Of a DNA stretch of 64,000 nucleotides, positions 1-64,000 are shown one piece after another (position 1 is the first letter of the stretch; the number at the start of each line of letters is the position of its first letter). The translations under genes and the position numbers were made by a program. The notes beneath the pieces were generated by a model. It saw only the letters and a program-made list of their open reading frames with translations, was not told where the DNA came from and did no database searches. The stretch comes from Elusimicrobiota bacterium (lineage in GTDB: Bacteria; Elusimicrobiota; Elusimicrobia; UBA1565; UBA9628), in NCBI GenBank assembly GCA_016234805.1, contig JACRNU010000030.1, positions 27,406 to 91,405 on the forward strand, in the 5' to 3' direction.

Positions 1-1363
1 TGCTGCCGGGCTCGAGGCTCTGGACCGGGCTTTCGACCGTTTGAGGGGGGGCTTTGACCCGGAATACGGCGGGTTCGGGGGAGCGCCGAAATTCCCCCAG
101 CCTAGCACTCTTTCGTTCCTCCTCAGGTACAGCCATCGTACGGATGACTCCAGGGGCACGGACATGGTGGTCAAGACCCTGTCTGCCATGGCCGCGGGCG
201 GCATCCACGACCAGCTGGCCGGAGGGTTTGCCCGCTATTCCACGGATGACGCCTGGCTGGTCCCGCACTTCGAGAAGATGCTCTACGACAACAGCCAACT
301 CTTGAGGCTCTATGCCGAGACTCACCAGGCGACCAAGGCGCCTGAGCTGGCTGACACGGCCAGGTTCATCGCGGGGTACCTTCTCAGGGACCTGCGGCTC
401 CCTGGCGGGGCATTCGCTTGCGGGGAGGATGCCGATAGCGAGGGCGTTGAGGGGAAGTTCTATGTCTGGGTTCCGGATGAGATCTCTGCGGTCCTTGGCC
501 GCAAGGATGCGGACATCTTCTGCCGGCTCTATGGCGCGGTGGAGGGCGGCAACTGGCAGCCTCATGAGCAGGGCCTGCCGCAGGACCGCTCCATCCTGCA
601 CCGGGCAAGGAGCTTTGAAGATGTCGCTGAGAAGCTCGGGGTCCCGGTGTCCGAGGTCAGGCGCGTGGAACGGGAAGGCAGGCGCAAGCTCCTTGAGGCG
701 CGGTCCAAGAGGGTCCGGCCGCTCCTGGACGACAAGGTCCTGTCTTCCTGGAACGGGCTTGCCATCAGCGGCCTGGCTTACGCGGGCCGGGCGCTGGATG
801 AGCCTTCATGGATCGAGGCGGCTGAGAAGGCTGCCGGCTTCATCCTTTCCCATCTTTACCGCGACGGAAGGCTTTTGCGGCGCTGGAGGGAGGGGGACAG
901 CAGGTTCCTGGGCAACCTCGAGGATTACGCGTTCCTGGCGGACGGGCTCATCGACCTCTACGAAGCGACTTTCGAGGAGAAATACCTTTCAAAAGCCAGG
1001 GAACTGACCAGGGCCATGGTCGAGCTTTTCAGCGACGACCGGGGCGGGTTCTTTTCCACGGGCGAAGACGAGACCGGGGTGCCGGTGCGGCTGAAGGACA
1101 TGGGAGACGGAGCCCTGCCTTCGGGCAACGCGGTCGCGGCCAGGGTCTTGGTGAGGCTATCCGAGTTCTACCGCGACCCGCAACTGCTGGCCCTGGCTGA
1201 GAAGACGGTCAAAGCGTTCTCGCTTCTGCTCAAGGAGCGGCCGGAGGCCATGCCGTGCATGCTTTCCGTGGTGGATCTTCTGGCGCAGGGCGCGGTGCAG
1301 TGCAGGGGAAAGACCTGCTCAGCGCAGGTTTTTGATCTGCAGGGACACGCCGTAGTCCGCTGA
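1..1363 (+). CDS. Thioredoxin-domain protein of the YyaL/DUF255 family (N-acyl-D-glucosamine 2-epimerase-like C-terminal domain); 5' partial, the frame is open to the window edge.
   Basis: ORF 41..1363 translation contains GGFGGAPKFPQPSTLSFLLRY and SGNAVAARVLVRLSEF, typical of YyaL-type proteins. The same frame has no stop back to nt 2, so the gene starts upstream of the window. Confidence 0.7.
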   Translation, partial: AAGLEALDRAFDRLRGGFDPEYGGFGGAPKFPQPSTLSFLLRYSHRTDDSRGTDMVVKTLSAMAAGGIHDQLAGGFARYSTDDAWLVPHFEKMLYDNSQLLRLYAETHQATKAPELADTARFIAGYLLRDLRLPGGAFACGEDADSEGVEGKFYVWVPDEISAVLGRKDADIFCRLYGAVEGGNWQPHEQGLPQDRSILHRARSFEDVAEKLGVPVSEVRRVEREGRRKLLEARSKRVRPLLDDKVLSSWNGLAISGLAYAGRALDEPSWIEAAEKAAGFILSHLYRDGRLLRRWREGDSRFLGNLEDYAFLADGLIDLYEATFEEKYLSKARELTRAMVELFSDDRGGFFSTGEDETGVPVRLKDMGDGALPSGNAVAARVLVRLSEFYRDPQLLALAEKTVKAFSLLLKERPEAMPCMLSVVDLLAQGAVQCRGKTCSAQVFDLQGHAVVR

Positions 1364-1816
1364 GCGCAGGTGCGCCATCACGGCCTGGAGCTCGTCCTTG
1401 GACTTGCTGGAAACGCGCACCTGGTCGGCCTGGATCGAGGCGTTCACCTTGAACTTGCGGGCCTTGATGTCCGCGACCATCTGCTTGGCCTTCTCGATGG
1501 GGATGCCGGCCTGGATGGCCACTTCCGTGCGCGCGGTCTGGCCGAGGGCTTCCACGACCTCGCCCTGGGTGAAGTTCCTCAGGGGCAGGCCCCTCTTGGC
1601 CATGCGGTTGAAGAGCACTTCCACGGCAGCCTTGGTGCGGTAGTCGTCGACCGCGCGCACCACGATCTTCTTCTCCTTTTCGAGAAGTTCGATGGAGGCC
1701 TTGGCGTCCTTGAAATCGAAGCGGTTGAGGATCTCCTTTAGAGCGATGTGGATGGATTCGTTCACGAGGTTCATGTCCACCTCGCTGACCACGTCGAAGG
1801 AAAAGTCGCTTGCCAT
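1319..1816 (-). CDS. yajQ: YajQ family (UPF0234) nucleotide/c-di-GMP-binding protein.
   Basis: MASDFSFDVVSEVDMNLVNESIH...KNLR matches the YajQ N-terminus and length (~165 aa). Start moved to the internal ATG at 1816; the ORF track start at 1855 adds 13 unlikely residues. Confidence 0.8.
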   Translation of the reverse strand: MASDFSFDVVSEVDMNLVNESIHIALKEILNRFDFKDAKASIELLEKEKKIVVRAVDDYRTKAAVEVLFNRMAKRGLPLRNFTQGEVVEALGQTARTEVAIQAGIPIEKAKQMVADIKARKFKVNASIQADQVRVSSKSKDELQAVMAHLRSADYGVSLQIKNLR

Positions 1817-1866
1817 GACGCCTCCTTTTCGGACAAGTTTCCCGCCGACAGGCATCCTACCAAATA

Positions 1867-3810
1867 ATGGTAGAATCGCACCGCATGACGCAGCACGGCC
1901 AGGCCCATCCGCACGGCAAACACCACGGGGCGCACCATGCCGCGCCTCATTCCAGGCATCAGCCGGCCCACCCCCATGAGAGCCCGCTCCATCGCCAGGC
2001 TGGGGCGAGCCTCTTCGTCTTCCTTTTCGTGGGGGTCCTGGCCTGGCAGGGAGTGCGGGAGCCCGGGACCTGGATCCACATCCAGACCGGGAACAAGATC
2101 GTCGCCGACAGGGTCCTGCCCAAGGCTGATTCGTTCTCCTACTCTTCCGCGGGCAAGGAGTGGACCACGGACTCGTGGCTGGGGGATGTCCTGTTCAGCC
2201 GGGTGCACGCCGCGCACCCCTTCCAAGGACTGAGGTTCCTCAAGACCTTGGCTGCGGCGGCCGCGTTCGCGCTCCTGCTCCCCATCAACCACGGCCACCC
2301 GCTCATGGCCGCGGCTGTCCTGTGCCTGGGCGCCGCGGCGTCCTGGCCGCGGTTGACGGAACTGCCGGGCATCTTCGATTTGTTGATGCTGGCCGGGTTC
2401 CTCAGGCTCCTGCGGGGAAGGGTACGCTTCTCCTGGACCATGTCCCGGGTGGCCTGGATCGAGGTCCTCTGGGCCAACCTGAGCGGGCCTGTTGCCCTGG
2501 TCGGGATCTGGCTGGTGTCCTTGAAGACCATCAAGGCCGCGGGCAGGACGGACCACAAGGACCTGCTCAAGTATCTCGCGGTCCTGGGCCTGACCTGCGC
2601 CGGATTTTTGGCCAACCCGCACGGCTGGAACCTCATCCCCTACCTCTCCCATGGCGCTGTAAGGCCTGAGCCGTACTGGCAGATGGGCCTCGGCTTCAAC
2701 TTCTTCACCGCGTTCGTGGCAGCCGGGGCGTGGGCAGCGTGGATCTGTCTTCAGACGGAGTTCTTCCTCAGCCTGACGACCGCGTCGCTCCTGGGCATGT
2801 CCCTGCTCTTCCCGGGCCTGCGGGCCCTCGCGGTCCTGGCTTGCTGCCCCACGATCTCCCTGGCCCTGGGCCACTACGTCTCCAGGCGCGACGCGTCCCT
2901 CTCTAGAGCCGTGCGCTGGGCCGTGGTCCCGGCCCTGCTGGTCGGGTGGCACTGGCGCTTCGTGCACCTGCCTTACGCGCACGTCGTGGGCTACGCGTCC
3001 TTCGACGTCGACGGCGCGGCGCAGTACCTCGACGCCCAGGGCATCCGGGGAAAGATGTTCAACGACCTGTCCGTGGGCGACTACCTGGTCGGCGCGGGCC
3101 GGCCCGTTTTCGTTGATTCGCGCAAAGGGCTCTACGACGAGGACACCCTCAGGGACGCGGCTGAGTGGCCTGCCAGGTGGAAGTCCCTGATGGACAAGGT
3201 GTACCGCTTCGATTACTCGGTCCTGCGCAACAGCAGGGCGGCGTACCCGGCCCGGGTCCTGGACGAGGACCAGGATTGGAGGCTGGTGTACGCGGATGAC
3301 AACGCCCTCATCTACCTCAGGCGGTCCGGGGCCAATGCCTGGCTGGTGGAGAGCGGGGCCAAGCCCCTGCTTCAGCCCAACAGGCTCTGGCCGGATTCCC
3401 TGGACGGTCTCCTCAAGAACCCCAAGCAGGTGCCGAAGGTCCTCGACGAGCTCGACCGCTGGATCGTCCAGTGCCCGGACTCCGTGCAGGCCCTGCTCTG
3501 GAAGGCCTATGCCCTGGACCGGCTCAATCTCAGGGAGAAGGCTGACCGCATCCTGGCCCTGGCCCGGGGCCGCGGCCGGCTGGGCCGCGACGCGGAGCTC
3601 TCGGCCTTGGCCGGGTTCGTGCTGGAGGCTCGCAAGCAGAAAGGCAGCGCCTACGACGCCTACTGGCGCTCGGTGCGGCTGGCCCGCGGGTTCCGGGACC
3701 GGGTGCTCGAGGCCGCGGTCCTGCGCAGGCTCGCCGGCCTGCACCGGGAATGGGACCATGCCACGCTCGCTTCCGAGCTCGAGGCCAGGGCGAGTTCCCT
3801 TGAAAATTAG
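1867..3810 (+). CDS. Hypothetical polytopic membrane protein with a His-rich N-terminus and a soluble C-terminal alpha-helical domain.
   Basis: 647-aa ORF with multiple hydrophobic segments (LLPINHGHPLMAAAVLCLGAAASW, LAVLGLTCAGFLANPHGW, etc.), then a hydrophilic Arg/Leu-rich C-terminal region. The N-terminus is His-rich (HGQAHPHGKHHGAHHAAPHSRHQPAHPH). The start is uncertain. Confidence 0.5.
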   Translation: MVESHRMTQHGQAHPHGKHHGAHHAAPHSRHQPAHPHESPLHRQAGASLFVFLFVGVLAWQGVREPGTWIHIQTGNKIVADRVLPKADSFSYSSAGKEWTTDSWLGDVLFSRVHAAHPFQGLRFLKTLAAAAAFALLLPINHGHPLMAAAVLCLGAAASWPRLTELPGIFDLLMLAGFLRLLRGRVRFSWTMSRVAWIEVLWANLSGPVALVGIWLVSLKTIKAAGRTDHKDLLKYLAVLGLTCAGFLANPHGWNLIPYLSHGAVRPEPYWQMGLGFNFFTAFVAAGAWAAWICLQTEFFLSLTTASLLGMSLLFPGLRALAVLACCPTISLALGHYVSRRDASLSRAVRWAVVPALLVGWHWRFVHLPYAHVVGYASFDVDGAAQYLDAQGIRGKMFNDLSVGDYLVGAGRPVFVDSRKGLYDEDTLRDAAEWPARWKSLMDKVYRFDYSVLRNSRAAYPARVLDEDQDWRLVYADDNALIYLRRSGANAWLVESGAKPLLQPNRLWPDSLDGLLKNPKQVPKVLDELDRWIVQCPDSVQALLWKAYALDRLNLREKADRILALARGRGRLGRDAELSALAGFVLEARKQKGSAYDAYWRSVRLARGFRDRVLEAAVLRRLAGLHREWDHATLASELEARASSLEN

Positions 3811-3876
3811 CGGGTGTCACGCCTGCCACTCGGACTGGACAGGAACGGCACATGCCTGTTATACTCTGACAACGCC

Positions 3877-4584
3877 ATGAATAAACGCGCGATCCTGTGG
3901 GCTCCGCTGTTGGCAGCCTGCGGCGTGGCGGCCGGCTGCATCTTCCCGGATTACCACAAGTTCACCTCACCCTTCGGTGATTTCACCTGCGAGGTGCCCT
4001 ACGGCTGGAGCGTCAAGACCGACCGGGAGGACGACCACTTCACGAACGTGACCTTCATCGGCGGCTTTGACACGGAATTCTACCTGGGGGCTCCGAGCAT
4101 CAGCATCCGGTGGCATGCCTCAAACCGCATCCACAAGCTTCCCAACGGCCTGCTGGAGATGTATTCGGACGTGGACGACTACACCCGGCAGATGCTCCGC
4201 TCGGTCTATGGCCCCACGGAGAACAAGGACTACTTCCTCGGCGCGGCCAAGGAGAAGCAGGAAGACAGCATCCACGTCATCAACCTCAAGGCTGCCAAGA
4301 TCCCGGCCAAATACTTCGTGGTGACCTCTCCTATCGAGGTGCCGGCCGGCTGGACCTGGGGGGTCTCGGTGGACAAGAAGACCAAGGGCAAGAGCACCCT
4401 CATCCGCAAGCACGCCTACGTCCTTGTCCCGATGAAAGACGGGTTCTATGTCATCGTCTACCCTGCCACCCTGGACGGGTACGAGAAGTACGAAAAGCAG
4501 TTCCGGGTGCTTCTGGGGACCTTCAAACCGCTGACCGAGGGCCTGGGCGGCCCTGCGTTCGAGGTTCCCAAGAGCGCCCGGTGA
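3877..4584 (+). CDS. Hypothetical lipoprotein.
   Basis: MNKRAILWAPLLAACGVAAGC is a signal peptide with a lipobox Cys. Start placed at the ATG at 3877, inside track ORF 3814..4584. Confidence 0.5.
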   Translation: MNKRAILWAPLLAACGVAAGCIFPDYHKFTSPFGDFTCEVPYGWSVKTDREDDHFTNVTFIGGFDTEFYLGAPSISIRWHASNRIHKLPNGLLEMYSDVDDYTRQMLRSVYGPTENKDYFLGAAKEKQEDSIHVINLKAAKIPAKYFVVTSPIEVPAGWTWGVSVDKKTKGKSTLIRKHAYVLVPMKDGFYVIVYPATLDGYEKYEKQFRVLLGTFKPLTEGLGGPAFEVPKSAR

Positions 4585-5462
4585 GCCGGGACCCGGCTCC
4601 TCCCGCGTCCGGCCAGGCCCCGGTCAACGCCGTTCTTTACGACGAGCGCTACTTCGAGGAGGACTGCGGAGGCGCGGAGTTCTACCGGGTCTTCGGCCCC
4701 AAGATCCTCAAGCCCGCCCTGAGCTATTCGTTCCGCAGGGCCGGGGTCAAGCCGGACATGGCCGTGCTCGACATCGGGTGCGGCAGGGGAGAAGTCCTCT
4801 ATCATGTGCGGCTGGCCGGGGCCTTTGGGGTGGGAACGGATTTCTCCCCTGCTGCCCTGGGTTTGGCGCGGTCCTCCTCGGGCTGTCCAGTGGCCAGATG
4901 CGATGCCAAGGCCCTGCCTTTCGCGGACGCTTCCTTCGACCGGGTTTTCCTCATGGGCATCTTGGACCACCTGCACCCGTGGGAGCTTTCCGAGTGCTTC
5001 AAGGAGATAGGCCGCGTGCTGAACGGGGAGGGCTTTGCGGTCATCCACACGTGCACGAACCGGCACTACTACAAGAATTGGACCTACGGATTCCGCCGCT
5101 TCGCGGCCAAGGTCATGCGGGCCGTGCGCCTGCCTGTGCGCGACCCCAAGGCGCCCCGTTCCGAGAGCGACATGGCGCTCCACGTCAACGAGCACTCGGC
5201 GTCCCAGCTCAGGCGCTTCTTCCGGAGCATCGGATGGGATGCTATTGTCGAGCCCAGGCCGAATTACAAGCTCGCGCTCGATGAGACCTATGGCAACCCT
5301 CTTCCAGAAGGCTTGCCCATCAGTCCGGCGCCTTCATGGAAAGCCGGTATCCATAAGGCTTTTTTCAGGTGGCCCCTGACATGCGTCCTGGCCAGGGAGC
5401 TGTTTGCTGTGGCCAAGCCGGCCAAGAACGGCTCCCCGCTGCTGTTCGGCTCTGGCCCTTGA
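4581..5462 (+). CDS. Class I SAM-dependent methyltransferase.
   Basis: VLDIGCGRGEVL (motif I), FDRVFLMGILDHL and GRVLNGEGFAVI are methyltransferase-fold motifs. Start assigned to a GTG overlapping the upstream stop (GTGA), because the N-terminal 157 codons of track ORF 4110..5462 overlap the lipoprotein gene. Confidence 0.65.
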   Translation: MSRDPAPPASGQAPVNAVLYDERYFEEDCGGAEFYRVFGPKILKPALSYSFRRAGVKPDMAVLDIGCGRGEVLYHVRLAGAFGVGTDFSPAALGLARSSSGCPVARCDAKALPFADASFDRVFLMGILDHLHPWELSECFKEIGRVLNGEGFAVIHTCTNRHYYKNWTYGFRRFAAKVMRAVRLPVRDPKAPRSESDMALHVNEHSASQLRRFFRSIGWDAIVEPRPNYKLALDETYGNPLPEGLPISPAPSWKAGIHKAFFRWPLTCVLARELFAVAKPAKNGSPLLFGSGP

Positions 5463-5500
5463 GCGAAACCTCTGTTACACTATTAGAAAGGCCGCGAGCC

Positions 5501-6103
5501 ATGACCGCTGACGTCCTTGTCTTGAACCGGAGCTACTTCGCCATCTCGGTGACGAGCTGGCAGAGGGCCATCATGCTGCTCTACGCGGACCGCGCAGCCG
5601 CCCTCGATGCGGAGTACCGGTCCTACAACTTCAGGGACTGGCTGGACCTGTCCCTTGCCATCGCGGAAAGCCCCTCCGGTTTCGTCCACGCCCCGGCCTT
5701 CAGGATCGCCATCCCGGAGGTCATCGTCCTGACCGCCTTCGACAAGGTGCCCAAGCGCGAGGTGCCCTTCACCCGGCGCAACCTCTACCATCACTACGGG
5801 TACCGCTGCTGCTACTGCGGCAAGCGCTTCCCATCCTCGGAATTGAACCTCGACCACATCATCCCCAAGTCCCGCGGCGGAAAGAACGAGTGGCTCAACA
5901 CGGTCACCTCGTGCATCCCCTGCAACCTGCGCAAGGGCGCGCGCCTACCCGAGGAGGCCGGCATGCGCCTGAAGGTCCAGCCTTCCAAGCCCCAGCCTGA
6001 TTCGGGCGTGGTGTTCATCCTGCGCTCGCCCATCGCCATCCGGCGCTCCTGGCAGAAGTTCATCGACAGCGTTTATTGGAACACGCCTCTGGAAGAGGAG
6101 TGA
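5501..6103 (+). CDS. HNH endonuclease.
   Basis: YGYRCCYCGKRFPSSELNLDHIIPKSRGGKNEWLNTVTSCIPCNLRKG is the HNH motif with a Cys4 zinc site. ATG at 5501 is preceded by the AGAAAGG Shine-Dalgarno-like element at 5486-5492. Confidence 0.8.
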   Translation: MTADVLVLNRSYFAISVTSWQRAIMLLYADRAAALDAEYRSYNFRDWLDLSLAIAESPSGFVHAPAFRIAIPEVIVLTAFDKVPKREVPFTRRNLYHHYGYRCCYCGKRFPSSELNLDHIIPKSRGGKNEWLNTVTSCIPCNLRKGARLPEEAGMRLKVQPSKPQPDSGVVFILRSPIAIRRSWQKFIDSVYWNTPLEEE

Positions 6104-6140
6104 CCGCGGTTGCGGCCTGCCCCCGCGGGGCGGGCGCGAA

Positions 6141-6509
6141 TCAGCGGTCGGCCCGAGGCTCGTCCCAGATCCTCGAGTTCGGAATCCCGGTGGTGCGTTC
6201 AGCGATGATGTCCGTGGGACGCTTTAGGGGAACCGGCAGGACCGCGAGGTCGCAGTAGAGCGCGGCAAAGACGCGACGCAGGGTGCCGACCTTCGGATCC
6301 ACGCGGCCCTTCTCGATGAGGTTGACGTGAGCCGGGACGATCCCTGCCCTCCTGGCCAGCTGGGCTTGCGTCATGTGCAGGGTGGCGCGCATGGTCCGTA
6401 CCCACTCGCCGGGCGTGAGCCTTGTCGCCGCGTAGGGGATGTTGGCGGTCATCAACAGCCTGCCTACAGCCCTCTTGTGGGACAAGGTGAGGCGGGTCAG
6501 TTTCGGCAT
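6141..6509 (-). CDS. XRE-family helix-turn-helix transcriptional regulator.
   Basis: MTQAQLARRAGIVPAHVNLIEKGR is an HTH_3 signature. Confidence 0.7.
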   Translation of the reverse strand: MPKLTRLTLSHKRAVGRLLMTANIPYAATRLTPGEWVRTMRATLHMTQAQLARRAGIVPAHVNLIEKGRVDPKVGTLRRVFAALYCDLAVLPVPLKRPTDIIAERTTGIPNSRIWDEPRADR

Positions 6510-6510
6510 C

Positions 6511-6550
6511 CCTGTGTTTATAGCATAATAGATTATGCTATAGGCACAGG
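6511..6550. promoter_or_regulatory. 40-bp imperfect palindrome immediately upstream of the XRE regulator start; candidate operator.
   Basis: cctgtgtt TATAGCATAAT ag ATTATGCTATA ggcacagg: the outer arms CCTGTG/CACAGG and the inner 11-bp arms are exact reverse complements. Lies 2 bp upstream of the regulator ATG on the minus strand. Confidence 0.4.
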
Positions 6551-6640
6551 GGTCTCAGGGGGCAGTCTTGATTTCTCGAGCAGCGGGTATTGGGAAGATG
6601 AGGGATAGCCCTTTCTAGGATCCTGCCCGAAGGGAAAGGA

Positions 6641-6674
6641 AAGGTCCGCCTCCCTGGGATAAGAGGCGGACCTT
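6641..6674. other. Stable hairpin (12-bp stem, 10-nt loop) in a ~390-bp non-coding region.
   Basis: AAGGTCCGCCTC cctgggataa GAGGCGGACCTT. It is not followed by a U-run, so it is not a canonical intrinsic terminator. Confidence 0.3.
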
Positions 6675-6978
6675 CCAACCAGAGCGGTCAGAGGGGCGAT
6701 CTCCAACCGCGGGCGCACCATCCGGGATCCCAACCTCCGGAACGCTGCGGTTTGCACCGCGTGAGGCTGGGTAGGAGGATGACTGCTGCCGTAGTAATAG
6801 CTTAACCGGAAGGGCTGGGGATTTGCTGGGCTGAACGGGGAAGTTTTCAGCGGCCCAAAGGGCCTGGCTGGAATAGGTCCAAGGACCTATACCCATGGGG
6901 CGCCCAGGGGCTGCCGGGCGCGGAGGACCGGGCGCGGGATTCGGTCGCGCCTGCGCGTTGTTATTGTACAATGGCGAC

Positions 6979-7809
6979 ATGGCCGTGGCCCACCGTGAGG
7001 GAGCGCTTTGGTGGAGGCTCCATTTTGAGGACAATCCTCTCTGCCGCACGGACGCGCAGATCAGCGCGCGCATCGACGGGGTGGAGCGCTACCTCGGCCT
7101 GGAGCACCGCTCGAGGGTCATCGACCTGGGCTGCGGTTCGGGCCGGCCCACTCTCGAGCTTTCGCGCCGGGGACACCGGGTCCTGGGCATGGATCCGGTC
7201 GAGGAGCCCCTGACCTCGGCCCGGGCCGCCGCCCGCGAGGAGAAGCTCAACGCGCACTTCGTGGTCTCGGACATCCGGCAGATCTCCTACCGGGGGGAGT
7301 TCGACGCCGCGGTGAGCCTGTTCTCGTCCTTCGGCCGGTTCCCGCTCGAGCGCGACGACGTCCGGACCCTGGAGTCCGTGCACAAGAGCCTCAAGACAGG
7401 CGGCAAGCTGCTCCTCGACCTCGTCAACCGGGAGTGGCTGGTGCGGCACGTGGAGCCGGAGATCTGGGATCAGGCCGAGGAGTCCGCGGACGGGGTCACG
7501 ATCCAGGATCAGATCTCCTTCGACCTCGAGTCCGGCAGGCTCGACAACCTGCGCAGCACCCTGGACAAGGACGGCAACCGCACGCCCTCCTTCATGAGCG
7601 TGCGGGTCTACACGCTCACGGAGATCAAGAAGCTCGTCGCGGCCGCGGGGCTGGTGTTCCGTCGCGCGTGGGGAGCCTTCGACGGCTCGGCCTACGGCCT
7701 GGACAGCTACCGCATGATCGTCATGGCCGAGAAGCCGGTCACGGAGACCGCGCCCCGCAAGGAGGAGGCTGCCTCCATGACCATCAGGATCAAGGGGCGC
7801 AGAAGGTGA
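6979..7809 (+). CDS. Class I SAM-dependent methyltransferase.
   Basis: VIDLGCGSGRPTLEL (motif I), DAAVSLFSSFG and GGKLLLDLVN. Start is the ATG at 6979 within track ORF 6895..7809. Confidence 0.7.
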   Translation: MAVAHREGALWWRLHFEDNPLCRTDAQISARIDGVERYLGLEHRSRVIDLGCGSGRPTLELSRRGHRVLGMDPVEEPLTSARAAAREEKLNAHFVVSDIRQISYRGEFDAAVSLFSSFGRFPLERDDVRTLESVHKSLKTGGKLLLDLVNREWLVRHVEPEIWDQAEESADGVTIQDQISFDLESGRLDNLRSTLDKDGNRTPSFMSVRVYTLTEIKKLVAAAGLVFRRAWGAFDGSAYGLDSYRMIVMAEKPVTETAPRKEEAASMTIRIKGRRR

Positions 7810-9155
7810 GGGCTTTTCCCGGACGCGTCGCTGCGGCCTGCCTTGCCCTGGCGGCCGGTGTCGTTTCCAGCTCCTTGGCGGCCGAATCCGTGGTCTTGGC
7901 CAACGGGCTCAAGGTGGTGGTGTCCCGCGACTCGTCAGCGCCCGTGGTCGCGGTGGTCATGGGGTTCAATGCCGGGAGCAGGAACGAGACCAGGGACAGG
8001 GCGGGGTTCGCGCACCTCTTCGAGAAGCTCATGTTCGAGGGCTCCAAGCACGCCCGCAAGGGCGAGTACGACCGCATCCTCGAGTCCTACGGGGGGGACA
8101 ACAACGCTTTCGCGCGCGGGGACTTCACCCTCTTCCACGAGGTCCTTCCGGCCAAGGCCCTGCCCGTGGCGCTCTGGCTCGACGCGGACCGCCTGGCGGA
8201 CCTGGACCTGCGCAAGGACTCGGTGCGCGGCCAGGTCGAGGTGGCCATGGAGGAGCGGCGCATGCGTGTGGACAACGCCCCGTACGGCCGGCTTCTCCAC
8301 GTGGAGATCGCCTCCCACGCCTTCTCGAACTGGCAGAACAGCCATCCCATCATCGCCGACGAGGCGGACTACGATGCCGCGACCCACAAGGCGGCGGAGA
8401 AGTATTATTCGGACTACTACTCCCCGGCCAACGCGGTGCTGGCCATCGTGGGCGACGTGGAGCCTCAGGCCGCCCTGGACCTGGCCAGGCAGTATTTCGA
8501 GTGGATCCCGAACCAGGGGACCGTGCCCAGGATCGATGTCTCCGAGCCTGAACCGGGCCCGTCGCGCTGGGTGAAGCTGTCCGATAGCCATGCCAGGCTG
8601 CCTGCTTTCGCGGTGTCCTGGAAGGGGATGCCCGGGCGCGGGACCCGCGAAGCCGCGGCCCTGACCCTGGTGGGACGGGCCCTGTTCCAGGGCAAGAGCT
8701 CCAGGCTCTATCAAGAACTGGTCAAGGCTAGCCAGGCCTCGGTGAGCGTGGCCGGAGGCCTGGGCTTTCCCCTCGTGGAGGACCCTTTCCAGTACAATGC
8801 TCCGGGCGCGTTCGGGGGCTGGACCGTGCACAAGGCCGGGTTCACGGCCGAGCAGGTCAAAGACCTCGTGATGAAGCAGGTCGCGAAAGTCGCGGCCTCC
8901 GGCCTTGACGCGGCGGAGCTGGTCCGGCTCAAGACGGTCCTGCGCTCGGAGTGGATCAAGGGCCGCGAGACCTGCCTGGGCAGGGCCCAGGCCCTGGTGA
9001 CCGCTGCCCTGCTAGACGGCGACCCGGCCTCGGCTGACGCTGAGCTCAGCCGCTTCATGGCTGTGACGCCGGCGGACACCAAAGCCGCGGCCCAGCGCTA
9101 TCTGCGGCCTGAGATCGCGCTCTTCTTCTCCGTGGGCCCTGGAGGCGGCAAATGA
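7806..9155 (+). CDS. M16 (pitrilysin/insulinase) family peptidase homolog with a degenerate zinc motif (HLFEK).
   Basis: The signal peptide (VRAFPGRVAAACLALAAGVVSSSLAAES) is followed by GFAHLFEKLMFEGSKH, where the canonical HxxEH appears as HxxEK. Peptidase_M16 and M16_C-like regions follow (YYSPANAVLAIVGDV). GTG start overlaps the upstream stop. Confidence 0.75.
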   Translation: MRAFPGRVAAACLALAAGVVSSSLAAESVVLANGLKVVVSRDSSAPVVAVVMGFNAGSRNETRDRAGFAHLFEKLMFEGSKHARKGEYDRILESYGGDNNAFARGDFTLFHEVLPAKALPVALWLDADRLADLDLRKDSVRGQVEVAMEERRMRVDNAPYGRLLHVEIASHAFSNWQNSHPIIADEADYDAATHKAAEKYYSDYYSPANAVLAIVGDVEPQAALDLARQYFEWIPNQGTVPRIDVSEPEPGPSRWVKLSDSHARLPAFAVSWKGMPGRGTREAAALTLVGRALFQGKSSRLYQELVKASQASVSVAGGLGFPLVEDPFQYNAPGAFGGWTVHKAGFTAEQVKDLVMKQVAKVAASGLDAAELVRLKTVLRSEWIKGRETCLGRAQALVTAALLDGDPASADAELSRFMAVTPADTKAAAQRYLRPEIALFFSVGPGGGK

Positions 9156-10609
9156 GGGGCCTGGCAGGGCTGTTCTTGGCAGGGCTCCTGGCCGTTCTCC
9201 CGCGCCTGTCTTGGGCTCAGGAGGCCGCTTCGGCCTCCGGGGCCGGGTTCAAGAAGCCTGACATGTCCAAGGTGCCTGAGGTCGGGTTCGTGGAGCCCCA
9301 TCTCCTGCCTTCGAGGATGAAGTGGAAGCTCGCCAACGGCTTCGAGACGATCCTCGCCGAGGACCATCGCAGCCCCCTGGTGACCGCCCGGCTGGTGGTG
9401 CGCTCCGGCTGGGCAGCGGTGCCCTCCGAGCTCGCGGGCCTGGCCGACGCCATGGCCGAGCTCCTGACCGAGGGCAGTCTCCGCTACACCGCCCGCGAGA
9501 TCGCCGACGCTGCCCAGGATTATGGAGGCAAGGTCTCGGTCAAGGCCGGGCCGGACGCCATCGTCATCGAGACCTCAGGCCTCTCCGAGCACAGCGAGCG
9601 CATGCTGGCCCTGCTCGCCGAGGTCAGCCGATCCCCCACATTCCCGGCCAACGAAGTCGAGCTGCGCAAGAAGAACATGAAGGAGGAACTCGCGGCTGGC
9701 CGCGGCGACGGCGAGTTCCTGGCTTCCACGGCCTTCTTCAAGAAGCTCTACCGTTCGCATCCCTACGCGGTCACGGCCCCGACCCCGGCCTCCATCGGCA
9801 GGATCACGCGCAAGCACATCGCGGCCTTCCACAAGAAGCTCTTCACCCCGGCCAACGTCACCCTCATCCTGGCCGGAGACATCGGCTACGAGGACGCGGC
9901 CAAGCCCGTGAACGCGCACTTCGGCCCGTGGAAGGGCTTGGCCGAGCCGGTCGAGGCGCCCGCGGTGGTGGGCGGCCACGACCGCAGGAGGGTCTTCCTG
10001 CTCGACCGGCCGGGCGCGAGCCAGTCCGCGGTGTTCATGGGCAGCTTCGCGGTGCGCGAGGACCACCCGCAGTATTACAGCCTGCTCGCGGTCAACCAGG
10101 CCATCGGCGGGACCTTCAGCTCTCGGCTCATGCAGGACCTCCGCGAATCCAAGGGCTGGACCTACCAGGTCTGGTCGCGGCTCGAGCACAGGCTGACTTC
10201 ATCCATCTTCCGGGTGCGCACGCCCCTGCGCGCCGAGAACACGGGAGACGGCCTCAAGGCGATCTTCAAGCACCTCGAAGAGGTCCGGGACAAGGGCATC
10301 ACCGAAATGGAGCTCGCCAAGGCCAAGGCCTTCCTCATCGGCAGTCTGGCCATCGAGCTGGAGACCCAGGCGGGCCTGGCCGACGCATTGGTCCAACAGA
10401 AGATCCTCCGTCTTCCCGACGACCAACTGGACTCCTACGCCACCCGCGTCTCAGCCGTGACCCTCGAGTCCGCGGCCAGGGCAGCCCAGACCTTCATCCG
10501 GCCCGAGGAGATGACCGTGGTCGTGGTCGGCGACGCCAAGGCGATCGGCAAGGAGCTCGCCGGGTTCTCCGAGTTCCCGGTCACGCCGGTCGACCAAGAT
10601 GGGAACTGA
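9152..10609 (+). CDS. M16 family peptidase homolog (non-catalytic-subunit type).
   Basis: Signal peptide, then an M16 inactive-subunit-like layout (FTPANVTLILAGDIGYEDAA) with no HxxEH motif. 4-nt ATGA overlap with the upstream M16 gene indicates translational coupling. Confidence 0.75.
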   Translation: MRGLAGLFLAGLLAVLPRLSWAQEAASASGAGFKKPDMSKVPEVGFVEPHLLPSRMKWKLANGFETILAEDHRSPLVTARLVVRSGWAAVPSELAGLADAMAELLTEGSLRYTAREIADAAQDYGGKVSVKAGPDAIVIETSGLSEHSERMLALLAEVSRSPTFPANEVELRKKNMKEELAAGRGDGEFLASTAFFKKLYRSHPYAVTAPTPASIGRITRKHIAAFHKKLFTPANVTLILAGDIGYEDAAKPVNAHFGPWKGLAEPVEAPAVVGGHDRRRVFLLDRPGASQSAVFMGSFAVREDHPQYYSLLAVNQAIGGTFSSRLMQDLRESKGWTYQVWSRLEHRLTSSIFRVRTPLRAENTGDGLKAIFKHLEEVRDKGITEMELAKAKAFLIGSLAIELETQAGLADALVQQKILRLPDDQLDSYATRVSAVTLESAARAAQTFIRPEEMTVVVVGDAKAIGKELAGFSEFPVTPVDQDGN

Positions 10610-10726
10610 GGATATTGTACTATTGCGCTGTGGGCGATGAACCGATCGAATCGGAGGAGGCGCGGGAATGGGCGCTCATGACGCCTGTCCAGCGATATCT
10701 GGAGAGTTGCCGGTTATGGTCCACGT

Positions 10727-11497
10727 ATGCCCTTTTTGGAGGTTCGCTTGATCCCGAGCCCGATTCACAAAGTCCTTTTGATTTTCCAGAATTGCAGCGC
10801 GCGGTTTCTATTGATGGGCGGTCAGGCGTGCATTTTATACGGCGCGGCGGAATTTAGCCGCGATCTGGACCTCGCCATCGGCATCGATGAGCCGAACCTT
10901 GGAAGAATACGGGATGCGCTCAACGAACTCCGCGCCGAGAGCGTTTTCGCGCCTCCCCTGGATGCCGGCGCGTTGGAGCGCGGGCATGCCTGCCATTTTC
11001 GCTGTCATACTCCTGAGACGGAAGGCCTCCGAATCGACATCATGACCCGCATGCGCGGGTGCGATGATTTCGCCGCGTTGTGGGAGCGGCGCACGATGGT
11101 CCATCTTCCGGAGATCGGGGAGATGGGCGTGCTGTCCTTGCCGGATCTGATAAGAGCCAAGAAGACTCAGCGTGAGAAAGACTGGCCCATGGTCCGTCGG
11201 CTGATTGAAGCCGATATTTTGCAGGCCCAAGACAGGGCGACGGAAAAGCAGGTCCAGTTCTGGTTCGAGGAGTGCCGGACGCCGTCGGAGCTGATGCGTT
11301 TGGCCAAAGTATGGCCTGCCCTGTGTCGATCCGTATCGACCCGACGGAGGCTTCTCGCCCATGCCCTCTCCGGAGACGGCGTGGCCCTTGAAAAAAGCCT
11401 CCGGGAAGAAGAGGCATCTGAAAAGGATAGGGATCGACAGTATTGGAGTCCATTAAAGATGGAACTTGAAAAATGGCGCCATGATAGAAGGCCATGA
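10727..11497 (+). CDS. Hypothetical nucleotidyltransferase-fold protein in a locally lower-GC stretch.
   Basis: LLMGGQACILYGAAEFSRDLDLAI resembles the minimal nucleotidyltransferase GS...D.D motif. Local GC is visibly lower than the flanks. The start is uncertain. Confidence 0.4.
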   Translation: MPFLEVRLIPSPIHKVLLIFQNCSARFLLMGGQACILYGAAEFSRDLDLAIGIDEPNLGRIRDALNELRAESVFAPPLDAGALERGHACHFRCHTPETEGLRIDIMTRMRGCDDFAALWERRTMVHLPEIGEMGVLSLPDLIRAKKTQREKDWPMVRRLIEADILQAQDRATEKQVQFWFEECRTPSELMRLAKVWPALCRSVSTRRRLLAHALSGDGVALEKSLREEEASEKDRDRQYWSPLKMELEKWRHDRRP

Positions 11498-13067
11498 CGG
11501 CAAGGCCTCCGGCCCTCTCTGCCTCTCGTGCCTTCCCAGCCTGACCGACGCAGTCGTTGCGGCTCTGTCCAGCGCGGCCCTGGGCCTTGCGGTCGCGGTC
11601 ATGCGGACCCTCTCCCGAGTCCCGGCATCGGACGACCTCCTGCTTCCAAGGAGGGCCTTCTACCCGTTCTTCGCGTTCTTCATCAAGGCCCAGGCCTCCC
11701 CAGCGGTCCGGGGCGCGCTCTCCTGGCTGGCTCTGGCCTTGACGCTCGCCAGCCTCCTGCTGGTCCTGTGGCGCCTGTGGGCCGGGTTCAAGCGCGGCAG
11801 GTCCGGCGCCATGGGCGTGTCCAGGGGCCGCGCGCCATGGCTTGCCGCTGTCGGTCTCTTGGCCGGAAGCCTGGCCTTCGCCGCCTTGGCCAGGTCCTCG
11901 ATCGCGACTTTCCTCGACATGCTCCAGAACGCGTGGTTCCTTCCCGAGAGTCTCGATATCCGCGAGCCCCCGCTCGCCTTCGTCCTGTCAGCCGTGCCCG
12001 TGTTCCTGGCTGTGGCCGCGATCCTGAGTCTGGCTGAGACAGCGTTCTCATCCGGTCCCTGGAAGACGGCCAGGCCGTGGAAAACGGCCTGCGGCTGGAC
12101 CACGGCCTTGGCCGCGTGCTGGCTGGCCGCGATGATCATGGCTCAAGGCTACGGCGCCGGGCTGAGCCTTGCCCAGTCCTCGGGAACCTCGGTGGGAACG
12201 CCTGGGAGCGCCTTCATCCTGGTGCTCACCGAGAAGGGAATCCCGGACTATTCAGTGCGCGAAGCGCCTTTGGCCGTGCCTGGACCGGTCGAGCGCGCTG
12301 AGGACGACCTAGCAGGGCTGGAGAGGTTCAGCCGGCTTCGGTCCCTGCAGAGGCTCCCGGCTCTGAGGCACGCCTATACGGGCCGTGCCGCTCTGGCGGA
12401 CGCGGACGGCATGCGGGCCTCGGCTTTGGCCGCCCTCGAGGCCGGGGACCCGTTGGCCGGGCTCCTGCTCTTGGGGAGCTTGTCTCACGCTCCCGCCAAC
12501 AAGGACAACCTGAGGATGCTCGAGACCCTGGCGGATGAGAAGCGCTGGCGGGTCGGTCCCCATGCCGCCTTCCTCCTGTCCGCTGCGTTCGCCAGGTTCG
12601 GCGTCGCTGACCGGGCCGGGTATTGGCTCGGCCGCGCTTCACAGGGCGATGCCGGCATCCCGGCCGGGCTTCTGGTGTCGCCCGATTCGGCCAAGCCTTC
12701 GAAGGTCCGGGGCAGGTTCGTGTTCGAAGGCGCGGCCGTCCCTGTCAGCGGAAGCCGCCAGAGAGGCGGAAGCGGTAAGGGAGAAGGTCTGCGGGTCGCG
12801 CTTTATTCCAGGGACCGCGCCATCCCCGCGGATCTCTCAGCCATGACCCTCGCGGCTTCCACGGTCCTCGACGCCAAGGGAGGTTTCGAGTTCCGCGACA
12901 TGCCTGGCGGCGACTATTCCCTGGCGCTCCTGCTCGGCACGGCCGAGTCTTCGACCGGACCCTTCCGGGCCGGCCCGGCCCGGGGCAGCCTCCGCGTGAG
13001 CGGCCACAAGGGCGACATCCGCGTCGAGGGCAAGGACGTGTCCTTGGCCCCCATCTTCCTGCGATGA
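11466..13067 (+). CDS. Hypothetical membrane protein upstream of, and overlapping, an ABC transporter operon.
   Basis: 533-aa ORF with several hydrophobic helices (LSWLALALTLASLLLVLW, LAFVLSAVPVFLAVAAILSLA) and a C-terminal soluble region. 4-nt overlap with the downstream ABC ATPase gene. Confidence 0.5.
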   Translation: MKNGAMIEGHDGKASGPLCLSCLPSLTDAVVAALSSAALGLAVAVMRTLSRVPASDDLLLPRRAFYPFFAFFIKAQASPAVRGALSWLALALTLASLLLVLWRLWAGFKRGRSGAMGVSRGRAPWLAAVGLLAGSLAFAALARSSIATFLDMLQNAWFLPESLDIREPPLAFVLSAVPVFLAVAAILSLAETAFSSGPWKTARPWKTACGWTTALAACWLAAMIMAQGYGAGLSLAQSSGTSVGTPGSAFILVLTEKGIPDYSVREAPLAVPGPVERAEDDLAGLERFSRLRSLQRLPALRHAYTGRAALADADGMRASALAALEAGDPLAGLLLLGSLSHAPANKDNLRMLETLADEKRWRVGPHAAFLLSAAFARFGVADRAGYWLGRASQGDAGIPAGLLVSPDSAKPSKVRGRFVFEGAAVPVSGSRQRGGSGKGEGLRVALYSRDRAIPADLSAMTLAASTVLDAKGGFEFRDMPGGDYSLALLLGTAESSTGPFRAGPARGSLRVSGHKGDIRVEGKDVSLAPIFLR

Positions 13068-13816
13068 TCGAGGTCCGCGGACTCAGCAAGCGCTTCTCCC
13101 CTGTCCAGGGTCTGCGCGGCATGGTCGGGGGGCTCTTTCGCGCCGCGCCGCAGGCCTCCGTGACCGCCCTGGACGAGGTGAGCTTTAGCGTGGGCAAGGG
13201 CGAGGTCTTCGGCCTGGTCGGCCCGAATGGAGCGGGCAAGACCACCCTGATCAAGGTCCTCGCCACCCTTGTCCTGCCTGATTCGGGGGATGCGGCCGTG
13301 GCCGGCCACGACATCCTGGCTGATCCTTGCCGAGTGAAGGCATCCATGGGGTTGGTGACCGGGGATGAGCGCAGTTTCTACTGGCGGTTGACGGGTTGGC
13401 AGAACCTCGAGTTCTTCGGCGCTTTCCAAGGATTGCCGGTTGGCAGGGTTAGGGAGCGGGTCCGGGGACTGGGACCGCTGTTGGATGGGGATGCTCTCGA
13501 CAGGAGGGTGGCTGAGTATTCGGCCGGGATGCGCCAGCGTCTCGGCCTCTTGAGGGCTCTGCTCCATGATCCTGAGGTCCTTTTGCTCGACGAACCCACG
13601 AAGAGCATCGACCCCGCTGGAGCGGCCATGGTGGGAAGGTTCGTCCGCGACGAGCTTGCTGGAAGGCAGGGCAAGTCCGTCCTGTTCGCCACGCACAATA
13701 TGGCCGAGGCCGAGGCTGTCTGCGGCCGTGTCGGGCTTCTTGTCCAAGGCAGGCTGGTCGCGCAAGGCGCGCCCCACGACATCAGGGAACGTCCGGAGCT
13801 TCTTTCCCATGGCTAA
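13064..13816 (+). CDS. ABC transporter ATP-binding protein.
   Basis: Walker A GPNGAGKTT, ABC signature YSAGMRQRLGL, Walker B LLLDEPT, and an H-loop. Confidence 0.9.
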   Translation: MIEVRGLSKRFSPVQGLRGMVGGLFRAAPQASVTALDEVSFSVGKGEVFGLVGPNGAGKTTLIKVLATLVLPDSGDAAVAGHDILADPCRVKASMGLVTGDERSFYWRLTGWQNLEFFGAFQGLPVGRVRERVRGLGPLLDGDALDRRVAEYSAGMRQRLGLLRALLHDPEVLLLDEPTKSIDPAGAAMVGRFVRDELAGRQGKSVLFATHNMAEAEAVCGRVGLLVQGRLVAQGAPHDIRERPELLSHG

Positions 13817-14612
13817 GACCGCGGCGTACCTGCGCAAGGCCCTGGGCGACGCGCGCAGCTACCGCCTGGGCTTCGGGTTGGCGCTTTTGAGCACTGTTTT
13901 CTCCGTGGTCTCGTATTTCTTCATTGACAAGCTCTTCGGCAGGCAGGTCGCGCCCCATCTCGCGCCGTTCGGGGTCAGCTACTTCTCCTACGTCCTGGTG
14001 GGGATGATGGCCAGCACTTACCTTGGAGGGGCTTTGGGCGCGGTCTCGAGCATGATGAGGGAAGAGCAGGTCTGGGGGACCTTCGAGGCCCTCCTGGCCA
14101 CGCCGACCGGGATATTCACCATCGCGTGCGCCATGGCTTCCTGGAACCTCATCATGGCCTCCCTGGAGACCGCGGTCTATGTCCTGGCCGGGGTCTTCGT
14201 CTTCGGAGTGGATTTCAGCAGCGTCAACCTGCCTGCCGCGCTGATCATCCTGTCCCTGGCCATGGTCTCTTTCTCGGCCATGGGGATCATCTCCGCTGCC
14301 TTCATCCTGGCCTTCAAGCGCGGCGACCCTCTCTCCATCATGATGAACCTCGGGATGGAGATACTGGGGGGGGTGTTCTTTCCGGTCACGATCCTTCCGG
14401 ATTGGCTCAAGGCTTTGTCATACCTTTTCCCCACCACCTACGCGGTCCGGTCCCTGGAGCTGGCGATCTACAGGGGCGCGGGGCTAGCGGACCTCCGGCA
14501 CGATGTGGCCGTGCTCGCCGTTCTGTCCGCGGTCTTGGTCCCCATGGCCTACCGGAGCCTGGGGGCGGCATTAGATTACGCCCGTAGGAAAGGCACGCTG
14601 GCGCAGTATTGA
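13809..14612 (+). CDS. ABC-2 type transporter permease.
   Basis: MAKTAAYLRKALGDARSYR followed by six predicted TM helices typical of the ABC-2 family. Start overlaps the ATPase gene by 8 nt. Confidence 0.7.
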   Translation: MAKTAAYLRKALGDARSYRLGFGLALLSTVFSVVSYFFIDKLFGRQVAPHLAPFGVSYFSYVLVGMMASTYLGGALGAVSSMMREEQVWGTFEALLATPTGIFTIACAMASWNLIMASLETAVYVLAGVFVFGVDFSSVNLPAALIILSLAMVSFSAMGIISAAFILAFKRGDPLSIMMNLGMEILGGVFFPVTILPDWLKALSYLFPTTYAVRSLELAIYRGAGLADLRHDVAVLAVLSAVLVPMAYRSLGAALDYARRKGTLAQY

Positions 14613-14619
14613 GCGCGGA

Positions 14620-15123
14620 TCAGAGGCGCTTCTCCATCGTGGACTCGTCTCCGGAACTCTCGACGACGTGAAAGCCCATCTCCCGATAGAGCGCGAGGGC
14701 TGCCCAAGCCCTGCGGTTCACCGACAGCGTTACGGCCTCGCCCTTCCGAGTCTTGACGTGGTCGAGGATCGCGGCGCAAAGGCTCCGGCCCAGGCCCTGG
14801 TGTCTGTAGAGCGGCTTGACCCAGACCCCGTCTATTCCCCATCGACCGCCGCCGAGCAGGGTGACGGTGGCCGTCCCGATGACCGTATCGCGCGTCAGCG
14901 CGACGAACCGGGCGCCTCCGGCGAGCTCGCCCTTGAGGCCTTCGGCGAATTCAGCTTGGGTCATCCCGGGCGCGCTGTTGAGGCGGCACAGCTCCGCGGC
15001 GTCGTCCATGGTGGCCGGCCTTACGACTGCGCGTTCCCGCAGCAGGAGCGTCCGTATGAGCCTGCGGCATCCCGATGCCTCCAGCAGGAACGATGCGACC
15101 CTGGTCGGCGGCCAAGGCGTCAC
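14620..15123 (-). CDS. GNAT family N-acetyltransferase.
   Basis: VWVKPLYRHQGLGRSLCAAILDHV is an acetyl-CoA binding motif (R/Q-x-x-G-x-G/A). Confidence 0.75.
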   Translation of the reverse strand: MTPWPPTRVASFLLEASGCRRLIRTLLLRERAVVRPATMDDAAELCRLNSAPGMTQAEFAEGLKGELAGGARFVALTRDTVIGTATVTLLGGGRWGIDGVWVKPLYRHQGLGRSLCAAILDHVKTRKGEAVTLSVNRRAWAALALYREMGFHVVESSGDESTMEKRL

Positions 15124-15150
15124 GGAAGTTCCCGGTCCTGAGCATGGCGG

Positions 15151-15834
15151 TCATCGGCTGCGCCAGACCAGCGTATCAAGCTCCTGGAGCTCAGCATCGA
15201 GCTCCAGCCAGGGCTGGCTGTCGAAAATGGAGCGCTGGCGCGCGCAGAAATAGGCCACCCGGATAATGCGCGGCTTGGCGATGAGCGACCGCCGGATGTT
15301 CTCCACGACCGCGCCGAAGGTCTTGGGCCCAAAAGGGTCGGAGAAGAAGAAGGCCGTGCCTTCCGACACATCGAACGATGCGGCATCGGCGCGGACGAAC
15401 TCCCCCCCCCCCCCCCTGAAGGTCCGCTTGTTCTCCATGGCGATCCGGAACAAGTCTTCGTTCAACTCGACTCCCACCGCCCTCTTCGGACGGAGCGTGG
15501 CTGCAAGAAAGACGGCCCTGCCCTGCCCGCATCCGAGGTCAATAAAGACGTCCTCTGGCCCCAGGGCGAGGAAGGCCAGGATTTTGTCCGCGGCGGCGTA
15601 GGAGATGGGATCGTACGGCTGCATGTCGCGGAATCCGCTCTCGTCGGCGTTGCGTCGCCACGGCAGGTTTGTCCTGATGCCGAGTCCCCGGTCGCGCCGA
15701 TGCTCCGCCACGACGACGGCGAAGTCCCGCGTCGTGTCCAGCAGATGCTGTCCCAGGCCCGATAGGAAGCGCCGGAAACTCTGCAAGAGCTTGAACGCCA
15801 GCGAATCCTTGACCCTCGCGCGGAGCGTCAGCAT
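15151..15834 (-). CDS. Class I SAM-dependent methyltransferase containing a 15-nt poly-C tract (GGGGG in the protein).
   Basis: VFIDLGCGQGRAVFLAA (motif I). The last gene of the minus-strand cluster; its start overlaps the upstream fusion gene by 7 nt. Confidence 0.65.
   Translation of the reverse strand: MLTLRARVKDSLAFKLLQSFRRFLSGLGQHLLDTTRDFAVVVAEHRRDRGLGIRTNLPWRRNADESGFRDMQPYDPISYAAADKILAFLALGPEDVFIDLGCGQGRAVFLAATLRPKRAVGVELNEDLFRIAMENKRTFRGGGGEFVRADAASFDVSEGTAFFFSDPFGPKTFGAVVENIRRSLIAKPRIIRVAYFCARQRSIFDSQPWLELDAELQELDTLVWRSR
15402..15416. repeat. Homopolymeric tract C15 (G15 on the coding strand) inside a methyltransferase CDS.
   Basis: Direct reading of gaactCCCCCCCCCCCCCCCtgaag; it encodes RGGGGEF. 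Confidence 0.8.
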
Positions 15835-18146
15835 GGGGCGCGAAGCTCCTTTTCCGGCGGCCGCCAGTCCGGGATGACGCCGATGCCGAAGCCCTTCTGA
15901 TCCCAGTCCTCCACGATCTCCTCGACGGGATGGGCGGCCTTGATCTCCCGCCAGAGCCTGGGTGATTCCTGGTCGCCGGTCGAGGGGTCGGGCACGATGT
16001 CGTGGAAGGCTATTATGCCTCCTTCCCGGACCAGGGGGGAGTAACGCTCAAAGTCGGATCTGACCGCGTCATAGGCGTGGTCGCCGTCGATGAAAAGGAA
16101 ATCCGCCTTCCTGCCGCCCAGCAGTTCCCGGACCCGTGCCAGGGTCCGGTCGCTCCCGGAGTCCGAGCGGACGAGCCTGATCGTCTGTCCCTTGAGCCCG
16201 ATCGAACGGTAGAGCGGGATCCTCGCGGCCGAGTATCCTTCGCCGCCTCCGAAGAAGGGCCCTGGGAGGTCCACGCTGACGAGGAGGGCGTCCTTTGCCG
16301 CGGCTCGGGAGAATAGGAACAGGGTCCCTCCGAGCTCGGTCCCGATCTCGACGATCACCTCGGGCTGGCGCGCCTTCAGGAGTTCGACGAGACGGATGAT
16401 CTCGCTCCTCACTTGAGCCGGCTGGAGGAGGCCCTCGAGTCCGTCGAAGGCGAGATCAGCCAGCCTGCCGGGGTCCCAGGTCAGGTCCGCGGCTTGGATG
16501 TCCCGCAGGTGAAGGGGGAGCTTGAGCAGGCGTTTGGCCGCGGCCGCGAGCCCGCCGGCGGAGCCGGGGCCGCGTTCGCGGACGACCCTGTCCCGCCAGC
16601 GACGTTCGAGTCGGTCGACGCCTTCCTCGCCGAGCAGGTCCGAGCTCTTGCTGCCGTAGTGGATGACCCAGACGTTGATGAGGGCGTAGAGCTTCCAGCC
16701 CAGGCGCTTCACGCGCTGGGTCAGGTCGATCCCTTCGTGACCGAGAAAGTATCTGCGGTCGAACTCCCCTGCCTCGGCCAGGGCGGACCGACGCGCCAGG
16801 AGGAACCCGCCTTCGAGATAGTCCACCTTGGCGAAGAAGAAGCCGTCCTTGAACCGGCCGCGCCAACGGGCGATGGTGTCGAGGATCCGATTCTCGCACC
16901 AGGAGTTGGGGAAGGCCTTGTTGGCGCGAAGGCAGAGGTCCCAAAGCACGCGCCGCCAGCCGGTCAGCACGACGCCGACCTCCCAGGCCTCATCCTTGTC
17001 CTCCGGCCGCTCGATCTCCCGGGGCATGGCGGCTCCCGCTTCGGGATGCTCCTCCATGAACCGCACGGACCTGGCCAGGGTGTCGGGCAGCATTTCCGTG
17101 TCCGGGTTGAGGAAAAGGACGAATTCTCCCCTGGCCAGGGCCACGGCCTGGTTGTGTCCGGAGCCGTAGCCCACGTTCTCTCGATTCTCGACTACTCGGA
17201 CTTCCGGGTATTTCTCCCGGACCATGGCGGCGGAGCCGTCGGAGGATGCGTTGTCCACCACGATGACCTCGAGGTCCAGGCCTCCCGCGTGCCGGAACAC
17301 GGAGGCGAGGCATTTGTCCAGGTAGTCCCTGACATTCCAGTTGACGATGGAGACCGTGAGCTTGAGGGCGGGACCGGCCTGGACCCTTGGGGCTGCAACC
17401 GGGATCCCCCGAAGAGTCCTCCCGAGGCGGAAGGCCAGCCGGTGGAGGGGATGAGGGATCGCGGACACCAGGAGCCCGAGGACGCGGTCCATGGGCTTGT
17501 CCAACGGAGTCCTGTCGCCCTTCCTGATCCGGGCCGCCACCCTGCCGAGGATCTCGGATTCCGTGACCTGGTCAAGGCCGTCCCCGCTGTCGGCTTTGAG
17601 GGTGAAGGTCCATCCGCCTTGGCCGGCCGAGGCGCCGACGATGCGGTGGGCGGCCATCCTGTCGTCCTTGGAGTAGAGGACGATGTCCCCTCTCCTGAGT
17701 CCGGCGGGCCCGGCCGGCCTGACTTCCAGCGTGTCGCCGTCCTTGATGATGGGGGACATGCTTGAGCCCCGCGCCTCGAGCCGGACCGAGGCGCCGCGTT
17801 CGAGCAGGGAGGCCGCGACCGAGGCCAGGTCAACGGCCCCGACGTTCAGGCCGTCCAGGCGGTTCTCAGCCACGCTCCCGCATCCTTTGTGTTCCGGAAG
17901 GAAAACTCCTGGACCGGGATCTCCCGGCAGAGCCTCGCGCACGATCCCAGAGCGGCCTCCATCAGCTTCTTGTCCCACCAGGGAGCGAAGGTGCAGCGCA
18001 GCAGGGCTGCCGCGGCCCCCGATGGGGACAGGGAGGCCAGGCCGTTGCTTTTTGCCTGCCGGAGGATGAAGAGCTTCTTGAGGGGGACGGCTCTGTTGGC
18101 CGCGAGCCGGTCCTCTCCGGGCCAAGGCGTGCCGCACAGCAGCCAT
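15828..18146 (-). CDS. Three-domain fusion protein: S24/S26 (LexA/signal-peptidase-like, Ser-His type) peptidase domain, a family-2 glycosyltransferase, and a class I SAM methyltransferase (TylF/cephalosporin-hydroxylase-like). True start probably internal.
   Basis: N-terminal: GSSMSPIIKDGDTLEV...RRGDIVLYS...AAHRIVG, an SPase I/LexA-like fold with His in place of the general-base Lys. Middle: KLTVSIVNWNVRDYLDKCLASVF...VIVVDNASSDGS...FLNPDTEM, a GT2 DXD-type domain. C-terminal: VIVEIGTELGGTLFLFS...FLFIDGDHAYDAVRSDFE...GGIIAFHDI, a methyltransferase. The first ~100 codons of the track ORF overlap the upstream kinase gene. Confidence 0.65.
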   Translation of the reverse strand: MAAVRHALARRGPARGQQSRPPQEALHPPAGKKQRPGLPVPIGGRGSPAALHLRSLVGQEADGGRSGIVREALPGDPGPGVFLPEHKGCGSVAENRLDGLNVGAVDLASVAASLLERGASVRLEARGSSMSPIIKDGDTLEVRPAGPAGLRRGDIVLYSKDDRMAAHRIVGASAGQGGWTFTLKADSGDGLDQVTESEILGRVAARIRKGDRTPLDKPMDRVLGLLVSAIPHPLHRLAFRLGRTLRGIPVAAPRVQAGPALKLTVSIVNWNVRDYLDKCLASVFRHAGGLDLEVIVVDNASSDGSAAMVREKYPEVRVVENRENVGYGSGHNQAVALARGEFVLFLNPDTEMLPDTLARSVRFMEEHPEAGAAMPREIERPEDKDEAWEVGVVLTGWRRVLWDLCLRANKAFPNSWCENRILDTIARWRGRFKDGFFFAKVDYLEGGFLLARRSALAEAGEFDRRYFLGHEGIDLTQRVKRLGWKLYALINVWVIHYGSKSSDLLGEEGVDRLERRWRDRVVRERGPGSAGGLAAAAKRLLKLPLHLRDIQAADLTWDPGRLADLAFDGLEGLLQPAQVRSEIIRLVELLKARQPEVIVEIGTELGGTLFLFSRAAAKDALLVSVDLPGPFFGGGEGYSAARIPLYRSIGLKGQTIRLVRSDSGSDRTLARVRELLGGRKADFLFIDGDHAYDAVRSDFERYSPLVREGGIIAFHDIVPDPSTGDQESPRLWREIKAAHPVEEIVEDWDQKGFGIGVIPDWRPPEKELRAPC

Positions 18147-18736
18147 CGCGAGCCGGACCTGCGCAGCACGATCCGGTCATCGCTCAACACCGGGATCTCC
18201 GGGCCGGACCCCCTCAGCAGGCGGGTCATGGTGGTCTTTCCTGCCCCGGAACTGCCGGCCAGGGCCACGCCCCCTTCCCCGACCGCGAGCCCGGCGGCGT
18301 GCAGGAGCAGGCCCGAGGACCCGAGGAGCGTCACGGTGAGCTGGCGGCTGATCAGGTCAAGGGTTTGGATGAGGGATGCTCCCGGAGCCTGACGCTGCAT
18401 GAGCAGGCGGTAGCGCCTGACCTTCCGGCCGTTCCGGATGCCCTTCCCTTCCGGGATCAGCACCCCGCAGGGCGGCTTGTTGCGCTGGGATGAGATGCGC
18501 AGGACCTCCTGTCCACGGCACGCGGTGACGCGCCAGAACACGGGGGTGTCGTAGACGACTCTGTCGCCGGCTCCGGCCTCGGCATGGCCCGGGGATATGG
18601 TCACGACCGCGTCCGGGTATTTATTCGTGACGAACTTGAGGTAGGCCGACATCCTGCTGTCGGTCCCGAGTTCGGGGATCCAGCGGCTCCGGAACTCCAC
18701 GACCGGACCCCCAAGTTCCAGCCTGAGGCTGGGCAC
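17846..18736 (-). CDS. HPr kinase/phosphorylase C-terminal-domain-like P-loop kinase (HprK-related).
   Basis: LLLHAAGLAVGEGGVALAGSSGAGKTTMTRLL is the Walker A region, in the arrangement seen in HprK C-terminal domains and in HprK-like kinases of RiPP clusters. Confidence 0.65.
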   Translation of the reverse strand: MPSLRLELGGPVVEFRSRWIPELGTDSRMSAYLKFVTNKYPDAVVTISPGHAEAGAGDRVVYDTPVFWRVTACRGQEVLRISSQRNKPPCGVLIPEGKGIRNGRKVRRYRLLMQRQAPGASLIQTLDLISRQLTVTLLGSSGLLLHAAGLAVGEGGVALAGSSGAGKTTMTRLLRGSGPEIPVLSDDRIVLRRSGSRWLLCGTPWPGEDRLAANRAVPLKKLFILRQAKSNGLASLSPSGAAAALLRCTFAPWWDKKLMEAALGSCARLCREIPVQEFSFRNTKDAGAWLRTAWTA

Positions 18737-18758
18737 TAGCCGCGCCCTTGTCCAAGCA

Positions 18759-18923
18759 CTAGCTTCTGCTGTAGGTGACGCGGCATCGGGAACACGCCCT
18801 GCCTGCGCAGCGCGAGGTGTTCGTGCTGCGCGCCGCGGACCTGCAGGCGGTGAGGATCTGCTCCTCGAGCGCGAGCTTGACCTGGACCATGGCGGGCTTC
18901 TGATACGGCTTCTTCTGGCTCAT
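18759..18923 (-). CDS. Candidate RiPP precursor peptide (54 aa): helical leader plus a Cys-rich, Ser/Arg-rich C-terminal core ending in Ser.
   Basis: Sequence MSQKKPYQKPAMVQVKLALEEQILTACRSAARSTNTSRCAGRACSRCRVTYSRS. The frame is taken from the tail of track ORF 18759..19277 and is too short to be called alone; my own reading of the raw text here differs by one base. An AGGAGA Shine-Dalgarno (18931-18936) sits 7 nt upstream of the ATG at 18923, which is 11 nt downstream of the radical SAM/SPASM stop. Confidence 0.5.
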   Translation of the reverse strand: MSQKKPYQKPAMVQVKLALEEQILTACRSAARSTNTSRCAGRACSRCRVTYSRS

Positions 18924-18934
18924 CTGCGGGTCTC

Positions 18935-20005
18935 CTATTGTTGCGTTTGTGCCGGTTCCTTGGAGCCGGCTTTCTTCCCGGCGAGGGCCTGGTGGCGCAG
19001 ACCGGCCTTGCGGCAAAGGGGTTCCACGATCCCTCCCAGGGACCGGTGCTCCAGCATGGCGTAGCCTGAGCACTGCTCGCAAAGAGGCGCTTTGTCGCAA
19101 GCAAGGCACTTTGGGGAAAGGCTTTCCTCCATCACGCGCCGGAAAAGGGGCATGGCTTCGCGCCACCCCGCTGAGAAGGAGCCCTTCCTGATGTCGTAGG
19201 CGAGGTTCGGGAAGGAATCGCAGGGCTGGAGCATGCCGTAGGGGTTGATGGTGAACACGATGGCGCCTGCCCCGCACAGGAGCAAGTCGCGGGCCGGGAC
19301 TTGGGAAAGCTCCCTGAGGAGTTCGCCGTATTCCTGCTTGGACTTCTCATCCGCGAGGTCCAGGGCCACGGTCTCCTCGGGGCTCAGCCGCAGTCCCCGG
19401 TTGTCGAAGCCTTCGTCGAGCCGGGGCACGAGGATGGTGTCGTAGGCGAGGCTGCGTCCCGGGTGCACGGCTTCGGCGGTGCCGCGCATGGCGGTCAGCT
19501 CGTGCTTGTTGAGGGACATCACCATGGTCTTGAGCGCGACATCCACTCCCCGCTCCTTCAATAGTCCGGCCGCGGCCAGGGAGCGGTCCAGGGAGCCCGG
19601 GCTGCGGGTGATCCGGTCATGGGTCGCGGCCGTGGCGCCGTAGATCGTGATCTCGACTCCGAGCGGCGGGTAATCGGCGAAGAGGTCCGCGAGCTCCGGG
19701 GTCAGGAGGGTGCCGTTGGTGAAGACCTCGATGAACATCCCTCGTCGGATCGCATGGAGGTAGATGTCCCGGAAGTCGGGCCGGAGCAGAGGCTCCCCGC
19801 CTGTCAGGAGAAGCCATAGGCAGCCGGCGTCCGCGACCTCGTCGAGGATGCGCCGGACCTCATCGAGGGAGAGCTCCTGGTCCCGCGCGGCGCGGTCTTC
19901 GGCCGGGATGCTGCAGTAGCAGTGGACGCAGTCCTGGTTGCAGCGGTAGGTCAGGGCCAGGGAGCCGAGATAGGGCAGCCGCAGGGACATGGCCTTCTCA
20001 TCCAT
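18935..20005 (-). CDS. Radical SAM/SPASM domain peptide-modifying enzyme.
   Basis: LTYRCNQDCVHCY is a CxxxCxxC radical SAM motif; the C-terminal SPASM-type Cys cluster is CLACDKAPLCEQCSGYA. Start placed at an internal Met (MDEK); the track ORF extends to 20056 and overlaps the PqqD gene. Confidence 0.75.
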   Translation of the reverse strand: MDEKAMSLRLPYLGSLALTYRCNQDCVHCYCSIPAEDRAARDQELSLDEVRRILDEVADAGCLWLLLTGGEPLLRPDFRDIYLHAIRRGMFIEVFTNGTLLTPELADLFADYPPLGVEITIYGATAATHDRITRSPGSLDRSLAAAGLLKERGVDVALKTMVMSLNKHELTAMRGTAEAVHPGRSLAYDTILVPRLDEGFDNRGLRLSPEETVALDLADEKSKQEYGELLRELSQVPARDLLLCGAGAIVFTINPYGMLQPCDSFPNLAYDIRKGSFSAGWREAMPLFRRVMEESLSPKCLACDKAPLCEQCSGYAMLEHRSLGGIVEPLCRKAGLRHQALAGKKAGSKEPAQTQQ

Positions 20006-20042
20006 GACGCGGCGGAACTCGCCGAACCCGGCTTGGGGGATC

Positions 20043-20330
20043 TTAGCGCAGGGCATGGCTCTTCACCAGGTCCTTGGCGGCGAGGGCTCTCAGGAAATCC
20101 AGGGTGTCTTCCTCGGCGATCTGAGCAGCCACCTCGAAGCGCTCGCGGATGAGCTCCGCCGCCTGCGCCGCCGTACGGCGCCCATCCAGGGCGTCCCAGA
20201 GGAGGGCGCCGGTCTCGTTGAGCCGCCAGACCACGGCCTCATCCTGGTCCACGAGCACGGCCTCGTCTTCGATGAGCTTGAAGAGGATGTCCGGGTTGCG
20301 GACGGGCCGGTCCTGAAGAGAGAGCTTCAT
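20043..20330 (-). CDS. PqqD-family protein (RiPP recognition element-like peptide chaperone), copy 1.
   Basis: 95 aa: ...FKLIEDEAVLVDQDEAVVWRLNETGALLWDALDGRRTAAQAAELIRERF..., a PqqD fold signature. 4-nt overlap with the upstream B12-rSAM gene. Confidence 0.8.
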   Translation of the reverse strand: MKLSLQDRPVRNPDILFKLIEDEAVLVDQDEAVVWRLNETGALLWDALDGRRTAAQAAELIRERFEVAAQIAEEDTLDFLRALAAKDLVKSHALR

Positions 20331-23197
20331 CGGGACACCATGGCGTCAAGGGCGGTGGCCGCGGCTCGGTAGAGCTCCCGGCCGGCCTTGCCGTAGCGGC
20401 GCTCGGCAAGGAGCCCGCGTCCCAGCCGCCAGTGCAGGTCGGCTGAGTCGAGCCCCAGGCGCCTGGCTTTCCTGAAGTGGGAGAGGGCTTCGCCGGCTTT
20501 CCCCTGCCGCTCGGCGATGAGCCCCAGTTGGAAGAATGCGCCTGCTGAATCAGGGGAGAGGTCCAGGACCGCGCGGAAATGAGAGGCCGCTTCCTCCGGA
20601 GAACCTCCGGAGGCGAGCAGCACGGCTCCCAACCCGAAATGAGCGTCCTCGATCGCGGGGGAAAGCTCCAGGGCCTTCCTGAACAGGCGTTCGGCTTCGG
20701 TCCAGTCTTTACGTGCGCGGTTCACGTTGCCAAGGCCGCAGAGCGCGAGGGCGTTAGCCGGGTCGAGCTTCAAGGCGTCCTTGTACGCTTTCTCGGCTCC
20801 GGCCCGATCATCCATGAACTCCAGGACCGGTCCTGGGTTGTTGTAGGCGGTCCTGTAGGACGGGTCGAGACCGACCGCCTTGCGATAGGAGAGCCTGGCC
20901 GAATCGATTTCTCCCTTCTCGAGGCCCGCAAGGGCCGCGAGGTAATGCCGGGCGGCGGGCGGCACGGACCAATCCGAGGACTGAAGGCGGGCCTTGAGCT
21001 CGTCTCCCAGGTGCTTGAACCGCAGGGGGGTGAAGCCGCCCTCCACGGAATACGAGATGGTCGTGCATTCCGGTTTGAGGCCCAGTCCGGCAAGCCGCTG
21101 GGAAAGGCGCTCCGGAGCGATCCAGGGCTCGCGGTCCGGAGCGAGGTCGTCCGTGACTTTCCTGGTCAGCAGGTAATCCAGATCGATGTCGAGCAGGACC
21201 GGGCCCGGGAACTTGGGCAGGCCGGCCAGTTCGCAGACGATGGTCTTCCTGCCCGCGAGTTCCGTGACCAGCAGGTCTCCTTGCGCGCGCACGAGCGTTC
21301 GCGGCCGGGCAAGCCTCTTGAGCGTGCGAAGGACGTGCCTGCGCTCCTTATGGCTGGACAGGGTCCCGTCCGGCACCACCCAGTAGAACTCGGACACGAT
21401 CCCATCCTGCATGGCAGGACAAACGAAATTGCCGATGGTGACCAGGCGCTCCTTCGGGGTCTCGACCGGATTCCACAGGGGCCGGCTCGCGAGCAGGCTG
21501 TCCAATTCGGCCTTGGTGCCGGCTTCGAGGATCTGGGTGATGTCCTTCTCCGGGACCCAGCCGAAATCGATGTGCGCGTCGAGGTGGATGAGGGGCAGTC
21601 CCGAGAGCCCGAGCTTGCGCCATACCCCGAGGACCTCGTTGTGGTCTTCCACGAGATGGGTGGACCTCCGGTGCATCAGGCCTTTGCAGAGCTGTTCCAG
21701 CCGGCCGGCCTCCATGGGGCTCATCGGGCCTCTTGCCTGGCGGAACTCGGTGAAGAACTTGAACGGCAGGCCTCCGTCCCTGTCGAATTCCAGCCCCCAC
21801 CGTGCCGGGTCGTCGTAGACTGGGCACTTGGGCGTCAGATAGTACGTGTTGAAGGCGGGATGGTCGATGGAGGCGCGGTTCTCGGAGATGAAAGCCACGG
21901 TCTCCAACCCTTCCTCGACGGTCTCTCCCGGCAGACCGAAGATGGTCTGGAGGCCCACCGCGACTCCGGCTGCGTGACAGTCCCTGATGACCCTTTCCGA
22001 GACCGCCTGCTTGTTCCCTTTGAGCACGAGGCCGCAGACCCTGTCCGAGGCGGACTCGAAACCGAAATTGACCTGCTTGCAGCCCGCTTCCCTGGCCAGG
22101 TCGAAGATGTCCCGGGTGAAGCCGTTGTCGAGCCTGGCCATGGTCCACCAGGGCACGGCGAAATCCTCCTGGATGAGCCTCGTCGAGACCTCGCGCATCT
22201 GGCTCGGGGACATGGTGGCGTTGGAGACCAGCAGGAGCGCCGGCTTGTGGCGTTCCGCAAGGGCCTTGAAGTCCCTCGCCACCAGGTCCGGCGATTTGGC
22301 CCGGTAGGACGGCTTGGGCAGGGGCAGGTCCACGCAGTAGGCGCAGCGGTTCCAGTAGCAGCCCCGGGAGGTCTCGCAGGTCAGGGCAAGGCCTCCTTGC
22401 CTGCTGCTTGCGTAGCTCGCGAGCGGAAGTCCTTCGAAGTCGGGAGTGGGCAGGAGGTCGAGGTCCTCCTCGCTGGTGACGGGGCTGCGGATCCAGGCGC
22501 CGTTGGCATGGCGGATCAGGTTGGGCACGGTCGAGACAGGACCCCGGGACTCGAGCGCCGAGACCAGGCCCAGGAGGGGGGTCTCGCCCTCGCCGGTCAC
22601 GACGAAGTCGAAGAGCGCCGCCCAATCAGGGCGGGCCATGATCTCCTCCGCGAAGAGGGTTGCCCATTGGCCGCCGAGGGCGATCTTCACCTCAGGGGAC
22701 CGCCGCTTGAGCAGGCGGCAAAGCGTCAGGCCGGCCAAGGCTTGGGAAGGGGAGACGATCGAAAGGCCGATGAGCGATGGCGTGCCTGAGAGGATTCCCT
22801 TGGCCCCCGGGTCGGCCAGGAAGAACCGCAGGAATGTGTTCTCGTCCTCATCGTCCAGATACCTGAAAAGGATGCCGCTGGAAAGGATCCGTTCGATGAA
22901 GTAGAAGGAGGAATTGGTCCTGTTGTCGTACGGGCTGCCGTATTGGTAGTCTCCGGCGTTCTGCGGCAGGAGGGATGAGTAGTAGAGCCCTTGGGCCTTC
23001 CCGTCAAAGAGCTCGTTCATCCGCCGCCGCGCCGTGTCCGCGGAACCGTCCCAGGAGTCCCGGTAGGCGAGGTTGAGGTCGAGCTGCGAGACGCCGATCC
23101 CCCTGGACTTCAGGAAGCCGGCCAGGGCCGGCGTTCCCAGCGGCGGGGCGTCGTATTCGTAGTCGGGAGGGATGACAAGGCGGACTTCCGGCATCAA
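20327..23197 (-). CDS. B12-binding radical SAM protein with a C-terminal TPR repeat domain (956 aa).
   Basis: N-terminal B12-binding region (IGLSIVSPSQALAGLTLCRLLKRRSPEVKIALGG). Radical SAM core with a CETSRGCYWNRCAYC cysteine motif. C-terminal ~250 aa with TPR-like repeats (AYNNPGPVLEFMDDRAGAEKAYKDALKLDP..., HFGLGAVLLASGG...). Confidence 0.75.
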   Translation of the reverse strand: MMPEVRLVIPPDYEYDAPPLGTPALAGFLKSRGIGVSQLDLNLAYRDSWDGSADTARRRMNELFDGKAQGLYYSSLLPQNAGDYQYGSPYDNRTNSSFYFIERILSSGILFRYLDDEDENTFLRFFLADPGAKGILSGTPSLIGLSIVSPSQALAGLTLCRLLKRRSPEVKIALGGQWATLFAEEIMARPDWAALFDFVVTGEGETPLLGLVSALESRGPVSTVPNLIRHANGAWIRSPVTSEEDLDLLPTPDFEGLPLASYASSRQGGLALTCETSRGCYWNRCAYCVDLPLPKPSYRAKSPDLVARDFKALAERHKPALLLVSNATMSPSQMREVSTRLIQEDFAVPWWTMARLDNGFTRDIFDLAREAGCKQVNFGFESASDRVCGLVLKGNKQAVSERVIRDCHAAGVAVGLQTIFGLPGETVEEGLETVAFISENRASIDHPAFNTYYLTPKCPVYDDPARWGLEFDRDGGLPFKFFTEFRQARGPMSPMEAGRLEQLCKGLMHRRSTHLVEDHNEVLGVWRKLGLSGLPLIHLDAHIDFGWVPEKDITQILEAGTKAELDSLLASRPLWNPVETPKERLVTIGNFVCPAMQDGIVSEFYWVVPDGTLSSHKERRHVLRTLKRLARPRTLVRAQGDLLVTELAGRKTIVCELAGLPKFPGPVLLDIDLDYLLTRKVTDDLAPDREPWIAPERLSQRLAGLGLKPECTTISYSVEGGFTPLRFKHLGDELKARLQSSDWSVPPAARHYLAALAGLEKGEIDSARLSYRKAVGLDPSYRTAYNNPGPVLEFMDDRAGAEKAYKDALKLDPANALALCGLGNVNRARKDWTEAERLFRKALELSPAIEDAHFGLGAVLLASGGSPEEAASHFRAVLDLSPDSAGAFFQLGLIAERQGKAGEALSHFRKARRLGLDSADLHWRLGRGLLAERRYGKAGRELYRAAATALDAMVSR

Positions 23198-23484
23198 TTA
23201 GCGTGCACGCTTTTTATGGTCTCGAACTGCGTCAGGATGGTCCCAAGATCCGCCTCGACCTCGGTGCCGGTCGTCGCGTACTCCTCCAGCAGGGTCGTCT
23301 TGATCTGCCCCACGGTGCGCTGTCCGTCGATGAGTTCCCAGACCCGGGCCGCGGTGTCGTTCAAGGTGAAGATGCTCCTCAGGTCGCCCACCTTCTCCCG
23401 GATGGGGACGAGGATGTACTCATCCGCGATGCGGCGGCCCACGAAGTCGGGGTTCTTGCTGTAGCGGCGTTCCAATAGTTGCAT
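23194..23484 (-). CDS. PqqD-family protein, copy 2.
   Basis: MQLLERRYSKNPDFVGRRIADEYILVPI...LNDTAARVWELIDGQRTVGQIKTTLLEEYA is a PqqD-like fold. The ATG at 23484 has a GAGGGAG RBS. 4-nt overlap with the downstream B12-rSAM start. Confidence 0.65.
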   Translation of the reverse strand: MQLLERRYSKNPDFVGRRIADEYILVPIREKVGDLRSIFTLNDTAARVWELIDGQRTVGQIKTTLLEEYATTGTEVEADLGTILTQFETIKSVHAN

Positions 23485-23514
23485 AGGGGATTCTCCCTCG
23501 GGGAGCGGCAGGAT

Positions 23515-23531
23515 GTGATTATACATAATGC
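23515..23531 (-). promoter_or_regulatory. Candidate sigma70-type -10 element (TATAAT) about 30 nt upstream of the PqqD copy-2 start.
   Basis: The minus strand reads GCATTATGTATAATCAC. This is an isolated AT-rich patch in GC-rich DNA, immediately upstream of the first gene of the tightly overlapped minus-strand gene string. Confidence 0.25.
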
Positions 23532-23558
23532 GGGAAAGCCGCGGTCCGCGGGCGGGGT

Positions 23559-24779
23559 TCAAAGAGCTGGCGCGATGGCTTCGGCCAAGGCCCGGTAGCC
23601 GGCGGCGTTGAGATGAGGCGCGTCGTAGACGCCGTGGATGAACCTCCTGCGAGCCTCGGCGCGCAGGGAGGGCCTCGCGTCCACGAACCCGCAGCCGGCC
23701 CTCAGGGCGGCCTCGCGCGCCCTTGCGGCGATGAGGTCGCTGCGGCGGCGCACCGCGGCCGCCGGGTAGCGGGACGCCCTGTCGTGATAGGTCTCCACGG
23801 AGACCTCTGGAGAGGCGAGCTCGTAGCACGACAGGGGCGAGGGGATGTAGACCGCCAGGACCCTGGCCCCGGGGAAACGGGACCTCAGGAACCCCAGAGA
23901 TTGCTCGAGGACCCAGACGCCCCGGCGCAGCTCGTCGTCCGTGAGCTCGAGGGACGGGCCTTGCGACGCCTCGGGCAGGAAGGACTCGGTCTGGCCGAGC
24001 AGGACGCGGTTCACGGGCTCGGCGGCGGGGACCTCGGCCGCCTCCGAGGTCCGTCCGTCAGCGGCCCCGGGCAGCCTGCGCCAGGCGCTGCGCAGCAGGG
24101 TCATGCCGAACCTCCAGAAGACCAGGTTCCTGCCGAATCCGCCTCGCAGGGCCGCCCTGGAGCCGTCATGGCGTTCCACGAACTCCGCCAGCATGAAGCG
24201 CCTGAAATAGGAAGGGTCGTAGAGCCTGCCTTGGTCGTAACGCGGGTCGTAGCTCTCCCGGAGATCGGTGATGTTGTCGTCGAGTTCGTTGCCCTCGTAG
24301 AAGTAGGCGAGCACGACCCCGGGCTCGGCGAGCCTGTAGAACAGGGTGCGGCCGAGGAAGGCGAACGTGCCGGCCGGCTCGGCCGCGAGCCCACCCATGC
24401 TGCCCGCGCCTCCGTAGCCCATGGAGACGACGTCGCGGCCGGTCAGCGCGCGGAGATGAGCCTGGGAGCCGAAGGCCGCCCTGGTCCAGCGGGAGGCGTT
24501 GCGGGCCTCGTCGCCGAGGCCCACGGCGTAGGAGTCCCCCAGGATGAGCACGTAGTCCCTGGGCCTCAGGCCGCGCTTGGTGCTTTGGCACAGGACCTGG
24601 ACGGGCGCGTCCAGCCGCCACGCCAGGCCGTGGGGCAGGAACGCGACCGCGGCCGGGAAGAGGGCGAACTCGACGGCGGCGTAGAGCAGCAGGAGCGCGG
24701 CCAGGGAGAGCCCAGCCTTCGGGGCGAGGGCCTTGAACCGGGCGGGGAGGGTTGCCATGACCGCGGGCTTATCATACAT
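23559..24779 (-). CDS. SGNH/GDSL-type hydrolase with an N-terminal membrane anchor.
   Basis: N-terminal hydrophobic segment (LSLAALLLLYAAVEFALFPAAVAFL), a GDS block (VLILGDSYAVGLGD), and a C-terminal DAPHLN (DxxH) block. The start is uncertain (Met at 24779 or 24758). Confidence 0.55.
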   Translation of the reverse strand: MYDKPAVMATLPARFKALAPKAGLSLAALLLLYAAVEFALFPAAVAFLPHGLAWRLDAPVQVLCQSTKRGLRPRDYVLILGDSYAVGLGDEARNASRWTRAAFGSQAHLRALTGRDVVSMGYGGAGSMGGLAAEPAGTFAFLGRTLFYRLAEPGVVLAYFYEGNELDDNITDLRESYDPRYDQGRLYDPSYFRRFMLAEFVERHDGSRAALRGGFGRNLVFWRFGMTLLRSAWRRLPGAADGRTSEAAEVPAAEPVNRVLLGQTESFLPEASQGPSLELTDDELRRGVWVLEQSLGFLRSRFPGARVLAVYIPSPLSCYELASPEVSVETYHDRASRYPAAAVRRRSDLIAARAREAALRAGCGFVDARPSLRAEARRRFIHGVYDAPHLNAAGYRALAEAIAPAL

Positions 24780-24845
24780 GATATCACGCGGACGGAGCAT
24801 CCCCGTCCCGGCCGCCTTCCGTGAAATGGTATCGTTGGGTCCGGC

Positions 24846-26705
24846 ATGGTCATCCCGGTGAAGGACCAGAAGCCCCAAGGGCTCCTCTCCGCCGCGGCTG
24901 CGGCAGCCGGCCTGCTGGCCTTCGCCGCGGCCTATAACGCGTTCTGGGGCCTGCGCTCGATCAACTCCTACATGGCAGCTCCGGTCATCGACGCCGGCTA
25001 CCGCGTCTTCCTGGGCCAGACGCCTCTGGCCGATTTCTTCTCGCCCTATGCTCTGGTCCTGGCCTGGCTGCAGGGCCTCTTCTTCAAGTGGTTCGGGGCA
25101 AGCTACGCGGCGTACCTCACCCTGGGATGCGCCATGAACGCTGCTGCCGCGGGCCTGGTCTTCTGGTCGGTCTGGAGCGAGGAGCGGGATGTCGGGCTTG
25201 CCGCGGCCGGGGGGCTCGTGACCGCCGCGTGGCTCATGCCCATCTCTGGGGGCGGCCCCGTGCACAACTCCGGCGCCTTCTTTTTCGTGCTCGCCGCCGC
25301 GGTGTGCCTCTGGACCCCGTCGCGCGGTCTGTCGCCCTGGCGGACCTTGCTGGCCGGCGCGGCCCTGGCCATGGCCTTTCTCACCAAGCAGAACGTCGGC
25401 GCTTTCGCGGCCTTTTTCCTCGCCCTCTATGTCCTGGCCGCAGGCTCCCCGGCCGACCTGGGCCGCCTGGGAGCCGGGATCGGCCTAGGGCTGGCGGTCC
25501 TGGCCTTGGCGATCGGCCCGTCAGCGTGGGGTGATGCCTGGCATTTTGTCGTGGCCTTGCCGGCCGGCGAGAGGCTCTGGGGCAGGTTCTTGGGCTCCAA
25601 GCCCGCGGGCTGGCTCGCCTTGGCCGGCTTGGGCCTGGCGGTCCTGCTGCGCAAGGGCGAGCGGCCGCTGCTCGCGTGCGCCGCGATCCTGTTCCTCGCG
25701 CACCTGCTCGGCGGCCAGGACTTCAGGCCCGGGGTCTCCGTCCACATGTTCCTGCCCTTGGCTGCCCTGCCTCTCATGGTCCGCCGGGAGGACCGGGCCA
25801 TGCTCCTCGCCCTGGTCCTCGTCGGATATTCCTCCGCGGTGAGCGCGAGCGCCGCCATGGAGCATTCCATGCCCCTCGTCGGCGTTGAGGCCGTGCTGGT
25901 TTGCCTGGCCTGGAAGCGGGGGCGCTCGGACCCGGCAGGGCAAGGCCTGGTCCGGGCCTTGGCCGGCAACGGGTTCCTGGCCGGCGATGCGCCGGTCTGG
26001 GCCGGGATGGGCCTGCTCATCCTGCTGGGCGTCCGCCAGGCGGCCATGCATCGCTGGGGCGTTCTCGCATCGGTCCCTGTCGTGGGCCCTCTTGTCGGGC
26101 TTGCAATCGCGTGGGCTGGTTGGAGGCTGTGGCGAGGCAGGGGCTCCTGCGAAGAGCCGGGCAGGGCCAGGGTCGGAGGGGTCGGACTCGCTCTTGTCCT
26201 TGTCGGAGCTGGTTGGGCAGGGCGGCAATGCTTATCTGCCCTAGGCTCAAGGGGCGCCGGCCAGTCCGTTCCCTTGGGGGAGGGAGAGGCCAGGGACCTC
26301 CGGATACCGTTCTTCCAGGGGCTGGACATGCCCCAGGCTGAGGCACGCGGGATCGCGAAGCCCCTGGATTATCTCGCTGGCCTGCCTCCTGAATCAAGGC
26401 CCTTTTTCGTCTACCAGTCAGGGACAGGGTCGATGCTCTACGCCGCTCTCGGCCAGGCTCCGCCGCAGCCGTTCGTCATGTTCGACCGGGGCTTCACGCA
26501 CGGCGGCCTTGGGGACTACGAGAAGGTCTGTTCAGCGTTGAAGGCCGCGGACATCCGCGCCGCGGGGTTCGACGATAGCGGAGAAGACCTCCTCAACGAA
26601 CCGGGCCTGGAGTGTCTCAGGCGCTGGCTTGAGACCGATTTCTTCAAGGACAAGGAGAGCGGAGGCTGGGTGTTCTACCGGCGGAGGCCGGTCCGCCGGG
26701 AGTAG
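24846..26705 (+). CDS. Polytopic membrane protein, probably a GT-C fold glycosyltransferase (ArnT/PMT-like); paralog 1.
   Basis: More than 10 predicted TM helices with a soluble C-terminal domain. Shares conserved N-terminal (YRVFLGQ.PLADFFSPY) and C-terminal (W.FYRRR) blocks with the two downstream paralogs. Confidence 0.5.
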   Translation: MVIPVKDQKPQGLLSAAAAAAGLLAFAAAYNAFWGLRSINSYMAAPVIDAGYRVFLGQTPLADFFSPYALVLAWLQGLFFKWFGASYAAYLTLGCAMNAAAAGLVFWSVWSEERDVGLAAAGGLVTAAWLMPISGGGPVHNSGAFFFVLAAAVCLWTPSRGLSPWRTLLAGAALAMAFLTKQNVGAFAAFFLALYVLAAGSPADLGRLGAGIGLGLAVLALAIGPSAWGDAWHFVVALPAGERLWGRFLGSKPAGWLALAGLGLAVLLRKGERPLLACAAILFLAHLLGGQDFRPGVSVHMFLPLAALPLMVRREDRAMLLALVLVGYSSAVSASAAMEHSMPLVGVEAVLVCLAWKRGRSDPAGQGLVRALAGNGFLAGDAPVWAGMGLLILLGVRQAAMHRWGVLASVPVVGPLVGLAIAWAGWRLWRGRGSCEEPGRARVGGVGLALVLVGAGWAGRQCLSALGSRGAGQSVPLGEGEARDLRIPFFQGLDMPQAEARGIAKPLDYLAGLPPESRPFFVYQSGTGSMLYAALGQAPPQPFVMFDRGFTHGGLGDYEKVCSALKAADIRAAGFDDSGEDLLNEPGLECLRRWLETDFFKDKESGGWVFYRRRPVRRE

Positions 26706-28426
26706 AAGACCCATTCATCGATCGTCCGGTCATCGACGAAGCCTTCCCTGAGCCAGCGCTTCATGCACTCCGGCCCCGTTCCGTACCCCGGGCCTGGAAC
26801 CCCTCCGTACGCTCCCACGGTCCGGACATCGGCCCGCTCCAGCGCGCTGCAGAGAAGCGCCTCGTCTTCGGGGCCCTGGTAGGTGAGCCCTGGGTCGGCT
26901 CCGATGAACGGTTGTGGAGGGGCCTGTCCCAAGGCGGCGTAGAAGACGGTTTCGGACACCTCGTTATAGAGGAAGAACGGCCGCTTGTTTTCGGGAAGAG
27001 CGGCAAGATATAGGTAGAGCCGGTCCATGGACTGGGCTTCAGCCAAAGGAAGTCTGAGACCATTGAAGAACGGGGCTGCCAGGGTCGAGGTCCTGACCGG
27101 GCCGCCGGAGCCGGCCGCCGGGGCCGGCTCGCGGCGCAGGGCGAGAGTGGAGGAGATTCCCTGCCAGAGCAGGGCAAGGCCCGCCACGACAACCGCGATG
27201 CCCAGGGTCGAGGACTGCTGCCGCCGTTCCCCGAAAAAGCGCCGGCCGGCCCACAGCCTAGCTCCGGCCCACGAAGCGGCCAGGCCGACGACAGGCGCCG
27301 CCACGGGGATGGTCCAGAGCGCGTTCCAGCGAGTCATGGCGATGTAACGCAGTCCCATGCCGCAGAGGAAGACGCAGCCTCCCCAGACCGGCAGGCTCGC
27401 GGCCCGGGCGGCGTTGCCGGCCAGGGCCCGCGTCCAGGGCTCGGAGCCGGGCGACGCGGACCAACGCTTCCAGGCCCTGCACATGAGGAGGTGCTGGAGG
27501 CCGAGGAGCGGCAGGTTTTGGCTCAGCGGACTGCCGGAGAAAGCCGCGGCAAAAAAACCCGTGAGGGTCGCGGCCAGCAGGAAGATACGGTCCGCGGTCG
27601 TGGCAAGGAAGGGCGCGGCAGCCAAAGGCAGAAGGCTGAATGGGGACAGTCCCTCCAGGATGCCGCGCGCGGCCATGGCTGTGAAAATGCGGTCGGATAA
27701 TCCGTGCGCGGGAAGGACAACAAGGTGGCGCCACGCTCCCAGCCATCCTTCCGGCCCTAGGGCGAAAGCAAGGAGCGCCAGTCCGGCGAGGAATCCGCAG
27801 GCAAGGATGCCCGCGCTGCGCCCTGCCCTGCAGGCGGAGAACAGGCCGAGGAAGACCGCCGCGAAAAGCCCGACCGGCTGTTTGATGGAGAAAGCCCAGG
27901 CCAGAGCCGCTCCCGCGGCAAGAGTCCGAATGGTTCCGGTTTCCGATGGGGGGTGGTCGGCGTCGAGCAGCAGGCAGAAGGCCGCGACAACGAGGAAATA
28001 CGCGGAGGAGTTGTAGGTGGGGCCGCCCAAGGCGACAGGCATGAGCCATGTCGCTGTGATGGCAGAGGCTGTTCCTGCCAGGGCAAGATCGCGGTCAGAG
28101 CGCCAGACCGCCCAAAACACGGCGATCGCGGCAGCGGCGTTGAGGACGCATCCCAAGCCGACATACGCGGCGTAGCTGACGCCGAACAGCTTGAAGAACG
28201 CCGCCAGCGCCCAAGATGGAGCGGGTCCGATAGGGCAATGGAAATCCTGGAAAGCCTTCTGCCCCAGATAGACGCGCCAGCCGCCGTCGATGATGATGGA
28301 GGCCTGATCATAACCGAAAAAATGGAAGCCGCAGTACCTGTTGAGGAGAAACGCGAAGGCCGCGACCGCGGCAGCCGCGACCGCGACCGTCAAAGGCGAT
28401 GTCTTTGGTCCGGAGTTCAGGGGCAT
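26675..28426 (-). CDS. Polytopic membrane protein, GT-C-like; paralog 2, convergent with paralog 1 and overlapping it by 31 nt.
   Basis: MPLNSGPKTSPLTVAVAAAAVAAFAFLLNRYCGFHFFGYDQASIIIDGGWRVYLGQKAFQDF... aligns with paralog 1. Start placed at an internal Met. Confidence 0.5.
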   Translation of the reverse strand: MPLNSGPKTSPLTVAVAAAAVAAFAFLLNRYCGFHFFGYDQASIIIDGGWRVYLGQKAFQDFHCPIGPAPSWALAAFFKLFGVSYAAYVGLGCVLNAAAAIAVFWAVWRSDRDLALAGTASAITATWLMPVALGGPTYNSSAYFLVVAAFCLLLDADHPPSETGTIRTLAAGAALAWAFSIKQPVGLFAAVFLGLFSACRAGRSAGILACGFLAGLALLAFALGPEGWLGAWRHLVVLPAHGLSDRIFTAMAARGILEGLSPFSLLPLAAAPFLATTADRIFLLAATLTGFFAAAFSGSPLSQNLPLLGLQHLLMCRAWKRWSASPGSEPWTRALAGNAARAASLPVWGGCVFLCGMGLRYIAMTRWNALWTIPVAAPVVGLAASWAGARLWAGRRFFGERRQQSSTLGIAVVVAGLALLWQGISSTLALRREPAPAAGSGGPVRTSTLAAPFFNGLRLPLAEAQSMDRLYLYLAALPENKRPFFLYNEVSETVFYAALGQAPPQPFIGADPGLTYQGPEDEALLCSALERADVRTVGAYGGVPGPGYGTGPECMKRWLREGFVDDRTIDEWVFYSRRTGLRR

Positions 28427-29097
28427 CGGGGCCGCGAGCCTCCGCACTCGGTTTTGCGGATGAAGAACAGCCTGTCGTCGATCTTCCGGTCCGGGGTGAA
28501 GTCCTTCCTGAGCCAATCCCTGAGGCAGGCTGAGGTCTCATCGTCGCGGGGAAGCTCTCCGCCGGCATCCAACGCCACCGTGCCCACCCCGGCCCGCTTG
28601 AGGGCGGCGCACATCCCGACCGGCGTCTTGCAGGTGAAGGCCAGTCCGAGGGACAGCCCGGTAAGGATGGTCCGCATGGAGCCCGGTCCCGCTGTCGGGT
28701 CCGGGCCTGAGCCCAGGAGCAGGCACGCGGCGATGAACACGAAAAAGAAGGCGCTGGAGGTGATGATCGGGCCGCCAGCGCAAACCGGCATGTACCAGAC
28801 CGCGGCGTTCATGACGCTCCCAAGGGCGATGTAGGCGGCGTAGGTGACCCCGAACAGCTTGTAGAAAGCAGCCAGCATCCAGAAGAGGACCGGTCCGAAG
28901 GGGCAGAAGAAGTCGAGGAAAGGGGCCTGGCCCAGGTAGACGCGATAGCCGCCTTCGATGACGCCGGCCGCCAATTCGTTTCCGTAGAAATGGAAGCCGC
29001 AAAAGCGGTTGAAGAGGAAGGCGAACAAGGCGACTGCCGTGGCGCAGGCACCGACGGCCAGGGGGCGCGGCGCCACGGGTCGCGCGGGCATGGGCAT
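28417..29097 (-). pseudogene. Internally deleted third paralog of the GT-C-like membrane protein (226 aa: N-terminal ~170 aa fused in frame to the C-terminal ~55 aa).
   Basis: The N-terminus aligns with the paralogs (FAFLFNRFCGFHFYGNELAAGVIEGGYRVYLGQAPFLDFF) and the C-terminus with their tails (ACLRDWLRKDFTPDRKIDDRLFFIRK vs CMKRWLREGFVDDRTIDEWVFYSRR). The middle ~380 aa is absent. Confidence 0.45.
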
Positions 29098-29128
29098 GCA
29101 GAGCGCAATGCTATCATATCCTCATCCC

Positions 29129-30025
29129 ATGCGCGGCTTGGACGAGTCCCTGCCCCTTTTGGCCAGAAACCTCTTCCTCCTCGGCACGCTCAGGGAGTTG
29201 CTGGCCGAGGCGCGCAAGCGCGGCATCCCGGTCATCGTGCTTAAGGGCGCCGCCCTCCTCTGTTGGCTCATCGAGGACCCGGGGGCGCGTGCCATGGGAG
29301 ATCTGGACATCCTCGTGCCTGAGGCGAAACGGCTCGAGACCGAGAGGATGCTCGCTGACTTGGGGTACGGTCTGGCTCCTGGGACTGTCGAGATGTTCAT
29401 GCGGGGCACGGCGGTGGTGGACCTGCATACCAGCCTTCTCCACAGGCAGGACACCGCGTCCCTGTGGCGCGAAGCCGTGCCTTGCTCCATCGAGGGAGAG
29501 AAGGCCCTGGTCCTGGGGCCTGATGAGACCTTCATCCACCTGGTGGCGCGGGCCTTTCTTCAGGGTGGGAGCTTGGAGGAAAAATATCTCGACGACCTGC
29601 GGCGGCTGGCCGCGACCGCTGGAGGCGGCTTGATGGGCCTGGATTGGGACCGGGTGATCGGGAAGGCTTTGGGGCTCGGTCTGGGTCCCATGGCGCACGC
29701 GGCCTTGGAAGAGCTGGCCAGAGCCTCGGACCGGTCAGGCGCGGTTTTGGCTGGAGCGCCGCTGGTCCCGGATCGGGTGCTCGCCGCCCTGAAGCCCTCG
29801 GGCGCGGGCCGCGCCGCTGCATGGGTGGCCCGAAAGGCGGCTTCGCGCAGGGATGAGAGCTATTTCAACTCAGCGGTCCTCTTCACTTTGGTAAGGCCGG
29901 GCTTCGTCTTGTCCCGGCTGTTCCCGAACCGCGAGTTCCTGGAGCGGCGCTACGGGGAGAACTGGAAGCGGGAAGCCCTGCTTCGGCCGTTCAAGCTCGC
30001 GGCCAGGGCCTTGGGCTTGAGGTAG
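29129..30025 (+). CDS. Nucleotidyltransferase-family protein (uncharacterised NTP_transf_5/PF14907-like).
   Basis: VLKGAALLCWLIEDPGARAMGDLDILV contains the G-x(n)-D-x-D nucleotidyltransferase motif. Confidence 0.55.
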   Translation: MRGLDESLPLLARNLFLLGTLRELLAEARKRGIPVIVLKGAALLCWLIEDPGARAMGDLDILVPEAKRLETERMLADLGYGLAPGTVEMFMRGTAVVDLHTSLLHRQDTASLWREAVPCSIEGEKALVLGPDETFIHLVARAFLQGGSLEEKYLDDLRRLAATAGGGLMGLDWDRVIGKALGLGLGPMAHAALEELARASDRSGAVLAGAPLVPDRVLAALKPSGAGRAAAWVARKAASRRDESYFNSAVLFTLVRPGFVLSRLFPNREFLERRYGENWKREALLRPFKLAARALGLR

Positions 30026-30043
30026 AGGAAGCCGGTCGCCAGG

Positions 30044-31183
30044 CTAGGCGACCCACCAGCGCTCGGCTTCCAGCGACATGAGTGCCTTCCTGTCCTTGAG
30101 GCTGAGCTTGGTCTCGTCCACGGGCCGCTCGATGTGCACGAGCGAGTTGGTGGCGAGCTCGACCTCTTGAGGCGGGTCGAGCAGGACGCCTTCGGATGAG
30201 ACGCGTACGCTCACGGTGGGCAGGGTCGGAGTGCGCGCGTCCACGGCGAGCACGCAGGCGATCTCCCCGCGCGAGAGCTGGACGTAGGAGCCCGGCGGAT
30301 AGAGGGTCAGGCGGCTGAGGAAGAGGTGCTTGGCCGGCCGGTCGAAGACCTCGGCGAAGGTCTTGATGATGCCGCGCACCGCGTCGTGGGGCAGAACGGG
30401 CTCGCGCCAGGCCCGGAAGTGGCTCATGGCCTCGTAGAGACAGCAGATGCCGATGACGTGGCCGGCGAGCTTGGGGTCCGGGATGTCGTCGTTGCACTGC
30501 GTGATGGTCTCTTCGATGTTCGCGAGATGCTGCTTGAGGGCCGGGGGAGTCGTGGGGTGCAGGCGCGTCTCGCGCTCCTCCTCAGCCGTGGGGGAGCCGG
30601 TCTCGAAGGGCAGTCCGAGCAGGCTCGAGAGCCTGAGTTCGTGGAGGAGGGCGGCCAAGCTGAGCTGGCGTGTCTGCTCCTTTTCCCATCCCAAGCCGAG
30701 GCCCAGGTAGGTGGATAGGACGCAGACATTGGCGGAATGACCGTAAAGGTAATTGCTCGCTGTGGAGCGGCTGGTCAGTCCTAGAAGAGGGTAGGGCCGT
30801 GTCTGAAGCAGGTCCGCGCAGTCCGCGGTCGCCCGGCTCAGGCCGCGCTCCGAGATGGGAGCGCCCTCCTGGGCTTCAGCAGAGGCCTCCTTGATCGTTG
30901 AGACCAGGTTCCCGTAGCAATCGTGGGCAGCACGGACCTGGGATTTTGTCGCTGTCTTTAGCTCATCCACACGGCCTGGCTTGCCCACCTGGGCCTGGGG
31001 GGGGGGCCCTTCCGGCTGTTTGGACCGGGTGGCCAGAGGGGAGCGGAAGAGGCTCTTCGACTTCGATTCCTGGGCCGGCCTGGGAATGGGGAGGCCCTGG
31101 GCCGGGGAGGCTTTGGGAGGGGCTTTCTCCTCAGCGGAGGGATCCGGCTCCTTCTTATTCTTGTTGACGTCCGAGAATCTCAT
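30044..31183 (-). CDS. Hypothetical protein with a Pro-rich N-terminus and a degenerate HD/HD-GYP-like domain.
   Basis: LYGHSANVCVLSTYLGLGLG...LAALLHEL...LYPPGSYVQLSRGEIACVL resembles the HD-GYP domain layout but lacks a clear HD dyad. Confidence 0.4.
   Translation of the reverse strand: MRFSDVNKNKKEPDPSAEEKAPPKASPAQGLPIPRPAQESKSKSLFRSPLATRSKQPEGPPPQAQVGKPGRVDELKTATKSQVRAAHDCYGNLVSTIKEASAEAQEGAPISERGLSRATADCADLLQTRPYPLLGLTSRSTASNYLYGHSANVCVLSTYLGLGLGWEKEQTRQLSLAALLHELRLSSLLGLPFETGSPTAEEERETRLHPTTPPALKQHLANIEETITQCNDDIPDPKLAGHVIGICCLYEAMSHFRAWREPVLPHDAVRGIIKTFAEVFDRPAKHLFLSRLTLYPPGSYVQLSRGEIACVLAVDARTPTLPTVSVRVSSEGVLLDPPQEVELATNSLVHIERPVDETKLSLKDRKALMSLEAERWWVA
30997..31006. repeat. Homopolymeric G10 tract (C10 on the coding strand, encoding PPP) inside the CDS above.
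   Basis: Direct reading of ctGGGGGGGGGGccc. Confidence 0.7.
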
Positions 31184-31296
31184 GTCTGGTGATATTGTAC
31201 AATAATCTCCACGGGGCACCACTAGGGGACGGCCGTGATTTTCCGTAACATCCCCGTCATTGACTTCATTTCTGTTCCGGTTATACTCTTAATCCC

Positions 31297-31989
31297 ATGG
31301 ACAAATCTCTGGACGATCTCCGACAGGCTCTCAGGAAGCTCAGGCAGGACATCGAGAGCCAGGCCGGGCTGCCTGAGCGCGGCGGGCCTTCCGGCCTTGA
31401 CCCTGCGCCTGCTGTCATCCATCCGAGGGAGGATGTCAAACCTCGGCCGCAGCCCAAGAAATTAAATCTTTCGCCGGTTGATGAGCCGGAGCCCAGGCAC
31501 ACGGTCCTGGCTTCCGCTCCCGCGGCGCAGGCCTCCGCGGTGCCGGGCTATCTGAAGGGCAAGTCCGTGCTTCCCTGCAGGTCCGAGGAGGATGATTCGG
31601 CCATGGTTCCGAGCCGCGCCAGCGCGCCCGCTGAACCGAAGTCCGGCGGAGCTTCCGTGCTTCCGAAGGTCCTTCTGGCCCTGGGGTTCGGCATGGCTGC
31701 CGGCGGCGCTGTCGTGTCCAATGGCCCGGCAATGGCTGGAGGCCTCATCCTCTGTCTGGTCGGAGTGCTTTTCAGCGGGGCGTCTTCCGAGGCCGCTTCT
31801 TCCGTCAACAACGAGGAATTGCGGGACCTGGGCCTGAGGATCGCGGCCCTGGAGCGCCGCATCTCGACCGGCAGCCGCGCGGCGGAGTCCGGGGCGATCT
31901 CCCGGGAAGTGGTGGAAGAGATCGTGGAGCTCAGGCGCATCCTCACATCCCTGTTTCGGGCCCTGGAAAAGCCCCCGGAGACGGAATGA
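31297..31989 (+). CDS. Hypothetical protein (one central hydrophobic segment, charged coiled-coil-like ends).
   Basis: ORF with 4-nt overlap to the downstream Wza-like gene. The only homology signal is a hydrophobic segment (VLLALGFGMAAGGAVV...LILCLVGVLF). Confidence 0.4.
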   Translation: MDKSLDDLRQALRKLRQDIESQAGLPERGGPSGLDPAPAVIHPREDVKPRPQPKKLNLSPVDEPEPRHTVLASAPAAQASAVPGYLKGKSVLPCRSEEDDSAMVPSRASAPAEPKSGGASVLPKVLLALGFGMAAGGAVVSNGPAMAGGLILCLVGVLFSGASSEAASSVNNEELRDLGLRIAALERRISTGSRAAESGAISREVVEEIVELRRILTSLFRALEKPPETE

Positions 31990-32687
31990 AGACAGCCCTG
32001 AGATTGCTCGTCATCCTTTCACTGGCTCTTTCCAGCGTGCCTTTCAGCGCCTTGAGCGCCTGGGCGCAGGCCGAGGTCGCGGTCGCCCAGATGATTAAGG
32101 AAGCGGAGAATACGGTCCCTGTGGGGCCCGGGGACGTGGTCTCCATCGTGGTGTTCCCGGTCCAGGAGTATTCCCGGGAGGTCACGGTCCAGCCTGACGG
32201 CAAGGTGGAACTGCCCCTCATCGGAGCCCTGCAGATCAAGGGCCTGGCAGCCAAGGATATCCAGGCTCTCCTTGAGAGCCGGTATGCCAAATTCGTGGCA
32301 GGTCCCAAGATCACGGTGAACATCCGGCGCTACTCCGGCCGCAGGGTGGCCATCATCGGCCAGATCGGGGCTCCGGGCTTTTTCGAGTACCGCGACGGCA
32401 TGAAGATACTGGAGCTGGTGTCGCTCGCCGGAGGGATCAAGGACCTGGCCAAGGAGTCTAAGACCGTGATCCTTAGGCAGGCAGGAGGCCAGGCCAAGGC
32501 CATCAAGGTCAATCTGGCAGCGGTCCTGCGCGGGGATTTCGACCGCAACGTCGAGCTCGTGCCGGGCGACACGGTCATCGTTCCCAAGGCGGGTTATACC
32601 AGGAACGCGGAGTGGATGGCCGTCAACATCCTGCCGTGGCTGGCCTTGAGCGCGTCCCTGGCGACCCTGTTCGTCCTGGCCAAGTAG
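31986..32687 (+). CDS. Polysaccharide export protein (Wza-like).
   Basis: Signal peptide, then GPGDVVSIVVFPVQEYSREVTVQPDGKVELPLIGALQIKGL (Poly_export motif) and ELVPGDTVIVP (SLBB domain). Confidence 0.8.
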   Translation: MKTALRLLVILSLALSSVPFSALSAWAQAEVAVAQMIKEAENTVPVGPGDVVSIVVFPVQEYSREVTVQPDGKVELPLIGALQIKGLAAKDIQALLESRYAKFVAGPKITVNIRRYSGRRVAIIGQIGAPGFFEYRDGMKILELVSLAGGIKDLAKESKTVILRQAGGQAKAIKVNLAAVLRGDFDRNVELVPGDTVIVPKAGYTRNAEWMAVNILPWLALSASLATLFVLAK

Positions 32688-32696
32688 CGGAGCCCC

Positions 32697-34529
32697 ATGG
32701 AAATCGAGCCAAGTCTTCACGATTACTGGCGGACCGTCAAGAAGAGGAAGTGGATCGTGGTGGCCATCGCCTCGGTGACCGCTATCGGCAGCTTCGTCTA
32801 TACGCAGATGCAGACGCCCCTGTACCGGACCTCGGGCATGGTCCGCTACGAGCCTCCGATGGGCAGGATGCTCGGAGTGGACACGGGCAACTGGGACCCG
32901 TACGCCGCGCTCAAGACCCAGGTCCGGGCTTTGAGCTCCGCTGACTTGGAGGACAAGGTCTCCAAGCGCATCGCCAAGCCCGCAAGATACAGCGCTTCCC
33001 AAATCCCTGACTCCAATCTCATAACCATCTCAGCGACCAGCGTCAATCCCGCGGAAGCCGCGGATGTGGTCAACGCGGTGATGGAGATCTACGCGGAGTC
33101 CGACCTCGAGACCCGGTCGCAGACCTCGCGCAAGTCGCTCGAGGACATCGTGTCCCGGCGCCAGGAGATCGAGGCCTCCCTCAACGATCTCGAGGAGAGG
33201 AGGCGCGACTACATGGAGTCCCATCCGGGCTCGGGCACCGGGATGGGGAGCGCGCTTAATTCGACCCTCATCGACCTGGAGTCCCGGCGCAGGGAGCTCC
33301 TCAAGCGCTTCACCACCGAGCATCCCGAGGTCGTGGCCTTGGAACAGCGCATCGAGTCCACCAAGGCCAAGCTCTCGACCGTGCCCGGGTCGGACCTCGA
33401 GCTTGAGCGCATGAACCGGGACATCAAGGTCAACGAGGAGCTCTACATCACCCTTTCCAAGCAGATGGAGGAGACGCGCATCGCCTTGTCCGCGGTCCCG
33501 GCTTTCGTCACCATCGTGGCGCGCGCATCGGTCCCGGACGCGCCTTTCTACCCCAACAAGAAGTCGAGCAACCTGCTCGGCTGCATCTTGGGGGTGCTGC
33601 TGGGCCTGGTGGCCGTGTTCGTCATGGAGAGCCTCGACATCTCCATCTCCACCATCGAGGACATCGAGCGCGTGGTGGGGGTCCCGGTGCTGACCGTCAT
33701 CCCGCACCTCGGCACGGAGAAGAAGTGGGACGCCATCAAGGCCAAGCTCATGAGGAAAGAGCGCTACCCCGTGGACGCGTTCCGCTCGCTCCTCCTCTTC
33801 CACCAGAGCACGAAGTCCCCGACCATCGAGGCCTACCACTCCCTGCGCTCGGCCATCCAGGCCCAGCAGCCGGACCGCGAGCACTGGGTCATGGCCTTCA
33901 CCTCCACGGGCGTGGCCGAGGGCAAGACCCTGACCGCGGTGAACTTCTGCCTGGCTGCCGTGCACGCGGGCTTGAAAGTCCTCCTCATCGGCGCGGACAT
34001 CCGGCGGCCCGTGGTGCACCGCGTGTTCGGCGTGCCCAAGCAGCCCGGGCTCCTGGAAGTGCTCACGGGCGCCTCGGACTGGAGGGACGTCCAGCGCGGC
34101 ACCGTGGACTTCCTCATGGGCGAGATCGACCTGGACAGGCTCCTTGGGTTCTCGGGCATCGACAACTTCAAGCTCATGACGAGCTGGGCCGCCTCATCGG
34201 CCGACATCGTCAACATCTTCTCCTCCCCGCTCCTGCCCAAGTTCATCGAGGAGGTCCGGCCCCACTTCGACTACGTGGTCTTCGACTGCCCGCCCGTGCT
34301 CCTCTTCGTGGACGCCATCCTCATCGGCAGCCAGACCGACGGGGTGTTGATGGTCTACCAGTCGGGCAAGATGGCCAGGCAGGCCCTGCGCCGCGCCAAG
34401 GACCAGCTGACGGCCTCCAACGTGAAGATCCTTGGGGTGGCCTTGAACGACATGCAGTCCAGCGAGATGGGCCCGGCGTACTCCTACTACTACGGGTACT
34501 CGCACTACGCCCGCCAGGAAGATACCTGA
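32697..34529 (+). CDS. Polysaccharide co-polymerase / BY-kinase (Wzc-like tyrosine autokinase).
   Basis: N-terminal Wzz-like TM + coiled-coil domain. C-terminal P-loop (FTSTGVAEGKTLTAVNFCLAA, Walker A; VVFDCPPV, Walker B) and a C-terminal tyrosine cluster (YSYYYGYSHY). Confidence 0.8.
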   Translation: MEIEPSLHDYWRTVKKRKWIVVAIASVTAIGSFVYTQMQTPLYRTSGMVRYEPPMGRMLGVDTGNWDPYAALKTQVRALSSADLEDKVSKRIAKPARYSASQIPDSNLITISATSVNPAEAADVVNAVMEIYAESDLETRSQTSRKSLEDIVSRRQEIEASLNDLEERRRDYMESHPGSGTGMGSALNSTLIDLESRRRELLKRFTTEHPEVVALEQRIESTKAKLSTVPGSDLELERMNRDIKVNEELYITLSKQMEETRIALSAVPAFVTIVARASVPDAPFYPNKKSSNLLGCILGVLLGLVAVFVMESLDISISTIEDIERVVGVPVLTVIPHLGTEKKWDAIKAKLMRKERYPVDAFRSLLLFHQSTKSPTIEAYHSLRSAIQAQQPDREHWVMAFTSTGVAEGKTLTAVNFCLAAVHAGLKVLLIGADIRRPVVHRVFGVPKQPGLLEVLTGASDWRDVQRGTVDFLMGEIDLDRLLGFSGIDNFKLMTSWAASSADIVNIFSSPLLPKFIEEVRPHFDYVVFDCPPVLLFVDAILIGSQTDGVLMVYQSGKMARQALRRAKDQLTASNVKILGVALNDMQSSEMGPAYSYYYGYSHYARQEDT

Positions 34530-34554
34530 CGCCGTCGGCGACGGCGCCCCGGGG

Positions 34555-35364
34555 TTAGACCGAGCCTTTGACGCTCTGGACCGCTTCCTCCGCGATCTCA
34601 GGGGTGATCCGGCGCGCGTTCTTGGTGTAGCCCGCCAGCAGGCTCATGTGGCAGAAGTGGTTGAGCCAGCGGGGGATGCCGCCTGAGTGGCGGTGCAGGA
34701 GGTCCACGGCCTCCGGGGTGAATATCTCCTCGTTGCCGTCGCCCGAGATCTCGAGGCGGTGCTTGATGTAGCGGGCCGTGTCCTCCTCGCTGAACGCGTC
34801 GATGTGGAAGTGCAGGTTGACCCGCTGGTTGAGCTGCTTGTTGGACTCGACCTTGGGCGCGAGCTCGGGCTGGCCCACGAGCAGGAGGGTCACGAGGAAG
34901 CGGCTCTCGGTCTGGAAGTTCAGCAGGAGCCTGAGCTCCTCGAACACGTCGGGCGAAGAGATGGCGTGGGCCTCGTCGATGGCGATGACCGTGTGCTTGC
35001 CGTCCAAGGCGACGTTCTCGATATAGGTCTGCATGGCCATGAGCACGTCGGCCTTGTCGGCCGGCACCTCCCTGCCCACGAGCCCCCTGAGGATGAAGCG
35101 GAGCATGCCGAGGTCGTCGAGCCTGGGGTTGTTGACCACGGAGTACCGGCAGCCTTCGGACTCGGTGGACTTGCGCAGGGCCTGGAGGATGAGGGTCTTG
35201 CCGCACCCGTAGACCCCGGTCAGGACCCCGCAGGCCTTCCTCTCGCGCACGATGTACTGCAGGCGGGAGAGGGCCTCGTTGTGGCGCTCCGAGTAGAAGA
35301 AGAATTTGGGGTTCGGGGTGTTCTCAAACGGCGGTTCCCGGAGGTTCCAGTATTCCTCGTACAT
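34555..35364 (-). CDS. ExeA-like AAA ATPase (secretion/EPS-system-associated ATPase family).
   Basis: GVLTGVYGCGKT (Walker A) and VIAIDEAH (Walker B). Confidence 0.75.
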   Translation of the reverse strand: MYEEYWNLREPPFENTPNPKFFFYSERHNEALSRLQYIVRERKACGVLTGVYGCGKTLILQALRKSTESEGCRYSVVNNPRLDDLGMLRFILRGLVGREVPADKADVLMAMQTYIENVALDGKHTVIAIDEAHAISSPDVFEELRLLLNFQTESRFLVTLLLVGQPELAPKVESNKQLNQRVNLHFHIDAFSEEDTARYIKHRLEISGDGNEEIFTPEAVDLLHRHSGGIPRWLNHFCHMSLLAGYTKNARRITPEIAEEAVQSVKGSV

Positions 35365-35393
35365 GGGCCTATGTTACCAAAAAACTGTCACGT

Positions 35394-36656
35394 TCAGGAC
35401 AGCTTGGCTTCCAGGACCTTGGCCAGGGCCGCGAGCTCCTTGGAGCGGGCTTCGAGCTTGCGCTCGCGGTCGGCCAGTTCCGCCTGGGCCTGACCGCGCC
35501 GGCGTTCGATGGCGGCAATCTGCTCCTCGAGTTTCCGAAGGGCCGCGAGCTGTTCGCGGCTGTGCAGGCGCAGGGACTCCAGTTCGGCCTGGAGCTTGGC
35601 CAGCCTCTTTTCTCCGGTCTGGCGCTCATCCTCCACGGCCTTCTGGAGCTCCAAGACGTGCCGCTTCTCGTCCTGACTCGAATTGCCCGCAGCTTCGCGG
35701 AGTTCCGCTGCGCGGCGCTCCTCAGCGTCGCGCAGCCGCGACGCGAGCTCCGCCTTCTCGCGCAGCCAGGCAGCCTCGGCCTCGGCCAGGGAGGTTTCCT
35801 TGACCCTGGCCGTGTTGTCGGTCCTGCGGGAGGTCTCCTCAGCCGCGATGGCGCGGCGTTCGAGGTCCAGGAGGCCCGTCATCTGGCTCTGGTACTTCTG
35901 GCGCCAGATGTCGATCTCGGCCAGGAGCCGGGTCTTCTCCTCGGACCAGCCGGCCGCGGCTCGGCGCACCGCTTCCTCGGCACGGTCGGACTCCGCGGAC
36001 TCAAGGAGGCGGATGCGGTTGCTGAGCTCCGAGCGCTCGCGCATGAGAGCGCGGTCGGTCTCGGCGAGGATGGATTTCTGGCTTTCGAGGCTGCTCTTGG
36101 CCTGGGCCGCGGCTTCCTCTGCTTCGGTGGCCCGGCGCTCGAGCTCGATGGCGCCGGAAAGCTGGTTGTTGAACTTCTCCCGCAGGCCGCGGAGCTCGTC
36201 CATGAGCTCGGTTTTCTGGCGCTCCCACGCGCGCTCCGCGCCGCGGCCCGTGGCCGCGTGGCGACTGATGAGGTCTTCCTTCTCCTTGAGCCACTGCCTC
36301 TCGCGCTCGGTCAGCAGGGCCTCGCGGCTCTCGGTCATGCTCTGGCTGCGGCGGGCCGCGTCCTCGGCCAGGGCCAGGCGCCTCTTGAGGCCGTTGAGGA
36401 CCGCTTCGAAGGCGCGCTCGTTTTCCAGCCCGCGCTTGGCCACGGCCTCGACCCCGGCTTTGGAGTCCGGGGTGAGGATCGTCATGTCCTCGACCTTCTT
36501 GAAGTACTCCTCGCGCTCGGAGAGGGTCTTCCTGGCAGCTTCGGCCTCCATCTGGGCGTTCTGGCGGGCCTTGTCGGACTGGGCGAGATCGGCGTCGAAT
36601 TCCGCGGCCTTCTTCTCCAGAAGGTTCAGGCGCTCAAGGGCCCAGCGCAGGGCCAT
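35394..36656 (-). CDS. Coiled-coil protein (420 aa), a paralog of the N-terminal region of the giant coiled-coil protein.
   Basis: Ala/Glu/Arg/Leu-rich heptad-like sequence throughout. The N-terminus MALRWALERLNLLEKK matches MSLRWALERISSTEKL of the downstream gene. Confidence 0.6.
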   Translation of the reverse strand: MALRWALERLNLLEKKAAEFDADLAQSDKARQNAQMEAEAARKTLSEREEYFKKVEDMTILTPDSKAGVEAVAKRGLENERAFEAVLNGLKRRLALAEDAARRSQSMTESREALLTERERQWLKEKEDLISRHAATGRGAERAWERQKTELMDELRGLREKFNNQLSGAIELERRATEAEEAAAQAKSSLESQKSILAETDRALMRERSELSNRIRLLESAESDRAEEAVRRAAAGWSEEKTRLLAEIDIWRQKYQSQMTGLLDLERRAIAAEETSRRTDNTARVKETSLAEAEAAWLREKAELASRLRDAEERRAAELREAAGNSSQDEKRHVLELQKAVEDERQTGEKRLAKLQAELESLRLHSREQLAALRKLEEQIAAIERRRGQAQAELADRERKLEARSKELAALAKVLEAKLS

Positions 36657-36798
36657 GCGCGCGGTGTCGAGATTGTTGATCTCGGAGACTTCGTTGAAAC
36701 GGCTTGTTCTGGATCTCAGGGTTGTCCATGGGTTTGTGTCCTCGGTGCAAGCAACATCATATCAGGTGATGGTCTGGTTTCGCTATCCGCAATACTAC

Positions 36799-39700
36799 CT
36801 ACTCCCGCTTCTTCTCGCGCTCGGCGAGGATGGACTTGGCAAGGTTCGCCTCTGCCCGGGCGGCCTGGACGTCGTCTTGGGCCATGGAAATGCGCCTCTC
36901 GAGCTCGGCGATCTTGTCCCGCGACTCGGCCTGGCGCGCCTTCCAGGCGTCGGCTTCGGACCGGGCCTGGTGCTCGATCCTCTTGCGCTCCTCCGCCTCC
37001 CTGCCCGAATGCTTGGCCGCGTTTTGCGATGCCGACTCGGCTTCGACGAGCCGGCTCTCGAACTCCATGACCTGGGTCAGGAGCTCGTTGTGGCGGCGTT
37101 TCCAGCCGTTGACCTCCTCGGTGAGGGACAGCCGCTCCCTGGCCCAGCGCTCCTCGACCTTCTCGATCACGGTCTGGAGTCTCTCCCTGCTGGGGACGTC
37201 GAGGTTGCTGCATTCCGCGTAGAGGGCGGCTTTCTCGGCCTCCCACTGCCTCACCCGTTCATCCAGGAGCAGGCGAGAGGTCTCGGCGTCGGCGTGGGCG
37301 CGGCGGGCCGCTTCCTGGGCGAGGGCGAGCTTCTTCTCCAGGTCCCTGCCGCGGGCGGACTCGGAGTCGATGCGATCTCTGAGCTCGCGGCCGTGCTCCT
37401 GCCTGCTCTCCTCAAGCCGGCGCAGGCTCTCGAGGAGCCCCTGGCGCTCGGACTCCCACTGGCCCTGGCGCTCGGACAGGACCGTGCCCCGGTCGTGCGC
37501 GATCTTCTCGGCCTGGCGGGCGGCCTCTTCAGCGAGGAAGAGCCTCTTTTCCAGGGCCTCGGACGCGCCCGAGAGCTCGGCCCTCTTGGCGCGTTCCTGG
37601 GCGTCGGCGAGCGACCGCTCGAGGTCGAGGATGCGCGTGGTCTGCTCCTGGCATTTTCTCTGGAAGGCTTCGGCCTCGGAGCGCAGGGTCTCCTCGCTGC
37701 CCGCGCTGAGGCTCGCGCGCCGCGCCTTGTCCTGGGTCTCGACGAGGCTCGTCTCGAGCTCCAGGCCCTTGGCCAGGGCGTCCTGGTACTTGCGCTGAAG
37801 CTCGTTGGAGAGAGCGACAAGCTTTCGCTCGAGCTCCGCCACCGTCTTGCCGCGTTCCTCCGCACGCTGCTTCCATTCCGCGGCGGCCTCGGTTTCCTTC
37901 ACCCGGTCGCGCAGGGCGGCGACCTCTTTCTGGGCCTCGAACACGGCCTTCTCCTGGTCCGCGGAGCGCTGGCGCCAGACCGCGGCTTCCTCGGCGAGCC
38001 GGGCGTCGCGCTGGGTCGTGGTGTCGGACTGCTTGGCCTTCTCCTCGGCCAAACAGAGCCTGCGCTCGAGCTCGAGGTTCCTGCCCGCGGCATCGGCCAG
38101 GTCGCGGCGCAGGGCCGCGACTTCCTGGGACAGGGCGGCCTCGTAGGCGGCCTTGATGTCCGAGAGCCGGGTGTGCTCCTGGCAGGTCAGGAGGTTCTTC
38201 TCCAGTCCCGCGGTCTTTTCCAATAGTTCCTTGTGGTGCTGGATCAGTGACGCCATCTCGTCTTGCTGACGGACGGCGGAGGCCTGGGCGCGGGCGGCGG
38301 CGTTCTGGGCCGCGCCGGTCTCCCGCTCGAGGGAGAGGATGCGGTCCAGGTCCCCGGCGTGCGTGGCCCGGAGGCGGGCGGTCTCGTCGCGCAGGGCATT
38401 CTCGTTGGCGTCCGCGAGGTCCGCGCGCTTGGCGAGCTCGAGAGCCTCGGTGCCCCGGCGCTCGAGGTCGATGTTCTTGTCGAGCTGGGCCTGGAACTTG
38501 GCGCGCAGGAACGCGAGCTCCCGCTGGAGGTCGGCCTCATGGGCGGAGTCCTGCTTGGCCTCGAGCAGGGCCTTCTCGAGCTCCGCGATCTTGGAGCCGC
38601 TCTCCTGGCACTTCTGAAGCAGGCTCGCCGTCTCCTCGCGCTCGAGGGACTCGATCCGCTCGACCTCCTCGGTTTTGAGCTCCATCATCATCTGGCTGCG
38701 GCCGGCCTTGTCCTCGGCCTGGGAGAGCTTCTTCTCGAGCTCCACGATCCTGGCGATCTGGGACCGCGACTTCTCGGACCAGACGGAGGCGTCGGATTGC
38801 CGGGATTCCTCGGACCTGGCATGGGCTTCGGTTTCCGTGTCAGCCGTTGCCTGGGCGCGCTTGGCCGCCTCGTCCGAGGCAGCGAGGAGCTGTTCGAGCT
38901 CCACGTTCTTGTCCATGTGTTCGCGGTATTTCTCGCGCAGGAGCGCGATCTCCTGGAGCAGGGTGTGCTCATGGGCGGCCGCGAGGTCCGCGCGCTTGAC
39001 CTTCTCCTCCGTGCCGGAGAGGAGGTTCTGCATCTCCACGGTGCGCTGTGCCGCCTCCTGCGCCTTCTGGGCATAGACCGTTGATTCGCGCTTGAACGAG
39101 TCCTCCGCGCGCTGGAGCGCGCCGGTGCGCGAAGCCAGCAGCCTCTCGGCCTCGTTGGCCCGGGCCTGGGCTTCCTCATAGGAGGTCTCAAGGGAGAGGA
39201 CGCGGTCCGTGAGGGCCTGCGTCTTCTCCTGGAACTCGGCGGCTTCCGCGCGCTCGAGTGCGTCGATGCGGCGGGCCTCCTCGGTCTTGAGCTCCATGGC
39301 CATCTGGCTGCGCTCGGCCTTCTCCTCGGCGAGGGCGAGGCGCTTTTCGAGGTCCACGATGCGGGCCATGTGCTCCTGGGCCTTTTTGGTGAAGGTCTCG
39401 GTCTCGTCCTTGCGCAGGGCTTCGAGCTGGTCGGTCTCAAGGGCGTGGCGCGCGGCTTCCTCGACCTTGACCTCCATGACCATCTGGCTGGAGGAGGCCT
39501 TCTCCTCGGCGATGGCGAGGCGCTTTTCGAGGTCCACGATGCGGGCCATGTGCTCCTGGGCCTTTTTGGTGAAGGTCTCGGTCTCGTCCTTGCGCAGGCC
39601 CTCGATCTGGGCAGCTTCGTGCGCGTGCCGGGCTGATTCGCTCTCGGCGCGGCAGGCGCGGTCGTGGCGCTCGGAGAGCTGGCGTTCAAGGTCGATCGCG

Positions 39701-40896
39701 CGGTCCGAGGCGTTTTCGAGCCGTTTGCGCAGGTCCGCGGCCTCCCTGGAGAGGGCCGCCTCGTTGGAGGCGTGCATCTCCACGAGCTTGGCGCGCTCCT
39801 CGGCTTCCACGAGCCTCTTTTCTAGCGAGACGGCGCGGTCGTTCTGGCCGTGGCAGCGGATGGTGAGCTCGTTGATCTCGGCCTGCATGCTGGATTCGGA
39901 GCGGTTGCGCTCAAGGGCCTCGCGGGCCGCGGCGGATTCCGCGCGCTTCTGGGCCTCGGCGGCCTCGGAGAGCCGTTTCTCGAGGGAGAGGTTCTTCTCA
40001 GCCTCCTCCTGGTTCCTGCGGCGCAGGCGGGACGCCTCCTCTCGCATCATTGCCTCGTTGGCCATGGAAACGTCGGTCTGCTTGTTGCGTTCGCGGGCCG
40101 TGATGACCTCGTTCTGCAGGTCCGCGTTCTTGTCCGCCGCCTCTTGGTACTTGACGCGCCACTCGGAGAGCTCCTGGATGAGGGCGGCCTTCTGCTTCTC
40201 CCAGGCCTGGTCGCGGAAGGCCTGGCGGTTGGCCAGCTCGCGGTCGAGCGCGCCGCGCTGCTCGGTGTAGAAGGCCTCGAAGTGGGCCTGGCGGTCCGCG
40301 AGGATCTTCTCCTGGGCCCGCAGGTGGGCTTCCACCTCGTGGACTTCGACGAGCTTGGGCGCGAACTCCTTGTCGAGGGTCTGGCGCCGCATGGAGATGG
40401 ATTCTTCGGATTTCAGGGCGGCCTCGCGGCGTTCTTTCTCGGCTTCGGCCCGAAAGGTCTGGTACTGCTTCTCCAGATCGTCCCGCCTGACCGCGTAATC
40501 GGTCTCGAGGTCCTTCTGCCGGGCCAGGAGGTACTCGTGCATGCGCGCGACTTCGCTCTCATGCTTGACCAGGGCCTGGAGGTCGAGTTTCCCAGCGAGC
40601 TTGAGGTCCATGAGGCCTTCGAGTTTTTTATAGTACACCTCGCGATGGGAGGCTTCCTCGGCGTTGGCCGCCATGGCGCGGCGCAGGGCCTGGCACTCGC
40701 GTTCGACCGCGGTCTTGGCGCGCTCCTCCCGGGCGGCCTTGTCAGAGGCCTCGACCCGGAGCTTCTCAGTGGAGCTGATGCGCTCGAGAGCCCAGCGCAG
40801 GGACATGCGTGCCGTGTCGATGTTGTTGATGGCGTCGACTTCCGTGGGCTCGGTGTTCCCTTCGTTCTGGTCAGCCGGTCGATCCTGTTGTTCCAT
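36799..40896 (-). CDS. Giant coiled-coil protein (1365 aa) with internal ~60-aa tandem repeats.
   Basis: Continuous A/E/R/L/K-rich sequence with no globular domain recognisable. Repeated blocks QIEGLRKDETETFTKKAQEHMARIVDLEKRLA(I/L)AEEKA... appear at least twice verbatim. Confidence 0.65.
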   Translation of the reverse strand: MEQQDRPADQNEGNTEPTEVDAINNIDTARMSLRWALERISSTEKLRVEASDKAAREERAKTAVERECQALRRAMAANAEEASHREVYYKKLEGLMDLKLAGKLDLQALVKHESEVARMHEYLLARQKDLETDYAVRRDDLEKQYQTFRAEAEKERREAALKSEESISMRRQTLDKEFAPKLVEVHEVEAHLRAQEKILADRQAHFEAFYTEQRGALDRELANRQAFRDQAWEKQKAALIQELSEWRVKYQEAADKNADLQNEVITARERNKQTDVSMANEAMMREEASRLRRRNQEEAEKNLSLEKRLSEAAEAQKRAESAAAREALERNRSESSMQAEINELTIRCHGQNDRAVSLEKRLVEAEERAKLVEMHASNEAALSREAADLRKRLENASDRAIDLERQLSERHDRACRAESESARHAHEAAQIEGLRKDETETFTKKAQEHMARIVDLEKRLAIAEEKASSSQMVMEVKVEEAARHALETDQLEALRKDETETFTKKAQEHMARIVDLEKRLALAEEKAERSQMAMELKTEEARRIDALERAEAAEFQEKTQALTDRVLSLETSYEEAQARANEAERLLASRTGALQRAEDSFKRESTVYAQKAQEAAQRTVEMQNLLSGTEEKVKRADLAAAHEHTLLQEIALLREKYREHMDKNVELEQLLAASDEAAKRAQATADTETEAHARSEESRQSDASVWSEKSRSQIARIVELEKKLSQAEDKAGRSQMMMELKTEEVERIESLEREETASLLQKCQESGSKIAELEKALLEAKQDSAHEADLQRELAFLRAKFQAQLDKNIDLERRGTEALELAKRADLADANENALRDETARLRATHAGDLDRILSLERETGAAQNAAARAQASAVRQQDEMASLIQHHKELLEKTAGLEKNLLTCQEHTRLSDIKAAYEAALSQEVAALRRDLADAAGRNLELERRLCLAEEKAKQSDTTTQRDARLAEEAAVWRQRSADQEKAVFEAQKEVAALRDRVKETEAAAEWKQRAEERGKTVAELERKLVALSNELQRKYQDALAKGLELETSLVETQDKARRASLSAGSEETLRSEAEAFQRKCQEQTTRILDLERSLADAQERAKRAELSGASEALEKRLFLAEEAARQAEKIAHDRGTVLSERQGQWESERQGLLESLRRLEESRQEHGRELRDRIDSESARGRDLEKKLALAQEAARRAHADAETSRLLLDERVRQWEAEKAALYAECSNLDVPSRERLQTVIEKVEERWARERLSLTEEVNGWKRRHNELLTQVMEFESRLVEAESASQNAAKHSGREAEERKRIEHQARSEADAWKARQAESRDKIAELERRISMAQDDVQAARAEANLAKSILAEREKKRE
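39301..39660. repeat. Two tandem ~180-bp near-identical direct repeats inside the giant coiled-coil CDS; related copies occur further 5' around 38700.
   Basis: 39301-39420 and 39481-39600 are almost base-for-base identical (catctggctg...gtctcgtccttgcgcag). Confidence 0.8.
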
Positions 40897-40984
40897 TAGG
40901 GACCCCTGCGGTGCTGGGTGACGGCAAGCTGGAGTATATCAACGGCCTGTTAACGATTTATGGCTTCTTGGGCGGGTTTTTGGC

Positions 40985-41767
40985 TCAAGCCTTGAGGTAC
41001 TCAAGCGCGCTGGGCAAGAGCTGGTCCGCCGCGGCAACCAGACGCGCCTGATCCGGATCGAAGAGAAAAGGCTCCAGTCGCCGCGCCATCTCCTTGAGGC
41101 GCTTGGAGCCCCAGCCCGAGACGCGTGCCAGGATCGCCGCGGCCGGGTCCTTCACGGACAATACTCCGGGATCGGGATTCCAGCGTTTGCCGGCGATAAA
41201 AAACAAGTCATAGACGTCGCGGCCCAACTCGCGGTGAAGCAGAGCCTCGATTTTCTCCGCGGCAATGATGCTTGAAGAGGCGAACGATACGGGGAACAGC
41301 TCGCCGTAGCCCGACAAAACTCTGGGCTCCCGCTCGACGTCGTAGGAGGGACGGTTGGACTCCACTTTGATCCGGAGCTTTTCATTGGCAAGGGGGGTGA
41401 GCCGATATTTTTGAAGGAGCCCCTCGCAGCGCAGATCGCCCAAGAGCAGGCGGCCCTTCTCGACACAACTGGGCTGGACCTTGAGCCCTTCCCGTGATAA
41501 AATGTGCGCGGCTTGATCCCACAGCGCTTTCCACTCCTTGAGGGAAAGGTCCTGGGCGTCAAAGTCCAGATCCTCCGAGAACCGGAAAAGATTGAAGCCC
41601 AGGCGCAGCGCTGTTCCCCCCAGGAAGGCCAGGGCCTTCGCCTGGGGCTGGCTGTAGAGGGCCTTGAGGGCAAGAAGCTGGACATATTCGCGCAGCGCGC
41701 CGCGCAACTTGCCGGGGGGCAGGCCGCGCTCTTGGGAGTGCGACAATAGGCTATCGTAGGAGAGCAT
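40985..41767 (-). CDS. Nucleotidyltransferase AbiEii/AbiGii-family toxin (type IV TA).
   Basis: FLGGTALRLGFNLFRFSEDLDFD is the DUF1814/AbiEii signature. Overlaps the upstream antitoxin gene by 17 nt. Confidence 0.7.
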   Translation of the reverse strand: MLSYDSLLSHSQERGLPPGKLRGALREYVQLLALKALYSQPQAKALAFLGGTALRLGFNLFRFSEDLDFDAQDLSLKEWKALWDQAAHILSREGLKVQPSCVEKGRLLLGDLRCEGLLQKYRLTPLANEKLRIKVESNRPSYDVEREPRVLSGYGELFPVSFASSSIIAAEKIEALLHRELGRDVYDLFFIAGKRWNPDPGVLSVKDPAAAILARVSGWGSKRLKEMARRLEPFLFDPDQARLVAAADQLLPSALEYLKA

Positions 41768-42368
41768 GGATGCGTTCCTTGAGTCCTGCCCGGCCAAAGG
41801 CCTCGGCGTAATCCATAAGCCGGCGGCGTTTCATTTTGCGGATGCGGCCGATATCCCAGCGGTCTTCCGGAATATTCAGGCGCTCGCCGCGTCTTAAGGC
41901 CGCGTAGAGCCTGTCGACAAGCGCCTTTTCCGGCTCGGCCAGCTTGACGGAACAGCCCTGCCAATGGACCACGCCGTAGCCGATGAAGGCGGCCGGCCGC
42001 ACGGTGAAGTAACTGAAGAGCCCGTGAAAGTTTCTCAGGCGCCGCGTGGCCTTGGTTGTGACGGAGGTGACTTGCGCCGCGGTTTCGGGGATGATCTGGT
42101 AATGCGACAGGGCGGTGTCGAGGGAAACATAGGAGGGCTCATAGAGGCGGTTGGCGATGTGGAGATCGGGGAGAGCGGCGTGCTCTGGGTAGGCGAGTTC
42201 GTAGAGGCCCCGTTTGAGGCGCCGCACCCAGCCTTTTTTGGCCCACTGATGAAGCTGCAGGAGCCTGGTGGAGCGAATCTCCCCGGGGAAAAGGAGCCCC
42301 ACGTCATCGGGGGAAAAGAGGAACAGGCGCTGAGCCCGGAGGCGGCCGGCGAGCGTCTTAATATCCAT
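41751..42368 (-). CDS. AbiEi-family antitoxin / transcriptional regulator.
   Basis: N-terminal winged-helix-like region and C-terminal AbiEi_4-like region (SYVSLDTALSHYQIIPE). Confidence 0.65.
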   Translation of the reverse strand: MDIKTLAGRLRAQRLFLFSPDDVGLLFPGEIRSTRLLQLHQWAKKGWVRRLKRGLYELAYPEHAALPDLHIANRLYEPSYVSLDTALSHYQIIPETAAQVTSVTTKATRRLRNFHGLFSYFTVRPAAFIGYGVVHWQGCSVKLAEPEKALVDRLYAALRRGERLNIPEDRWDIGRIRKMKRRRLMDYAEAFGRAGLKERIHALLR

Positions 42369-42378
42369 TTTAGTTAAT

Positions 42379-42392
42379 TATACTTTAGTATA
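42379..42392. promoter_or_regulatory. Perfect palindrome TATACTTTAGTATA in the AT-rich region immediately upstream of abiEi; candidate autoregulatory operator.
   Basis: Direct reading. 42370-42420 is a sharply AT-rich patch in otherwise high-GC DNA. Confidence 0.4.
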
Positions 42393-42506
42393 AGTTGCTA
42401 GAATTGATATGTCAAGAGCCCACCCACCTGACCGGCATGCGCAGGCGATGCGAGCCGGGCCGGCCGGACCCGCCGGTGGCGCGGGTCTTCTGGCTTAGGC
42501 GTCCGG

Positions 42507-43820
42507 CTATTTGAAGGGTTCCAGCTTCAGGGGCAGGTTCCTGGCCGGCACGACCCGGAAAGAGACCGCTGTGGGCCTTTCAGCGTAGGAGGACTCATGC
42601 CTGCGGCAGCGCACCAGGAGGCTCGCGCCTGCTTCCTCGACCGACACGATATCGCAGGCCGAGTTGTCCTCCTCGGAGGGGGGGATCAGAACCACCATCT
42701 GGCGGTTGAAGTCCACGTTGGGCTTGGGAAGGGCGATGTTGTGGCTGGCCCAGAGCCTGTCGAGCTCCTCCCGGGACCTGGCTGCCGCGACCGAAAGGCT
42801 GCCGAAGGTACGGAGGTCGTCCTCAAGGGCTTGTCCCCCGGCGCCCCCGCCCGCCGGCCCGGCCATAAGGTCGGAGACCCTGGCCTGCCTGCCTGCCTTG
42901 ACCGGGGAGAAGGTCCTGGTTCCGGGGCCGACCGTGGGGCCCAGGGCCACGCGTCCGGCCTCGGACGGCGCCTGCAGGCTCGTGGGAGTGATGATGGCCG
43001 GGGTGTCGCCTTCCAGCCTGGCCGGGGCCCGCTTGGCCGCGTTGTTCAGGCGGTCCGCCCGAGCCATCCCCATCATGGGGTCGTCGCTGGAGAAGGAGTC
43101 CTCCTGCGGGGGGATGATGGCTGTGATGCCCATGCGCTTCTTCTCAGCCTCGATCATGGCCTGGAGCTCTTCGTTGGTGTAGGAGGGCCGGGGCTGGGGA
43201 GCCTCGCCCAAGGGAGCGCCTCCAGCCAGAGCTGGGGCTTGGGGCGCGGGCGCGGCGCTCGGGCTTGCGGCGCCGCCGGCCGAGCCCCGGGTGGCGAAGG
43301 CGGCGATGCCGCTCATGGCCTTGGCCTTTCCCCGGAAGGCCGCGGCCTTGGGGCCCAGCGCCATCTGAGCTTCATCGACGGAGACGGCGGAGCTGGGAGC
43401 CGGGAGTTGGGGTCCTCCCTTGTTGCGCAGTCCCTCGTAGGCCACGAACATCACCACCAGGGCGGAGAGGGCCATGGCCGTGGCCCGCACAGGCTGGGTC
43501 CGACCGAGCGCTATTGCGAGGAAGTGCCGCCTCCACGCGCTGTCGGGAAGCGGCCAGGCGAAGAAGGGGAACCGCCTGCTTTCAGCTTCGGAAGCTGCCT
43601 GGCGCAGCTGCCTGGCCTTGAGCCTAGGCATGAAGCCAGGGGGCAGGTCCTTCTTGGGCATGCCTGAGAGCATCTTGGAGAGGGAGCGCAGGTCCGCGAG
43701 ATGTTCTCGGCACTCGGAGCACCCGGAGAGGTGCTCGTCCACGGTCTTGGCCTGCTGGCCGGGCAGTTCCCCGTCCGCGAAGGCCGAGAGGAGCTCGTGG
43801 ACGTGGTTCTTGTCTTTCAT
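42507..43820 (-). CDS. Anti-sigma factor (zf-HC2 type) with a TM segment and a large Ala/Pro/Gly-rich periplasmic region.
   Basis: LSAFADGELPGQQAKTVDEHLSGCSECREHL (zf-HC2) and a TM segment at ATAMALSALVVMFVAY. 4-nt overlap with the ECF sigma gene. Confidence 0.7.
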   Translation of the reverse strand: MKDKNHVHELLSAFADGELPGQQAKTVDEHLSGCSECREHLADLRSLSKMLSGMPKKDLPPGFMPRLKARQLRQAASEAESRRFPFFAWPLPDSAWRRHFLAIALGRTQPVRATAMALSALVVMFVAYEGLRNKGGPQLPAPSSAVSVDEAQMALGPKAAAFRGKAKAMSGIAAFATRGSAGGAASPSAAPAPQAPALAGGAPLGEAPQPRPSYTNEELQAMIEAEKKRMGITAIIPPQEDSFSSDDPMMGMARADRLNNAAKRAPARLEGDTPAIITPTSLQAPSEAGRVALGPTVGPGTRTFSPVKAGRQARVSDLMAGPAGGGAGGQALEDDLRTFGSLSVAAARSREELDRLWASHNIALPKPNVDFNRQMVVLIPPSEEDNSACDIVSVEEAGASLLVRCRRHESSYAERPTAVSFRVVPARNLPLKLEPFK

Positions 43821-44362
43821 AGCACGCTCAACCGGTCCTTGAGCTTGAGCCTGAGGGCTTCGCGGGCGCGGGAGAGCCGGGACTTCACGGTGCCCTCGGG
43901 CACCCCGAGCGCGGCCGCGATGTCGCGGTACGACCGCTCCTTCACGTCCCTCAGCACGATCACGGCCCGTTCCTCCGGTTCCAGCTCCATGAGCGCGGCC
44001 TGGAGCGTCTTTTCCCGGTCCTTGGCCTCGAGTCCCGCGTCGAGCGGCGGGTCCGGGGCCTTGAACGCGGGCTCCTCGTCATGCTCCTCCCCCGTGAAGA
44101 GGTCGAGGGAGACCGTCTTCCAGAACCCCCGCCTCTTCTCGGAGCGGACCCGGTTCTTCCAGGTGTTGACCGTGATGCGGTAGACCCAGGTGGAAAGCGA
44201 CGAGTCCCCCCGGAATCCGGGCAGGGCCTTCAAGGCCCTCAAGAGCGAGTCCTGGGCCAGGTCCTCGGCATCGGCGGGGTTCCCCACCAGGCGCAGAGAC
44301 AGGTTGTAGACCAGAGCCGCGTTCTGGGCCAGGAATTCGTTCTCGTCCGGAGGTTTAGACAC
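43817..44362 (-). CDS. RNA polymerase ECF-type sigma-70 factor.
   Basis: Region 2 (DAEDLAQDSLLRAL, TWVYRITVNTWKN) and region 4 (RSYRDIAAALGVPEGTVKSRLSRAR). Confidence 0.85.
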   Translation of the reverse strand: MSKPPDENEFLAQNAALVYNLSLRLVGNPADAEDLAQDSLLRALKALPGFRGDSSLSTWVYRITVNTWKNRVRSEKRRGFWKTVSLDLFTGEEHDEEPAFKAPDPPLDAGLEAKDREKTLQAALMELEPEERAVIVLRDVKERSYRDIAAALGVPEGTVKSRLSRAREALRLKLKDRLSVL

Positions 44363-44386
44363 CTTTAATAGCCGGCTGGTTCCACG

Positions 44387-44644
44387 CTAGTCCGCCCGCT
44401 CCACGCGGACCCTGAAAGAGCCGAAATCCATGGCCAGGATGCGGCGGAAGATCTCCACCTGCACCCAGATCATGTAGGCGATGAAGGCGAAGACCAGGAG
44501 CTTGGCAGGGGCGCCCGAGAGGCGGAAGAAGAAGACGGCTCCTCCGAGCAGTTTGGCAGGGATGCCCACGAAGACGGCCACGCGCCAGGTGTAGGCCCAC
44601 CAGACCCGGAGGGCGGTCTTGAGGTCAGGGGCTCGTTCTTTCAA
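44387..44644 (-). CDS. Possible small membrane protein (~85 aa, TTG start).
   Basis: Only the C-terminal part of track ORF 44387..44983 lies outside metK. It has two hydrophobic segments (VAVFVGIPAKLLGGAVFFF, LLVFAFIAYMIWV). The start is inferred. Confidence 0.3.
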   Translation of the reverse strand: MKERAPDLKTALRVWWAYTWRVAVFVGIPAKLLGGAVFFFRLSGAPAKLLVFAFIAYMIWVQVEIFRRILAMDFGSFRVRVERAD

Positions 44645-44667
44645 GGCCCAGGGTGGCGGTCCGGTCG

Positions 44668-45900
<1,233 letters not shown>

Positions 45901-46023
45901 TTGGTTGTTGTCTCCATGCGACCGGCTACGGGCGAATGCTGACGACCTCCGCTTCGTAGACGGTAATATGATTGCAGATTATACAATTTTTGGGGCGGCC
46001 TGGGGGGCGCTCCGCGCGAGCCC

Positions 46024-47442
46024 TTAGCCGTGGCCCACCGCCAGCCACTTCTTCGCGAGCTCGATGAGGTCGGCGGTCTTCTGCGGGGAGTCGGTCTCCG
46101 CGTAGAGACGCATGACGGGCTCGGTGCCCGAGGGGCGCATGAGGATCCAGGAGGAGTCCTCGGCCACGACCTTGAGCCCGTCGATCTGCGTCGTCTCCTT
46201 GATGGGCAGGCCCAGGACCTTCTTCGGGAGCTTCTTGATGAGCTTCGCGGCGAAGACCGCCTTGTCCGCCACGGGCCGGTGGATGCGGATGTCCACGCGC
46301 TTGAAGGCCGACTTGCCGTACTTCTCCTCGATCCCCTTCCAGAGCGCCGAGGGGGTCTGGTTGCGCGTCACGCACATCTCCATGAGGAGGAGCGCCGTGA
46401 CCAGCCCGTCGCGCTCGGGCAGGCCGCCCTTCCAGGCGTAGCCGCCGGACTCCTCCGCGCCCATCACCGCCTCCCCGGAGGCGAGCTTCTCGGCCACGTA
46501 CTTGAAGCCGACCGGGAGCTCCTCGAAGGCCAGGTCCCGCGCCGCGGCGATGCGGGCGGGGAGCCGGCCCAGGGAGACGGACTGCACGATCTTGCCCTTG
46601 AGCTTCTTCTTCTCCACGAGGTACTCGATGATCATGGGGAAGATCTGGCAGGGAGTGTAGTAGACCCCGCCCTCGTCCACGAGCCCGACCCGGTCGCCGT
46701 CGCCGTCGAGGGCGAGGCCCATGAGGGCCTTGGAGGCCCGGACCTTCTCGATGAGCAGGCCCAGGTTGGCCTCGATGGGCTCCGGGTTGACCCCGCCGAA
46801 GAGGGGGTCGTGCTCCGTCCTGATGGCGATGAGGTTCTTCGAGGGGATGAGCTTCTCCATGAGGCCCGCGCCCGAGCCGTGGAGGTAGTCGATGACCACG
46901 GGGTGGCGCAGGCGGCCCGAGATCTTCGAGGGGTCGACCCGGGACCGGACATGCTGGAGGTAGGCGTCCCGGCACGACTTGACCGGGAAATCGCTGTTGA
47001 GGGCGGGCATGGTCTTGTCCAGGTGCGCCTCGAGGCCCCGGGTGAAGCCGTCCGGCACCACGCGGCCCTCGGATTTGATCTTGATGCCGTTGTAGTTCGG
47101 GGGGTTGTGGCTCGCGGTGACCATGACCCCCAGGCCCTTGGAGCGGTGGGTCATGAGGCTCACGGCCGGGGTGGGCAGGGACTCGGCGATGACGCATGGG
47201 TTGAGCCTGTTGCCCCTCAGGACCCGGGCGATCTCCCGGGCGAAGGACTCGGACTGGAAGCGGCGGTCGTAGCCGATCCAGATCGGCATGGTCAGGCCCC
47301 GCCTTTTGGCGGGCGTCTTCTGGGCCTCGTCCCGCACGAAGTCCGCGAGGGCCTGGGCCACGCGCCGGACGTTGTCGAAGGTGAAGTCGCGCGCCATCAC
47401 GCCGCGCCAGCCGTCCGTCCCGAATTTGATGGGGTCGATCAT
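46024..47442 (-). CDS. Phosphomannomutase/phosphoglucomutase family enzyme.
   Basis: FGTDGWRGV, active-site TASHNPPNYNGIKI, and a Mg-binding DGDGDR loop. Confidence 0.85.
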   Translation of the reverse strand: MIDPIKFGTDGWRGVMARDFTFDNVRRVAQALADFVRDEAQKTPAKRRGLTMPIWIGYDRRFQSESFAREIARVLRGNRLNPCVIAESLPTPAVSLMTHRSKGLGVMVTASHNPPNYNGIKIKSEGRVVPDGFTRGLEAHLDKTMPALNSDFPVKSCRDAYLQHVRSRVDPSKISGRLRHPVVIDYLHGSGAGLMEKLIPSKNLIAIRTEHDPLFGGVNPEPIEANLGLLIEKVRASKALMGLALDGDGDRVGLVDEGGVYYTPCQIFPMIIEYLVEKKKLKGKIVQSVSLGRLPARIAAARDLAFEELPVGFKYVAEKLASGEAVMGAEESGGYAWKGGLPERDGLVTALLLMEMCVTRNQTPSALWKGIEEKYGKSAFKRVDIRIHRPVADKAVFAAKLIKKLPKKVLGLPIKETTQIDGLKVVAEDSSWILMRPSGTEPVMRLYAETDSPQKTADLIELAKKWLAVGHG

Positions 47443-47795
47443 TTCTTCCTCCCAGCCTTTCCGTCGGCTCTGTGATAGTCGTCCTCGAGCCGAACCACGT
47501 CCTTGAGCTCGGGGGTCGAGACCTCGAGCACCCTGACCCGGCCGAAGCGGGCCTCGAACCGGTGGACCGTCTTCGGCGGGATGACGGCCCCCTTCCCGGG
47601 CCCGAGGACGCGCTCCCGCCTCCCGAGCCGCAGGACGAGCCTGCCCTCGAGGACGTAGATCGTCTCGTGCTTGCGCGCGTGATACTGCAGGCTCAGGCGA
47701 CGGCCCTTCTCCACCACGATGATCTTGCCCGCGTAGCCCGGGCCGAGGGCGTAGAGGATCTCGCGGCCCCAGGGCTTCCTGATGACGGTCACCAT
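47439..47795 (-). CDS. Cupin-domain protein (mannose-6-phosphate isomerase type II cupin-like).
   Basis: KPWGREIL...YAGKII.VEKGRRLSLQYHARKHETIYVLEG is a cupin_2/PMI-II motif. Overlaps the downstream PMM gene by 4 nt. Confidence 0.7.
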   Translation of the reverse strand: MVTVIRKPWGREILYALGPGYAGKIIVVEKGRRLSLQYHARKHETIYVLEGRLVLRLGRRERVLGPGKGAVIPPKTVHRFEARFGRVRVLEVSTPELKDVVRLEDDYHRADGKAGRKK

Positions 47796-47811
47796 GGATG
47801 GCTTCTAGGCA

Positions 47812-48924
47812 TCAGAGCGCGCTGAATGGCCCCACCACCGAGCCTCCGGCCACGGCCCCGCCGGCGGCCACGGCGGTGTTGGCGCCGATGCGGCAGCGCT
47901 CGCCGACTACGCACCGCTTAAGCGACGCGCCCGGGCCCACGCGGGTCCTTTCGAGGACCACGCAGTCCTCGAGCATGGCGCCCCTCCCGATGACGCACCC
48001 GGGCCCCACGCACACGTGCCCGGAGAAGCGGACGAAGTCGTTGACCGAGGTCCCGTCGCCGAGCACGGCCGTGCCGCCGGGCTCGGGCCAGGTGATCCCG
48101 CGGCCCAGGCGCACGCGCCGGCCGCAGGACTTGACCGGGGGCCGGGCGTTCCGGCCGCGGCCCGAGCTTCCGGCGAGCGGAACGCGTCCCGCGCCTCCGG
48201 GAGCCTTGCGCCCGAGCGCCAGGCCGCTGAGGATGTCCAGGTGGGCCTGGAGGTATTTCTCCACCGTGCCGATATCCATCCAATAGCCTGGGGAGACCCA
48301 GCCGACGACGCGGCGGCGCAGCTCGAGCAGGCGCGGGAAGAGGCCCCGCTCCAGGGAGTAGGCGACTCCCTCCGGGATGAGGTCCAGGATCCCCGGCTCG
48401 AAGACGTAGGCGCCGGCGTTGATGGTGTTCGTGCGGATCTCGTCCCAGGAGGGCTTCTCGAGGAAGCTGCGGACCCGGCCGTCGGGCTCGGTTTCGACGA
48501 GGCCGTAGAGCGTCGGGTCCTTGACGCGCGTGAGCGCGATGGAGGCCTCGGCCCGGCCGCGGCCATGGGCCCCCAGGAAGGCGGTCAGGTCGATGCCGGA
48601 GAGGATGTCCCCGTTGAAGACGAGGAAGGTCCCGGCTACGAGCCGGGCGCAGTTCCGGACGGCGCCTCCCGTGCCGAGGGGGCGGACCTCGTGGACGTAG
48701 CTCAGCCGCAGCCCGTGCTTCCGGCCGTCCCCGAAGACCCTCTTGAACTGCCCGGGCAGATACGAGGTGCACAGGACCACGTCCTTGATCCCGTGCGCCT
48801 TGAGCGTGTCGAACTGGTACTCCAGGAAGGGCCTGTTGACCAGGGGCAGGAGCGGCTTGGGCCGGGAACAGGTGAAGGGCCGCAGCCGGGTTCCCTGCCC
48901 GCCGATGAGGATGATCGCCAACAT
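47812..48924 (-). CDS. Sugar-1-phosphate nucleotidyltransferase (mannose-1-phosphate guanylyltransferase-like) with a C-terminal left-handed beta-helix.
   Basis: MLAIILIGGQGTRLRPFTCSRPKPLLPLVNRPF (NTP_transferase G-x-G-T-R-L), then a C-terminal hexapeptide-repeat region. Confidence 0.8.
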   Translation of the reverse strand: MLAIILIGGQGTRLRPFTCSRPKPLLPLVNRPFLEYQFDTLKAHGIKDVVLCTSYLPGQFKRVFGDGRKHGLRLSYVHEVRPLGTGGAVRNCARLVAGTFLVFNGDILSGIDLTAFLGAHGRGRAEASIALTRVKDPTLYGLVETEPDGRVRSFLEKPSWDEIRTNTINAGAYVFEPGILDLIPEGVAYSLERGLFPRLLELRRRVVGWVSPGYWMDIGTVEKYLQAHLDILSGLALGRKAPGGAGRVPLAGSSGRGRNARPPVKSCGRRVRLGRGITWPEPGGTAVLGDGTSVNDFVRFSGHVCVGPGCVIGRGAMLEDCVVLERTRVGPGASLKRCVVGERCRIGANTAVAAGGAVAGGSVVGPFSAL

Positions 48925-48964
48925 GGTCCGTGATTCTACAAAAATTAATATACTTATGCCTTAG

Positions 48965-51142
48965 ATGATGGACGAGCCGGTCGTTGAGGAGGACGTCCGT
49001 GCCGGGGGCGCGGCCCTCGTCATGGGGCTCGTGGGGCTGGCGGTCTTCCTGGCGGTCCAGGCCCTGGCGCTCAAGTCCTTCTCCAGCCGCGAGTCCCGGC
49101 CTCCGGCGTGGGACCAGTCGATCCACCTCGAGATCGCCCTCGACTACCGCGCGGCGTGGAAGGAGGGGGACCTGGGCAGGATCTGGACCCTGGCGCCCAA
49201 GCCGGGCATGCCCCCCTTCCCTCCGCTCTTTCACGTCGGGATGATGGCCCTGACCGACCCGGCGGACCCGGTCGCCACCTCCCTGCGCGTCAACTGGGTC
49301 TACCTCGCGCTCCTGAGCCTGGCGATCTTCATGATCGCCTACGAGTTCCGCCCCGATGCCACGGCCCTGGCCGCGGCCATGGTCTTCGTCTGCTCGCCCA
49401 TCGTGCAGAGGCTCTACCATACCCAGCTCGTGGACCTCGCGGTGACTGCCTGCGTGGCCATGGCCTATTGGGCCCTGATCGCCTCCCAGGGCTTCAGGCT
49501 CTGGCGCGGGTCCCTGGCCTTCGGCGTGCTCTTCGCGGTGGGGATGATGCACAAGTGGAGCTTCTTCACCTACATGGCGCCGGCCTACATGATGGGGGCC
49601 GCGGCCCTTTTCGACCGGAACTGCCGGCACAAGGCCGCGGTCGCGGCCGTCATCGGGCTCGCCGGATGCCTGCCGTGGTACGTCATCCACCTGCCGATCC
49701 TCGTGCCCAGGCTCCTGGAGGCCTCCGCGGACTACGGCGTGCCTGTCTGGAAGGGCACGGCCTTCTTCCAGTATTTTCTCGAGTCCGTCAACGCCCTGGG
49801 CGTGCCGTTCTTCCTCATGGGTTGGTTCGCGGTCATGATACCGGACTGCATGCGCGCCAAGAAGCGCTGGTGGGTCATCCCTGCCTGGCTCATCCTTTCC
49901 TATTTGATCTGGGCCGTGGTGCCCAACCGGCAGATGCGGTTCCTCCTGCCTGGGCTCGTTCCTCTGGGCGTGGGGCTGGGGATAGCGGCCTTGCCCAAGG
50001 TCGTGGTCTGGAGCATGGCGGCCGTCCAGATCGTCCTGGCGCTCAACTTCGCCACGGGCTGGATCGCGCCGGTGACGGTCCAGCTGCCGCTCGCGAGGTT
50101 CCTCCCCTTCCCGCCCATCGAGCTCACCCCGAGCGATCCCCCGCGCAGCGAGGACTGGAGGCTCACCGAGATCCTCCGCGAGGTCGAAGCCCGCCGGGAC
50201 AAAGCCATGCCGGCCGCCAACCTCACCCTGGTGGCCAACGACACCTACTTCAACGGCCCGAACTTCAACTGGGCCGTCAAGGGCTCGGGCCTGGCCGCCA
50301 TCAGGATCAGGGGCGTCAATCGGAGGCTCTCCGAGTTCTCCGAGTTCATCCTGCTCAAGAAGGGCTACCTGGGTCCGGAGAAGGTCACCCTGGGCCTGGC
50401 CAAGGCCGCGGAGACCATCGAGGACAAGGACCTGTGGGTCGCCTATGCCTACGAGGTCGTCAAGCGCTGGCCCCTGCCGGACCAGTCCGAGGCCGTTCTG
50501 TACCAGCTCAGGAAGCTCAAGGCGCCGATCTTCAAGCAGGGGCGGGCGAACTTCGACTTCTTCACCTCGACCGGGCTCTCCGCGGTCGGGATGAAGCTCG
50601 ATATCGGCCGTTGGGACGCTGCCAAGGGCTCTTGCGACACGATCGGGGTCACTGCCCAGAGCGTCTCCATCAGGGACCTGGCGGTGTCAGGGCTCGACGC
50701 CGAGCTCGCAGACGTCATGTTCGTCCCGCTGATGACCAACATGCCCGCGAGCCAGTCCTACTGGGACGATGTGCGCTTCCTCAAGATGCGGCGGCTGAAG
50801 GTGCGGTCCCTGACCGTCACCGCGGAGGACCTCAAGGGCTTCCTGGAGAAGCGGGTCAACGGACTGGTCATCAAGAGCATGGCCCTGGACAAGGACATCT
50901 CCGTCGACGCCACGGTCAACGGAATCGCGGTCCAGGCCAGGGTGTCCGTGGCGCTCCTGGACTCCCCGAGGCGCCTGTTCCTCAAGGTCGAGCGGGCCGC
51001 CTTGGGCGTGACCCCCGTGCCGGTCTGGCTCCTCGGAGTGTTGAGCAGCATCACGGTCTCTCTGGAGAACAACCCGGAGACGCCCTTCTTCATCGACCTG
51101 CCGGGGCTGACCATCAGGAACGGCAGGCTGACCATCCCCTGA
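48965..51142 (+). CDS. ArnT/PMT-like GT-C membrane glycosyltransferase (GT83/GT39-like) with a large C-terminal soluble domain.
   Basis: N-terminal ~330 aa with ~10 TM helices and ArnT-like loops (KPGMPPFPPLFH, YEFRPDATAL), then a ~390-aa soluble domain. Confidence 0.7.
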   Translation: MMDEPVVEEDVRAGGAALVMGLVGLAVFLAVQALALKSFSSRESRPPAWDQSIHLEIALDYRAAWKEGDLGRIWTLAPKPGMPPFPPLFHVGMMALTDPADPVATSLRVNWVYLALLSLAIFMIAYEFRPDATALAAAMVFVCSPIVQRLYHTQLVDLAVTACVAMAYWALIASQGFRLWRGSLAFGVLFAVGMMHKWSFFTYMAPAYMMGAAALFDRNCRHKAAVAAVIGLAGCLPWYVIHLPILVPRLLEASADYGVPVWKGTAFFQYFLESVNALGVPFFLMGWFAVMIPDCMRAKKRWWVIPAWLILSYLIWAVVPNRQMRFLLPGLVPLGVGLGIAALPKVVVWSMAAVQIVLALNFATGWIAPVTVQLPLARFLPFPPIELTPSDPPRSEDWRLTEILREVEARRDKAMPAANLTLVANDTYFNGPNFNWAVKGSGLAAIRIRGVNRRLSEFSEFILLKKGYLGPEKVTLGLAKAAETIEDKDLWVAYAYEVVKRWPLPDQSEAVLYQLRKLKAPIFKQGRANFDFFTSTGLSAVGMKLDIGRWDAAKGSCDTIGVTAQSVSIRDLAVSGLDAELADVMFVPLMTNMPASQSYWDDVRFLKMRRLKVRSLTVTAEDLKGFLEKRVNGLVIKSMALDKDISVDATVNGIAVQARVSVALLDSPRRLFLKVERAALGVTPVPVWLLGVLSSITVSLENNPETPFFIDLPGLTIRNGRLTIP

Positions 51143-51150
51143 AGATCCCC

Positions 51151-52218
51151 GTGAAGAGCCGCCGCATCCTGATCGTCAAGCTCTCCGCCCTCGGAGACGT
51201 GCTGCGCACCACCTCCCTGCTCCGGCCCCTGGCCCGCCGGCATCCGCAAGCGCGCATCTCCTGGCTCACCTCGAAGGCGGCCCTGCCCCTGCTGGAGACC
51301 AACCCCTGGATCTCCGAGCTCGCGACCTCCGAGGAGGGGCTGTCTCCCGGCCCCGGCTTCGACCTGGTGCTGAGCCTGGAGGAGGACGCTTCCGCGGCGC
51401 GGCTGGCCTCGGCCGTCTGCCGGGGCGAGCTCGTCGGCGTGACCGTGGGCGGAGGAGGGCTCTCCTACACCCCGTCGAGCGCGCCCTACTACGACCTGAG
51501 CCTTCTCCATCGCGACGCGGACGGCGGCCACGCCGCGGCTGACCGCCTCAAAGCGGCCAACAAGCTGACCTACGCGGAGCTCTGGCTCAAGGTCCTCGGC
51601 TTGCCCAAGCCCGCGAAGAAGGATGGCTTGAGGCCCGTGCTCGTCCTTTCCGCGGAGGACCGGGCAAGCGCCGCGGCTTTTGCCCGGAAAGCGGGCCTCG
51701 CGGACGGGCCCGCGGCCATCGGGCTAAACCCCGGGGCAGGCTCGCGCTGGCCCGCCAAGCAGGTCCCTGTCGAGGCCGCGGTCTGCCTGGCCCGCGCCCT
51801 GGTCCGGCGCTTCCGGCGGCCGGTCATCCTTTTCGGAGGCAAAGACGAGGCGGCCCGCAACCGGGCCATCGCCCGCGGCGTCGCCGCCGCCGGGGCGGTC
51901 GCGTCCGGGGCTCCTGTCCTCGACCCCGGGACCGGACATCTCTTGAGGTCCTTCGCGGGTTTCGTGGACCTCTGCGAGGCGGTCGTGACCACGGATACGC
52001 TCGCGCTCCACATCGCCGCGGCCCTGGGCAAGAAGACCTTCGCGCTCGTGGGGCCGACCTCGGCCTCCGAGCTCGACGTCTTCGGCCAAGGGGAGATCGT
52101 GGTCCCGGCCGGAGGCTGCTCCTGCTTCTACCGGCCGCGCTGCCTGCGGGGCCGGTCCTGCCTCGACCGGATGCCGGCCTCCAGAGTCGTCGACGCCGTG
52201 GCCAGGTGGGTGAAGTGA
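51151..52218 (+). CDS. Glycosyltransferase family 9 (heptosyltransferase-like).
   Basis: RRILIVKLSALGDVLRTTSLLRPLARRHPQARISWLT is the GT9 N-terminus; the C-terminus has VVTTDTLALHIAAALGKKTFALVGPT. GTG start overlaps the upstream stop. Confidence 0.75.
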   Translation: MKSRRILIVKLSALGDVLRTTSLLRPLARRHPQARISWLTSKAALPLLETNPWISELATSEEGLSPGPGFDLVLSLEEDASAARLASAVCRGELVGVTVGGGGLSYTPSSAPYYDLSLLHRDADGGHAAADRLKAANKLTYAELWLKVLGLPKPAKKDGLRPVLVLSAEDRASAAAFARKAGLADGPAAIGLNPGAGSRWPAKQVPVEAAVCLARALVRRFRRPVILFGGKDEAARNRAIARGVAAAGAVASGAPVLDPGTGHLLRSFAGFVDLCEAVVTTDTLALHIAAALGKKTFALVGPTSASELDVFGQGEIVVPAGGCSCFYRPRCLRGRSCLDRMPASRVVDAVARWVK

Positions 52219-52937
52219 CGAGCAGCCTCAAGGTCCTCGTCGTGGTGCCGACCTATGACGAAGCGGAGAACATCGAAGCCCTCATCGACGCCCTCTACGG
52301 CCTGAAGGTCCGGGGCCTGGAGGTCCTGGTCGTAGACGACAGCAGTCCGGACGGCACCTCGGCCATCGTGGAGGAGCTCATCGCCGGGGGCCTGTACGGC
52401 GGCCTGAGGCTCATGACGCGCAAGGGTCCGGCCGGCCGCGGCTGGGCGGGCCGGGACGGCTTCGTGGAGGCCCTGGCCCTGGGCGCGGACTACATCGTGG
52501 AGATGGACGCGGATTTCTCGCACCAGCCCAGGCACATCCCCGAGCTTCTGGCTGCCGTGGATGATTGCGACATGGTCGTGGGCTCGAGGTTCGTGGGAGG
52601 CGGGGTTGACCAGGACCGGGGGCTCGTCCGGCGCGTCATTACCCGGGTCGCCAACGCATTCGCCAGGAGCCTGCTCGGCCTGCCGGTCCTGGACTGCAAC
52701 TCAGGGTTCCGGGCTTACAGCCGCAAAGCCATGGAAGCCATCCATCCCGACACCCTCGAGTCGGCCGGGCCCTCTATCGTGCACGAAGTGCTCGTCCGCG
52801 GCCGGGACGCGGGCCTGAAGGTCAGGGAGGTCCCCATCGAGTTCGTGGACCGCAGGAAGGGGGGCTCCAAGCTCGACTTCCGGCGCCTGGCCGCGGGCTA
52901 CTGGTGGGTGCTCAAGGCCCGGTTCTTCCGGCCCTGA
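52206..52937 (+). CDS. GT2 polyprenyl-phosphate sugar synthase (Dpm1/ArnC-like).
   Basis: VLVVVPTYDEAENI...EVLVVDDSSPDGT...YIVEMDADFSHQPRHIPELL, a GT2 DXD-type layout, about 240 aa. Confidence 0.8.
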   Translation: MGEVTSSLKVLVVVPTYDEAENIEALIDALYGLKVRGLEVLVVDDSSPDGTSAIVEELIAGGLYGGLRLMTRKGPAGRGWAGRDGFVEALALGADYIVEMDADFSHQPRHIPELLAAVDDCDMVVGSRFVGGGVDQDRGLVRRVITRVANAFARSLLGLPVLDCNSGFRAYSRKAMEAIHPDTLESAGPSIVHEVLVRGRDAGLKVREVPIEFVDRRKGGSKLDFRRLAAGYWWVLKARFFRP

Positions 52938-52956
52938 CGAGCCCGCTGCCGGAAGC

Positions 52957-54495
52957 CTATTGGTTGTAGCGCTCCAGGTAGCTCTTCTTGAGCGCCTCGG
53001 CTTCCTTGGCGCTCAAGCCTTTCTTCCAGAGGTGCTCGTCCTTGGCCAGCAGGGTCTCGACCCGGGCCTTCCACTTCTTCTCCATGGCGGGGCCTTTGAG
53101 CGACGCGGCCTCCACGATGGCGGGCAGGAACTCCTCATAGAAGTGCTTGGAGACCTCGTACATGCCGTGCCAGTGCGTGTAGTCCGGGCCCATCATGCTC
53201 GCTCCGTGGCGCGCTCTGCGGCCCTCGTGGTGCCAAAGCTCGTAGTAGACCCACTGGACGCGGTGCTCGAAGGGCGCCTTGGCGTTGAGGACTCCGTCGG
53301 CCGAGAGCTCGTCCATGATGGACTTGGCGGGCTTGGCGAACTTGTCGTTGTAGAGGGTGACGAGGCTGTCGTATTGCTTGTAGAAGTTGTCGACGAATTC
53401 CCTGCCGTGGCAGTTGAGGCACACGCCGGTCATCTTGGCGCGCCTGTCCTGCCAGGTCAGGACCTGGGCCACCTTGCGGGGGGCCTTCTTCGTCACGAGG
53501 TTGGCGCCTTCCCGGACCTTCTCGACCGTTTCCACGGTCTCGCCGGGCTTGGGCAGGGCCCTTGAATCCGGGTAGTCTTCCTTGAACCCGTCCTCGAAGA
53601 CCACGAGATTGAGCTTGGAGCTGATCACGGGCCGCAGGGTCCAGCTGATGCGCTCCCCCACGTCGTGGCTGTTGCCGGTCACCTTCCCGTCCGGGGACAG
53701 GTGGCCCGAGATGTGGCAGGTGGCGCAGGTCGGGGCTGCCGAGTAGTCCTTGCCGAGGACCCAGGAGTCCTTGTCCAGGGACATCTTGTCGCGGTTGGCC
53801 TGGAAGGCGATGCCGTGCTTGGATTCGTTGTAGATCTCGATCTGCGGGTGGTCCGGCCCCATGTGGCACTTGCCGCAGTTCTCAGGGGAGCGGGCCAGCT
53901 TGGACTCGAAGGAGTGGCGGGAGTGGCAGGCGTTGCAGCTTCCCCGGGACCCGTCCGGGTTGAGCCGGCCGATGCCTGAGTTGGGCCAGGTGTCCGGGTC
54001 GATGACCGGGCGCCCTTCAGGGCCTTCCTTCAGGATGGCGCCCTGGGCGTCCTTCTTGTACTTGACGATGGAGCCGTGGCACTGGAGGCATCCGTTGACC
54101 GCGTCCGCGTTGTTGCCCGGCATGCCCGCGGCCTTTTCCGCGAGCACGTTGTCGAGGCTGGCGAGGATCTCGCCGGCCAGGGCATGGTGGCTGCGCGAGA
54201 ACTCGGAAGCCTGCTGGTCGTGGCACCCAGCGCAGGTCTTCGGGGTGACCAGGGCGGACACCCTCTCCCCGCGGTGGACCCAGGAGCCCACCTGTCCCGG
54301 GTCAGCGCCGTGACAGGCGAGACAGTCGACGCCGTTCTTGGCGTGGCGGGAGCGCTCCCACTCCAGCACCAGGGCCGCGGACTGCTTCCGGTGGCAGGCG
54401 ACGCACTTGCTCTCGGCCGAAGGCGGGGTCGGGCCCGCGGCAAAGGCCGGGTGAGGCATGCTCAGGGCGATCAGGGTGAGGATGTGAAGCATCAT
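52957..54495 (-). CDS. Octaheme c-type cytochrome (multiheme, HAO/tetrathionate-reductase-like superfamily), secreted.
   Basis: Signal peptide and eight CxxCH motifs: CVACH, CLACH, CAGCH, CLQCH, CNACH, CGKCH, CATCH, CLNCH. Confidence 0.8.
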   Translation of the reverse strand: MMLHILTLIALSMPHPAFAAGPTPPSAESKCVACHRKQSAALVLEWERSRHAKNGVDCLACHGADPGQVGSWVHRGERVSALVTPKTCAGCHDQQASEFSRSHHALAGEILASLDNVLAEKAAGMPGNNADAVNGCLQCHGSIVKYKKDAQGAILKEGPEGRPVIDPDTWPNSGIGRLNPDGSRGSCNACHSRHSFESKLARSPENCGKCHMGPDHPQIEIYNESKHGIAFQANRDKMSLDKDSWVLGKDYSAAPTCATCHISGHLSPDGKVTGNSHDVGERISWTLRPVISSKLNLVVFEDGFKEDYPDSRALPKPGETVETVEKVREGANLVTKKAPRKVAQVLTWQDRRAKMTGVCLNCHGREFVDNFYKQYDSLVTLYNDKFAKPAKSIMDELSADGVLNAKAPFEHRVQWVYYELWHHEGRRARHGASMMGPDYTHWHGMYEVSKHFYEEFLPAIVEAASLKGPAMEKKWKARVETLLAKDEHLWKKGLSAKEAEALKKSYLERYNQ

Positions 54496-54496
54496 G

Positions 54497-55255
54497 CTAC
54501 TTCACCCATTCCTCGGACAGGACCCCGCCCTGGATGCCCACGACCACGGCTTTGAGCGGGATCTTGCGCTTGGCGGATTCGAGGGCGCGCTGGGCCAGGC
54601 CCAGCAGCCCCCGGCAGCACGGGACCTGCATGATCATCACGGTCAGGGTGTTGATGTCGGACTCGTCGATGAGGGCCACGAGCTTCTCGAGGTAGGCTTC
54701 CTGGCCGTCGTCGAGCTTGGGGCAGGCGATGGCGAGCTTCTTGCCCTTGAGATGCTTGCCGTGGAAATCTCCGAGGCTGTAGGCCACGCAGTCGGCCGCG
54801 AGCACCACGTCCGCGCCCTGGAAGTAGGGCGCCGCTGGAGACACGAGGTGGAGCTGGATCGGCCACTGCGAGAGCTGGGAGGAGACGTCTCCCGAGGCCC
54901 CGGCCGCGTTGCCTGCGCCGAAGTCCATCATCCGGGATCCAGGACAGCCCCCGTGTCCGCCCCCGTGTCCCGGGCCGGCGGGTGCGAGCTGGGGCGGAGG
55001 GGGGATCGGCCTGCCCAGCTTCTTGAGATGCTTCTCAACCGCGCCTTGGTCGAAGGCCGGAGCGTCGCGTTCTTCGATGATGATGGCGTCCCGCGGGCAG
55101 ACGTCGAGGCAGGCCCCGAGCCCGTCGCAGTAGAGCTCCTTGACCAGCCTGGCCTTGCCGTCCTTGACCTGGATGGCGCCCTCGGCGCAGGCGTTGACGC
55201 AGATGCCGCAGCCGTCGCACTTCTCGTCATCGAACCGGACGATCTTTCTTTTCAT
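54497..55255 (-). CDS. 4Fe-4S dicluster ferredoxin-domain protein with an additional C-terminal Cys-containing domain.
   Basis: CDGCGICVNACAEGAI and CDGLGACLDVCPRDAI (2x[4Fe-4S]); the C-terminal domain has AIACP...VPCCRG. Confidence 0.7.
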   Translation of the reverse strand: MKRKIVRFDDEKCDGCGICVNACAEGAIQVKDGKARLVKELYCDGLGACLDVCPRDAIIIEERDAPAFDQGAVEKHLKKLGRPIPPPPQLAPAGPGHGGGHGGCPGSRMMDFGAGNAAGASGDVSSQLSQWPIQLHLVSPAAPYFQGADVVLAADCVAYSLGDFHGKHLKGKKLAIACPKLDDGQEAYLEKLVALIDESDINTLTVMIMQVPCCRGLLGLAQRALESAKRKIPLKAVVVGIQGGVLSEEWVK

Positions 55256-55273
55256 GATTTCAGTCCGGTGCGC

Positions 55274-56938
55274 TTACGCCGCGGTCTTCACTCCGAGGAT
55301 GGCTTCGAGGTCCTTGGCCGGGGTGGTGGTCGGTGCGATGCCGAACTTGTCCACGAGCACCTGCAGCGCCGCGGGCGTCACGAAGGCCGGCAGGGTGGGT
55401 CCCAGCCGGATGTTCTTGATGCCGAGGTGCAGCAGGGAGAGCAGGATGCAGACCGCCTTCTGCTCGTACCAGGACAGGACCAGGGACAGGGGCAGGTCGT
55501 TGACCCCGCACTTGAAGGCCCCGGCCAGGGCCGCCGCGATCTGGACCGCGGAGTAGGCGTCGTTGCACTGTCCCACGTCGAGGAGCCGGGGGATGCCGTT
55601 GATGTCGCCGAAGTCGAGCTTGTTGAAGCGGAACTTGCCGCAGGCCAGGGTGAGGATGACGCAGTCCTTGGGCACGGCCGTGGCGAGGTCCGTGTAGTAG
55701 TTGCGGCCGGGCTTGGCCCCGTCGCAGCCGCCGATGAGGAAGAAGTGCCGGATCTTCTTGCCCTGGACCGCGGCGATGACCTTGTCCGCCACGCCGAGGA
55801 CCGCGTTGCGGCCAAACCCGACGGTGATGGAGGCGTCGTGCCCGTCGGCCTTGAAGCCCTCGGCCTCAAGGGCGGCCTTGATGACCCGGGAGAAGTCGCG
55901 GTCCGCGATGTGGGAGACTCCCGGCCAGGCCACGAGACCGCTCGTGAAGATGCGGCCCTGGTAGGACTCGGCGGGCTTCTGGATGCAGTTCGTGGTCATG
56001 AGGACCGCGCCCGGGAACCTGGCGAACTCCTTCTGCTGCTCCTGCCAGGCCCCGCCGTAGTTGCCCGCGAGGTGCTTGTATTTCTTCAGGCCCGGATACG
56101 CGTGGGCCGGCAGCATCTCGCCATGGGTGTAGACGTTGACGCCCTTGCCTTCTGTCTGCTTGAGGAGCTCTTCGAGGTCCTTGAGGTCGTGGCCGGAGAT
56201 CAGGATGGCCTTGCCCTTGACGGGCTCGACCCGCACCTTGGTGGGCTCGGGGTGGCCGTAGGTCCCGGTGTTGGCCGCGTCGAGCAGTCCCATGACCTTG
56301 AGGTTGACCTCGCCGCAGCGGAGGTTCCACTTGAGGAGCTCGTTGATGTCCTTGGGGTCATCCGCGAGGAAGGAGAGGGCTTCGTGGAAGAAGGCGTAGA
56401 CCTCGTCGGACTCCTGCCCCAGGATGAGGGCGTGGTCCGCGTACACGGCCGTGCCCTTGACCCCGTAGGTCAGGAGCTCCTGAAGGCCGGTCACGTCGCC
56501 GCCGTTGGCCGCCTTGCGGGAGTCGATGCCGAGCGCTCGGCTCTCCGCGACCAGGGCCGAACGGCCGGAGGGGATCTCCCAAGTCGCCGGGCCGGAGACC
56601 TTGCCCGCGGGCTTGCCGGACTTGGAGGCCGCCCGCTCGAAGAGCTGGCGGGCCTTGTCGCGGAGCTCTCCGCCTTGGCGGACGAGCGCCTCGAGCCTGG
56701 ACGGGTCGAAATTCACGTTCGTGACGGTGGTGAAGAGCGCCTCCACCACGAACCGGTCGAGCCCGGCGTCCTTGACCGACAGGGCCCGGGCGCGGTGCGC
56801 GTATTGCGAGATCCCGGTCGCGACGCGCAGGAGCGCGTCCTGAAGGGCCGCGGTCTCAGGGTCTTTCCCGCAGACGCCGACCTTGGTGCAGCCCTTGCCT
56901 CCGACGGCCTGCTCGCACTGGTAACAGAACATGTCCAT
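55274..56938 (-). CDS. hcp: Hybrid cluster protein / hydroxylamine reductase.
   Basis: MDMFCYQCEQAVGGKGCTKVGVCGK is the N-terminal Cys motif; length 554 aa; C-terminal hybrid-cluster ligands (GGCDGAKPGRNYY). Confidence 0.9.
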   Translation of the reverse strand: MDMFCYQCEQAVGGKGCTKVGVCGKDPETAALQDALLRVATGISQYAHRARALSVKDAGLDRFVVEALFTTVTNVNFDPSRLEALVRQGGELRDKARQLFERAASKSGKPAGKVSGPATWEIPSGRSALVAESRALGIDSRKAANGGDVTGLQELLTYGVKGTAVYADHALILGQESDEVYAFFHEALSFLADDPKDINELLKWNLRCGEVNLKVMGLLDAANTGTYGHPEPTKVRVEPVKGKAILISGHDLKDLEELLKQTEGKGVNVYTHGEMLPAHAYPGLKKYKHLAGNYGGAWQEQQKEFARFPGAVLMTTNCIQKPAESYQGRIFTSGLVAWPGVSHIADRDFSRVIKAALEAEGFKADGHDASITVGFGRNAVLGVADKVIAAVQGKKIRHFFLIGGCDGAKPGRNYYTDLATAVPKDCVILTLACGKFRFNKLDFGDINGIPRLLDVGQCNDAYSAVQIAAALAGAFKCGVNDLPLSLVLSWYEQKAVCILLSLLHLGIKNIRLGPTLPAFVTPAALQVLVDKFGIAPTTTPAKDLEAILGVKTAA

Positions 56939-56953
56939 TTCGATGCTCCTCCT

Positions 56954-57424
56954 TTATATTAGGGCCCTTCTTTTCGCAAATCGTGGTCCCGGCTTCCTGG
57001 ATCTTCCATCGGTCTCCGCGGGAGCCCGGACCAGGTCCGAGAGCCGGGCGCGCATCTGCTCGGCCATGGCCTTGCTGACGGAGTGCAGCATGTCCCCGAG
57101 CGCGCAGGTCCCCATGCAGCAGCGGTCCTTGTCCAGCAGGCACGCGCCCAGGGAGCGCGCGCCCTCGATGGCCTGGAACACCTCTCCGAGCCTGATGGAT
57201 TCGGCGCTCCGGGCCAGGGCGTAGCCGCCCTTGGGCCCGCGGGTCGAGGCCGCCAGGCCGGCGTGGACCAGGCGCTGCAGGACTTTCTGGAGGTGCGCGG
57301 CCGAGACCTTGAGCTCCGCTGCCAGGTCCGGCACGGTGCTGGACCGGCCGGGCCGGCCCGCGATGAGCATCATGGCGTGGACGCCGATCGCGGACGCTTC
57401 CGAGATGTTGAGGATGCCTGGCAT
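56954..57424 (-). CDS. Rrf2-family transcriptional regulator (NsrR/IscR-like, three Cys cluster ligands).
   Basis: N-terminal wHTH (AIGVHAMMLIAGRPGRSSTVPDLAAELKVSAAHLQKVLQRLVHAGL) and CLLDKDRCCMGTC. Confidence 0.8.
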   Translation of the reverse strand: MPGILNISEASAIGVHAMMLIAGRPGRSSTVPDLAAELKVSAAHLQKVLQRLVHAGLAASTRGPKGGYALARSAESIRLGEVFQAIEGARSLGACLLDKDRCCMGTCALGDMLHSVSKAMAEQMRARLSDLVRAPAETDGRSRKPGPRFAKRRALI

Positions 57425-57453
57425 GGTCGAGGGTCTCGCTTAAATCTGGTAAT

Positions 57454-57469
57454 CTGGTAATAAATTACC
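57454..57469. promoter_or_regulatory. Perfect palindrome TGGTAAT-AA-ATTACCA (with an upstream direct repeat ATCTGGTAATCTGGTAAT) 30 nt upstream of the Rrf2 regulator gene; candidate Rrf2 operator.
   Basis: Direct reading of 57444-57469, which is AT-rich. Confidence 0.45.
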
Positions 57470-57486
57470 ATAATACCGGATTTATG

Positions 57487-58107
57487 TCAAGGGTTTTGTT
57501 TCCCAGGCGGGGGGCCGGCCTGGAGGTGGACCCAGTGCCAGAAGTCGGGGCTGAGCTCCGTGTAGGGGCCGCGGAGCGCGGGCTCGGCGAGCCGGTCGAA
57601 GAGGTCCCGGAATTCCCGGACCCGCCGGGCCTCGTCCTGCGAGGGCGGCCGCTGGGCCGCGAACAGGCGGCCCATGTCCTCCGCGGCCGCCAGGAGCCGG
57701 GCCGCGAGCAGCTCGAACTCTTCGATCGTGAGGCTGTCCGTGGATTCGTGCCAGCGCCGGGCCGCGAGGAAGGAGGGCGTCCCGCTTGCGCGGCGGCAGG
57801 TCGTGGCCATGCCGGTCGCGGCGCTGAACACGGCCTCTCCCATGGGGGCGAAGACCTCGGGCTGTCCGCCGGGCCCGCGGAAAAGGGGATAGAAGAAAAC
57901 GCGGAACTCGCGGCCGTCCCGGTCTCCCGTGGGCACGGGCCAGGAGGCCGGCCACTCCGCGGGGATCTGGGAGTCGCACGGCGGCGCGGCGTGAAGGCCG
58001 CGCATGGCGGTCCTCAAGGCGCTCTCCAAGGGCTTTTCCTGCTTGCGGCAGGCGAGCCCGGAGAGGACGACGCTCCCCGCCAGGCCGGCGACGAGGAAGC
58101 GCTTCAT
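57487..58107 (-). CDS. Hypothetical lipoprotein.
   Basis: MKRFLVAGLAGSVVLSGLAC is a lipobox. Start at the internal ATG, with 4-nt overlap to the upstream gene. Confidence 0.45.
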   Translation of the reverse strand: MKRFLVAGLAGSVVLSGLACRKQEKPLESALRTAMRGLHAAPPCDSQIPAEWPASWPVPTGDRDGREFRVFFYPLFRGPGGQPEVFAPMGEAVFSAATGMATTCRRASGTPSFLAARRWHESTDSLTIEEFELLAARLLAAAEDMGRLFAAQRPPSQDEARRVREFRDLFDRLAEPALRGPYTELSPDFWHWVHLQAGPPPGKQNP

Positions 58108-58835
58108 CGCGTCGCGGCCCGGCGCGGGATGCCGGTCATGATCAGGGATGGGCCTTCTTTCTTGCGCGAGCAACAGCTCTTCGGCTTGCACGCGGCGCAG
58201 AACGCGAAGCCGGGCTCGAAGGCGTGCAGGGAGGGCGGCGCCGCGGCCACGACTCCGGAGATCGATTTGACGGGCGTCATGAGGAGGGTCTCGCTCAGGG
58301 ACAGCCCGATCCTTCCGGGCCGCAGATGCGCGAGGAGCTTCTTTTGGCCGCTCAGGTGCCAGCCGCAGTAGCCCGGGCTGTACCTGAGGGACCGGAGTCC
58401 TTCCTTGGCCCACGCGCGATGGCGCTCGGTCTCGACCCATGCCGCGGCCCGGTCCGCGGCAAGAGACGCCGCGGTGTCGAGCAGGCATCCGAGGGTGGAG
58501 TCGTTGACGGAGAAGAGACGGTCGATCTCGTCGCAGACCGGCTGGCCGAGCGTGACCGCGAACAGGGCCAGGCGTTCGGCCCCGGAGAAGACCGCCTCCA
58601 GGGGGTTGGGGGTCTCATTGAAACCCTCGCCCGCGAAGACCTTCAGGAACTTCTTCGGGGAGACCTCGCGGACCACTGCGGACGGGGCCGCGAGCCTAAC
58701 CAGGAGGTGGATGGCCGCGGCCTCCGCCGCCGCGGGCCGCGCCCGGCCCGTGACGCCCTGGGCGTGGAGCAGCGCCCCTGCGTCGGGCTTCACCGCAGAC
58801 ACGGGGATGGAGAAGGACCGGTCGGATGCGTTCAT
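58104..58835 (-). CDS. Vitamin B12-dependent methionine synthase activation-domain-like protein.
   Basis: AWAKEGLRSLRYSPGYCGWHLSGQKKLL resembles the Met_synt_B12 (AdoMet-binding activation) domain. The start overlaps the mgtE stop (ATGA). Confidence 0.45.
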   Translation of the reverse strand: MNASDRSFSIPVSAVKPDAGALLHAQGVTGRARPAAAEAAAIHLLVRLAAPSAVVREVSPKKFLKVFAGEGFNETPNPLEAVFSGAERLALFAVTLGQPVCDEIDRLFSVNDSTLGCLLDTAASLAADRAAAWVETERHRAWAKEGLRSLRYSPGYCGWHLSGQKKLLAHLRPGRIGLSLSETLLMTPVKSISGVVAAAPPSLHAFEPGFAFCAACKPKSCCSRKKEGPSLIMTGIPRRAATR

Positions 58836-60142
58836 GTCAGCCAGGCCGAAAAGACCGTGGCAAATCCCAGGAAGGCGGAGAAGCCCACCACGTCCGTCAC
58901 GGTGGTCAGGAAGATGCCCGAGGACTGTGCCGGGTCGAAGCCCAGCTTCTTCATGGCGATGGGGATGGCCGCTCCTGCCGCTCCCGCGGCCACGAGGTTG
59001 ACCACCATGGCCAGGCCGATGACCAGTCCGAGCGCGGGGTTGCCCTTCCACAGCCAGGTCACCACTGCCGTGACCAGGCCGATGGCGGCCCCGTTGACGA
59101 GCCCAACCGCGGATTCCTTCATGATGGCCGTCCACGCGTCCGAGGGCTTGATCTCCCGCATGATGAGTCCCCGGAGGATGATGGAGAGGCTCTGCGTGCC
59201 CGCGTTGCCGCCCTGGCCGGCCACGATGGGCAGGAACACGGCCAGGACCGCGAACCGGGTGATGAGGTCCTCGAAGACGGCCACCACGCTCGCGGCGAGG
59301 AACGCCGTGGCGAGGTTGACCAACAGCCACCCGAGCCTGCGCGAGACCTTGAACGGGACCGGGGAGAGCGCGCGCTCGTCCGCGCTGCCGCCGAAGAGGA
59401 TCTGCAGGTCCTCGGCCGCGCCGTCATGCCCCGGCTCGAGCAGGTGGTGCGTGGCCACCACTCCGAGCAGGCGGCCGTCGTTGTCCGCCACCGGGAACGC
59501 GATGTACTGCTTCTCCGCTGCCAGGCGCACGAGCTCCTCACGGTCCATGAAGGGGGAGACCGCGAGCACGCCCTTGCGCATCACCGACTCGATGGGGACC
59601 GAGGCATCGGCGAGCAGGAGGTCGCGCATGTTGAGGACCCCGGCGAGCCTGTTCCCCGCTCCCACGACATATGCGTAGGTCGCGGCATTGTGGTTGTGCG
59701 CCAGCTCCCTCAGCTTCTGGACCGCCTCGCGCACCAAGGTGTCCTTGGGGAAGGCGATGTGGTCCGGGGTCATGAGCCGGCCCGCGCTGTCCTCGGGGTA
59801 GGACAGGAGCTCCTGGATGGCTTTCCTGCGCTCGGCCGGGAGAGAGTCCACGACCGCGGCGCGCGCGACCGCGGTCATGGCTCGGAAAGCGTCCGCTGCC
59901 GGGCCTTGGCCCGCCTTCTGCAGGATCTCTCCGGCCGCGTCAGGCTGGAGGGTCTCGAGCAGGCCGGCCAGGAAGCCGGGATGCAGGTGCGGCGCGACCG
60001 ATGCCGTGGCTCCAGCAGGGAGCCCGGACAGGAGGGCCTGGCTTTCGCCGGGTTCGAGCTCCTGCAGGAAGCGGGCCGCGGCAGGCGCGTCCGTCTCGAT
60101 GAGACGCTTGAACGCCGCGGCCGCGAGCTTTTTCGTTGGCAT
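58832..60142 (-). CDS. mgtE: Magnesium transporter MgtE.
   Basis: N-terminal domain, CBS pair, and a C-terminal TM domain with VFLPIVAGQGGNAGTQS and TDVVGFSAFLGFA. Confidence 0.85.
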   Translation of the reverse strand: MPTKKLAAAAFKRLIETDAPAAARFLQELEPGESQALLSGLPAGATASVAPHLHPGFLAGLLETLQPDAAGEILQKAGQGPAADAFRAMTAVARAAVVDSLPAERRKAIQELLSYPEDSAGRLMTPDHIAFPKDTLVREAVQKLRELAHNHNAATYAYVVGAGNRLAGVLNMRDLLLADASVPIESVMRKGVLAVSPFMDREELVRLAAEKQYIAFPVADNDGRLLGVVATHHLLEPGHDGAAEDLQILFGGSADERALSPVPFKVSRRLGWLLVNLATAFLAASVVAVFEDLITRFAVLAVFLPIVAGQGGNAGTQSLSIILRGLIMREIKPSDAWTAIMKESAVGLVNGAAIGLVTAVVTWLWKGNPALGLVIGLAMVVNLVAAGAAGAAIPIAMKKLGFDPAQSSGIFLTTVTDVVGFSAFLGFATVFSAWLT

Positions 60143-60224
60143 GAAAGTCCTGTGAGGATTCTAACAAAATGCGCTGCCCGGCCGTGGTTCACTCAAAATG
60201 CCATAATGAGAATGTCCTCTCCCC

Positions 60225-61241
60225 ATGGATACCGGTTCCTTCGAAAAGTCGTTCAGCCGGGCCTTGGATCGGCGAAAAGCCCTCTTGGAGACCCTCCACG
60301 CGGAAGGCACGGACTGCTACCGCCTGTTCCACGGCATCTCCGAGGGCTGGCCCGGCCTGGCCATCGACCGTTACGGCCCGTTGATCCTCCTGCAGACCTT
60401 CCGCGAAAGCCTTGCTCCCGGAGACCTGGGATCCATCGAAGAGGTCCTCCGCGGGAAGCTTCCTCATCCCTTCGATCTCGCGTGCAACCACCGCGGAGAG
60501 GGCTCCACCCGGGCTTTAGAGGAATGGCGGCGCGCTCGGCCCGAGTCCCCTATCGAGATCCAGTGCAAGGAGTTCGGGCTGAGCTACCTGATCCGGGCCA
60601 GGCACCGGGGCCTAGACCCGTGGCTCTTCCTCGACCTGCGGCCGGGGCGCAGGTTCCTCAAGGCCGCGGCCAGGGGCATGAGCGTCCTGAACCTCTTCTC
60701 CTACACCTGCGGCTCAGGGGTCTGCGCCGCTGCCGGAGGAGCGAACGAGGTCTGGAACGTGGACTTCGCGTCCTCGAACCTCGAGATCGGCAGGAGGAAC
60801 GCGCTCCTCAACGGGATCCCTGAGGCGCGGTTCCGTGTCATCGAGGAGGACTGCCTGGCGGTCCTGCGCCAGCTCGCGGGTATCCCGGTGGGACGGCGCG
60901 GAGTCAAGGCCGGCCGGTACCAGAGGTTCGAGCCGAGGCTTTTCGACCTGGTGTTCCTCGACCCGCCGGCCTGGTCCAAGGGCCCCTTTGGGGCCGTGGA
61001 CGTCGCTGGAGACTACCCTTCTTTGTTCAAGCCCGCGGTCCTGTCCGCCAAGCCCGGGGGAAGGGTGATCGCGACCAACCATGTCCCGACCGCGGGATTC
61101 GACACCTGGGTTTCGGTCCTGGCCCGCTGCGCCGCCAAGGCGGGAAGGCCTGTCAGGTCCCTCCAGAGGCTCGAGCCCGAGGGAGACTTCCCCTCGTTCG
61201 ACGGGCAGCCTCCTCTGAAGATCGTGGTCTGCGAAGTCTAA
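60225..61241 (+). CDS. Class I SAM-dependent RNA methyltransferase (RlmI/RlmK-like).
   Basis: VLNLFSYTCGSGVCAA (motif I), DLVFLDPPAWSKG (motif IV; the DPP is typical of base methyltransferases). Confidence 0.65.
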   Translation: MDTGSFEKSFSRALDRRKALLETLHAEGTDCYRLFHGISEGWPGLAIDRYGPLILLQTFRESLAPGDLGSIEEVLRGKLPHPFDLACNHRGEGSTRALEEWRRARPESPIEIQCKEFGLSYLIRARHRGLDPWLFLDLRPGRRFLKAAARGMSVLNLFSYTCGSGVCAAAGGANEVWNVDFASSNLEIGRRNALLNGIPEARFRVIEEDCLAVLRQLAGIPVGRRGVKAGRYQRFEPRLFDLVFLDPPAWSKGPFGAVDVAGDYPSLFKPAVLSAKPGGRVIATNHVPTAGFDTWVSVLARCAAKAGRPVRSLQRLEPEGDFPSFDGQPPLKIVVCEV

Positions 61242-61483
61242 GCGTCCCGCAGCGCGAGGCGCACGTGGGTCTTGCTGGCCCCGGTCTCGCCCGCCACCCG
61301 GTCCACGAGTTCCGAGTCGCTCAGGCCCCTGCCGATGGAGCGGCCGTGCCTGTTGTGTTCCTGCCAGCGCTGCATGCTCGCCCGGATGGCTTTCGCGTTC
61401 TCCTGGGTGTGCTCGAGCGCCGTGGGCGCTGATTCCGAGACGGCGTGGTCAGGCCTCGACCGGCTGTCGGTCAGGGGCTTCAT
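61238..61483 (-). CDS. Hypothetical small protein (81 aa) with an HU/HTH-like C-terminal helix.
   Basis: MKPLTDSRSRPDH...GLSDSELVDRVAGETGASKTHVRLALRDA. Start overlaps the stop of an upstream 57-aa ORF (ATGA). Confidence 0.3.
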   Translation of the reverse strand: MKPLTDSRSRPDHAVSESAPTALEHTQENAKAIRASMQRWQEHNRHGRSIGRGLSDSELVDRVAGETGASKTHVRLALRDA

Positions 61484-61653
61484 GACTTCCCCTTGCCCGC
61501 CTTGGGCCCGGACGGGACCGCTTTCCGGTCCTCCATGGTGCGATGGTGCGGGCAGAGGTTCTTCTTGCCCATGTTCTTGACCCCGGTCTTCTTCAAGCAG
61601 CGATGCGCCCGGGAATAGGTCGAGTGCAGGGTGGTGGCGTCGCACTGTTTCAT
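61480..61653 (-). CDS. Possible small basic Cys/His-containing protein (57 aa), not in the ORF track because it is below the length cutoff.
   Basis: MKQCDATTLHSTYSRAHRCLKKTGVKNMGKKNLCPHHRTMEDRKAVPSGPKAGKGKS; translationally coupled to the downstream ORF. Read by hand. Confidence 0.25.
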   Translation of the reverse strand: MKQCDATTLHSTYSRAHRCLKKTGVKNMGKKNLCPHHRTMEDRKAVPSGPKAGKGKS

Positions 61654-61790
61654 CTGGGGACTTCCTTGCGAGACCCGCGTCCCGCGCTGCTTCGGTGCGG
61701 TCGCAAGGCGCCGGCTGCCGGCGGACGGGTAGGAGGAACCTTGTGTTCTACCCTGTCATTATACCAGTTATTGAGGGACTCGGGGCGCGG

Positions 61791-62795
61791 TCAGGCCCGT
61801 CCGGACCCCATGTCGATGACCGAGTTGTCGCCGATGTTGAGCCGCTGTGAGGCGCCGGTCAGGGTCACCGAGTCTCCGATGATGGAGTCGTTGAGCATGA
61901 CGTTGGTCAGGTCCGCTTCCGCGTTGACCACCGAGTCCTTGATGACCGAGTCCTCGATCACGCAGCCTTCCGCCACCGACACGAAGGGGCCGATGACCGA
62001 GTGGACCACCTTGGCCGAGGGGTGGATGAAGACCGGAGGGATGATGACGCTCCCTTCGATGGCGGGGGTGGTCTTGGAGGAGCGCTCGAGCAGGTAGCGG
62101 TTGGTGGCGAGCAGGGTCTCGGGCTTGCCGCAGTCGAGCCACTCCTCGATCTCAGGCGCCGCGAGCCGGGAGCCGGCCGCGATCATGAGCTTGAAGACAG
62201 CCGGGAGGTAATACTCTCCCTTGACGGTGAGCTTGGCTTCGATGGCCTTCTGGATGAAGCCCATGAAGGCCGCCCCGTCCTTGACGTAGTAGAGCCCCAC
62301 CTGGGCCAGCTTGCTGACCGGTCGGTCGGGCTTCTCGATCATGTCCGCGATGGCGCCGTCCTTCATGACATTGACGCCGAAGCGCTTGTAGTCCTCCACT
62401 TCCTTGGAATAGATCAGGCCGTCGTATTTCGCGCAGAGCTTGGGGATGCGCGTGAGGTCCGTGACGAAGAGCGTGTCGTTGAACACGATGAGGAGGTCGT
62501 CGCCCTTCTTGACGTGCGGGGCGGCCAGGGACACCGCGTGCGCGGGCCCGAGGAGCTCGACCTGGGGCAGGAAGACCGCGTTCGCCTTGGGGAAATGGCT
62601 CCGGAAGAACTCCTCCACCACCGCGCCGTTCTCGTCCGTGATGAGGATGAACTGGTCCACCTTGAGCCCGGCCAGGTTGTCCATCACGTGCTCGAGCACG
62701 GTCTTGCCGGCCACGCGCACCAAGGACTTGGGCTTGGTGTGCGTGTGCGGACGCAGGCGCGTGCCTTTGCCGGCGACCGGAAGGATGATCTTCAT
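61791..62795 (-). CDS. Sugar-phosphate nucleotidyltransferase (NTP_transferase plus a C-terminal hexapeptide-repeat domain).
   Basis: MKIILPVAGKGTRLRPHTHTKPKSLV (G-x-G-T-R-L); the C-terminus carries repeated I/V-x-D-S-V-I hexapeptides. Start at the internal ATG at 62795; upstream codons in the track ORF are low-complexity. Confidence 0.75.
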   Translation of the reverse strand: MKIILPVAGKGTRLRPHTHTKPKSLVRVAGKTVLEHVMDNLAGLKVDQFILITDENGAVVEEFFRSHFPKANAVFLPQVELLGPAHAVSLAAPHVKKGDDLLIVFNDTLFVTDLTRIPKLCAKYDGLIYSKEVEDYKRFGVNVMKDGAIADMIEKPDRPVSKLAQVGLYYVKDGAAFMGFIQKAIEAKLTVKGEYYLPAVFKLMIAAGSRLAAPEIEEWLDCGKPETLLATNRYLLERSSKTTPAIEGSVIIPPVFIHPSAKVVHSVIGPFVSVAEGCVIEDSVIKDSVVNAEADLTNVMLNDSIIGDSVTLTGASQRLNIGDNSVIDMGSGRA

Positions 62796-62933
62796 GGATG
62801 CCTCCAGAGGAGGGTATTCTCGGATATCAGGCCCGTCGTTGGCAAATCCGCGGGCGCGCGGCGCCATGGACATGACGGAAATCCCGGCGCAGGACGGGAT
62901 GCCTGCAATATTGATAATATGCTCGAAGAGATC

Positions 62934-63656
62934 ATGAAAGGCCGCCTGATGCCCCGCTTGACAGCCATCCTGTTCGCCGCGGCCCTTTCCAGCGCCTGTG
63001 TCCCCCTGCAGTTGAGGCCCTACCCCATCAATGCCCAGGCCGAGGACCTTGGGATCCGGCCGCAGGACAAGCAGCCGCTCAGCGTCGCCGTCGTGGTCCC
63101 CGATCCGATGGGCAACCGCATGCTGGTCACGACGCGTATCTGCGGCGTGGGGGCGATCTTCTGCAATGATTTCGTCAAAGACGTCACTTCGACGCAGGAC
63201 TTGGACAACCTGTTTCCCGTCGCCCGGGAGTTGAGCAAGGTCGCCCAGGACACCTTCAGCCAGGCGTTCAGGCATGTGACCGTGCTCAGGCAGCTGCCTC
63301 AGCCGGGAGAATACGATGTGGTGGCCGCTATCTCCATCATCGAGACGCGGCTGAATCGCTCCACGAAGATGACGCTCAAGGCGGCCGACGCGGGCGAGAT
63401 CGTCTTCGTCTTCCAGTGGCAATTGAGAGTCCTGGACAAGGAGAACGTCGAGCTGTTCAGCAGAAAAGACATCACCCCGCCCTCTGAGACGAATCGATTC
63501 CAGACCGCGGCCTCTCTCGGCTTCAGCTCCGGCCCGCTCAACGGGACGCCGGCCTACCTGGAGGCCGTGGGAGCCACGGCCGCGGACCGGCTGGCGTGGA
63601 TCGCCAGGGAGTGCGCGGGGATGGTGGCCGGATCCAAGCCGAAGGAGCGTCCATGA
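62934..63656 (+). CDS. Hypothetical lipoprotein.
   Basis: MKGRLMPRLTAILFAAALSSAC is a lipobox; it is the in-frame portion of track ORF 62001..63656. Confidence 0.45.
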   Translation: MKGRLMPRLTAILFAAALSSACVPLQLRPYPINAQAEDLGIRPQDKQPLSVAVVVPDPMGNRMLVTTRICGVGAIFCNDFVKDVTSTQDLDNLFPVARELSKVAQDTFSQAFRHVTVLRQLPQPGEYDVVAAISIIETRLNRSTKMTLKAADAGEIVFVFQWQLRVLDKENVELFSRKDITPPSETNRFQTAASLGFSSGPLNGTPAYLEAVGATAADRLAWIARECAGMVAGSKPKERP

Positions 63657-64000
63657 AGAAGAGTCTGGCCGTCGCGTTGGGTTCCATCCTGTCCTTCGGC
63701 TGCGCCTCGCTGAGGCCGACCTTCCTGCGCACGGACGCGATTATCCCTCTGGAGCGGGCCGAGGACCACGCGGGGCCGGCCGTCTTCTTGGCGAGGTTCG
63801 ACCCCATCATGGACGACCGCGCGGACCGCACCGCCGTGGGCTACAAGCTGCCCCTGAACTCGCCGGCCCCGATCAACACGGACCGGCCCGTCACCGAGGT
63901 CTTCGAGAAGGTCGTCAAGGGGGCCATGGGACGCAAGGGGGTCCGTGCCGGCGAATCGCCCTTTATCCTCAAGGGCTCGGTGAAGGTGGCCAACCTTTCC
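63653..64000 (+). CDS. Hypothetical lipoprotein, 3' partial.
   Basis: MKKSLAVALGSILSFGC is a lipobox; ATGA overlap with the upstream gene; runs off the window. Confidence 0.4.
   Translation, partial: MKKSLAVALGSILSFGCASLRPTFLRTDAIIPLERAEDHAGPAVFLARFDPIMDDRADRTAVGYKLPLNSPAPINTDRPVTEVFEKVVKGAMGRKGVRAGESPFILKGSVKVANLS

Follow-up and report, generated by a model that had tools for sequence, protein, structure and literature searches.

An HprK-like kinase beside a serine-terminated peptide in a conserved radical SAM/SPASM cassette: a probable RiPP-tailoring serine kinase

Introduction

Few ribosomal peptide natural products are phosphorylated, and to our knowledge work on HprK-type peptide kinases has been limited to lasso peptides and, from 2026 on, the linear polyphosphorylated peptides (LPPs) of Bacillota. 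A 64,000-nucleotide stretch of an Elusimicrobiota genome (the window; GCA_016234805.1, contig JACRNU010000030.1) raises the question of what such a kinase might do outside these two settings, as an ORF at 17846-18736 on the minus strand encodes a 296-residue HprK-like P-loop kinase (Pfam PF27840 'ScmC'; ORF list, Pfam/NCBIfam and structure model) next to a short peptide ending in Ser. From the evidence set out below we conclude that this ORF is probably a RiPP-tailoring Ser kinase of the HprK/PEPCK fold that phosphorylates the C-terminal Ser of the precursor within a conserved cassette.

Results and discussion

Fold, catalytic residues and family of the kinase

The kinase ORF begins with GTG, shows coding-like codon GC (GC3 0.86) and encodes a protein (containing ...VALAGSSGAGKTTMTRLL...) that matches, at 100% identity, a hypothetical protein deposited from an Elusimicrobia MAG. 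A β-rich N-terminal domain (approximately residues 1-120) precedes the kinase domain (approximately 121-296), most of which is modeled by AF2 with pLDDT values of 84-94. When this model was compared with the PDB by Foldseek, the significant matches were PEPCK and HprK/P chains only (E 3e-6 to 1e-3); the 34 top-ranked chains all belong to these two groups, 25 of them with E<=1e-3. A profile search against PDB sequences gave its longest aligned stretches with HprK/P (1jb1, 1ko7), which extend from the His across the P-loop and into the Asp-Asp region, and ABC ATPases aligned in the same search over only ~25 P-loop residues. The HprK-like assignment thus goes beyond a chance resemblance of P-loops.

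The Walker A loop G161-S-S-G-A-G-K167-T-T169 (nt 18230-18256, minus strand) is invariant in a seven-sequence alignment, and is accompanied by the conserved catalytic-type residues H146 (nt 18299-18301, minus strand) and D186-D187 (nt 18176-18181, minus strand). Among 66 members of the kinase family the His is retained in 65/65, the Lys and the first Asp in 66/66 each, and the second position is Asp in 60 and Glu in 6. The same His-Lys-Asp-Asp set is essential by mutagenesis in the lasso-peptide kinases, whose phosphorylation target is the conserved C-terminal Ser of the linear precursor (PMC9266682). The original prediction of an HprK-like P-loop kinase is thus upheld by the fold model, the HprK/P profile matches and these four residues, but its choice of the Walker A region as the hallmark is not, since that sequence alone is insufficient and the arrangement H...GxSGxGK[ST]...SDD is the diagnostic feature. 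Two observations count against our preferred explanation: the window kinase is a divergent family member with 23-30% identity to the soil clade, and two near-invariant family motifs are altered in it, YPLDE to QTLDL and TPWHG to TPWPG.

Assignment to the HprK-related families TIGR04352 (HprK_rel_A) or TIGR04355 (HprK_rel_B), which had been put forward as a check, could not be sustained, as the kinase scores 17.0 and 35.3 bits, respectively, against a cut-off of 200 in both cases. TIGR04249 (ScmC) gives 22.4 bits against a cut-off of 125 (protein residues 139-247, model positions 122-235), whereas PF27840.1 is present in the precomputed annotation of the identical protein (P0001) and of 5/6 of its homologues, and the home family of the window kinase is Pfam PF27840 'ScmC'. 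A profile search with the kinase family recovered 2146 cluster representatives at E<=1e-30. Canonical HprK/P identity is ruled out: the kinase has no match at E<=0.01 to TIGR00679, PF02603 (Hpr_kinase_N) or PF07475 (Hpr_kinase_C), and relatives reach ~13 bits, where the cut-off is 240. The possibility, raised at the outset, of a bona fide HPr kinase/phosphorylase with an N-terminal HPr-binding domain falls away with these results.

A serine-terminated precursor between maturase and kinase

The predicted neighboring peptide is borne out by a 54-aa ORF at 18759-18923 (minus strand), which starts with ATG 7 nt after a ribosome-binding site GGAGA. Its sequence is MSQKKPYQKPAMVQVKLALEEQILTACRSAARSTNTSRCAGRACSRCRVTYSRS, with the terminus ...VTYSRS and the C-terminal Ser codon at nt 18762-18764. 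The ORF lies 11 nt past the stop codon of a radical SAM (rSAM)/SPASM gene, and 22 nt separate its own end from the start of the kinase; it is the only precursor candidate of its type in the cluster region, and occupies a position filled by homologous peptides in 15 other loci. Its leader carries the motif YxxPxΦ as YQKPAM (nt 18888-18905), and its core contains 4 Cys, 7 Ser and 3 Thr.

In loci anchored on the kinase, all 16 peptides located between the rSAM and kinase genes end in Ser and carry this lasso-type YxxPxΦ leader motif. A second set of 80 metagenome loci, retrieved solely by the leader/core motif [ED]EAVL[GA]xCK[TIA], contributed 82 peptides, 81 of which end in Ser; as the sole exception ends in Thr, the C-terminal hydroxyl is always kept. 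With both sets pooled, 97/98 family peptides end in Ser and the other one in Thr, and in 77 distinct cores from 31 clusters no hydroxyl position but the final one reaches 100%. The cores are short, always have 3 Cys together with conserved Ser/Thr positions, and usually terminate in Gly-Ser, and the leader junction (V/L)-x-(G/A)|x-C-K matches the -3/-1 rule of signal peptidases. The window peptide departs from this pattern, and so counts against the preferred explanation, in ending in Arg-Ser instead of the usual Gly-Ser and in being without the LRPEEAVLGxCK junction.

A recurrent cassette

In the window the peptide and kinase genes form part of a tight minus-strand operon in the order PqqD, B12-rSAM, PqqD, rSAM/SPASM, 54-aa peptide, kinase and peptidase-GT2-methyltransferase fusion, with the kinase gene overlapping or abutting its neighbors. 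The radical SAM/SPASM peptide maturase (373 aa, 18935-20056, minus strand; PF04055, 86.5 bits) has sub-threshold, near-full-length NCBIfam matches to MftC (108 bits), GeoRSP rSAM and ScmE/F. The PqqD-type recognition element (RRE) that had been predicted for the cluster is present as a 95-aa protein (20043-20330, minus strand; PF05402, 62 bits), for which lasso_PqqD_Strm is the top NCBIfam match at 44 bits versus a cut-off of 70, and a second PqqD-domain protein (minus strand; PF05402, 48.6 bits) lies at 23194-23484, where the start is uncertain: the listed ORF of 211 aa extends to 23829, and PF05402 spans residues 137-203 of it. Between the two is a 956-aa B12-binding radical SAM protein that carries a UPF0489 domain and, at its C-terminus, TPR repeats (20327-23197, minus strand); it resembles RiPP C-methyltransferases and is an accessory particular to the window, no homologue having been found in loci L001-L022, to which the search was confined.

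Downstream of the kinase, the fusion protein (15828-17873, minus strand, with a likely GTG start at 17873; the listed ORF runs from 18146) combines an archaeal-type/SipW-like S24 signal-peptidase domain (~nt 17457-17849; sigpep_I_arch, 29 bits; PF00717), a GT2 glycosyltransferase domain (~16596-17360; PF00535, 88 bits) and a Methyltransf_24/CmcI-like methyltransferase domain (~15981-16415; PF13578, 55 bits). The peptidase domain retains the motifs shared by 44 peptidases (G-S-S-M-S-P, GD, HR and GD..D), and all peptidase scores lie below curated cut-offs, including the 29 bits of the window domain and, for L013, 44.9 bits with sigpep_I_arch and 34 bits with SipW. In most loci giant DUF11/gingipain-like (C25) surface proteins are fused to the signal-peptidase-like enzyme or come after it.

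A cassette in the order PqqD, rSAM/SPASM, peptide, kinase, SipW-like peptidase is widespread in environmental metagenomes. Among the peptide-anchored loci the kinase gene comes immediately after that of the peptide in 61/62, and an rSAM/SPASM orthologue lies upstream of the peptide in 60/60; a PqqD protein is present in 47/48, and in 39/42 the kinase is followed by a peptidase, either on its own or as part of a fusion. In one locus, L019, the rSAM/SPASM enzyme and the kinase are fused into a single protein, and the adjoining divergent peptide also ends in Ser. A metagenome scan returned at least 553 occurrences in many non-Bacillota phyla; the hosts include Elusimicrobia, Acidobacteriota, Myxococcota, Nitrospirae, Chloroflexi and Planctomycetes. 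The cassettes sit in polysaccharide or surface-protein loci. Recruitment of the kinase to an rSAM/SPASM RiPP class, as originally proposed, therefore holds insofar as the rSAM/SPASM enzyme is the class-defining maturase, while the implied one-off event gives way to a widespread cassette. This recurrent association with a Ser-ending peptide leads us to propose that the kinase probably phosphorylates the last Ser.

Which hydroxyl, and which enzyme requires it

The most serious alternative accepts a peptide kinase and moves its site to another core Ser/Thr, at -4 or near the leader junction, with the C-terminal Ser conserved for other reasons. HprK-like RiPP kinases do not always act C-terminally, as LppK targets core Ser3 (PMC13381572), and a Halosimplex lasso cluster (L022) with an HprK-like kinase has precursors ending ...GSIF and ...GSVF rather than in Ser; position -4 is Ser or Thr in 88% of cores, and the seven Ser and three Thr of the window core offer further sites. 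No Ser/Thr column other than the last is invariant, however, and that column tolerates one Ser-to-Thr change without loss of the hydroxyl, while the lasso kinases, whose catalytic motif is identical, target the conserved C-terminal Ser (PMC9266682). We therefore regard a non-terminal site as unlikely.

Somewhat less likely again is that the C-terminal Ser is needed by the rSAM/SPASM enzyme or one that acts after it, for instance in a cross-link or a mycofactocin-like C-terminal change, and that the ScmC-like protein is an ATP-dependent partner with some other target, such as a sugar, a lipid, the giant C25/DUF11 protein or complex assembly. MftC, which acts on a C-terminal residue, is the best full-length NCBIfam match of the maturase, and the fusion in L019 and the polysaccharide or surface-protein contexts also speak for this view; the requirement for Ser could lie with the rSAM enzyme. 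Against this, every catalytic residue of the protein/peptide HprK-type kinases is kept, the kinase gene comes right after the peptide gene in all but one of the loci counted above, and the closest characterized relatives are RRE-guided peptide Ser kinases (PMC9266682, PMC13381572).

Lanthipeptides provide an established kinase-then-lyase logic, by which a transient phosphate would serve as a leaving group for dehydroalanine formation (in the style of classes III and IV) and subsequent reaction with Cys, leaving a phosphate-free product. The invariable three Cys and the conserved Ser/Thr positions of the cores would suit such chemistry, but NCBIfam and Pfam scans detected no lyase or cyclase domain in the operon, an rSAM/SPASM enzyme is already available for Cys, and the HprK-type RiPP kinases studied so far leave a stable (poly)phosphate (PMC13381572, PMC9266682), which makes this route very improbable. 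An ordinary carbon-catabolite HprK/P placed by chance beside a peptide cluster is refuted, since only the common fold and P-loop speak for it, against the unmatched HprK/P models, a different N-terminal domain, strictly conserved peptide synteny and a gene that overlaps or abuts its operon neighbors.

Relation to known kinase systems

The closest studied systems are the paeninodin-type lasso kinases and the LPP family described in 2026, and the literature searched contains no description of a kinase combined with an rSAM/SPASM enzyme and a Ser-ending peptide. With the lasso kinases PadeK, ThcoK, SyanK and PsmK the window system shares an HprK/PEPCK-type P-loop domain with the His-Lys-Asp-Asp set, a linear precursor whose leader carries [Y/W]xxPxΦ and whose C-terminal Ser is extremely conserved, and a discrete PqqD-type RRE. 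Both are also often accompanied by polysaccharide loci and by an NTP_transf_5 nucleotidyltransferase, the latter here in 4/38 wide loci. The similarity between the kinases is remote and visible by hhalign only: the kinase family (A1) aligns with the Halosimplex lasso-cluster (L022) HprK-like protein at 97.7% probability (E 2e-12, 147 columns), the identity to this archaeal kinase, the sole one compared, is 22-26%, and the N-terminal domain is not detectably common. As the original prediction stated, lasso cyclase (Asn_synthase) and transglutaminase-type B2 protease are absent, in Pfam scans of the coding-like ORFs at ~40-47400, whereas L022 has Asn_synthase. In place of these enzymes the cassette has a radical SAM/SPASM enzyme as its class-defining component and a SipW-like leader peptidase, and its host phyla differ from those of lasso systems.

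The LPP clusters of Bacillota (LppA/K/B/S/N/D; Popov et al. 2026, PMC13381572) contain an RRE, an HprK-like kinase that polyphosphorylates one Ser, a SipW-like leader peptidase and an NTP transferase within polysaccharide loci. The window resembles them in its PqqD, its HprK-like kinase, a peptidase domain with Ser and His motifs, a YxxP leader, a polysaccharide-locus setting with Wza/Wzc-type genes near the operon, and the lack of a lasso cyclase in either system; an NTP_transf_5 gene lies ~5.5 kb away on the opposite strand. It differs in having a radical SAM maturase, which LPP clusters, with phosphorylation as their sole primary modification, do not, in the presumed site (C-terminal Ser rather than core Ser3), and in the leader, where only the YxxPxΦ part of the LPP consensus YxxPxVLxHQxIxFETxxS is common. 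LPP clusters have an MsbA-type exporter instead of the ABC-2 type transporter found here, and LPP cores are long and variable whereas those of the cassette are short, with three Cys and a Gly-Ser end.

SynChlorMet systems (ScmC-ScmF; TIGR04248-TIGR04251) likewise place an ScmC-type protein alongside radical SAM/SPASM enzymes and a PqqD homologue; ScmC, ScmD, ScmE and ScmF are all among the NCBIfam matches of the window, and the kinase has the precomputed PF27840 assignment. All four TIGRFAM cut-offs are nevertheless widely missed (22 vs 125, 36 vs 100, and 70 and 74 vs 400 bits), a single SPASM rSAM replaces the ScmE and ScmF pair, and the cassette adds a peptidase and a defined precursor family. 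SynChlorMet had no mention in the literature searched, and ScmC is without a published function. HprK/P itself has a C-terminal catalytic domain of the same fold, with the P-loop, His and Asp residues in common, and is set apart by its own N-terminal domain and family models, its genomic context and its presumed substrate.

Proposed maturation and implications

We infer a maturation scheme, in its phosphotransfer and target site, rSAM chemistry, order of steps and cleavage site, in which PqqD would bind the leader YxxPxΦ and present the precursor, and the rSAM/SPASM enzyme would modify the Cys-rich core, most likely through Cys-derived thioether cross-links. The kinase would then use ATP to phosphorylate the C-terminal Ser hydroxyl, possibly more than once, like the lasso and LPP kinases, after which the SipW-like Ser/His peptidase domain would cut off the leader at (V/L)-x-(G/A)|x-C-K, a junction consistent with the -3/-1 rule. 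In the window, the fused GT2 and methyltransferase domains, the neighboring methyltransferase, the GNAT protein and the B12-rSAM may add further decoration, and the decorated phosphopeptide may then be exported. It is plausible, if tentative, that the window holds a divergent member of a widespread, uncharacterized RiPP class whose products are rSAM/SPASM-cross-linked three-Cys peptides with a (poly)phosphorylated, perhaps glycosylated C-terminal Ser and signal-peptidase-like processing.

What is new is the strict coupling of a kinase/RRE/signal-peptidase module to an rSAM/SPASM maturase and to precursors with an invariant C-terminal Ser, seen in hundreds of metagenomic loci whose phyla have few cultured representatives. 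The Pfam 'ScmC' family, with more than 2000 cluster representatives, gains a directly testable function, precursors with a clear leader and a clear core are defined as a new family, and RiPP chemistry is linked to polysaccharide and surface-protein loci; in present annotation the genes bear the label 'hypothetical protein'. Should a phospho-Ser-capped RiPP class be confirmed, a role of its products in the cell envelope or matrix rather than as antibiotics would be suggested, because the peptidase is fused to or precedes the giant DUF11/C25 proteins in most loci, and the kinase/RRE/SipW-peptidase module of the lasso and LPP systems would represent an ancient portable unit joined here to rSAM chemistry.

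Genes flanking the cassette in the window

The next gene of the operon encodes a DOT1-like class I methyltransferase (15151-15834, minus strand; domain scans), and the last of the minus-strand run a GNAT acetyltransferase (14620-15123, minus strand; domain scan). Convergent with the operon are genes for an ABC ATPase and an ABC-2 permease (13064-14612, plus strand; domain scan), a possible candidate exporter whose cluster membership is uncertain. Membership is likewise uncertain for an NTP_transf_5 (PF14907) nucleotidyltransferase of the PsmN/LppN family (29009-30025, plus strand; 96.8 bits), which lies ~5.5 kb from the operon and ~2 kb before polysaccharide export genes (31986-34529, Wza/Wzc-type). 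NTP_transf_5 was found in 4/38 wide loci, and adjoins the cassette in L003, L006, L014, L015, L017, L048 and L074.

Operon organization around the kinase

The HprK-like gene beside a Ser-ending peptide that the original prediction described is a genuine pair. The kinase ORF (17846-18736, minus strand) opens with GTG, has coding-like codons (GC3 0.86) and encodes 296 residues, which match a protein annotated as "hypothetical protein" in an Elusimicrobia MAG at 100% identity; the sequence includes VALAGSSGAGKTTMTRLL, and G161-T169 forms its Walker A loop. Upstream, a 54-codon gene (18759-18923, minus strand) with a GGAGA ribosome-binding site encodes the predicted precursor MSQKKPYQKPAMVQVKLALEEQILTACRSAARSTNTSRCAGRACSRCRVTYSRS and ends 22 nt before the kinase start. 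The operon is tightly packed and lies entirely on the minus strand, where these two genes are accompanied by a second PqqD-domain protein (about 23194-23484), a B12-binding radical SAM (rSAM) protein with TPR repeats (20327-23197), PqqD (20043-20330), an rSAM/SPASM enzyme (18935-20056), a fusion of an S24/SipW-like peptidase with a GT2 glycosyltransferase and a methyltransferase (15828 to about 17873), a further methyltransferase (15151-15834) and a GNAT acetyltransferase (14620-15123). The expectation of a PqqD without lasso cyclase or B2 protease was also borne out, as Pfam scans of the coding-like ORFs of the window (about 40 to 47400) found neither, and we rejected a lasso-cluster reading on that ground.

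No NCBIfam or Pfam model matched the precursor peptides, and when a second precursor was sought near the second PqqD and B12-rSAM genes the 54-mer alone qualified. Those two genes (20327-23484, minus strand) form an accessory pair specific to the window. The 956-aa rSAM product, which has no homologue in L001-L022, the comparison loci in which it was searched for, joins a B12-binding rSAM domain, which resembles RiPP C-methyltransferases (TIGR03975, 118 bits), to a UPF0489 domain and TPR repeats.

Family and fold of the kinase

Placement of the kinase with the HprK-related families (TIGR04352/TIGR04355) instead of canonical HprK held in part: no canonical HprK/P model in NCBIfam or Pfam matched it, and that reading was rejected for this reason, but the matches to HprK_rel_B (35 bits) and HprK_rel_A (17 bits) were weak, both cut-offs being 200. 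The score against ScmC TIGR04249 was 22 bits (cut-off 125), and PF27840 "ScmC" is the precomputed Pfam assignment of an identical protein. Because a single-sequence search of PDB sequences returned only P-loop noise (ABC ATPases), profile and fold searches were needed to see the kinship with HprK/P. In the profile search of PDB sequences, HprK/P aligned from the conserved His, across the P-loop and into the Asp-Asp region, while ABC ATPases aligned over the P-loop only; with the AlphaFold2 model (mean pLDDT 75; 84-94 across most of the kinase domain), the significant PDB matches were PEP carboxykinases and HprK/P only. The family is large, with 2146 cluster representatives at E<=1e-30 in an exhaustive profile search; a word-indexed homologue search gave only 7 proteins, and tblastn against PLSDB plasmids gave no match.

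Conservation of the cassette and of the peptide C-terminus

The gene order PqqD, rSAM/SPASM, small ORF, kinase was common to the six word-search homologues and 14 loci from GTDB genomes, with hosts in Thermoanaerobaculia, Myxococcales, Polyangia, Chloroflexia, Nitrospirae, Planctomycetes, Acidobacteriota, Binatia and Omnitrophota. At these kinase-anchored loci an S24 peptidase usually comes next after the kinase, and NTP_transf_5 is sometimes present. All 16 rSAM-kinase intergenic peptides carry the leader (K/R)(K/P)YxKPxΦ...LRPEEAVLG, which contains [Y/W]xxPxΦ, the motif bound by the RREs of lasso peptides, linear polyphosphorylated peptides (LPPs) and PQQ (PMC13381572). The core xCK...GP...C...C is likewise present in 16/16, as is a C-terminal Ser (G-S in 13, A-S in 1, R-S in 2). 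A variant layout occurs at L019:594-4023, where a 677-aa protein combining rSAM/SPASM and kinase follows a divergent Ser-ending peptide with a WxxPxL leader, five Cys and the end ...GGGIS; a second rSAM/SPASM enzyme follows the fusion protein, an arrangement resembling the two-rSAM SynChlorMet layout.

Metagenome contigs were also scanned with the junction motif [ED]EAVL[GA]xCK[TIA], so that neither the kinase nor the C-terminus served as anchor. At least 553 relatives were confirmed among at least 600 matching stretches, and 80 loci were kept from the matches listed. Among the matches listed there are 82 complete peptides at these loci; Ser is the last residue of 81 and Thr that of the remaining one. 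Their 77 distinct cores group into 31 clusters (about 70% similarity). Only at the final position is a hydroxyl conserved in 100% of these cores; Ser or Thr occupies position -4 in 88%, and each core has exactly three Cys. From these sequences the -4 Ser/Thr is a second candidate modification site. The C-terminal motif of the peptide family reads C-x-[T/S]-Φ-G-S followed by the stop, and at two loci (L044:185-2566 and L071:785-2817) the kinase gene is followed by a further precursor gene belonging to this family, and both copies end in G-S.

Counting only peptide-anchored loci with sufficiently long flanks, again among the matches listed, the kinase lies directly downstream of the peptide in 61/62, an rSAM gene upstream in 60/60, PqqD is present in 47/48, the peptidase in 39/42 and NTP_transf_5 in only 4/38. 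At L050, the apparently kinase-less locus, an N-terminal kinase remnant adjoins an unrelated gene of opposite orientation; we rejected it as a true exception, the remnant pointing to a rearrangement or assembly chimera.

Catalytic residues and the putative phosphorylation site

An alignment of 66 family members showed H146, K167 and D186 to be invariant and D187 to be Asp or Glu, with S185, R188 and T203-P-W205 likewise invariant. Mutagenesis showed His-Lys-Asp-Asp to be essential in PadeK and ThcoK, two lasso-peptide kinases that phosphorylate the linear precursor at its conserved C-terminal Ser (review PMC9266682). An HprK-like protein from a Halosimplex lasso cluster stood in for PadeK, ThcoK and LppK in the comparison with lasso and LPP kinases, and the kinase-family profile matched it at 97.7% probability (E 2e-12). 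This haloarchaeal paeninodin-type cluster (L022:3875-11628, Halosimplex salinum) also encodes NTP_transf_5, an ABC exporter, Asn_synthase, PqqD and two lasso-like precursors with leaders YEAPQI and YRTPVV.

What the data show directly is an HprK-type fold with its catalytic residues, an RRE-type leader motif, an invariant C-terminal hydroxyl residue, and genes for RRE, rSAM/SPASM enzyme, precursor, kinase and peptidase that stay strictly syntenic; the kinase is very likely a RiPP-tailoring HprK-like kinase of this rSAM/SPASM cassette. By analogy with the lasso and LPP kinases, the RRE would present the precursor, the rSAM/SPASM enzyme may cross-link its three or four Cys, the kinase would phosphorylate the C-terminal Ser and the SipW-like domain would take off the leader; the window-specific GT2, two methyltransferases, GNAT and B12-rSAM could add decorations.

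The same analogy leads us to favour, by a modest degree, specific phosphorylation of the C-terminal Ser. Against this target, the best full-length NCBIfam match of the window rSAM is MftC, an enzyme that acts on a C-terminal residue. The window member is moreover divergent, with a kinase only 23-30% identical to the soil clade, TPWHG replaced by TPWPG and YPLDE by QTLDL, and a peptide ending in R-S. LppK, in turn, acts on Ser3 and not on a C-terminal residue (PMC13381572), and judging from the predicted Halosimplex precursors the target of that kinase cannot be a C-terminal Ser, because they end ...TGSIF and ...TGSVF.

Peptidase and polysaccharide context

For the domain encoded next after the kinase, the matches are to archaeal-type signal peptidase I and SipW, with scores under the curated cut-offs. 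The motifs G-x-S-M-x-P, GD, HR and GD..D are kept in 44 peptidases, including the window fusion protein, whose S24 domain spans about residues 92-230. Signal peptidases have a residue preference at -3/-1, which the junction (V/L)-x-(G/A)↓x-C-K appears to fit. Cleavage is predicted to follow ...ILTA in the window peptide and ...AVLG in the consensus. The cassette peptidase is of the same enzyme type as LppS, recently shown to be the SipW-like, RRE-dependent leader peptidase of the LPP family, in whose clusters the HprK-like LppK polyphosphorylates one Ser (PMC13381572).

Most soil loci encode, downstream of the kinase, a giant protein of between 1100 and >2500 aa that either is fused to the S24/SipW-like peptidase or comes after it (L009, L015, L027, L048, L051, L056, L061 and L067; further L070, L077, L080, L094 and L100, and L006:12692-14896; for example L100:6826-12141 and L015:8722-16470). 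Among the four giant proteins that were scanned, DUF11 repeats occur in those of L100 and L009, the latter also carrying a Peptidase_C25 domain (gingipain/PorU family), whereas those of L015 and L048 have C25 only. In the window, by contrast, the peptidase is fused to GT2 and methyltransferase.

The window also encodes an NTP_transf_5 protein of the PsmN/LppN family (29009-30025, plus strand), followed by two ORFs without Pfam matches and then by export genes (31986-34529, plus strand) for Poly_export/SLBB (Wza-like) and Wzz/GNVR/AAA_31 (Wzc-like) proteins; a similar combination of NTP_transf_5 and polysaccharide export lies beside the cassette at L003. LPP clusters are located within capsular polysaccharide loci (PMC13381572), and paeninodin clusters too have been reported from capsule loci; the neighbourhoods in the window and at L003 echo that setting.

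Relation to known systems

The cassette resembles paeninodin-type lasso peptides and LPPs in the way the kinase/RRE module works, but falls within neither family, because cyclase and B2 protease are absent and an rSAM maturase is present. It also resembles SynChlorMet of TIGRFAMs, yet all four cut-offs are missed and the composition differs. In the literature searched we found no paper linking an HprK-type kinase to rSAM/SPASM RiPPs, naming SynChlorMet or describing the cassette; a prior description is possible, since subscription journals largely fall outside that literature.

Other genes in the window

M16 peptidase pairs often serve as RiPP leader peptidases, and one (insulinase/PqqL-like; 7434-10609, plus strand) lies about 4 kb past the operon end. 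Large ORFs with coding-like composition but without Pfam match, encoding 533 to 1365 aa, occur at 36802-40896 (minus), 24846-26702 (plus), 26678-28516 (minus) and 11466-13064 (plus), and the window further carries genes for an AbiEii toxin (40988-41797) and an HNH endonuclease (5369-6100).

Follow-up and report, generated by a model that had tools for sequence, protein, structure and literature searches.

Lasso precursors are phosphorylated on their C-terminal Ser by HPr-kinase homologues, which act on the linear precursor; paeninodin, pseudomycoidin and the Bsf peptide are phosphorylated lasso peptides. A C-terminal target is nevertheless not a rule for such enzymes, as BsfK, a RiPP HPr-kinase homologue, phosphorylates Ser3. 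Lasso leaders carry the conserved motif YxxPxL. For sactipeptides and ranthipeptides the usual signature is conserved Cys residues beside a PqqD and radical SAM (rSAM)/SPASM pair, while the mycofactocin precursor MftA has a conserved C-terminal Val-Tyr. Peptide arginases, with the published motifs EEH(N/H)EAF, DXHXD and LDIDLDYFSC, act in a further set of pathways. In the selidamides the arginase is followed by GNAT acylation of ornithine. In the enteropeptins an rSAM enzyme links Cys to the adjacent Arg before arginase action and methylation, and the arginase belongs to PF00491 rather than PF12640. Arginase-associated precursors have been published under the types NHLP, Nif11, SCIFF, 'SCCRRSCN', 'DD(I/V)LF' and 'MGXRRSSE'.

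The locus described here lies in a 64-kb stretch of Elusimicrobiota DNA with 66.5% GC, referred to below as the window. As reported in a preliminary description, a 54-aa ORF sits between an rSAM/SPASM gene and a kinase gene. The features of the locus are given below in window coordinates.

13064..14612, plus strand: ABC-2 type transporter, ATPase at 13064-13816 and permease at ~13809-14612 (Pfam ABC2_membrane, 1.9e-12)
14620..15123, minus strand: GNAT acyl/acetyltransferase, 167 aa, accessory (Pfam Acetyltransf_1, 1.3e-13)
15151..15834, minus strand: SAM-dependent methyltransferase, 227 aa, putative accessory tailoring enzyme (Pfam DOT1, Methyltransf_31, Methyltransf_25)
15828..17873, minus strand: fusion of an S24/S26-like peptidase, a GT2 and an O-methyltransferase domain, likely start GTG 17873
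~15981-16415, minus strand: CmcI/Methyltransf_24-type O-methyltransferase domain of that fusion (Methyltransf_24 1.5e-14, RMNT_CmcI 4.4e-8)
~16587-17363, minus strand: GT2 glycosyltransferase domain of that fusion (Pfam Glycos_transf_2, 7.7e-25)
~17397-17861, minus strand: S24/S26-like Ser/His peptidase domain of that fusion (Peptidase_S24 1.1e-4, 22.4 bits against a cut-off of 23.3)
17846..18736, minus strand: HprK-like P-loop kinase, 296 aa, HZB91_04655, start uncertain (GTG 18736 or ATG 18652)
18759..18923, minus strand: candidate RiPP precursor peptide gene, HZB91_04660, 54 aa and stop (translation, GC3, dN/dS, homologues)
18931..18936, minus strand: Shine-Dalgarno-like AGGAGA, 7 nt 5' of ATG 18923, read from the sequence
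18935..20056, minus strand: rSAM/SPASM enzyme, 373 aa (Pfam Radical_SAM, 3e-24)
20043..20330, minus strand: PqqD-family protein 2, 95 aa, presumed leader-binding RRE for the rSAM/SPASM enzyme (tblastn to the PqqD proteins of relatives L001-L003)
20327..23197, minus strand: three-part fusion, 956 aa (Pfam B12-binding, Radical_SAM, TPR and PF12640)
21698-23197, minus strand, ~aa 1-500 of the 956-aa protein: B12-binding rSAM methyltransferase-like part (NCBIfam TIGR03975, 3.4e-34, under cut-off)
20972-21673, minus strand, aa 509-742 of the same protein: peptide-arginase domain (PF12640, 3.6e-4; profile match to PDB 8brp)
aa 745-956 of the same protein, minus strand: TPR repeats (Pfam TPR)
23194..23484, minus strand: PqqD-family protein 1, ~96 aa from ATG 23484, presumed RRE for the B12-rSAM/arginase protein (Pfam PqqD, 1e-12)

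Exact translation of 18759-18923 (ATG 18923, TAG 18759-61) gave MSQKKPYQKPAMVQVKLALEEQILTACRSAARSTNTSRCAGRACSRCRVTYSRS followed by the stop. The ATG lies 11 nt past the stop codon of the rSAM/SPASM gene (TAG 18937-18935), and AGGAGA shares two bases with the end of that codon; both spacings agree with those first reported. The ORF had been thought to be uncalled, but GenBank annotates an identical 54-aa hypothetical protein, HZB91_04660, beside the kinase. It is also, as had been noticed, the 3' tail of a longer ORF, a 172-aa GTG ORF (18759..19277) in the same frame. The cross-phylum peptide family, the peptide-arginase domain in the 956-aa protein and the S26-like domain had been missed in the preliminary description.

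In the window, 241 ATG-ORFs are 54 aa or longer, and overlapping ORFs are found everywhere at its GC content, so that the presence of this ORF is uninformative by itself. These figures would suit a spurious ORF, either non-coding intergenic DNA or the tail of the low-complexity 172-aa ORF. The weight rests on conservation, that is, on a dN/dS of 0.14 (at dS 0.95, against an Elusimicrobia relative) and on more than 150 homologues in kept synteny. The peptide frame has a GC3 of 0.91, the two alternative frames 0.49 and 0.60, and neighbouring genes 0.77-0.86. The frame, for which a re-check had been advised, was thereby upheld, and the high GC3 in this frame only, together with the dN/dS, ruled out a frame error. 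For the pair L001 and L078, synonymous sites are saturated and pN is 0.11. Amino-acid conservation spans phyla and very different GC contents, from the 66% GC Elusimicrobia genome to low-GC Omnitrophota. Moreover, the part of the 172-aa ORF that precedes the peptide runs, in a different frame, over the 3' end of the conserved rSAM/SPASM gene. The comparative data refute the spurious ORF, whose probability is practically negligible. The peptide ORF is a genuine gene under purifying selection, within a conserved cassette. No second copy of the peptide was found in the window by tblastn, a promoter and terminator scan around the ORF returned nothing on the minus strand, and an Rfam scan of the entire window gave no matches.

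The family numbers at least 159 different peptides, 45-75 aa long, with the consensus KKPYxKPxIxxVKLxxEEAVLxxC[KR]...C...C...GS, nearly all from uncultured MAGs. An exhaustive HMM search returned 58 cluster representatives at E < 1e-3. None of these 58 members matched any Pfam or NCBIfam peptide family at E <= 1, and the window ORF has no match in either database. The leader (about residues 1-26) bears the motif Y7-x-x-P10-x-M12. The core (about residues 27-54) contains C27-R28, C44-x2-C47, T50-Y51 and the C-terminal S54. No variation is seen at Y7, P10, C27 and C44 in the family alignment, and the segments that separate the Cys residues are hypervariable. A conserved leader joined to a variable core is the bipartite pattern of RiPP precursors.

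Across the family, core conservation is limited to three Cys, a basic residue that follows the first of them and the Ser/Thr at the C-terminus. Exactly three Cys are present in 147/157 members, K or R follows the first Cys in 144/147, and the C-terminus is Ser or Thr in 152/159 (96%). The window core was first described with 5 Cys, 6 Arg and 6 Ser/Thr and the spacing C-x12-C-x4-C-x2-C. It actually has 4 Cys, 7 Arg and 9 Ser/Thr (6 S and 3 T), spaced C-x11-C-x4-C-x2-C. Of the four Cys, three are conserved, while Cys39 is peculiar to the window sequence. The window peptide ends Ser-Arg-Ser and its core is free of Asp and Glu. It belongs to an Arg-rich sub-branch with a mean of 6.45 core Arg, compared with 1.14 elsewhere. 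Within this sub-branch the first Cys is followed by Arg in 10/11 members and by Lys in one, Arg follows the last Cys in 7/11, and a T-[YF] pair after the last Cys is conserved.

The cassette was found in ~110 MAG loci from ~12 phyla, among them Acidobacteriota, Myxococcota/Desulfobacterota, Nitrospirota, Omnitrophota and Elusimicrobiota. Its order is PqqD, rSAM/SPASM, peptide, HprK-like kinase and Ser/His S26-like peptidase, and an ABC transporter usually accompanies it where the locus DNA extends far enough. In 85/92 loci the gene immediately upstream of the peptide encodes the rSAM/SPASM enzyme, and in 85/90 the one immediately downstream is HprK-like; the ORF is thus conserved at the syntenic position, where its loss would have spoken against the first reading. 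PqqD genes are found upstream in 69/81 loci, and an S24-like peptidase gene is present in 61/80. The minimal cassette, that of L017 (Acidobacteriota), holds no second conserved gene that could encode a substrate. The Arg-rich sub-branch adds a B12-rSAM fused to a peptide arginase (PF12640) and GT2, methyltransferase and GNAT genes. The syntenic conservation, the leader, the three Cys and the C-terminal Ser/Thr strongly support the earlier proposal that the peptide is the precursor of the adjacent PqqD and rSAM/SPASM pair.

The rSAM/SPASM enzyme has the motif CX3CX2C at 39-46 and a full SPASM Cys set, with C-x13-G-x4-C at 261-279, Cx2Cx5Cx2C at 317-329 and C348. Its NCBIfam matches (AhbD, MftC, NirJ, StsB, PqqE and GeoRSP) all score far under their cut-offs. 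The best full-length matches are MftC and GeoRSP-type proteins, not sactisynthases, and the PDB matches are BlsE (a decarboxylase), SkfB and PqqE. The locus resembles those of sacti- and ranthipeptides (AlbA, SkfB, StsB and SCIFF-type) in its PqqD/RRE and rSAM/SPASM pair with two auxiliary-cluster Cys motifs, in its short precursor of leader and core Cys, and in having SkfB among the nearest solved structures. In contrast, the precursor family is unrelated (0/58 members match any NCBIfam or Pfam peptide model), the first of its three Cys precedes a basic residue, and the maturase scores only 59-85 bits against cut-offs of 625-850 (StsB 85 against 625, AlbA 59 against 850). Sactionine or ranthionine chemistry had been proposed at the outset; none of the sactipeptide or ranthipeptide models reaches its cut-off. 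To our knowledge, an obligatory HprK-like kinase, a C-terminal Ser/Thr and an S26-like peptidase are not part of these classes.

The kinase has the Walker A motif GSSGAGKT at ~161-168, and G161, S163, G164, G166, K167 and T169 are invariant. The NCBIfam matches HprK_rel_B (6.5e-9), ScmC and HprK_rel_A are each under cut-off, and PF27840 (ScmC) is precomputed for a protein identical to the window kinase. A PDB sequence search gave generic P-loop matches only. With an AF2 model (pLDDT 75), the best 34 PDB matches in Foldseek were all PEPCK or HPr kinase/phosphatase, with E up to 0.015 over these 34 and 25 of them at E <= 0.001. The predicted structure thus has an HprK/PEPCK-type fold with a P-loop. 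SynChlorMet (ScmC/E/F), HprK-related kinase A/B and GeoRSP systems, described in silico in NCBIfam, likewise link an HprK-like protein to PqqD and rSAM/SPASM; no paper on them was found in the open-access literature searched. The scores were 22.4 bits against a cut-off of 125 for ScmC, 70.4 against 400 for ScmE, 73.8 against 400 for ScmF, 17 and 35.3 against 200 for HprK_rel_A/B, and 73.9 against 400 for GeoRSP_rSAM. Membership of SynChlorMet, GeoRSP or mycofactocin is ruled out by the curated cut-offs.

The next gene encodes the peptidase fusion; a longer ORF from 18146 would overlap the kinase gene. The peptidase domain matches the archaeal-type signal peptidase model TIGR02228 (6.9e-7, under cut-off). 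Among homologues, S (the presumed nucleophile), M and P of its G-x-S-M-x-P motif are conserved in 68/68, as is H, the presumed general base of the (K/H)-R motif, with R in 67/68 and D in 67/67. This conserved S26-like domain, with which the fusion begins, is the likely leader peptidase. The GNAT gene also occurs in four related loci (L001, L002, L072 and L074), and the ABC pair shares 41-44% identity with its positional counterparts in L001 and L003.

The likeness to phosphorylated lasso peptides extends beyond the kinase. A PqqD-type RRE, an HPr-kinase homologue and an ABC transporter stand beside a short precursor with a YxxPxL-type leader motif and a final Ser. The sub-branch has Thr at leader position -2 (LTA, then Cys), and a nucleotidyltransferase in relatives (PF14907 in L001) could add a sugar to the phosphate. 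However, the cluster proteins include neither the Asn-synthetase-like cyclase (C) nor the transglutaminase-like B2 peptidase; an rSAM/SPASM enzyme and an S26-like peptidase stand in their place. There is no conserved Asp/Glu ring acceptor, with a sub-branch mean of 0.18 acidic residues per core. A lasso peptide was rejected on the lack of cyclase, B2 peptidase and an acidic acceptor at core position 7-9.

The 956-aa protein bears on the Arg-rich core. Its arginase domain contains EDHNE at 517, DAHID at 540 and LDIDLDY at 669, with all six metal ligands, and the motif residues are invariant in two alignments. A profile search matched PDB 8brp_A, 'Peptide arginase', at E 1.9e-7. Homologues with 37-53% identity carry PF12640, against which the window sequence alone scores 21.4 bits (Pfam cut-off 27). 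In Foldseek, the three best matches of the model (pLDDT 72) were OspR chains at E 1.6e-3 and TM ~0.43, so the predicted fold gives only a moderate match. Such a domain suits the Arg-rich core. Arginase together with B12-rSAM is found mainly with Arg-rich cores, and a further stand-alone arginase adjoins a general-type member with three core Arg. Nevertheless, some Arg-rich members, for example L111, show no arginase within the locus DNA examined, which counts against an arginase step. PqqD-family protein 1, next to this gene, is 53% identical to a PqqD of L001.

The PF12640-type domain, its motifs and the Arg-rich core are shared with peptide-arginase RiPPs (landornamide OspR, selidamide KspR/PhaR, and FlmR/OhkR). 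A GNAT in the same cluster as the arginase recalls the selidamides; the combination of rSAM, arginase and methyltransferase with a near-invariant C27-R28 in the sub-branch recalls the enteropeptins. Unlike in these systems, the arginase is fused between a B12-rSAM part and TPR repeats, an arrangement of which no mention was found in the peptide-arginase literature examined. The window precursor is without the motifs of the published arginase-associated types, 'SCCRRSCN' being compared by its motif alone.

Taken together, the ORF very probably encodes the precursor peptide of a RiPP pathway, the steps of which are proposed by analogy. The leader, of about 26 N-terminal residues, would be bound through its invariant Y-x-x-P-x-[LIM] by the PqqD protein beside the rSAM/SPASM enzyme. 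The latter would modify the core at the three conserved Cys, most likely by Cys-derived thioether links, one possible form being a link between the first Cys, which is invariant, and the basic residue next to it. The HprK-like kinase would phosphorylate the near-universal C-terminal Ser, as in phosphorylated lasso peptides; the frequency of Ser/Thr at this position agrees with the original suggestion that this Ser is a plausible kinase target. The Ser/His S26-like domain would remove the leader. The cut probably falls just before Cys27, because only small residues occupy -2 and -1 across the family. Against this site, the spacing rule of lasso leaders, with Y at -17, would place cleavage before L24. 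In addition, S26-type peptidases normally favour a small residue at both -1 and -3, whereas the window peptide has Leu at -3. The ABC-2 transporter would export the product or protect the producer. In the Arg-rich sub-branch, the peptide-arginase domain may turn some of the seven core Arg into ornithine and the fused B12-rSAM may C-methylate the peptide. The GT2/O-methyltransferase, the second methyltransferase and the GNAT may decorate Ser/Thr, phospho-Ser or ornithine; by analogy, the GNAT may acylate ornithine side chains.

A RiPP precursor whose Cys residues are not thioether donors is unlikely, though it is the most probable of the alternatives. The Cys would then form disulfides, bind metal or be converted, for example to formylglycine or thiazoline-like groups. 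The rSAM/SPASM enzyme would act elsewhere, for instance by epimerisation, by a C-C cross-link at the conserved Thr-Tyr or through a reaction at the C-terminus. The enzyme fits no thioether-forming family model, its PDB neighbours include a decarboxylase and PqqE besides SkfB, SPASM enzymes catalyse many reaction types, and the T-[YF] pair offers a site in the sub-branch. That pair is, however, limited to the sub-branch, the family-wide core conservation does not reach beyond the Cys, the basic residue and the C-terminal Ser/Thr, and conserved Cys beside PqqD and rSAM/SPASM are the usual signature of sacti- and ranthipeptides. It is improbable that the peptide is a sacrificial cofactor precursor, like PqqA for PQQ or MftA for mycofactocin, with only its conserved C-terminal residues or one Cys-Lys/Arg unit surviving degradation. 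Mycofactocin loci (MftA/B/C/F) do share a PqqD-like chaperone, an rSAM/SPASM enzyme, an MftF-like GT2 and a conserved precursor C-terminus. Full-length matches of the rSAM/SPASM enzyme include MftC (4.7e-31, aligned 32-328) and PqqE, the top NCBIfam match of the GT2 domain is MftF (1.2e-14), and GS ends 94/159 members, recalling MftA. Yet the MftC, PqqE and MftF scores are all far under cut-off (MftC 108 against 265, MftF 54 against 280). The precursor is longer than MftA and ends in Ser, not Val-Tyr, and kinase, peptidase and ABC transporter replace MftD/E/G. Three Cys conserved over ~20 residues are more than one site, the hypervariable inter-Cys core is like that of secreted bioactive peptides, the transporter is dedicated, and the cassette showed no genes for redox partners.

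Small basic Cys-containing proteins exist, and an unmodified Cys/Arg-rich regulator, chaperone or metal-binding peptide might be co-transcribed here without being a substrate. A conserved N-terminal half with a hypervariable inter-Cys sequence is nevertheless unlike a folded functional protein, and the slot between rSAM/SPASM and kinase is fixed in ~90% of loci. The minimal cassette offers no alternative substrate, and Arg content tracks the presence of arginase. Such a protein is thus very improbable, and the modified precursor is the preferred reading.

No description of the peptide family, or of an rSAM/SPASM RiPP cluster with an HprK-like kinase, was found in the open-access literature searched. 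It is tentatively suggested, somewhat short of an even call, that the KPYxKP...C[KR]...C...C...GS peptides and their cassette form a new RiPP class common in uncultured phyla, which would be defined by three cross-links formed from Cys and by phosphorylation of the C-terminal Ser. On the same tentative footing, the sub-branch of the window may hold the first peptide arginase fused to a B12-rSAM, making poly-ornithine, C-methylated and glycosylated products. If so, the compact five-gene cassette would be a target for genome mining in a family unnamed in Pfam and NCBIfam, with the consensus as an easy means of finding members: a single degenerate DNA pattern gave 113 genome matches, all of them family members. 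Peptide phosphorylation of the HPr-kinase type would reach beyond lasso peptides, and a Ser/His signal-peptidase-like enzyme would join the known RiPP leader peptidases. The few known peptide-arginase pathways, in demand as routes to ornithine-containing peptides, would also gain a precursor of a new type and a novel fusion arrangement.

The candidate precursor gene and the genes of its predicted partner enzymes are arranged in the window as follows.

18759-18923, minus strand: peptide ORF, 54 aa
18935-20056: radical SAM/SPASM (rSAM/SPASM) enzyme, with CX3CX2C and the full seven-Cys SPASM pattern
17846-18736, minus strand: kinase, with weak HprK_rel_B, ScmC and HprK_rel_A matches
Likely start GTG 17873: peptidase, the N-terminal domain of a GT2/methyltransferase protein
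20327-23197: 956-aa fusion protein in three parts (B12-binding rSAM, arginase-like domain, TPR repeats)

Translation of the minus strand from 18923 to 18759 gives MSQKKPYQKPAMVQVKLALEEQILTACRSAARSTNTSRCAGRACSRCRVTYSRS, followed by a stop. The ATG lies 7 nt beyond AGGAGA (18936-18931, minus strand) and 11 nt downstream of the rSAM/SPASM stop TAG (18937-18935). In the same frame, the peptide ORF makes up the 3' end of a longer, 172-aa ORF that starts with GTG; the additional upstream sequence of that ORF overlaps the rSAM/SPASM gene out of frame and is a high-GC artefact. The preliminary description had left the frame in doubt; GC3 settles it for the frame translated here, at 0.91 versus 0.49 and 0.60 for the alternatives (neighboring genes, 0.77-0.86). 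Its residue counts needed correction: the core, CRSAARSTNTSRCAGRACSRCRVTYSRS, holds 4 Cys, 7 Arg, 6 Ser and 3 Thr, and its first two Cys are separated by 11 residues rather than 12. Nor is the gene uncalled, as had been stated, since GenBank HZB91_04660 (Elusimicrobia MAG), adjoining kinase HZB91_04655, is the identical 54-aa product. By itself the ORF is unremarkable, because the window contains 241 ATG-ORFs of this length (54 aa) or longer.

A word-indexed protein search returned a single homolog, P0002, from a low-GC Omnitrophota MAG (65% identity). Compared codon by codon with that of the Elusimicrobia relative L048, the gene gave dS 0.95, dN 0.13 and dN/dS 0.14, while two Omnitrophota copies showed a pN of 0.11 with synonymous sites saturated (pS 0.77). 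The peptide ORF is genuine and evolves under selection; a spurious ORF is effectively excluded by the conservation pattern. An HMMER search with a two-peptide profile against 1.84 billion cluster representatives gave 58 matches at E < 1e-3, all of 40-75 aa, with the alignment consensus KKPYxKPxIxxVKLxxEEAVLxxCK-(about 12)-C-(3-8)-C-(3-5)-GS. A degenerate DNA pattern for P-Y-x-K-P...E-[ED]...C, run over 185,579 species genomes, matched 113 stretches, and all 113 encode a family member. Most of these genomes are Acidobacteriota. The others are Polyangia and other 'delta-proteobacteria', Nitrospirae, Omnitrophota, Elusimicrobia, Planctomycetes, Chloroflexi, Aminicenantes, Binatia, Armatimonadetes, Methylomirabilis, WOR-3, Fermentibacteria and a single Bathyarchaeia bin; a MAG label is present on 79 of the 80 record titles listed. 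The family is large and is absent from Pfam and NCBIfam: models of neither library (NCBIfam, June 2026) matched any of the 58 members scanned.

Y7, P10, C27 and C44 are invariant in the family alignment. Statistics were computed over 159 distinct sequences. The C-terminal residue is Ser or Thr in 152 (Ser 140, Thr 12), and 94/159 end in Gly-Ser. Exactly three Cys occur in 147/157 members, Lys or Arg directly follows the first Cys in 144/147, and small residues occupy both positions preceding it. Only two members, one being the window peptide, have a fourth Cys. Cys39 (18807-18809, minus strand) is replaced by Ser in L048 and by Val, Ala, Thr or Arg in other relatives of the Arg-rich sub-branch to which the window belongs; it may be a recent substitution that leaves an unpaired thiol or allows one more cross-link. 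In locus L095 the peptide runs without a stop codon into the HprK-like kinase (product about 360 aa), the explanation being a natural fusion of precursor and kinase or a misassembly. In the Acidobacteriota MAG locus L028, judged against the near-identical L042 and L012, the gene is apparently frameshifted past mid-core, possibly as a pseudogene or through a sequencing error.

Neighborhoods were counted in 8-kb genome tiles, using loci with enough DNA on the side concerned. A same-strand rSAM/SPASM gene lies immediately upstream of the peptide in 85/92 loci and an HprK-like gene immediately downstream in 85/90; a PqqD gene is upstream in 69/81, and an S24-like gene was found in 61/80. A typical Acidobacteriota cassette (L017) comprises only PqqD, rSAM/SPASM, the peptide, the kinase, a roughly 150-aa peptidase and an ABC transporter. 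In Omnitrophota locus L001 the order is PqqD, B12-rSAM, PF12640 (peptide-arginase domain) plus TPR, PqqD, rSAM/SPASM, peptide, ScmC-like kinase, S24-GNAT-nucleotidyltransferase, GT2 and ABC transporter, and its core order is repeated in eight metagenome loci.

Just upstream of the window cluster, two divergently placed genes (24846-26705, plus; 26675-28516, minus) encode polytopic membrane proteins that are clearly paralogs, each about 615 aa long and neither matched by Pfam. A 533-aa ORF with membrane-like segments (11466-13067, plus), also without a Pfam match, directly precedes the ABC transporter genes. The C-terminal part of a long ORF at 23559-25265 (minus) matches GDSL/SGNH hydrolase (3.1e-10). 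At its 3' end this ORF runs into the 5' extension of PqqD1, the PqqD gene upstream of the fusion protein, which leaves the true starts of both uncertain.

The best curated matches of the rSAM/SPASM enzyme (AhbD, MftC, NirJ, StsB, PqqE, GeoRSP, ScmE/F) all fall far below cut-off, and among solved structures it is nearest to BlsE, SkfB and PqqE, so its reaction is not readable from homology. The kinase has an invariant Walker A. PF27840 (ScmC) is listed in a precomputed table for an identical protein; the local Pfam-A scan gave no match, and the copy used seems to lack this recent model. For the AF2 model (pLDDT 75), the best 34 Foldseek PDB matches were all PEP carboxykinase or HPr kinase/phosphatase (E up to 0.015; 25/34 at E <= 0.001). 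The peptidase domain weakly matches Peptidase_S24 and archaeal-type signal peptidase I, and G-x-S-M-x-P, H-R and a later Asp are kept in 67-68 of 68 homologs. This Ser/His(/Asp) set resembles the ER/archaeal type of S26 peptidases.

Sequence and model comparisons provide evidence that the middle domain of the fusion protein is a predicted peptide arginase. It carries the motifs EDHNE, DAHID and LDIDLDY, and its homologs (37-53% identity) belong to PF12640. A three-sequence profile matched the structure of the landornamide arginase OspR (8brp) at E 1.9e-7, and the best three fold matches of a medium-confidence model were OspR chains. The B12-rSAM part is closest, below cut-off, to the RiPP C-methyltransferase family TIGR03975. 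In genome tiles, B12-rSAM plus arginase is confined to the 'LTACRS...CxxC..T[YF]..S' sub-branch (the window, L001/L103, L003/L063, L048, L078 and L082); the DNA ends inside sub-branch loci L072 and L074. Mean core Arg is 6.45 in the sub-branch versus 1.14 in the other 146 sequences. Further sub-branch genes, by Pfam, encode GT2, a CmcI-type O-methyltransferase, a second methyltransferase and GNAT.

In L123 a stand-alone arginase adjoins a more general family member with three core Arg. The otherwise invariant Tyr of this peptide (2890-3054, plus) is Trp (RPWQRPQL), and the arginase is a 248-aa PF12640 protein. L124, from a MAG labeled Woesearchaeota, encodes a divergent peptide that contains Cys but lacks the YxxP motif (876-1106, plus; …KKKWADMEVYRIKLDPQQAVLACC…), neighbored by an rSAM/SPASM gene, an opposite-strand ScmC-like kinase and a PF12640 arginase.

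The most economical reading is a pathway to a ribosomally made, post-translationally modified peptide (RiPP). We infer its mechanism partly by analogy, and the cross-linking, phosphorylation, leader-removal and tailoring steps are proposed chemistry. The PqqD-type RRE would bind Y-x-x-P-x-[LIM] in the leader, the motif that is conserved in the leaders of lasso precursors (PMC10368454). The rSAM/SPASM enzyme would cross-link the three conserved Cys, and the HprK-like kinase would phosphorylate the C-terminal Ser, as HPr-kinase homologs do in linear lasso precursors, where sugar can afterwards be attached to the phosphate by a nucleotidyltransferase (PMC8498205); the target of BsfK is Ser3, not the C-terminus (PMC10368454). 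The S26-like peptidase would cut off the leader near the small-small/Cys junction, and an ABC-2 system would export the product. Leu at position -3, before the proposed cut, is atypical for S26 enzymes. In the sub-branch, the arginase would convert Arg to ornithine, the B12-rSAM would methylate, and GT2 would add a sugar for the O-methyltransferase to methylate; GNAT is a candidate for acylating ornithine, a step known from selidamides (PMC8784127). A suggestive precedent comes from enteropeptins, in which an rSAM joins Cys to its neighboring Arg at the alpha carbon, an arginase then forms ornithine and a methyltransferase follows; in the window family Lys or Arg nearly always follows the first Cys.

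The peptide could instead be the precursor of a PQQ- or mycofactocin-like cofactor, given the MftC/PqqE/MftF resemblances and the conserved C-terminus, but the three conserved Cys are dispersed, the core is hypervariable and a transporter is present. A small protein that is not an enzyme substrate is effectively excluded by the conservation pattern.

The components of the proposed RiPP pathway are of known kinds: PqqD RRE, rSAM/SPASM enzyme, HPr-kinase homolog and peptide arginase. In the curated libraries and open-access literature searched, no description was found of the precursor family, of the fixed pairing of rSAM/SPASM, HprK-like kinase and S26-like peptidase, or of the B12-rSAM-arginase-TPR fusion. 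Published arginase-associated precursor types are NHLP, Nif11, SCIFF, SCCRRSCN, DD(I/V)LF and MGXRRSSE; the window precursor lacks the motifs of all six, SCCRRSCN being compared by motif name only. Not yet new chemistry, the peptide cassette is an attractive, testable lead for genome mining.

Follow-up and report, generated by a model that had tools for sequence, protein, structure and literature searches.

The minus-strand operon running from position 23484 down to 14620 of the window, the 64,000-nucleotide stretch of Elusimicrobiota DNA analysed here, probably encodes a ribosomal-peptide maturation pathway with a chemistry deduced from the protein sequences, and the final product is apparently a short peptide carrying many modifications. 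What the analysis directly establishes is which domains are present, how the genes are ordered, that this order recurs across phyla, that the precursors form a family and that the large protein is fused. The central enzyme of the operon is a large protein composed of a B12-binding radical SAM (rSAM) domain (aa 1-~510; 21668..23197, minus strand), a predicted peptide arginase domain (aa ~511-745; 20963..21667, minus strand) and a TPR domain (aa ~746-955, ~210 aa; 20330..20962, minus strand). The original prediction had described a B12-rSAM with a TPR tail of ~250 aa and had overlooked the arginase domain in between. Judged by its gene content, this is an undescribed RiPP cassette.

The genes for PqqD1 (96 aa; 23194..23484), the large protein, PqqD2 (95 aa; 20043..20330) and a SPASM-type rSAM enzyme (373 aa; 18935..20056) are all located on the minus strand and overlap at every junction, which bears out the presence, position and overlapping order of the genes as first proposed. 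The large open reading frame (20327-23197) codes for 956 aa when read from a TTG and for 955 aa when read from the ATG at 23194; the latter, used in the identical NCBI protein P0001 (955 aa, named 'UPF0489 family protein'), is the likely start. The stop of the PqqD1 gene overlaps the start of the large gene by 1 or 4 nt (TGATG/TTGA), the stop of the large gene overlaps the PqqD2 start by 4 nt (ATGA), and the PqqD2 and SPASM genes share 14 nt. A ribosome binding site (GGAGA) is located 7 nt 5' of the PqqD1 ATG.

Close relatives of the B12-rSAM (38-66% identity) have been identified in Elusimicrobia, Omnitrophota, Planctomycetes and Deltaproteobacteria. All those with readable flanks (25/25) reside in the same PqqD-containing cassette, which also has a SPASM rSAM and either a short gene for a Cys/Arg-rich peptide or a gap with such a gene in it, and gene order is conserved in 25 loci (GTDB or metagenome) from four phyla and likewise in L001 and L002. 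A peptide (RiPP-type) system had been proposed, to be doubted should the B12-rSAM group with non-peptide (lipid or cofactor) enzymes and occur elsewhere without PqqD; the proposal is supported, as the enzyme shows no such grouping and every close relative with readable flanks has PqqD in its cassette. Fusion of the B12-rSAM with the arginase-TPR module is restricted to three Elusimicrobia lineages, one of which (L002/L008) adds PqqD2 at the C-terminus of the protein. In the Omnitrophota, Planctomycetes and Deltaproteobacteria relatives two adjoining genes are present, and arginase plus TPR form a stand-alone gene of ~480 aa in most relatives. The TPR repeats, considered unusual for a class B rSAM, can thus be assigned by gene structure to the arginase module and not to the rSAM, and the 955-aa protein would unite, in one polypeptide, two maturases whose genes are neighbours elsewhere.

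Sequence motifs and a structural model identify the central domain as a putative peptide arginase of the PF12640/UPF0489 (FlmR/OhkR/OspR) family. Its motifs EDHNEV, LDAHID and LLDIDLDYL match EEH(N/H)EAF, DXHXD and LDIDLDYFSC (PMC12703449), and its predicted Mn ligands H519, D540, H542, D544, D670 and D672, all six conserved, have the same spacing as H10/D31/H33/D35/D165/D167 of PbsE (PMC12257519). EEHNEAF-like, DXHXD and LDIDLDY motifs and six His/Asp ligands are equally found in the pfam12640 peptide arginases OspR of landornamide, FlmR/OhkR, KspR/PhaR and PbsE, which share with the domain the association with a RiPP-type cluster and an Arg-rich core; in addition, the top Foldseek PDB match of the AF2 model (pLDDT 83.9) is OspR (8BRP, E 3.4e-6), followed by other ureohydrolases, consistent with a ureohydrolase fold. 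On the other hand, the domain (~230 aa) is ~60 aa shorter than OspR, apparently without the dimerisation insert, is always followed by the ~210-aa TPR tail, in the window is fused behind a B12-rSAM, and is encoded along with a precursor of none of the NHLP, Nif11, SCIFF, SCCRRSCN, DD(I/V)LF and MGXRRSSE types. Its scores lie under the curated cut-offs, far so for NCBIfam (NF052474 pept_arginase, E 9e-8, 31.9 bits versus 350; PF12640, E 3.6e-4, 21.4 bits versus 27), which limits the pathway reading. These sub-threshold scores, the shorter domain and a modest superposition on 8BRP (TM-score only ~0.5) could also be expected of a domain that has lost its catalytic activity, or works on a guanidino compound other than a peptide, and is mainly a scaffold; such a role is very improbable in view of the six metal ligands and a SYSVxGGFTP block that are invariant or nearly so among 14-16 homologues, the strict co-occurrence of the domain with Arg-rich cores and the fact that the characterised PF12640 members are all peptide arginases (PMC12703449). 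As an Mn-dependent peptide arginase, the domain would convert one or more core Arg into ornithine and urea, and conversion of peptidyl Arg to Orn by PF12640 enzymes has been shown experimentally (PMC12703449, PMC10028609). The TPR tail matches TPR_11 (83.5 bits) and other TPR families at aa 751-949, several of them above Pfam cut-offs, contains about 5-6 repeats resembling those of CTPR, OGT and MamA and is modelled by AF2 as all-helical (pLDDT >90). Always found with the arginase, it may provide a peptide- or RRE-docking surface that replaces the dimerisation domain of stand-alone arginases.

In the N-terminal part of the large protein, the B12-binding (PF02310, 40.6 bits) and Radical_SAM (PF04055, 46.9 bits) domains both score above Pfam cut-offs. 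The predicted non-canonical Cx4Cx2C motif is real and family-wide, as within the FeS motif CETSRGCYWNRCAYC (aa 274-288) C280-x4-C285-x2-C288 is invariant in an alignment of 26 family sequences (A1), in which C274 is variable. The N-terminal B12-binding domain and rSAM core are shared with PoyB/PoyC (TIGR03975) and PbsB, and TIGR03975, a RiPP C-methyltransferase family, is the best NCBIfam match (118 bits versus a cut-off of 281.85). Weak PDB sequence matches are TsrM (6WTE), AprD4 (6FD2) and OxsB (5UL2). Different from PoyB/PoyC and PbsB are the Cx4Cx2C instead of the canonical Cx3Cx2C spacing, the score (118 vs 282 bits), the discrete PqqD partner, the arginase-TPR fusion and the absence of an MNIO.

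The B12-rSAM domain would modify an unactivated carbon of the core, most likely by C-methylation and less likely by cross-linking; as the domain scores below the TIGR03975 cut-off, methylation is a guess. Both outcomes had been anticipated, and methylation stands as one option only, because in the pbs (biphenomycin-like) pathway, where peptide arginase and B12-rSAM also occur together, PbsB works beside the PF12640 arginase as a cross-linking enzyme that makes a C-C biaryl bond (PMC12257519). That the enzyme here is not a methyltransferase and performs a cross-link or other radical rearrangement, with cobalamin in a role other than methyl transfer, is a minority possibility which gains from this precedent, from the low TIGR03975 score together with additional matches to BchE, HpnJ and OxsB-type models and from the Cx4Cx2C spacing that sets the family apart. 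However, the top-scoring families TIGR03975, PhpK and ApyD are all methyltransferases, a biaryl link is unlikely because the precursor core contains only one conserved aromatic residue (Tyr), and cross-linking of Cys is already covered by the SPASM enzyme.

PqqD1 and PqqD2 match PF05402 with 51.3 bits (E 1.5e-13) and 62.1 bits (E 6.3e-17), are 33% identical over 76 aa and are predicted to be discrete RiPP-recognition-element (RRE) proteins, one or both of which would bind the leader of the precursor, presenting its Cys/Arg-rich core to the maturases. The proposal of a dedicated RRE for each rSAM is supported only in part. Two distinct PqqD orthologous groups occupy fixed positions in 12 loci of Elusimicrobia, Omnitrophota and Deltaproteobacteria, PqqD1 orthologues preceding the B12-rSAM at 11 further loci, and orthologues of PqqD2, the more divergent RRE, following the arginase-TPR gene in type I loci or joined to the large protein in L002/L008. 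A single PqqD suffices, though, in about twelve other loci, about half of the relatives. It is almost an even question, somewhat against, whether the PqqDs are not enzyme-specific, such that one RRE could serve every maturase and the additional copy would be confined to certain lineages, where it might, for instance, assist the arginase-TPR module or raise efficiency. One PqqD1-type protein, the type that is the sole PqqD in single-PqqD relatives, is all that accompanies a lone B12-rSAM and as many as three SPASM rSAMs in L020, L028 and every type II locus; in L009 and L015 the upstream PqqD is missing and only the downstream one is present; and the PqqD2 fusion in L002/L008 is to the arginase-TPR end and not to the SPASM enzyme. 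Against a shared RRE stand the clear separation of the two groups at fixed positions and, in the same 12 loci, the translational coupling of each PqqD to a different rSAM.

The second rSAM enzyme (PF04055, 86.5 bits) combines a canonical C39x3C43x2C46 motif with seven C-terminal Cys (C261..G274-x4-C279; C317-x2-C320-x5-C326-x2-C329; C348). The Pfam SPASM model finds no match in it at E<=0.01, and its label is based on this seven-Cys pattern and on near-full-length, below-cut-off alignments to the MftC and GeoRSP rSAM models; PDB relatives are BlsE, SkfB and PqqE. It is presumed to be a thioether or cross-link maturase. The gene downstream (18759..18923, minus strand), preceded by GGAGA at 7 nt, encodes the candidate precursor, a Cys/Arg-rich peptide of 54 aa (MSQKKPYQKPAMVQVKLALEEQILTACRSAARSTNTSRCAGRACSRCRVTYSRS) without a family match in NCBIfam and without a second copy in the window. 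Syntenic orthologues in 12 other loci yield the 80% consensus KK.Y..P...EVKL..E...L.ACR...C..C..TY..S-COOH, with a conserved leader (KKPYxKPxxxEVKLxxExxL). Three Cys never vary among the 20 precursors of the family, basic residues are conserved, and every sequence has Ser or Thr at its C-terminus. The SPASM rSAM would then install sacti/ranthipeptide-type thioether cross-links at the three invariant Cys. The sactipeptide/ranthipeptide systems of SkfB, AlbA and PapB likewise combine an RRE and a SPASM-type rSAM with a core that contains Cys; the cassette differs from them by an RRE that is a separate protein and by a cross-link that is predicted. Maturation of enteropeptins equally combines an rSAM thioether next to Arg with an arginase and methylation (PMC12703449, PMC12395415), but with a pfam00491 arginase and a methyltransferase that is not a B12-rSAM.

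Downstream follows a ScmC/HprK-related P-loop protein (296 aa; 17846..18736, minus strand) with the Walker A motif GSSGAGKTT, which is present in all related cassettes and possibly a peptide kinase. Its matches to HprK_rel_B (E 6.5e-9) and ScmC (E 6.6e-5) are far under cut-off, its orthologues match PF27840 ScmC weakly and its similarity to PDB entries is at the P-loop level only, a further limit on the pathway reading. An NTP_transf_5 nucleotidyltransferase-fold protein (338 aa; 29009..30025, plus strand; PF14907, 96.8 bits) is probably part of the system; L002 and the P0018 locus carry this domain as a fusion with S24-GNAT, and L001, L012 and L027 have it next to the cassette genes. Together the two proteins may act on the C-terminal Ser of the precursor. 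A precedent comes from lasso peptides whose conserved C-terminal Ser acquires a phosphate through an HPr-kinase homologue and a hexose through a nucleotidyltransferase homologue (PMC9266682), and as in paeninodin (PadeK) and pseudomycoidin (PsmK/PsmN) a precursor with a conserved C-terminal Ser adjoins genes for both protein types. Lasso cyclase and protease are, however, absent here, and the P-loop protein, a putative homologue of PadeK at most, is only weakly similar to HprK-related families. The SynChlorMet (Scm) cassette of NCBIfam equally contains an HprK-like P-loop protein (ScmC), a PqqD-like protein (ScmD) and SPASM rSAMs (ScmE/ScmF), and type II relatives of the present cassette carry three SPASM rSAMs; every protein here nevertheless falls well short of the Scm cut-offs (17-74 versus 100-400 bits), and B12-rSAM and arginase-TPR are absent from Scm.

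The remaining genes suggest tailoring and export. A GNAT acyl/acetyltransferase (167 aa; 14620..15123, minus strand; Acetyltransf_1, 51.7 bits), in type I relatives fused to S24 (and NTP_transf_5), could acylate an ornithine amine, as in selidamides, where an arginase is followed by GNAT acylation of Orn (PMC8784127). A fusion of S24/S26-like peptidase, GT2 glycosyltransferase and CmcI-type methyltransferase (15828..17873, minus strand) matches Peptidase_S24 (E 1e-4), sigpep_I_arch (E 7e-7), Glycos_transf_2 (88 bits), Methyltransf_24 (55 bits) and RMNT_CmcI (33.5 bits); its start is uncertain, the GTG at 17873 being more plausible than 18146, from which the longest reading frame extends. Its GT2/methyltransferase part may add a methylated sugar and its S24-like peptidase, a domain recurring in nearly every related cassette, may cut off the leader. 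A class I SAM methyltransferase (227 aa; 15151..15834, minus strand; DOT1, Methyltransf_31 and Methyltransf_25 matches) has an orthologue in L001. The product would be exported by a convergent ABC-2 type pump on the plus strand (13064..14612; ATPase 13064-13816, drrA 214 bits; permease ~13809-14612, drrB 57 bits), a pair with the same convergent orientation towards the cassette in L001, L002, L016, L018, L021 and L024.

The cassette is repeatedly set in exopolysaccharide-export surroundings, a setting that may hint at another biological role of its product. In the window it is flanked by genes resembling pepcterm_export (31986-32687), Wzc (32697-34529) and pepcterm_ATPase (34555-35364), and Poly_export and HD-like homologues are located beside it in at least 10 loci from other phyla. 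Together with GT2, the sugar-type O-methyltransferase, NTP_transf_5 and the SGNH and polytopic membrane genes, these neighbours would fit a modified peptide that belongs to an exopolysaccharide or cell-envelope system, for example a phospho-glycosylated peptide primer, anchor or matrix component handled with Wza/Wzc-type export genes, instead of a free secreted natural product. This role is considered improbable, though less so than an inactive arginase: secreted RiPPs typically come with a dedicated ABC-2 exporter and an S24-like peptidase, as here, every exopolysaccharide-family match, those of the three flanking genes included, is under cut-off, and the genes may be neighbours because they share an envelope locus and not a pathway. 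The SGNH and polytopic membrane proteins are present as paralogues inside or beside the operon.

The four core genes of the peptide-modifying cassette lie on the minus strand of the window in the order PqqD1 (23194-23484; PF05402, 51.3 bits against a cut-off of 23.4), a large open reading frame of 956 aa, or 955 aa if the ATG at 23194 is used (20327-23197, from the ORF list and its translation), PqqD2 (20043-20330; PF05402, 62.1 bits against the same cut-off of 23.4) and a gene for a 373-aa SPASM-type radical SAM (rSAM) enzyme (18935-20056; PF04055, 86.5 bits), joined by TGATG/TTGA and ATGA junctions and a 14-nt overlap. Gene positions, order, overlaps and the identity of the two small PqqD proteins, which share 33% identity over 76 residues, had been recognized correctly in the original prediction, as judged by ORF calls and Pfam scores. 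Its description of the large protein was incomplete: the B12-binding, Radical_SAM and TPR domains are indeed present, with several TPR families above the Pfam cut-off, but an arginase domain had been missed. The protein is identical to an NCBI 'UPF0489 family protein' encoded on a 158-kb contig of an Elusimicrobia metagenome-assembled genome. The GC content of the window is 63-71%, and promoter and terminator scans across 14.3-24 kb of the window recovered nothing exceeding the shuffled expectation.

The arginase domain is indicated by a weak match of residues 515-612 to Pfam UPF0489 (PF12640; 21.4 bits versus a cut-off of 27), since renamed FlmR_OhkR_N, which is the peptide arginase family. 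Members of this family hydrolyse arginine of RiPP precursors to ornithine, with six manganese ligands supplied by the motifs EEH(N/H)EAF, DXHXD and LDIDLDYFSC (PMC12703449, PMC10028609). The three motifs are found in the window protein as EDHNEV (517-522), LDAHID (539-544) and LLDIDLDYL (668-676), with all predicted ligands (H519, D540, H542, D544, D670 and D672) present, strictly or almost strictly conserved across aligned sets of 14-16 homologues and spaced as the H10, D31, H33, D35, D165 and D167 reported for PbsE (PMC12257519). Equally, the isolated domain aligns with the model NF052474 'peptide arginase, FlmR/OhkR family' (E 9e-8), at 31.9 bits far under the 350-bit cut-off, and precomputed PF12640 matches exist on the homologous proteins P0002 and P0003 and on stand-alone arginase-TPR proteins. 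As a PDB sequence search with the whole 956-aa protein and a fold search with arginase plus TPR were swamped by TPR matches, isolated domains were used instead. The AlphaFold2 model of residues 505-745 (pLDDT 83.9) displays a predicted ureohydrolase alpha-beta-alpha fold closest to OspR, chains of which (8BRP) occupy ranks 1-3 in Foldseek against PDB (E 3.4e-6, TM 0.48-0.50), with guanidinopropionase, agmatinase, proclavaminate amidinohydrolase and arginases ranking next. By analogy with characterized relatives, the domain would turn core arginine into ornithine.

The TPR domain, previously considered an unusual tail of ~250 aa on the rSAM enzyme, covers only residues ~746-955 (all-helical, pLDDT >90) and travels with the arginase branch. 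The whole architecture occurs in just three proteins of 5.8 billion, the one of the window, P0002 (66% identity) and P0003 (52% identity), the last of which bears an extra C-terminal PqqD domain. The ~280 remaining matches are stand-alone B12-rSAMs of 530-630 aa with 45-50% identity, in whose loci a gene for an arginase-TPR protein of ~480 aa adjoins or a small S24-like gene alone intervenes. phmmer, run exhaustively with the arginase domain as query, recovered 675 cluster representatives at E<=1e-3 (446 at E<=1e-10 and 125 at E<=1e-30), nearly all of 430-550 aa with the domain at the N-terminus, and placed the domain at residues 504-744 in the cluster of the window protein alone. Since the arginase is N-terminal in nearly all these proteins and arginase-TPR is encoded by a separate gene, the TPR tail belongs to the arginase branch and not to the rSAM enzyme. 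The large protein represents a fusion of genes, which is limited to a few Elusimicrobia. A sequencing or assembly artefact behind the fusion is rejected by a continuous reading frame in three separate assemblies (100, 66 and 52% identity). A locus of UBA9639 Elusimicrobia (L008, 9992-13046) has two ORFs, of 151 aa and 914 aa, in place of the fused gene, with the break close to the 5' end, which suggests a frameshift or assembly error in this record. Peptide arginases, of which about ten have been characterized, form a young family of maturases and are sought as tools for ornithine insertion into peptides; the 675 representatives add a large TPR-tailed branch. Gene clusters of peptide arginases were first surveyed in an Angewandte paper of 2020, which lies outside the searchable literature and whose supplement may list TPR-fused or rSAM-adjacent arginases; within the searchable literature, a description was found neither of the TPR-tailed branch nor of its obligate pairing or fusion with a Cx4Cx2C B12-rSAM. 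All enzyme families of the cassette are already known.

The rSAM part of the large protein consists of a B12-binding domain (PF02310, 40.6 bits; cut-off 32.1) and a subsequent rSAM core (PF04055, 46.9 bits; cut-off 29.5). Its CETSRGCYWNRCAYC motif (residues 274-288) does not display the canonical Cx3Cx2C arrangement for the [4Fe-4S] cluster, and the non-canonical cysteine motif noticed earlier is real: C280-x4-C285-x2-C288 (Cx4Cx2C), a one-residue insertion compared to TsrM, is conserved throughout an alignment of 26 related sequences, while C274 is not conserved. Judging from this alignment, Cx4Cx2C is a variant spacing and not a loss of cluster ligands. The leading HMM matches of the domain are peptide and phosphinate methyltransferases, with the RiPP C-methyltransferase model of PoyB/C type (TIGR03975; 118.3 bits, E 3.4e-34) as top NCBIfam match below its cut-off of 281.85, and characterized relatives suggest that the enzyme modifies an unactivated carbon. 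Methylation is not the sole option, because PbsB, equally a B12-rSAM beside an arginase, cross-links (PMC12257519). The natural fusion with a TPR-tailed arginase points to coupled chemistry. In a reading that we consider unlikely, coupled catalysis on the same residues would explain both the fusion and the constant adjacency of the two enzymes.

Scanning one genome per GTDB species with the B12-rSAM alignment recovered 40 loci, which were annotated using the window proteins as queries. All relatives of at least 38% identity with readable flanks, found in Elusimicrobia, Omnitrophota, Planctomycetes and Deltaproteobacteria, have a PqqD, an arginase-TPR, a ScmC-like protein and one or more SPASM rSAMs; the cassette spans phyla with almost no characterized natural products. 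Two layouts are seen. Type I, as in the window, reads PqqD1, B12-rSAM, arginase-TPR, PqqD2, SPASM, precursor, ScmC-like and S24/GNAT(/NTP_transf_5), and type II reads B12-rSAM, S24, arginase-TPR, PqqD, precursor, SPASM, SPASM, ScmC-like and SPASM. The latter is a sister cassette (L004, L006, L011, L019, L022 and L027) with three SPASM rSAMs and a single PqqD. By phmmer scores the PqqDs part cleanly into two groups, the PqqD1-type, which precedes the B12-rSAM in type I and is the sole PqqD in type II, L020 and L028, and the PqqD2-type, located after arginase-TPR in type I. Both types are present in twelve loci (the window, L001, L002 with PqqD2 fused, L007, L010, L012, L016, L018, L021, L024, L029 and the P0018 locus), and L009 and L015 have the downstream copy alone, as confirmed by tblastn. 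Two clean groups, both kept in twelve loci, indicate an old and retained duplication, which argues for distinct roles as had been anticipated by assigning a dedicated RiPP recognition element (RRE) to each rSAM enzyme. On the other hand, a single PqqD suffices for about half of the lineages and the sole existing PqqD fusion joins PqqD2 to the arginase-TPR end and not to the SPASM enzyme, so that one RRE per rSAM is not a general rule. For the window locus such an assignment is plausible, and the synteny signals on the enzyme specificity of the PqqDs are mixed. As related cassettes have one or two PqqDs, they offer a natural comparison for RRE specificity, and no description of these alternative layouts was found in the searchable literature. 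The closest relative locus (L001, 3838-5813) harbours an extra, more distant B12-rSAM of 528 aa and, after it, a third PqqD of 108 aa, a pair absent from the window.

Directly after the SPASM-type rSAM gene, a minus-strand ORF of 54 codons (18759-18923) with a GGAGA ribosome-binding site encodes the Cys/Arg-rich precursor. Together with syntenic orthologues from 12 other loci it displays the 80% consensus KK.Y..P...EVKL..E...L.ACR...C..C..TY..S-COOH, and the leader of type II precursors is related (KPKFNP..TR.KLNPEQAVL.C.C). The precursors constitute a new short family with conserved leader: a search of NCBIfam, which covered the peptide models of ACGX, GeoRSP and SCIFF type, gave no match at E<=1, no description was found in the searchable literature, and tblastn identified no second copy in the window. 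NCBIfam thus has no model covering the precursor, and none of its cut-offs is reached by the cassette enzymes. A C-terminal Ser occurs in all 13 type I precursors and a C-terminal Ser or Thr in all 7 of type II, so that each of the 20 carries one of the two. Type II precursors are longer, with a core starting CxC(Y/F). The 373-aa rSAM shows the C-terminal cysteine pattern CX12GX4C ... CX2CX5CX2C ... C and aligns over nearly full length to the MftC and GeoRSP models with all equivalog cut-offs missed; Pfam SPASM did not match at E<=0.01, and the closest solved relatives are BlsE, SkfB and PqqE. Judged by characterized relatives, the PqqD proteins would bind the leader and the SPASM-type enzyme would make thioethers from the three invariant cysteines. 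In enteropeptins, an rSAM thioether at a Cys beside Arg is combined with arginase and methylation (PMC12703449, PMC12395415), and the invariant Cys-Arg pair of the precursor makes such chemistry a lead worth testing, nothing more.

Downstream follow genes for a ScmC/HprK-related P-loop protein, a three-part fusion of S24-like peptidase, GT2 and CmcI-type methyltransferase, a further methyltransferase and a GNAT, with a convergent ABC-2 exporter downstream of the cassette and a NTP_transf_5 protein nearby on the opposite strand. By analogy with PadeK/PsmK and PsmN (PMC9266682), the P-loop protein and the NTP_transf_5 protein may phosphorylate and subsequently decorate the invariant C-terminal Ser, a weak proposal since similarity is seen at the P-loop level alone (HprK_rel_B, 35.3 bits versus a cut-off of 200; PDB matches at Walker-A level only). 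Equally, the GNAT may acylate ornithine, as in selidamides, where acylation needs arginase first (PMC8784127). The parts list resembles that of the SynChlorMet (Scm) cassette of Haft, in which membership is rejected: in the window ScmC scores 22.4 versus 125, ScmD 35.8 versus 100, and ScmE and ScmF 70.4 and 73.8 versus 400, and the type II proteins of L004 are also under the Scm cut-offs. ScmC and SynChlorMet retrieved only unrelated acronyms from the searchable literature. Two M16 (insulinase-type) peptidase genes (7434-9155 and 9152-10609, plus strand) lie upstream of the ABC exporter and are translationally coupled; their products could provide an alternative or additional leader protease. 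Directly upstream of PqqD1 lies a SGNH/GDSL hydrolase with N-terminal membrane segment (23559-~25000, minus strand), whose longest ORF of 568 aa is probably over-extended at the 5' end.

The wider neighbourhood (31986-35364 and 36799-40896) encodes a pepcterm_export-like Wza (128 bits versus 180), a Wzc-like tyrosine autokinase, a pepcterm_ATPase-like AAA protein (207 bits versus 324) and an Ala/Glu/Arg-rich coiled-coil protein of 1365 aa, with a HD-like protein also nearby. Poly_export and HD-like homologues lie beside the cassette in at least 10 loci of other phyla, and the exopolysaccharide-export set is found equally at L002 (20165-22741), L004 (1-6956) and L027 (14593-17501). In this setting, which recurs in other phyla, the peptide may serve an envelope or matrix function instead of being a free antibiotic-like product. 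The unlikely reading of coupled catalysis would have the B12-rSAM and arginase yield a residue new to ribosomal peptides, for example C-methyl-ornithine, or else an enteropeptin-like Cys-S-to-C-alpha(Arg) ring with subsequent loss of the guanidino group and methylation, and the product would be a new RiPP class widespread among uncultivated Omnitrophota, Elusimicrobia and Planctomycetes, phospho- or glyco-modified at the C-terminal Ser and functionally tied to the exopolysaccharide-export locus. A 392-aa protein (30044-31222, minus strand) without Pfam or NCBIfam match has homologues (HD_5/HD in L004) together with the cassette in ~15 related loci and may, for this reason, be part of the wider system. 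Three paralogous polytopic membrane proteins of ~40% identity (24846-26705, plus strand; 26675-28516 and 28417-29097, minus strand) match no family and have orthologues in L001; the third has an internal deletion and retains ~190 aa at the N-terminus and ~55 aa at the C-terminus. The S-adenosylmethionine synthetase gene metK (546 bits; 44668-45900, minus strand), at ~21 kb distance from both radical SAM genes, probably has a housekeeping role here.
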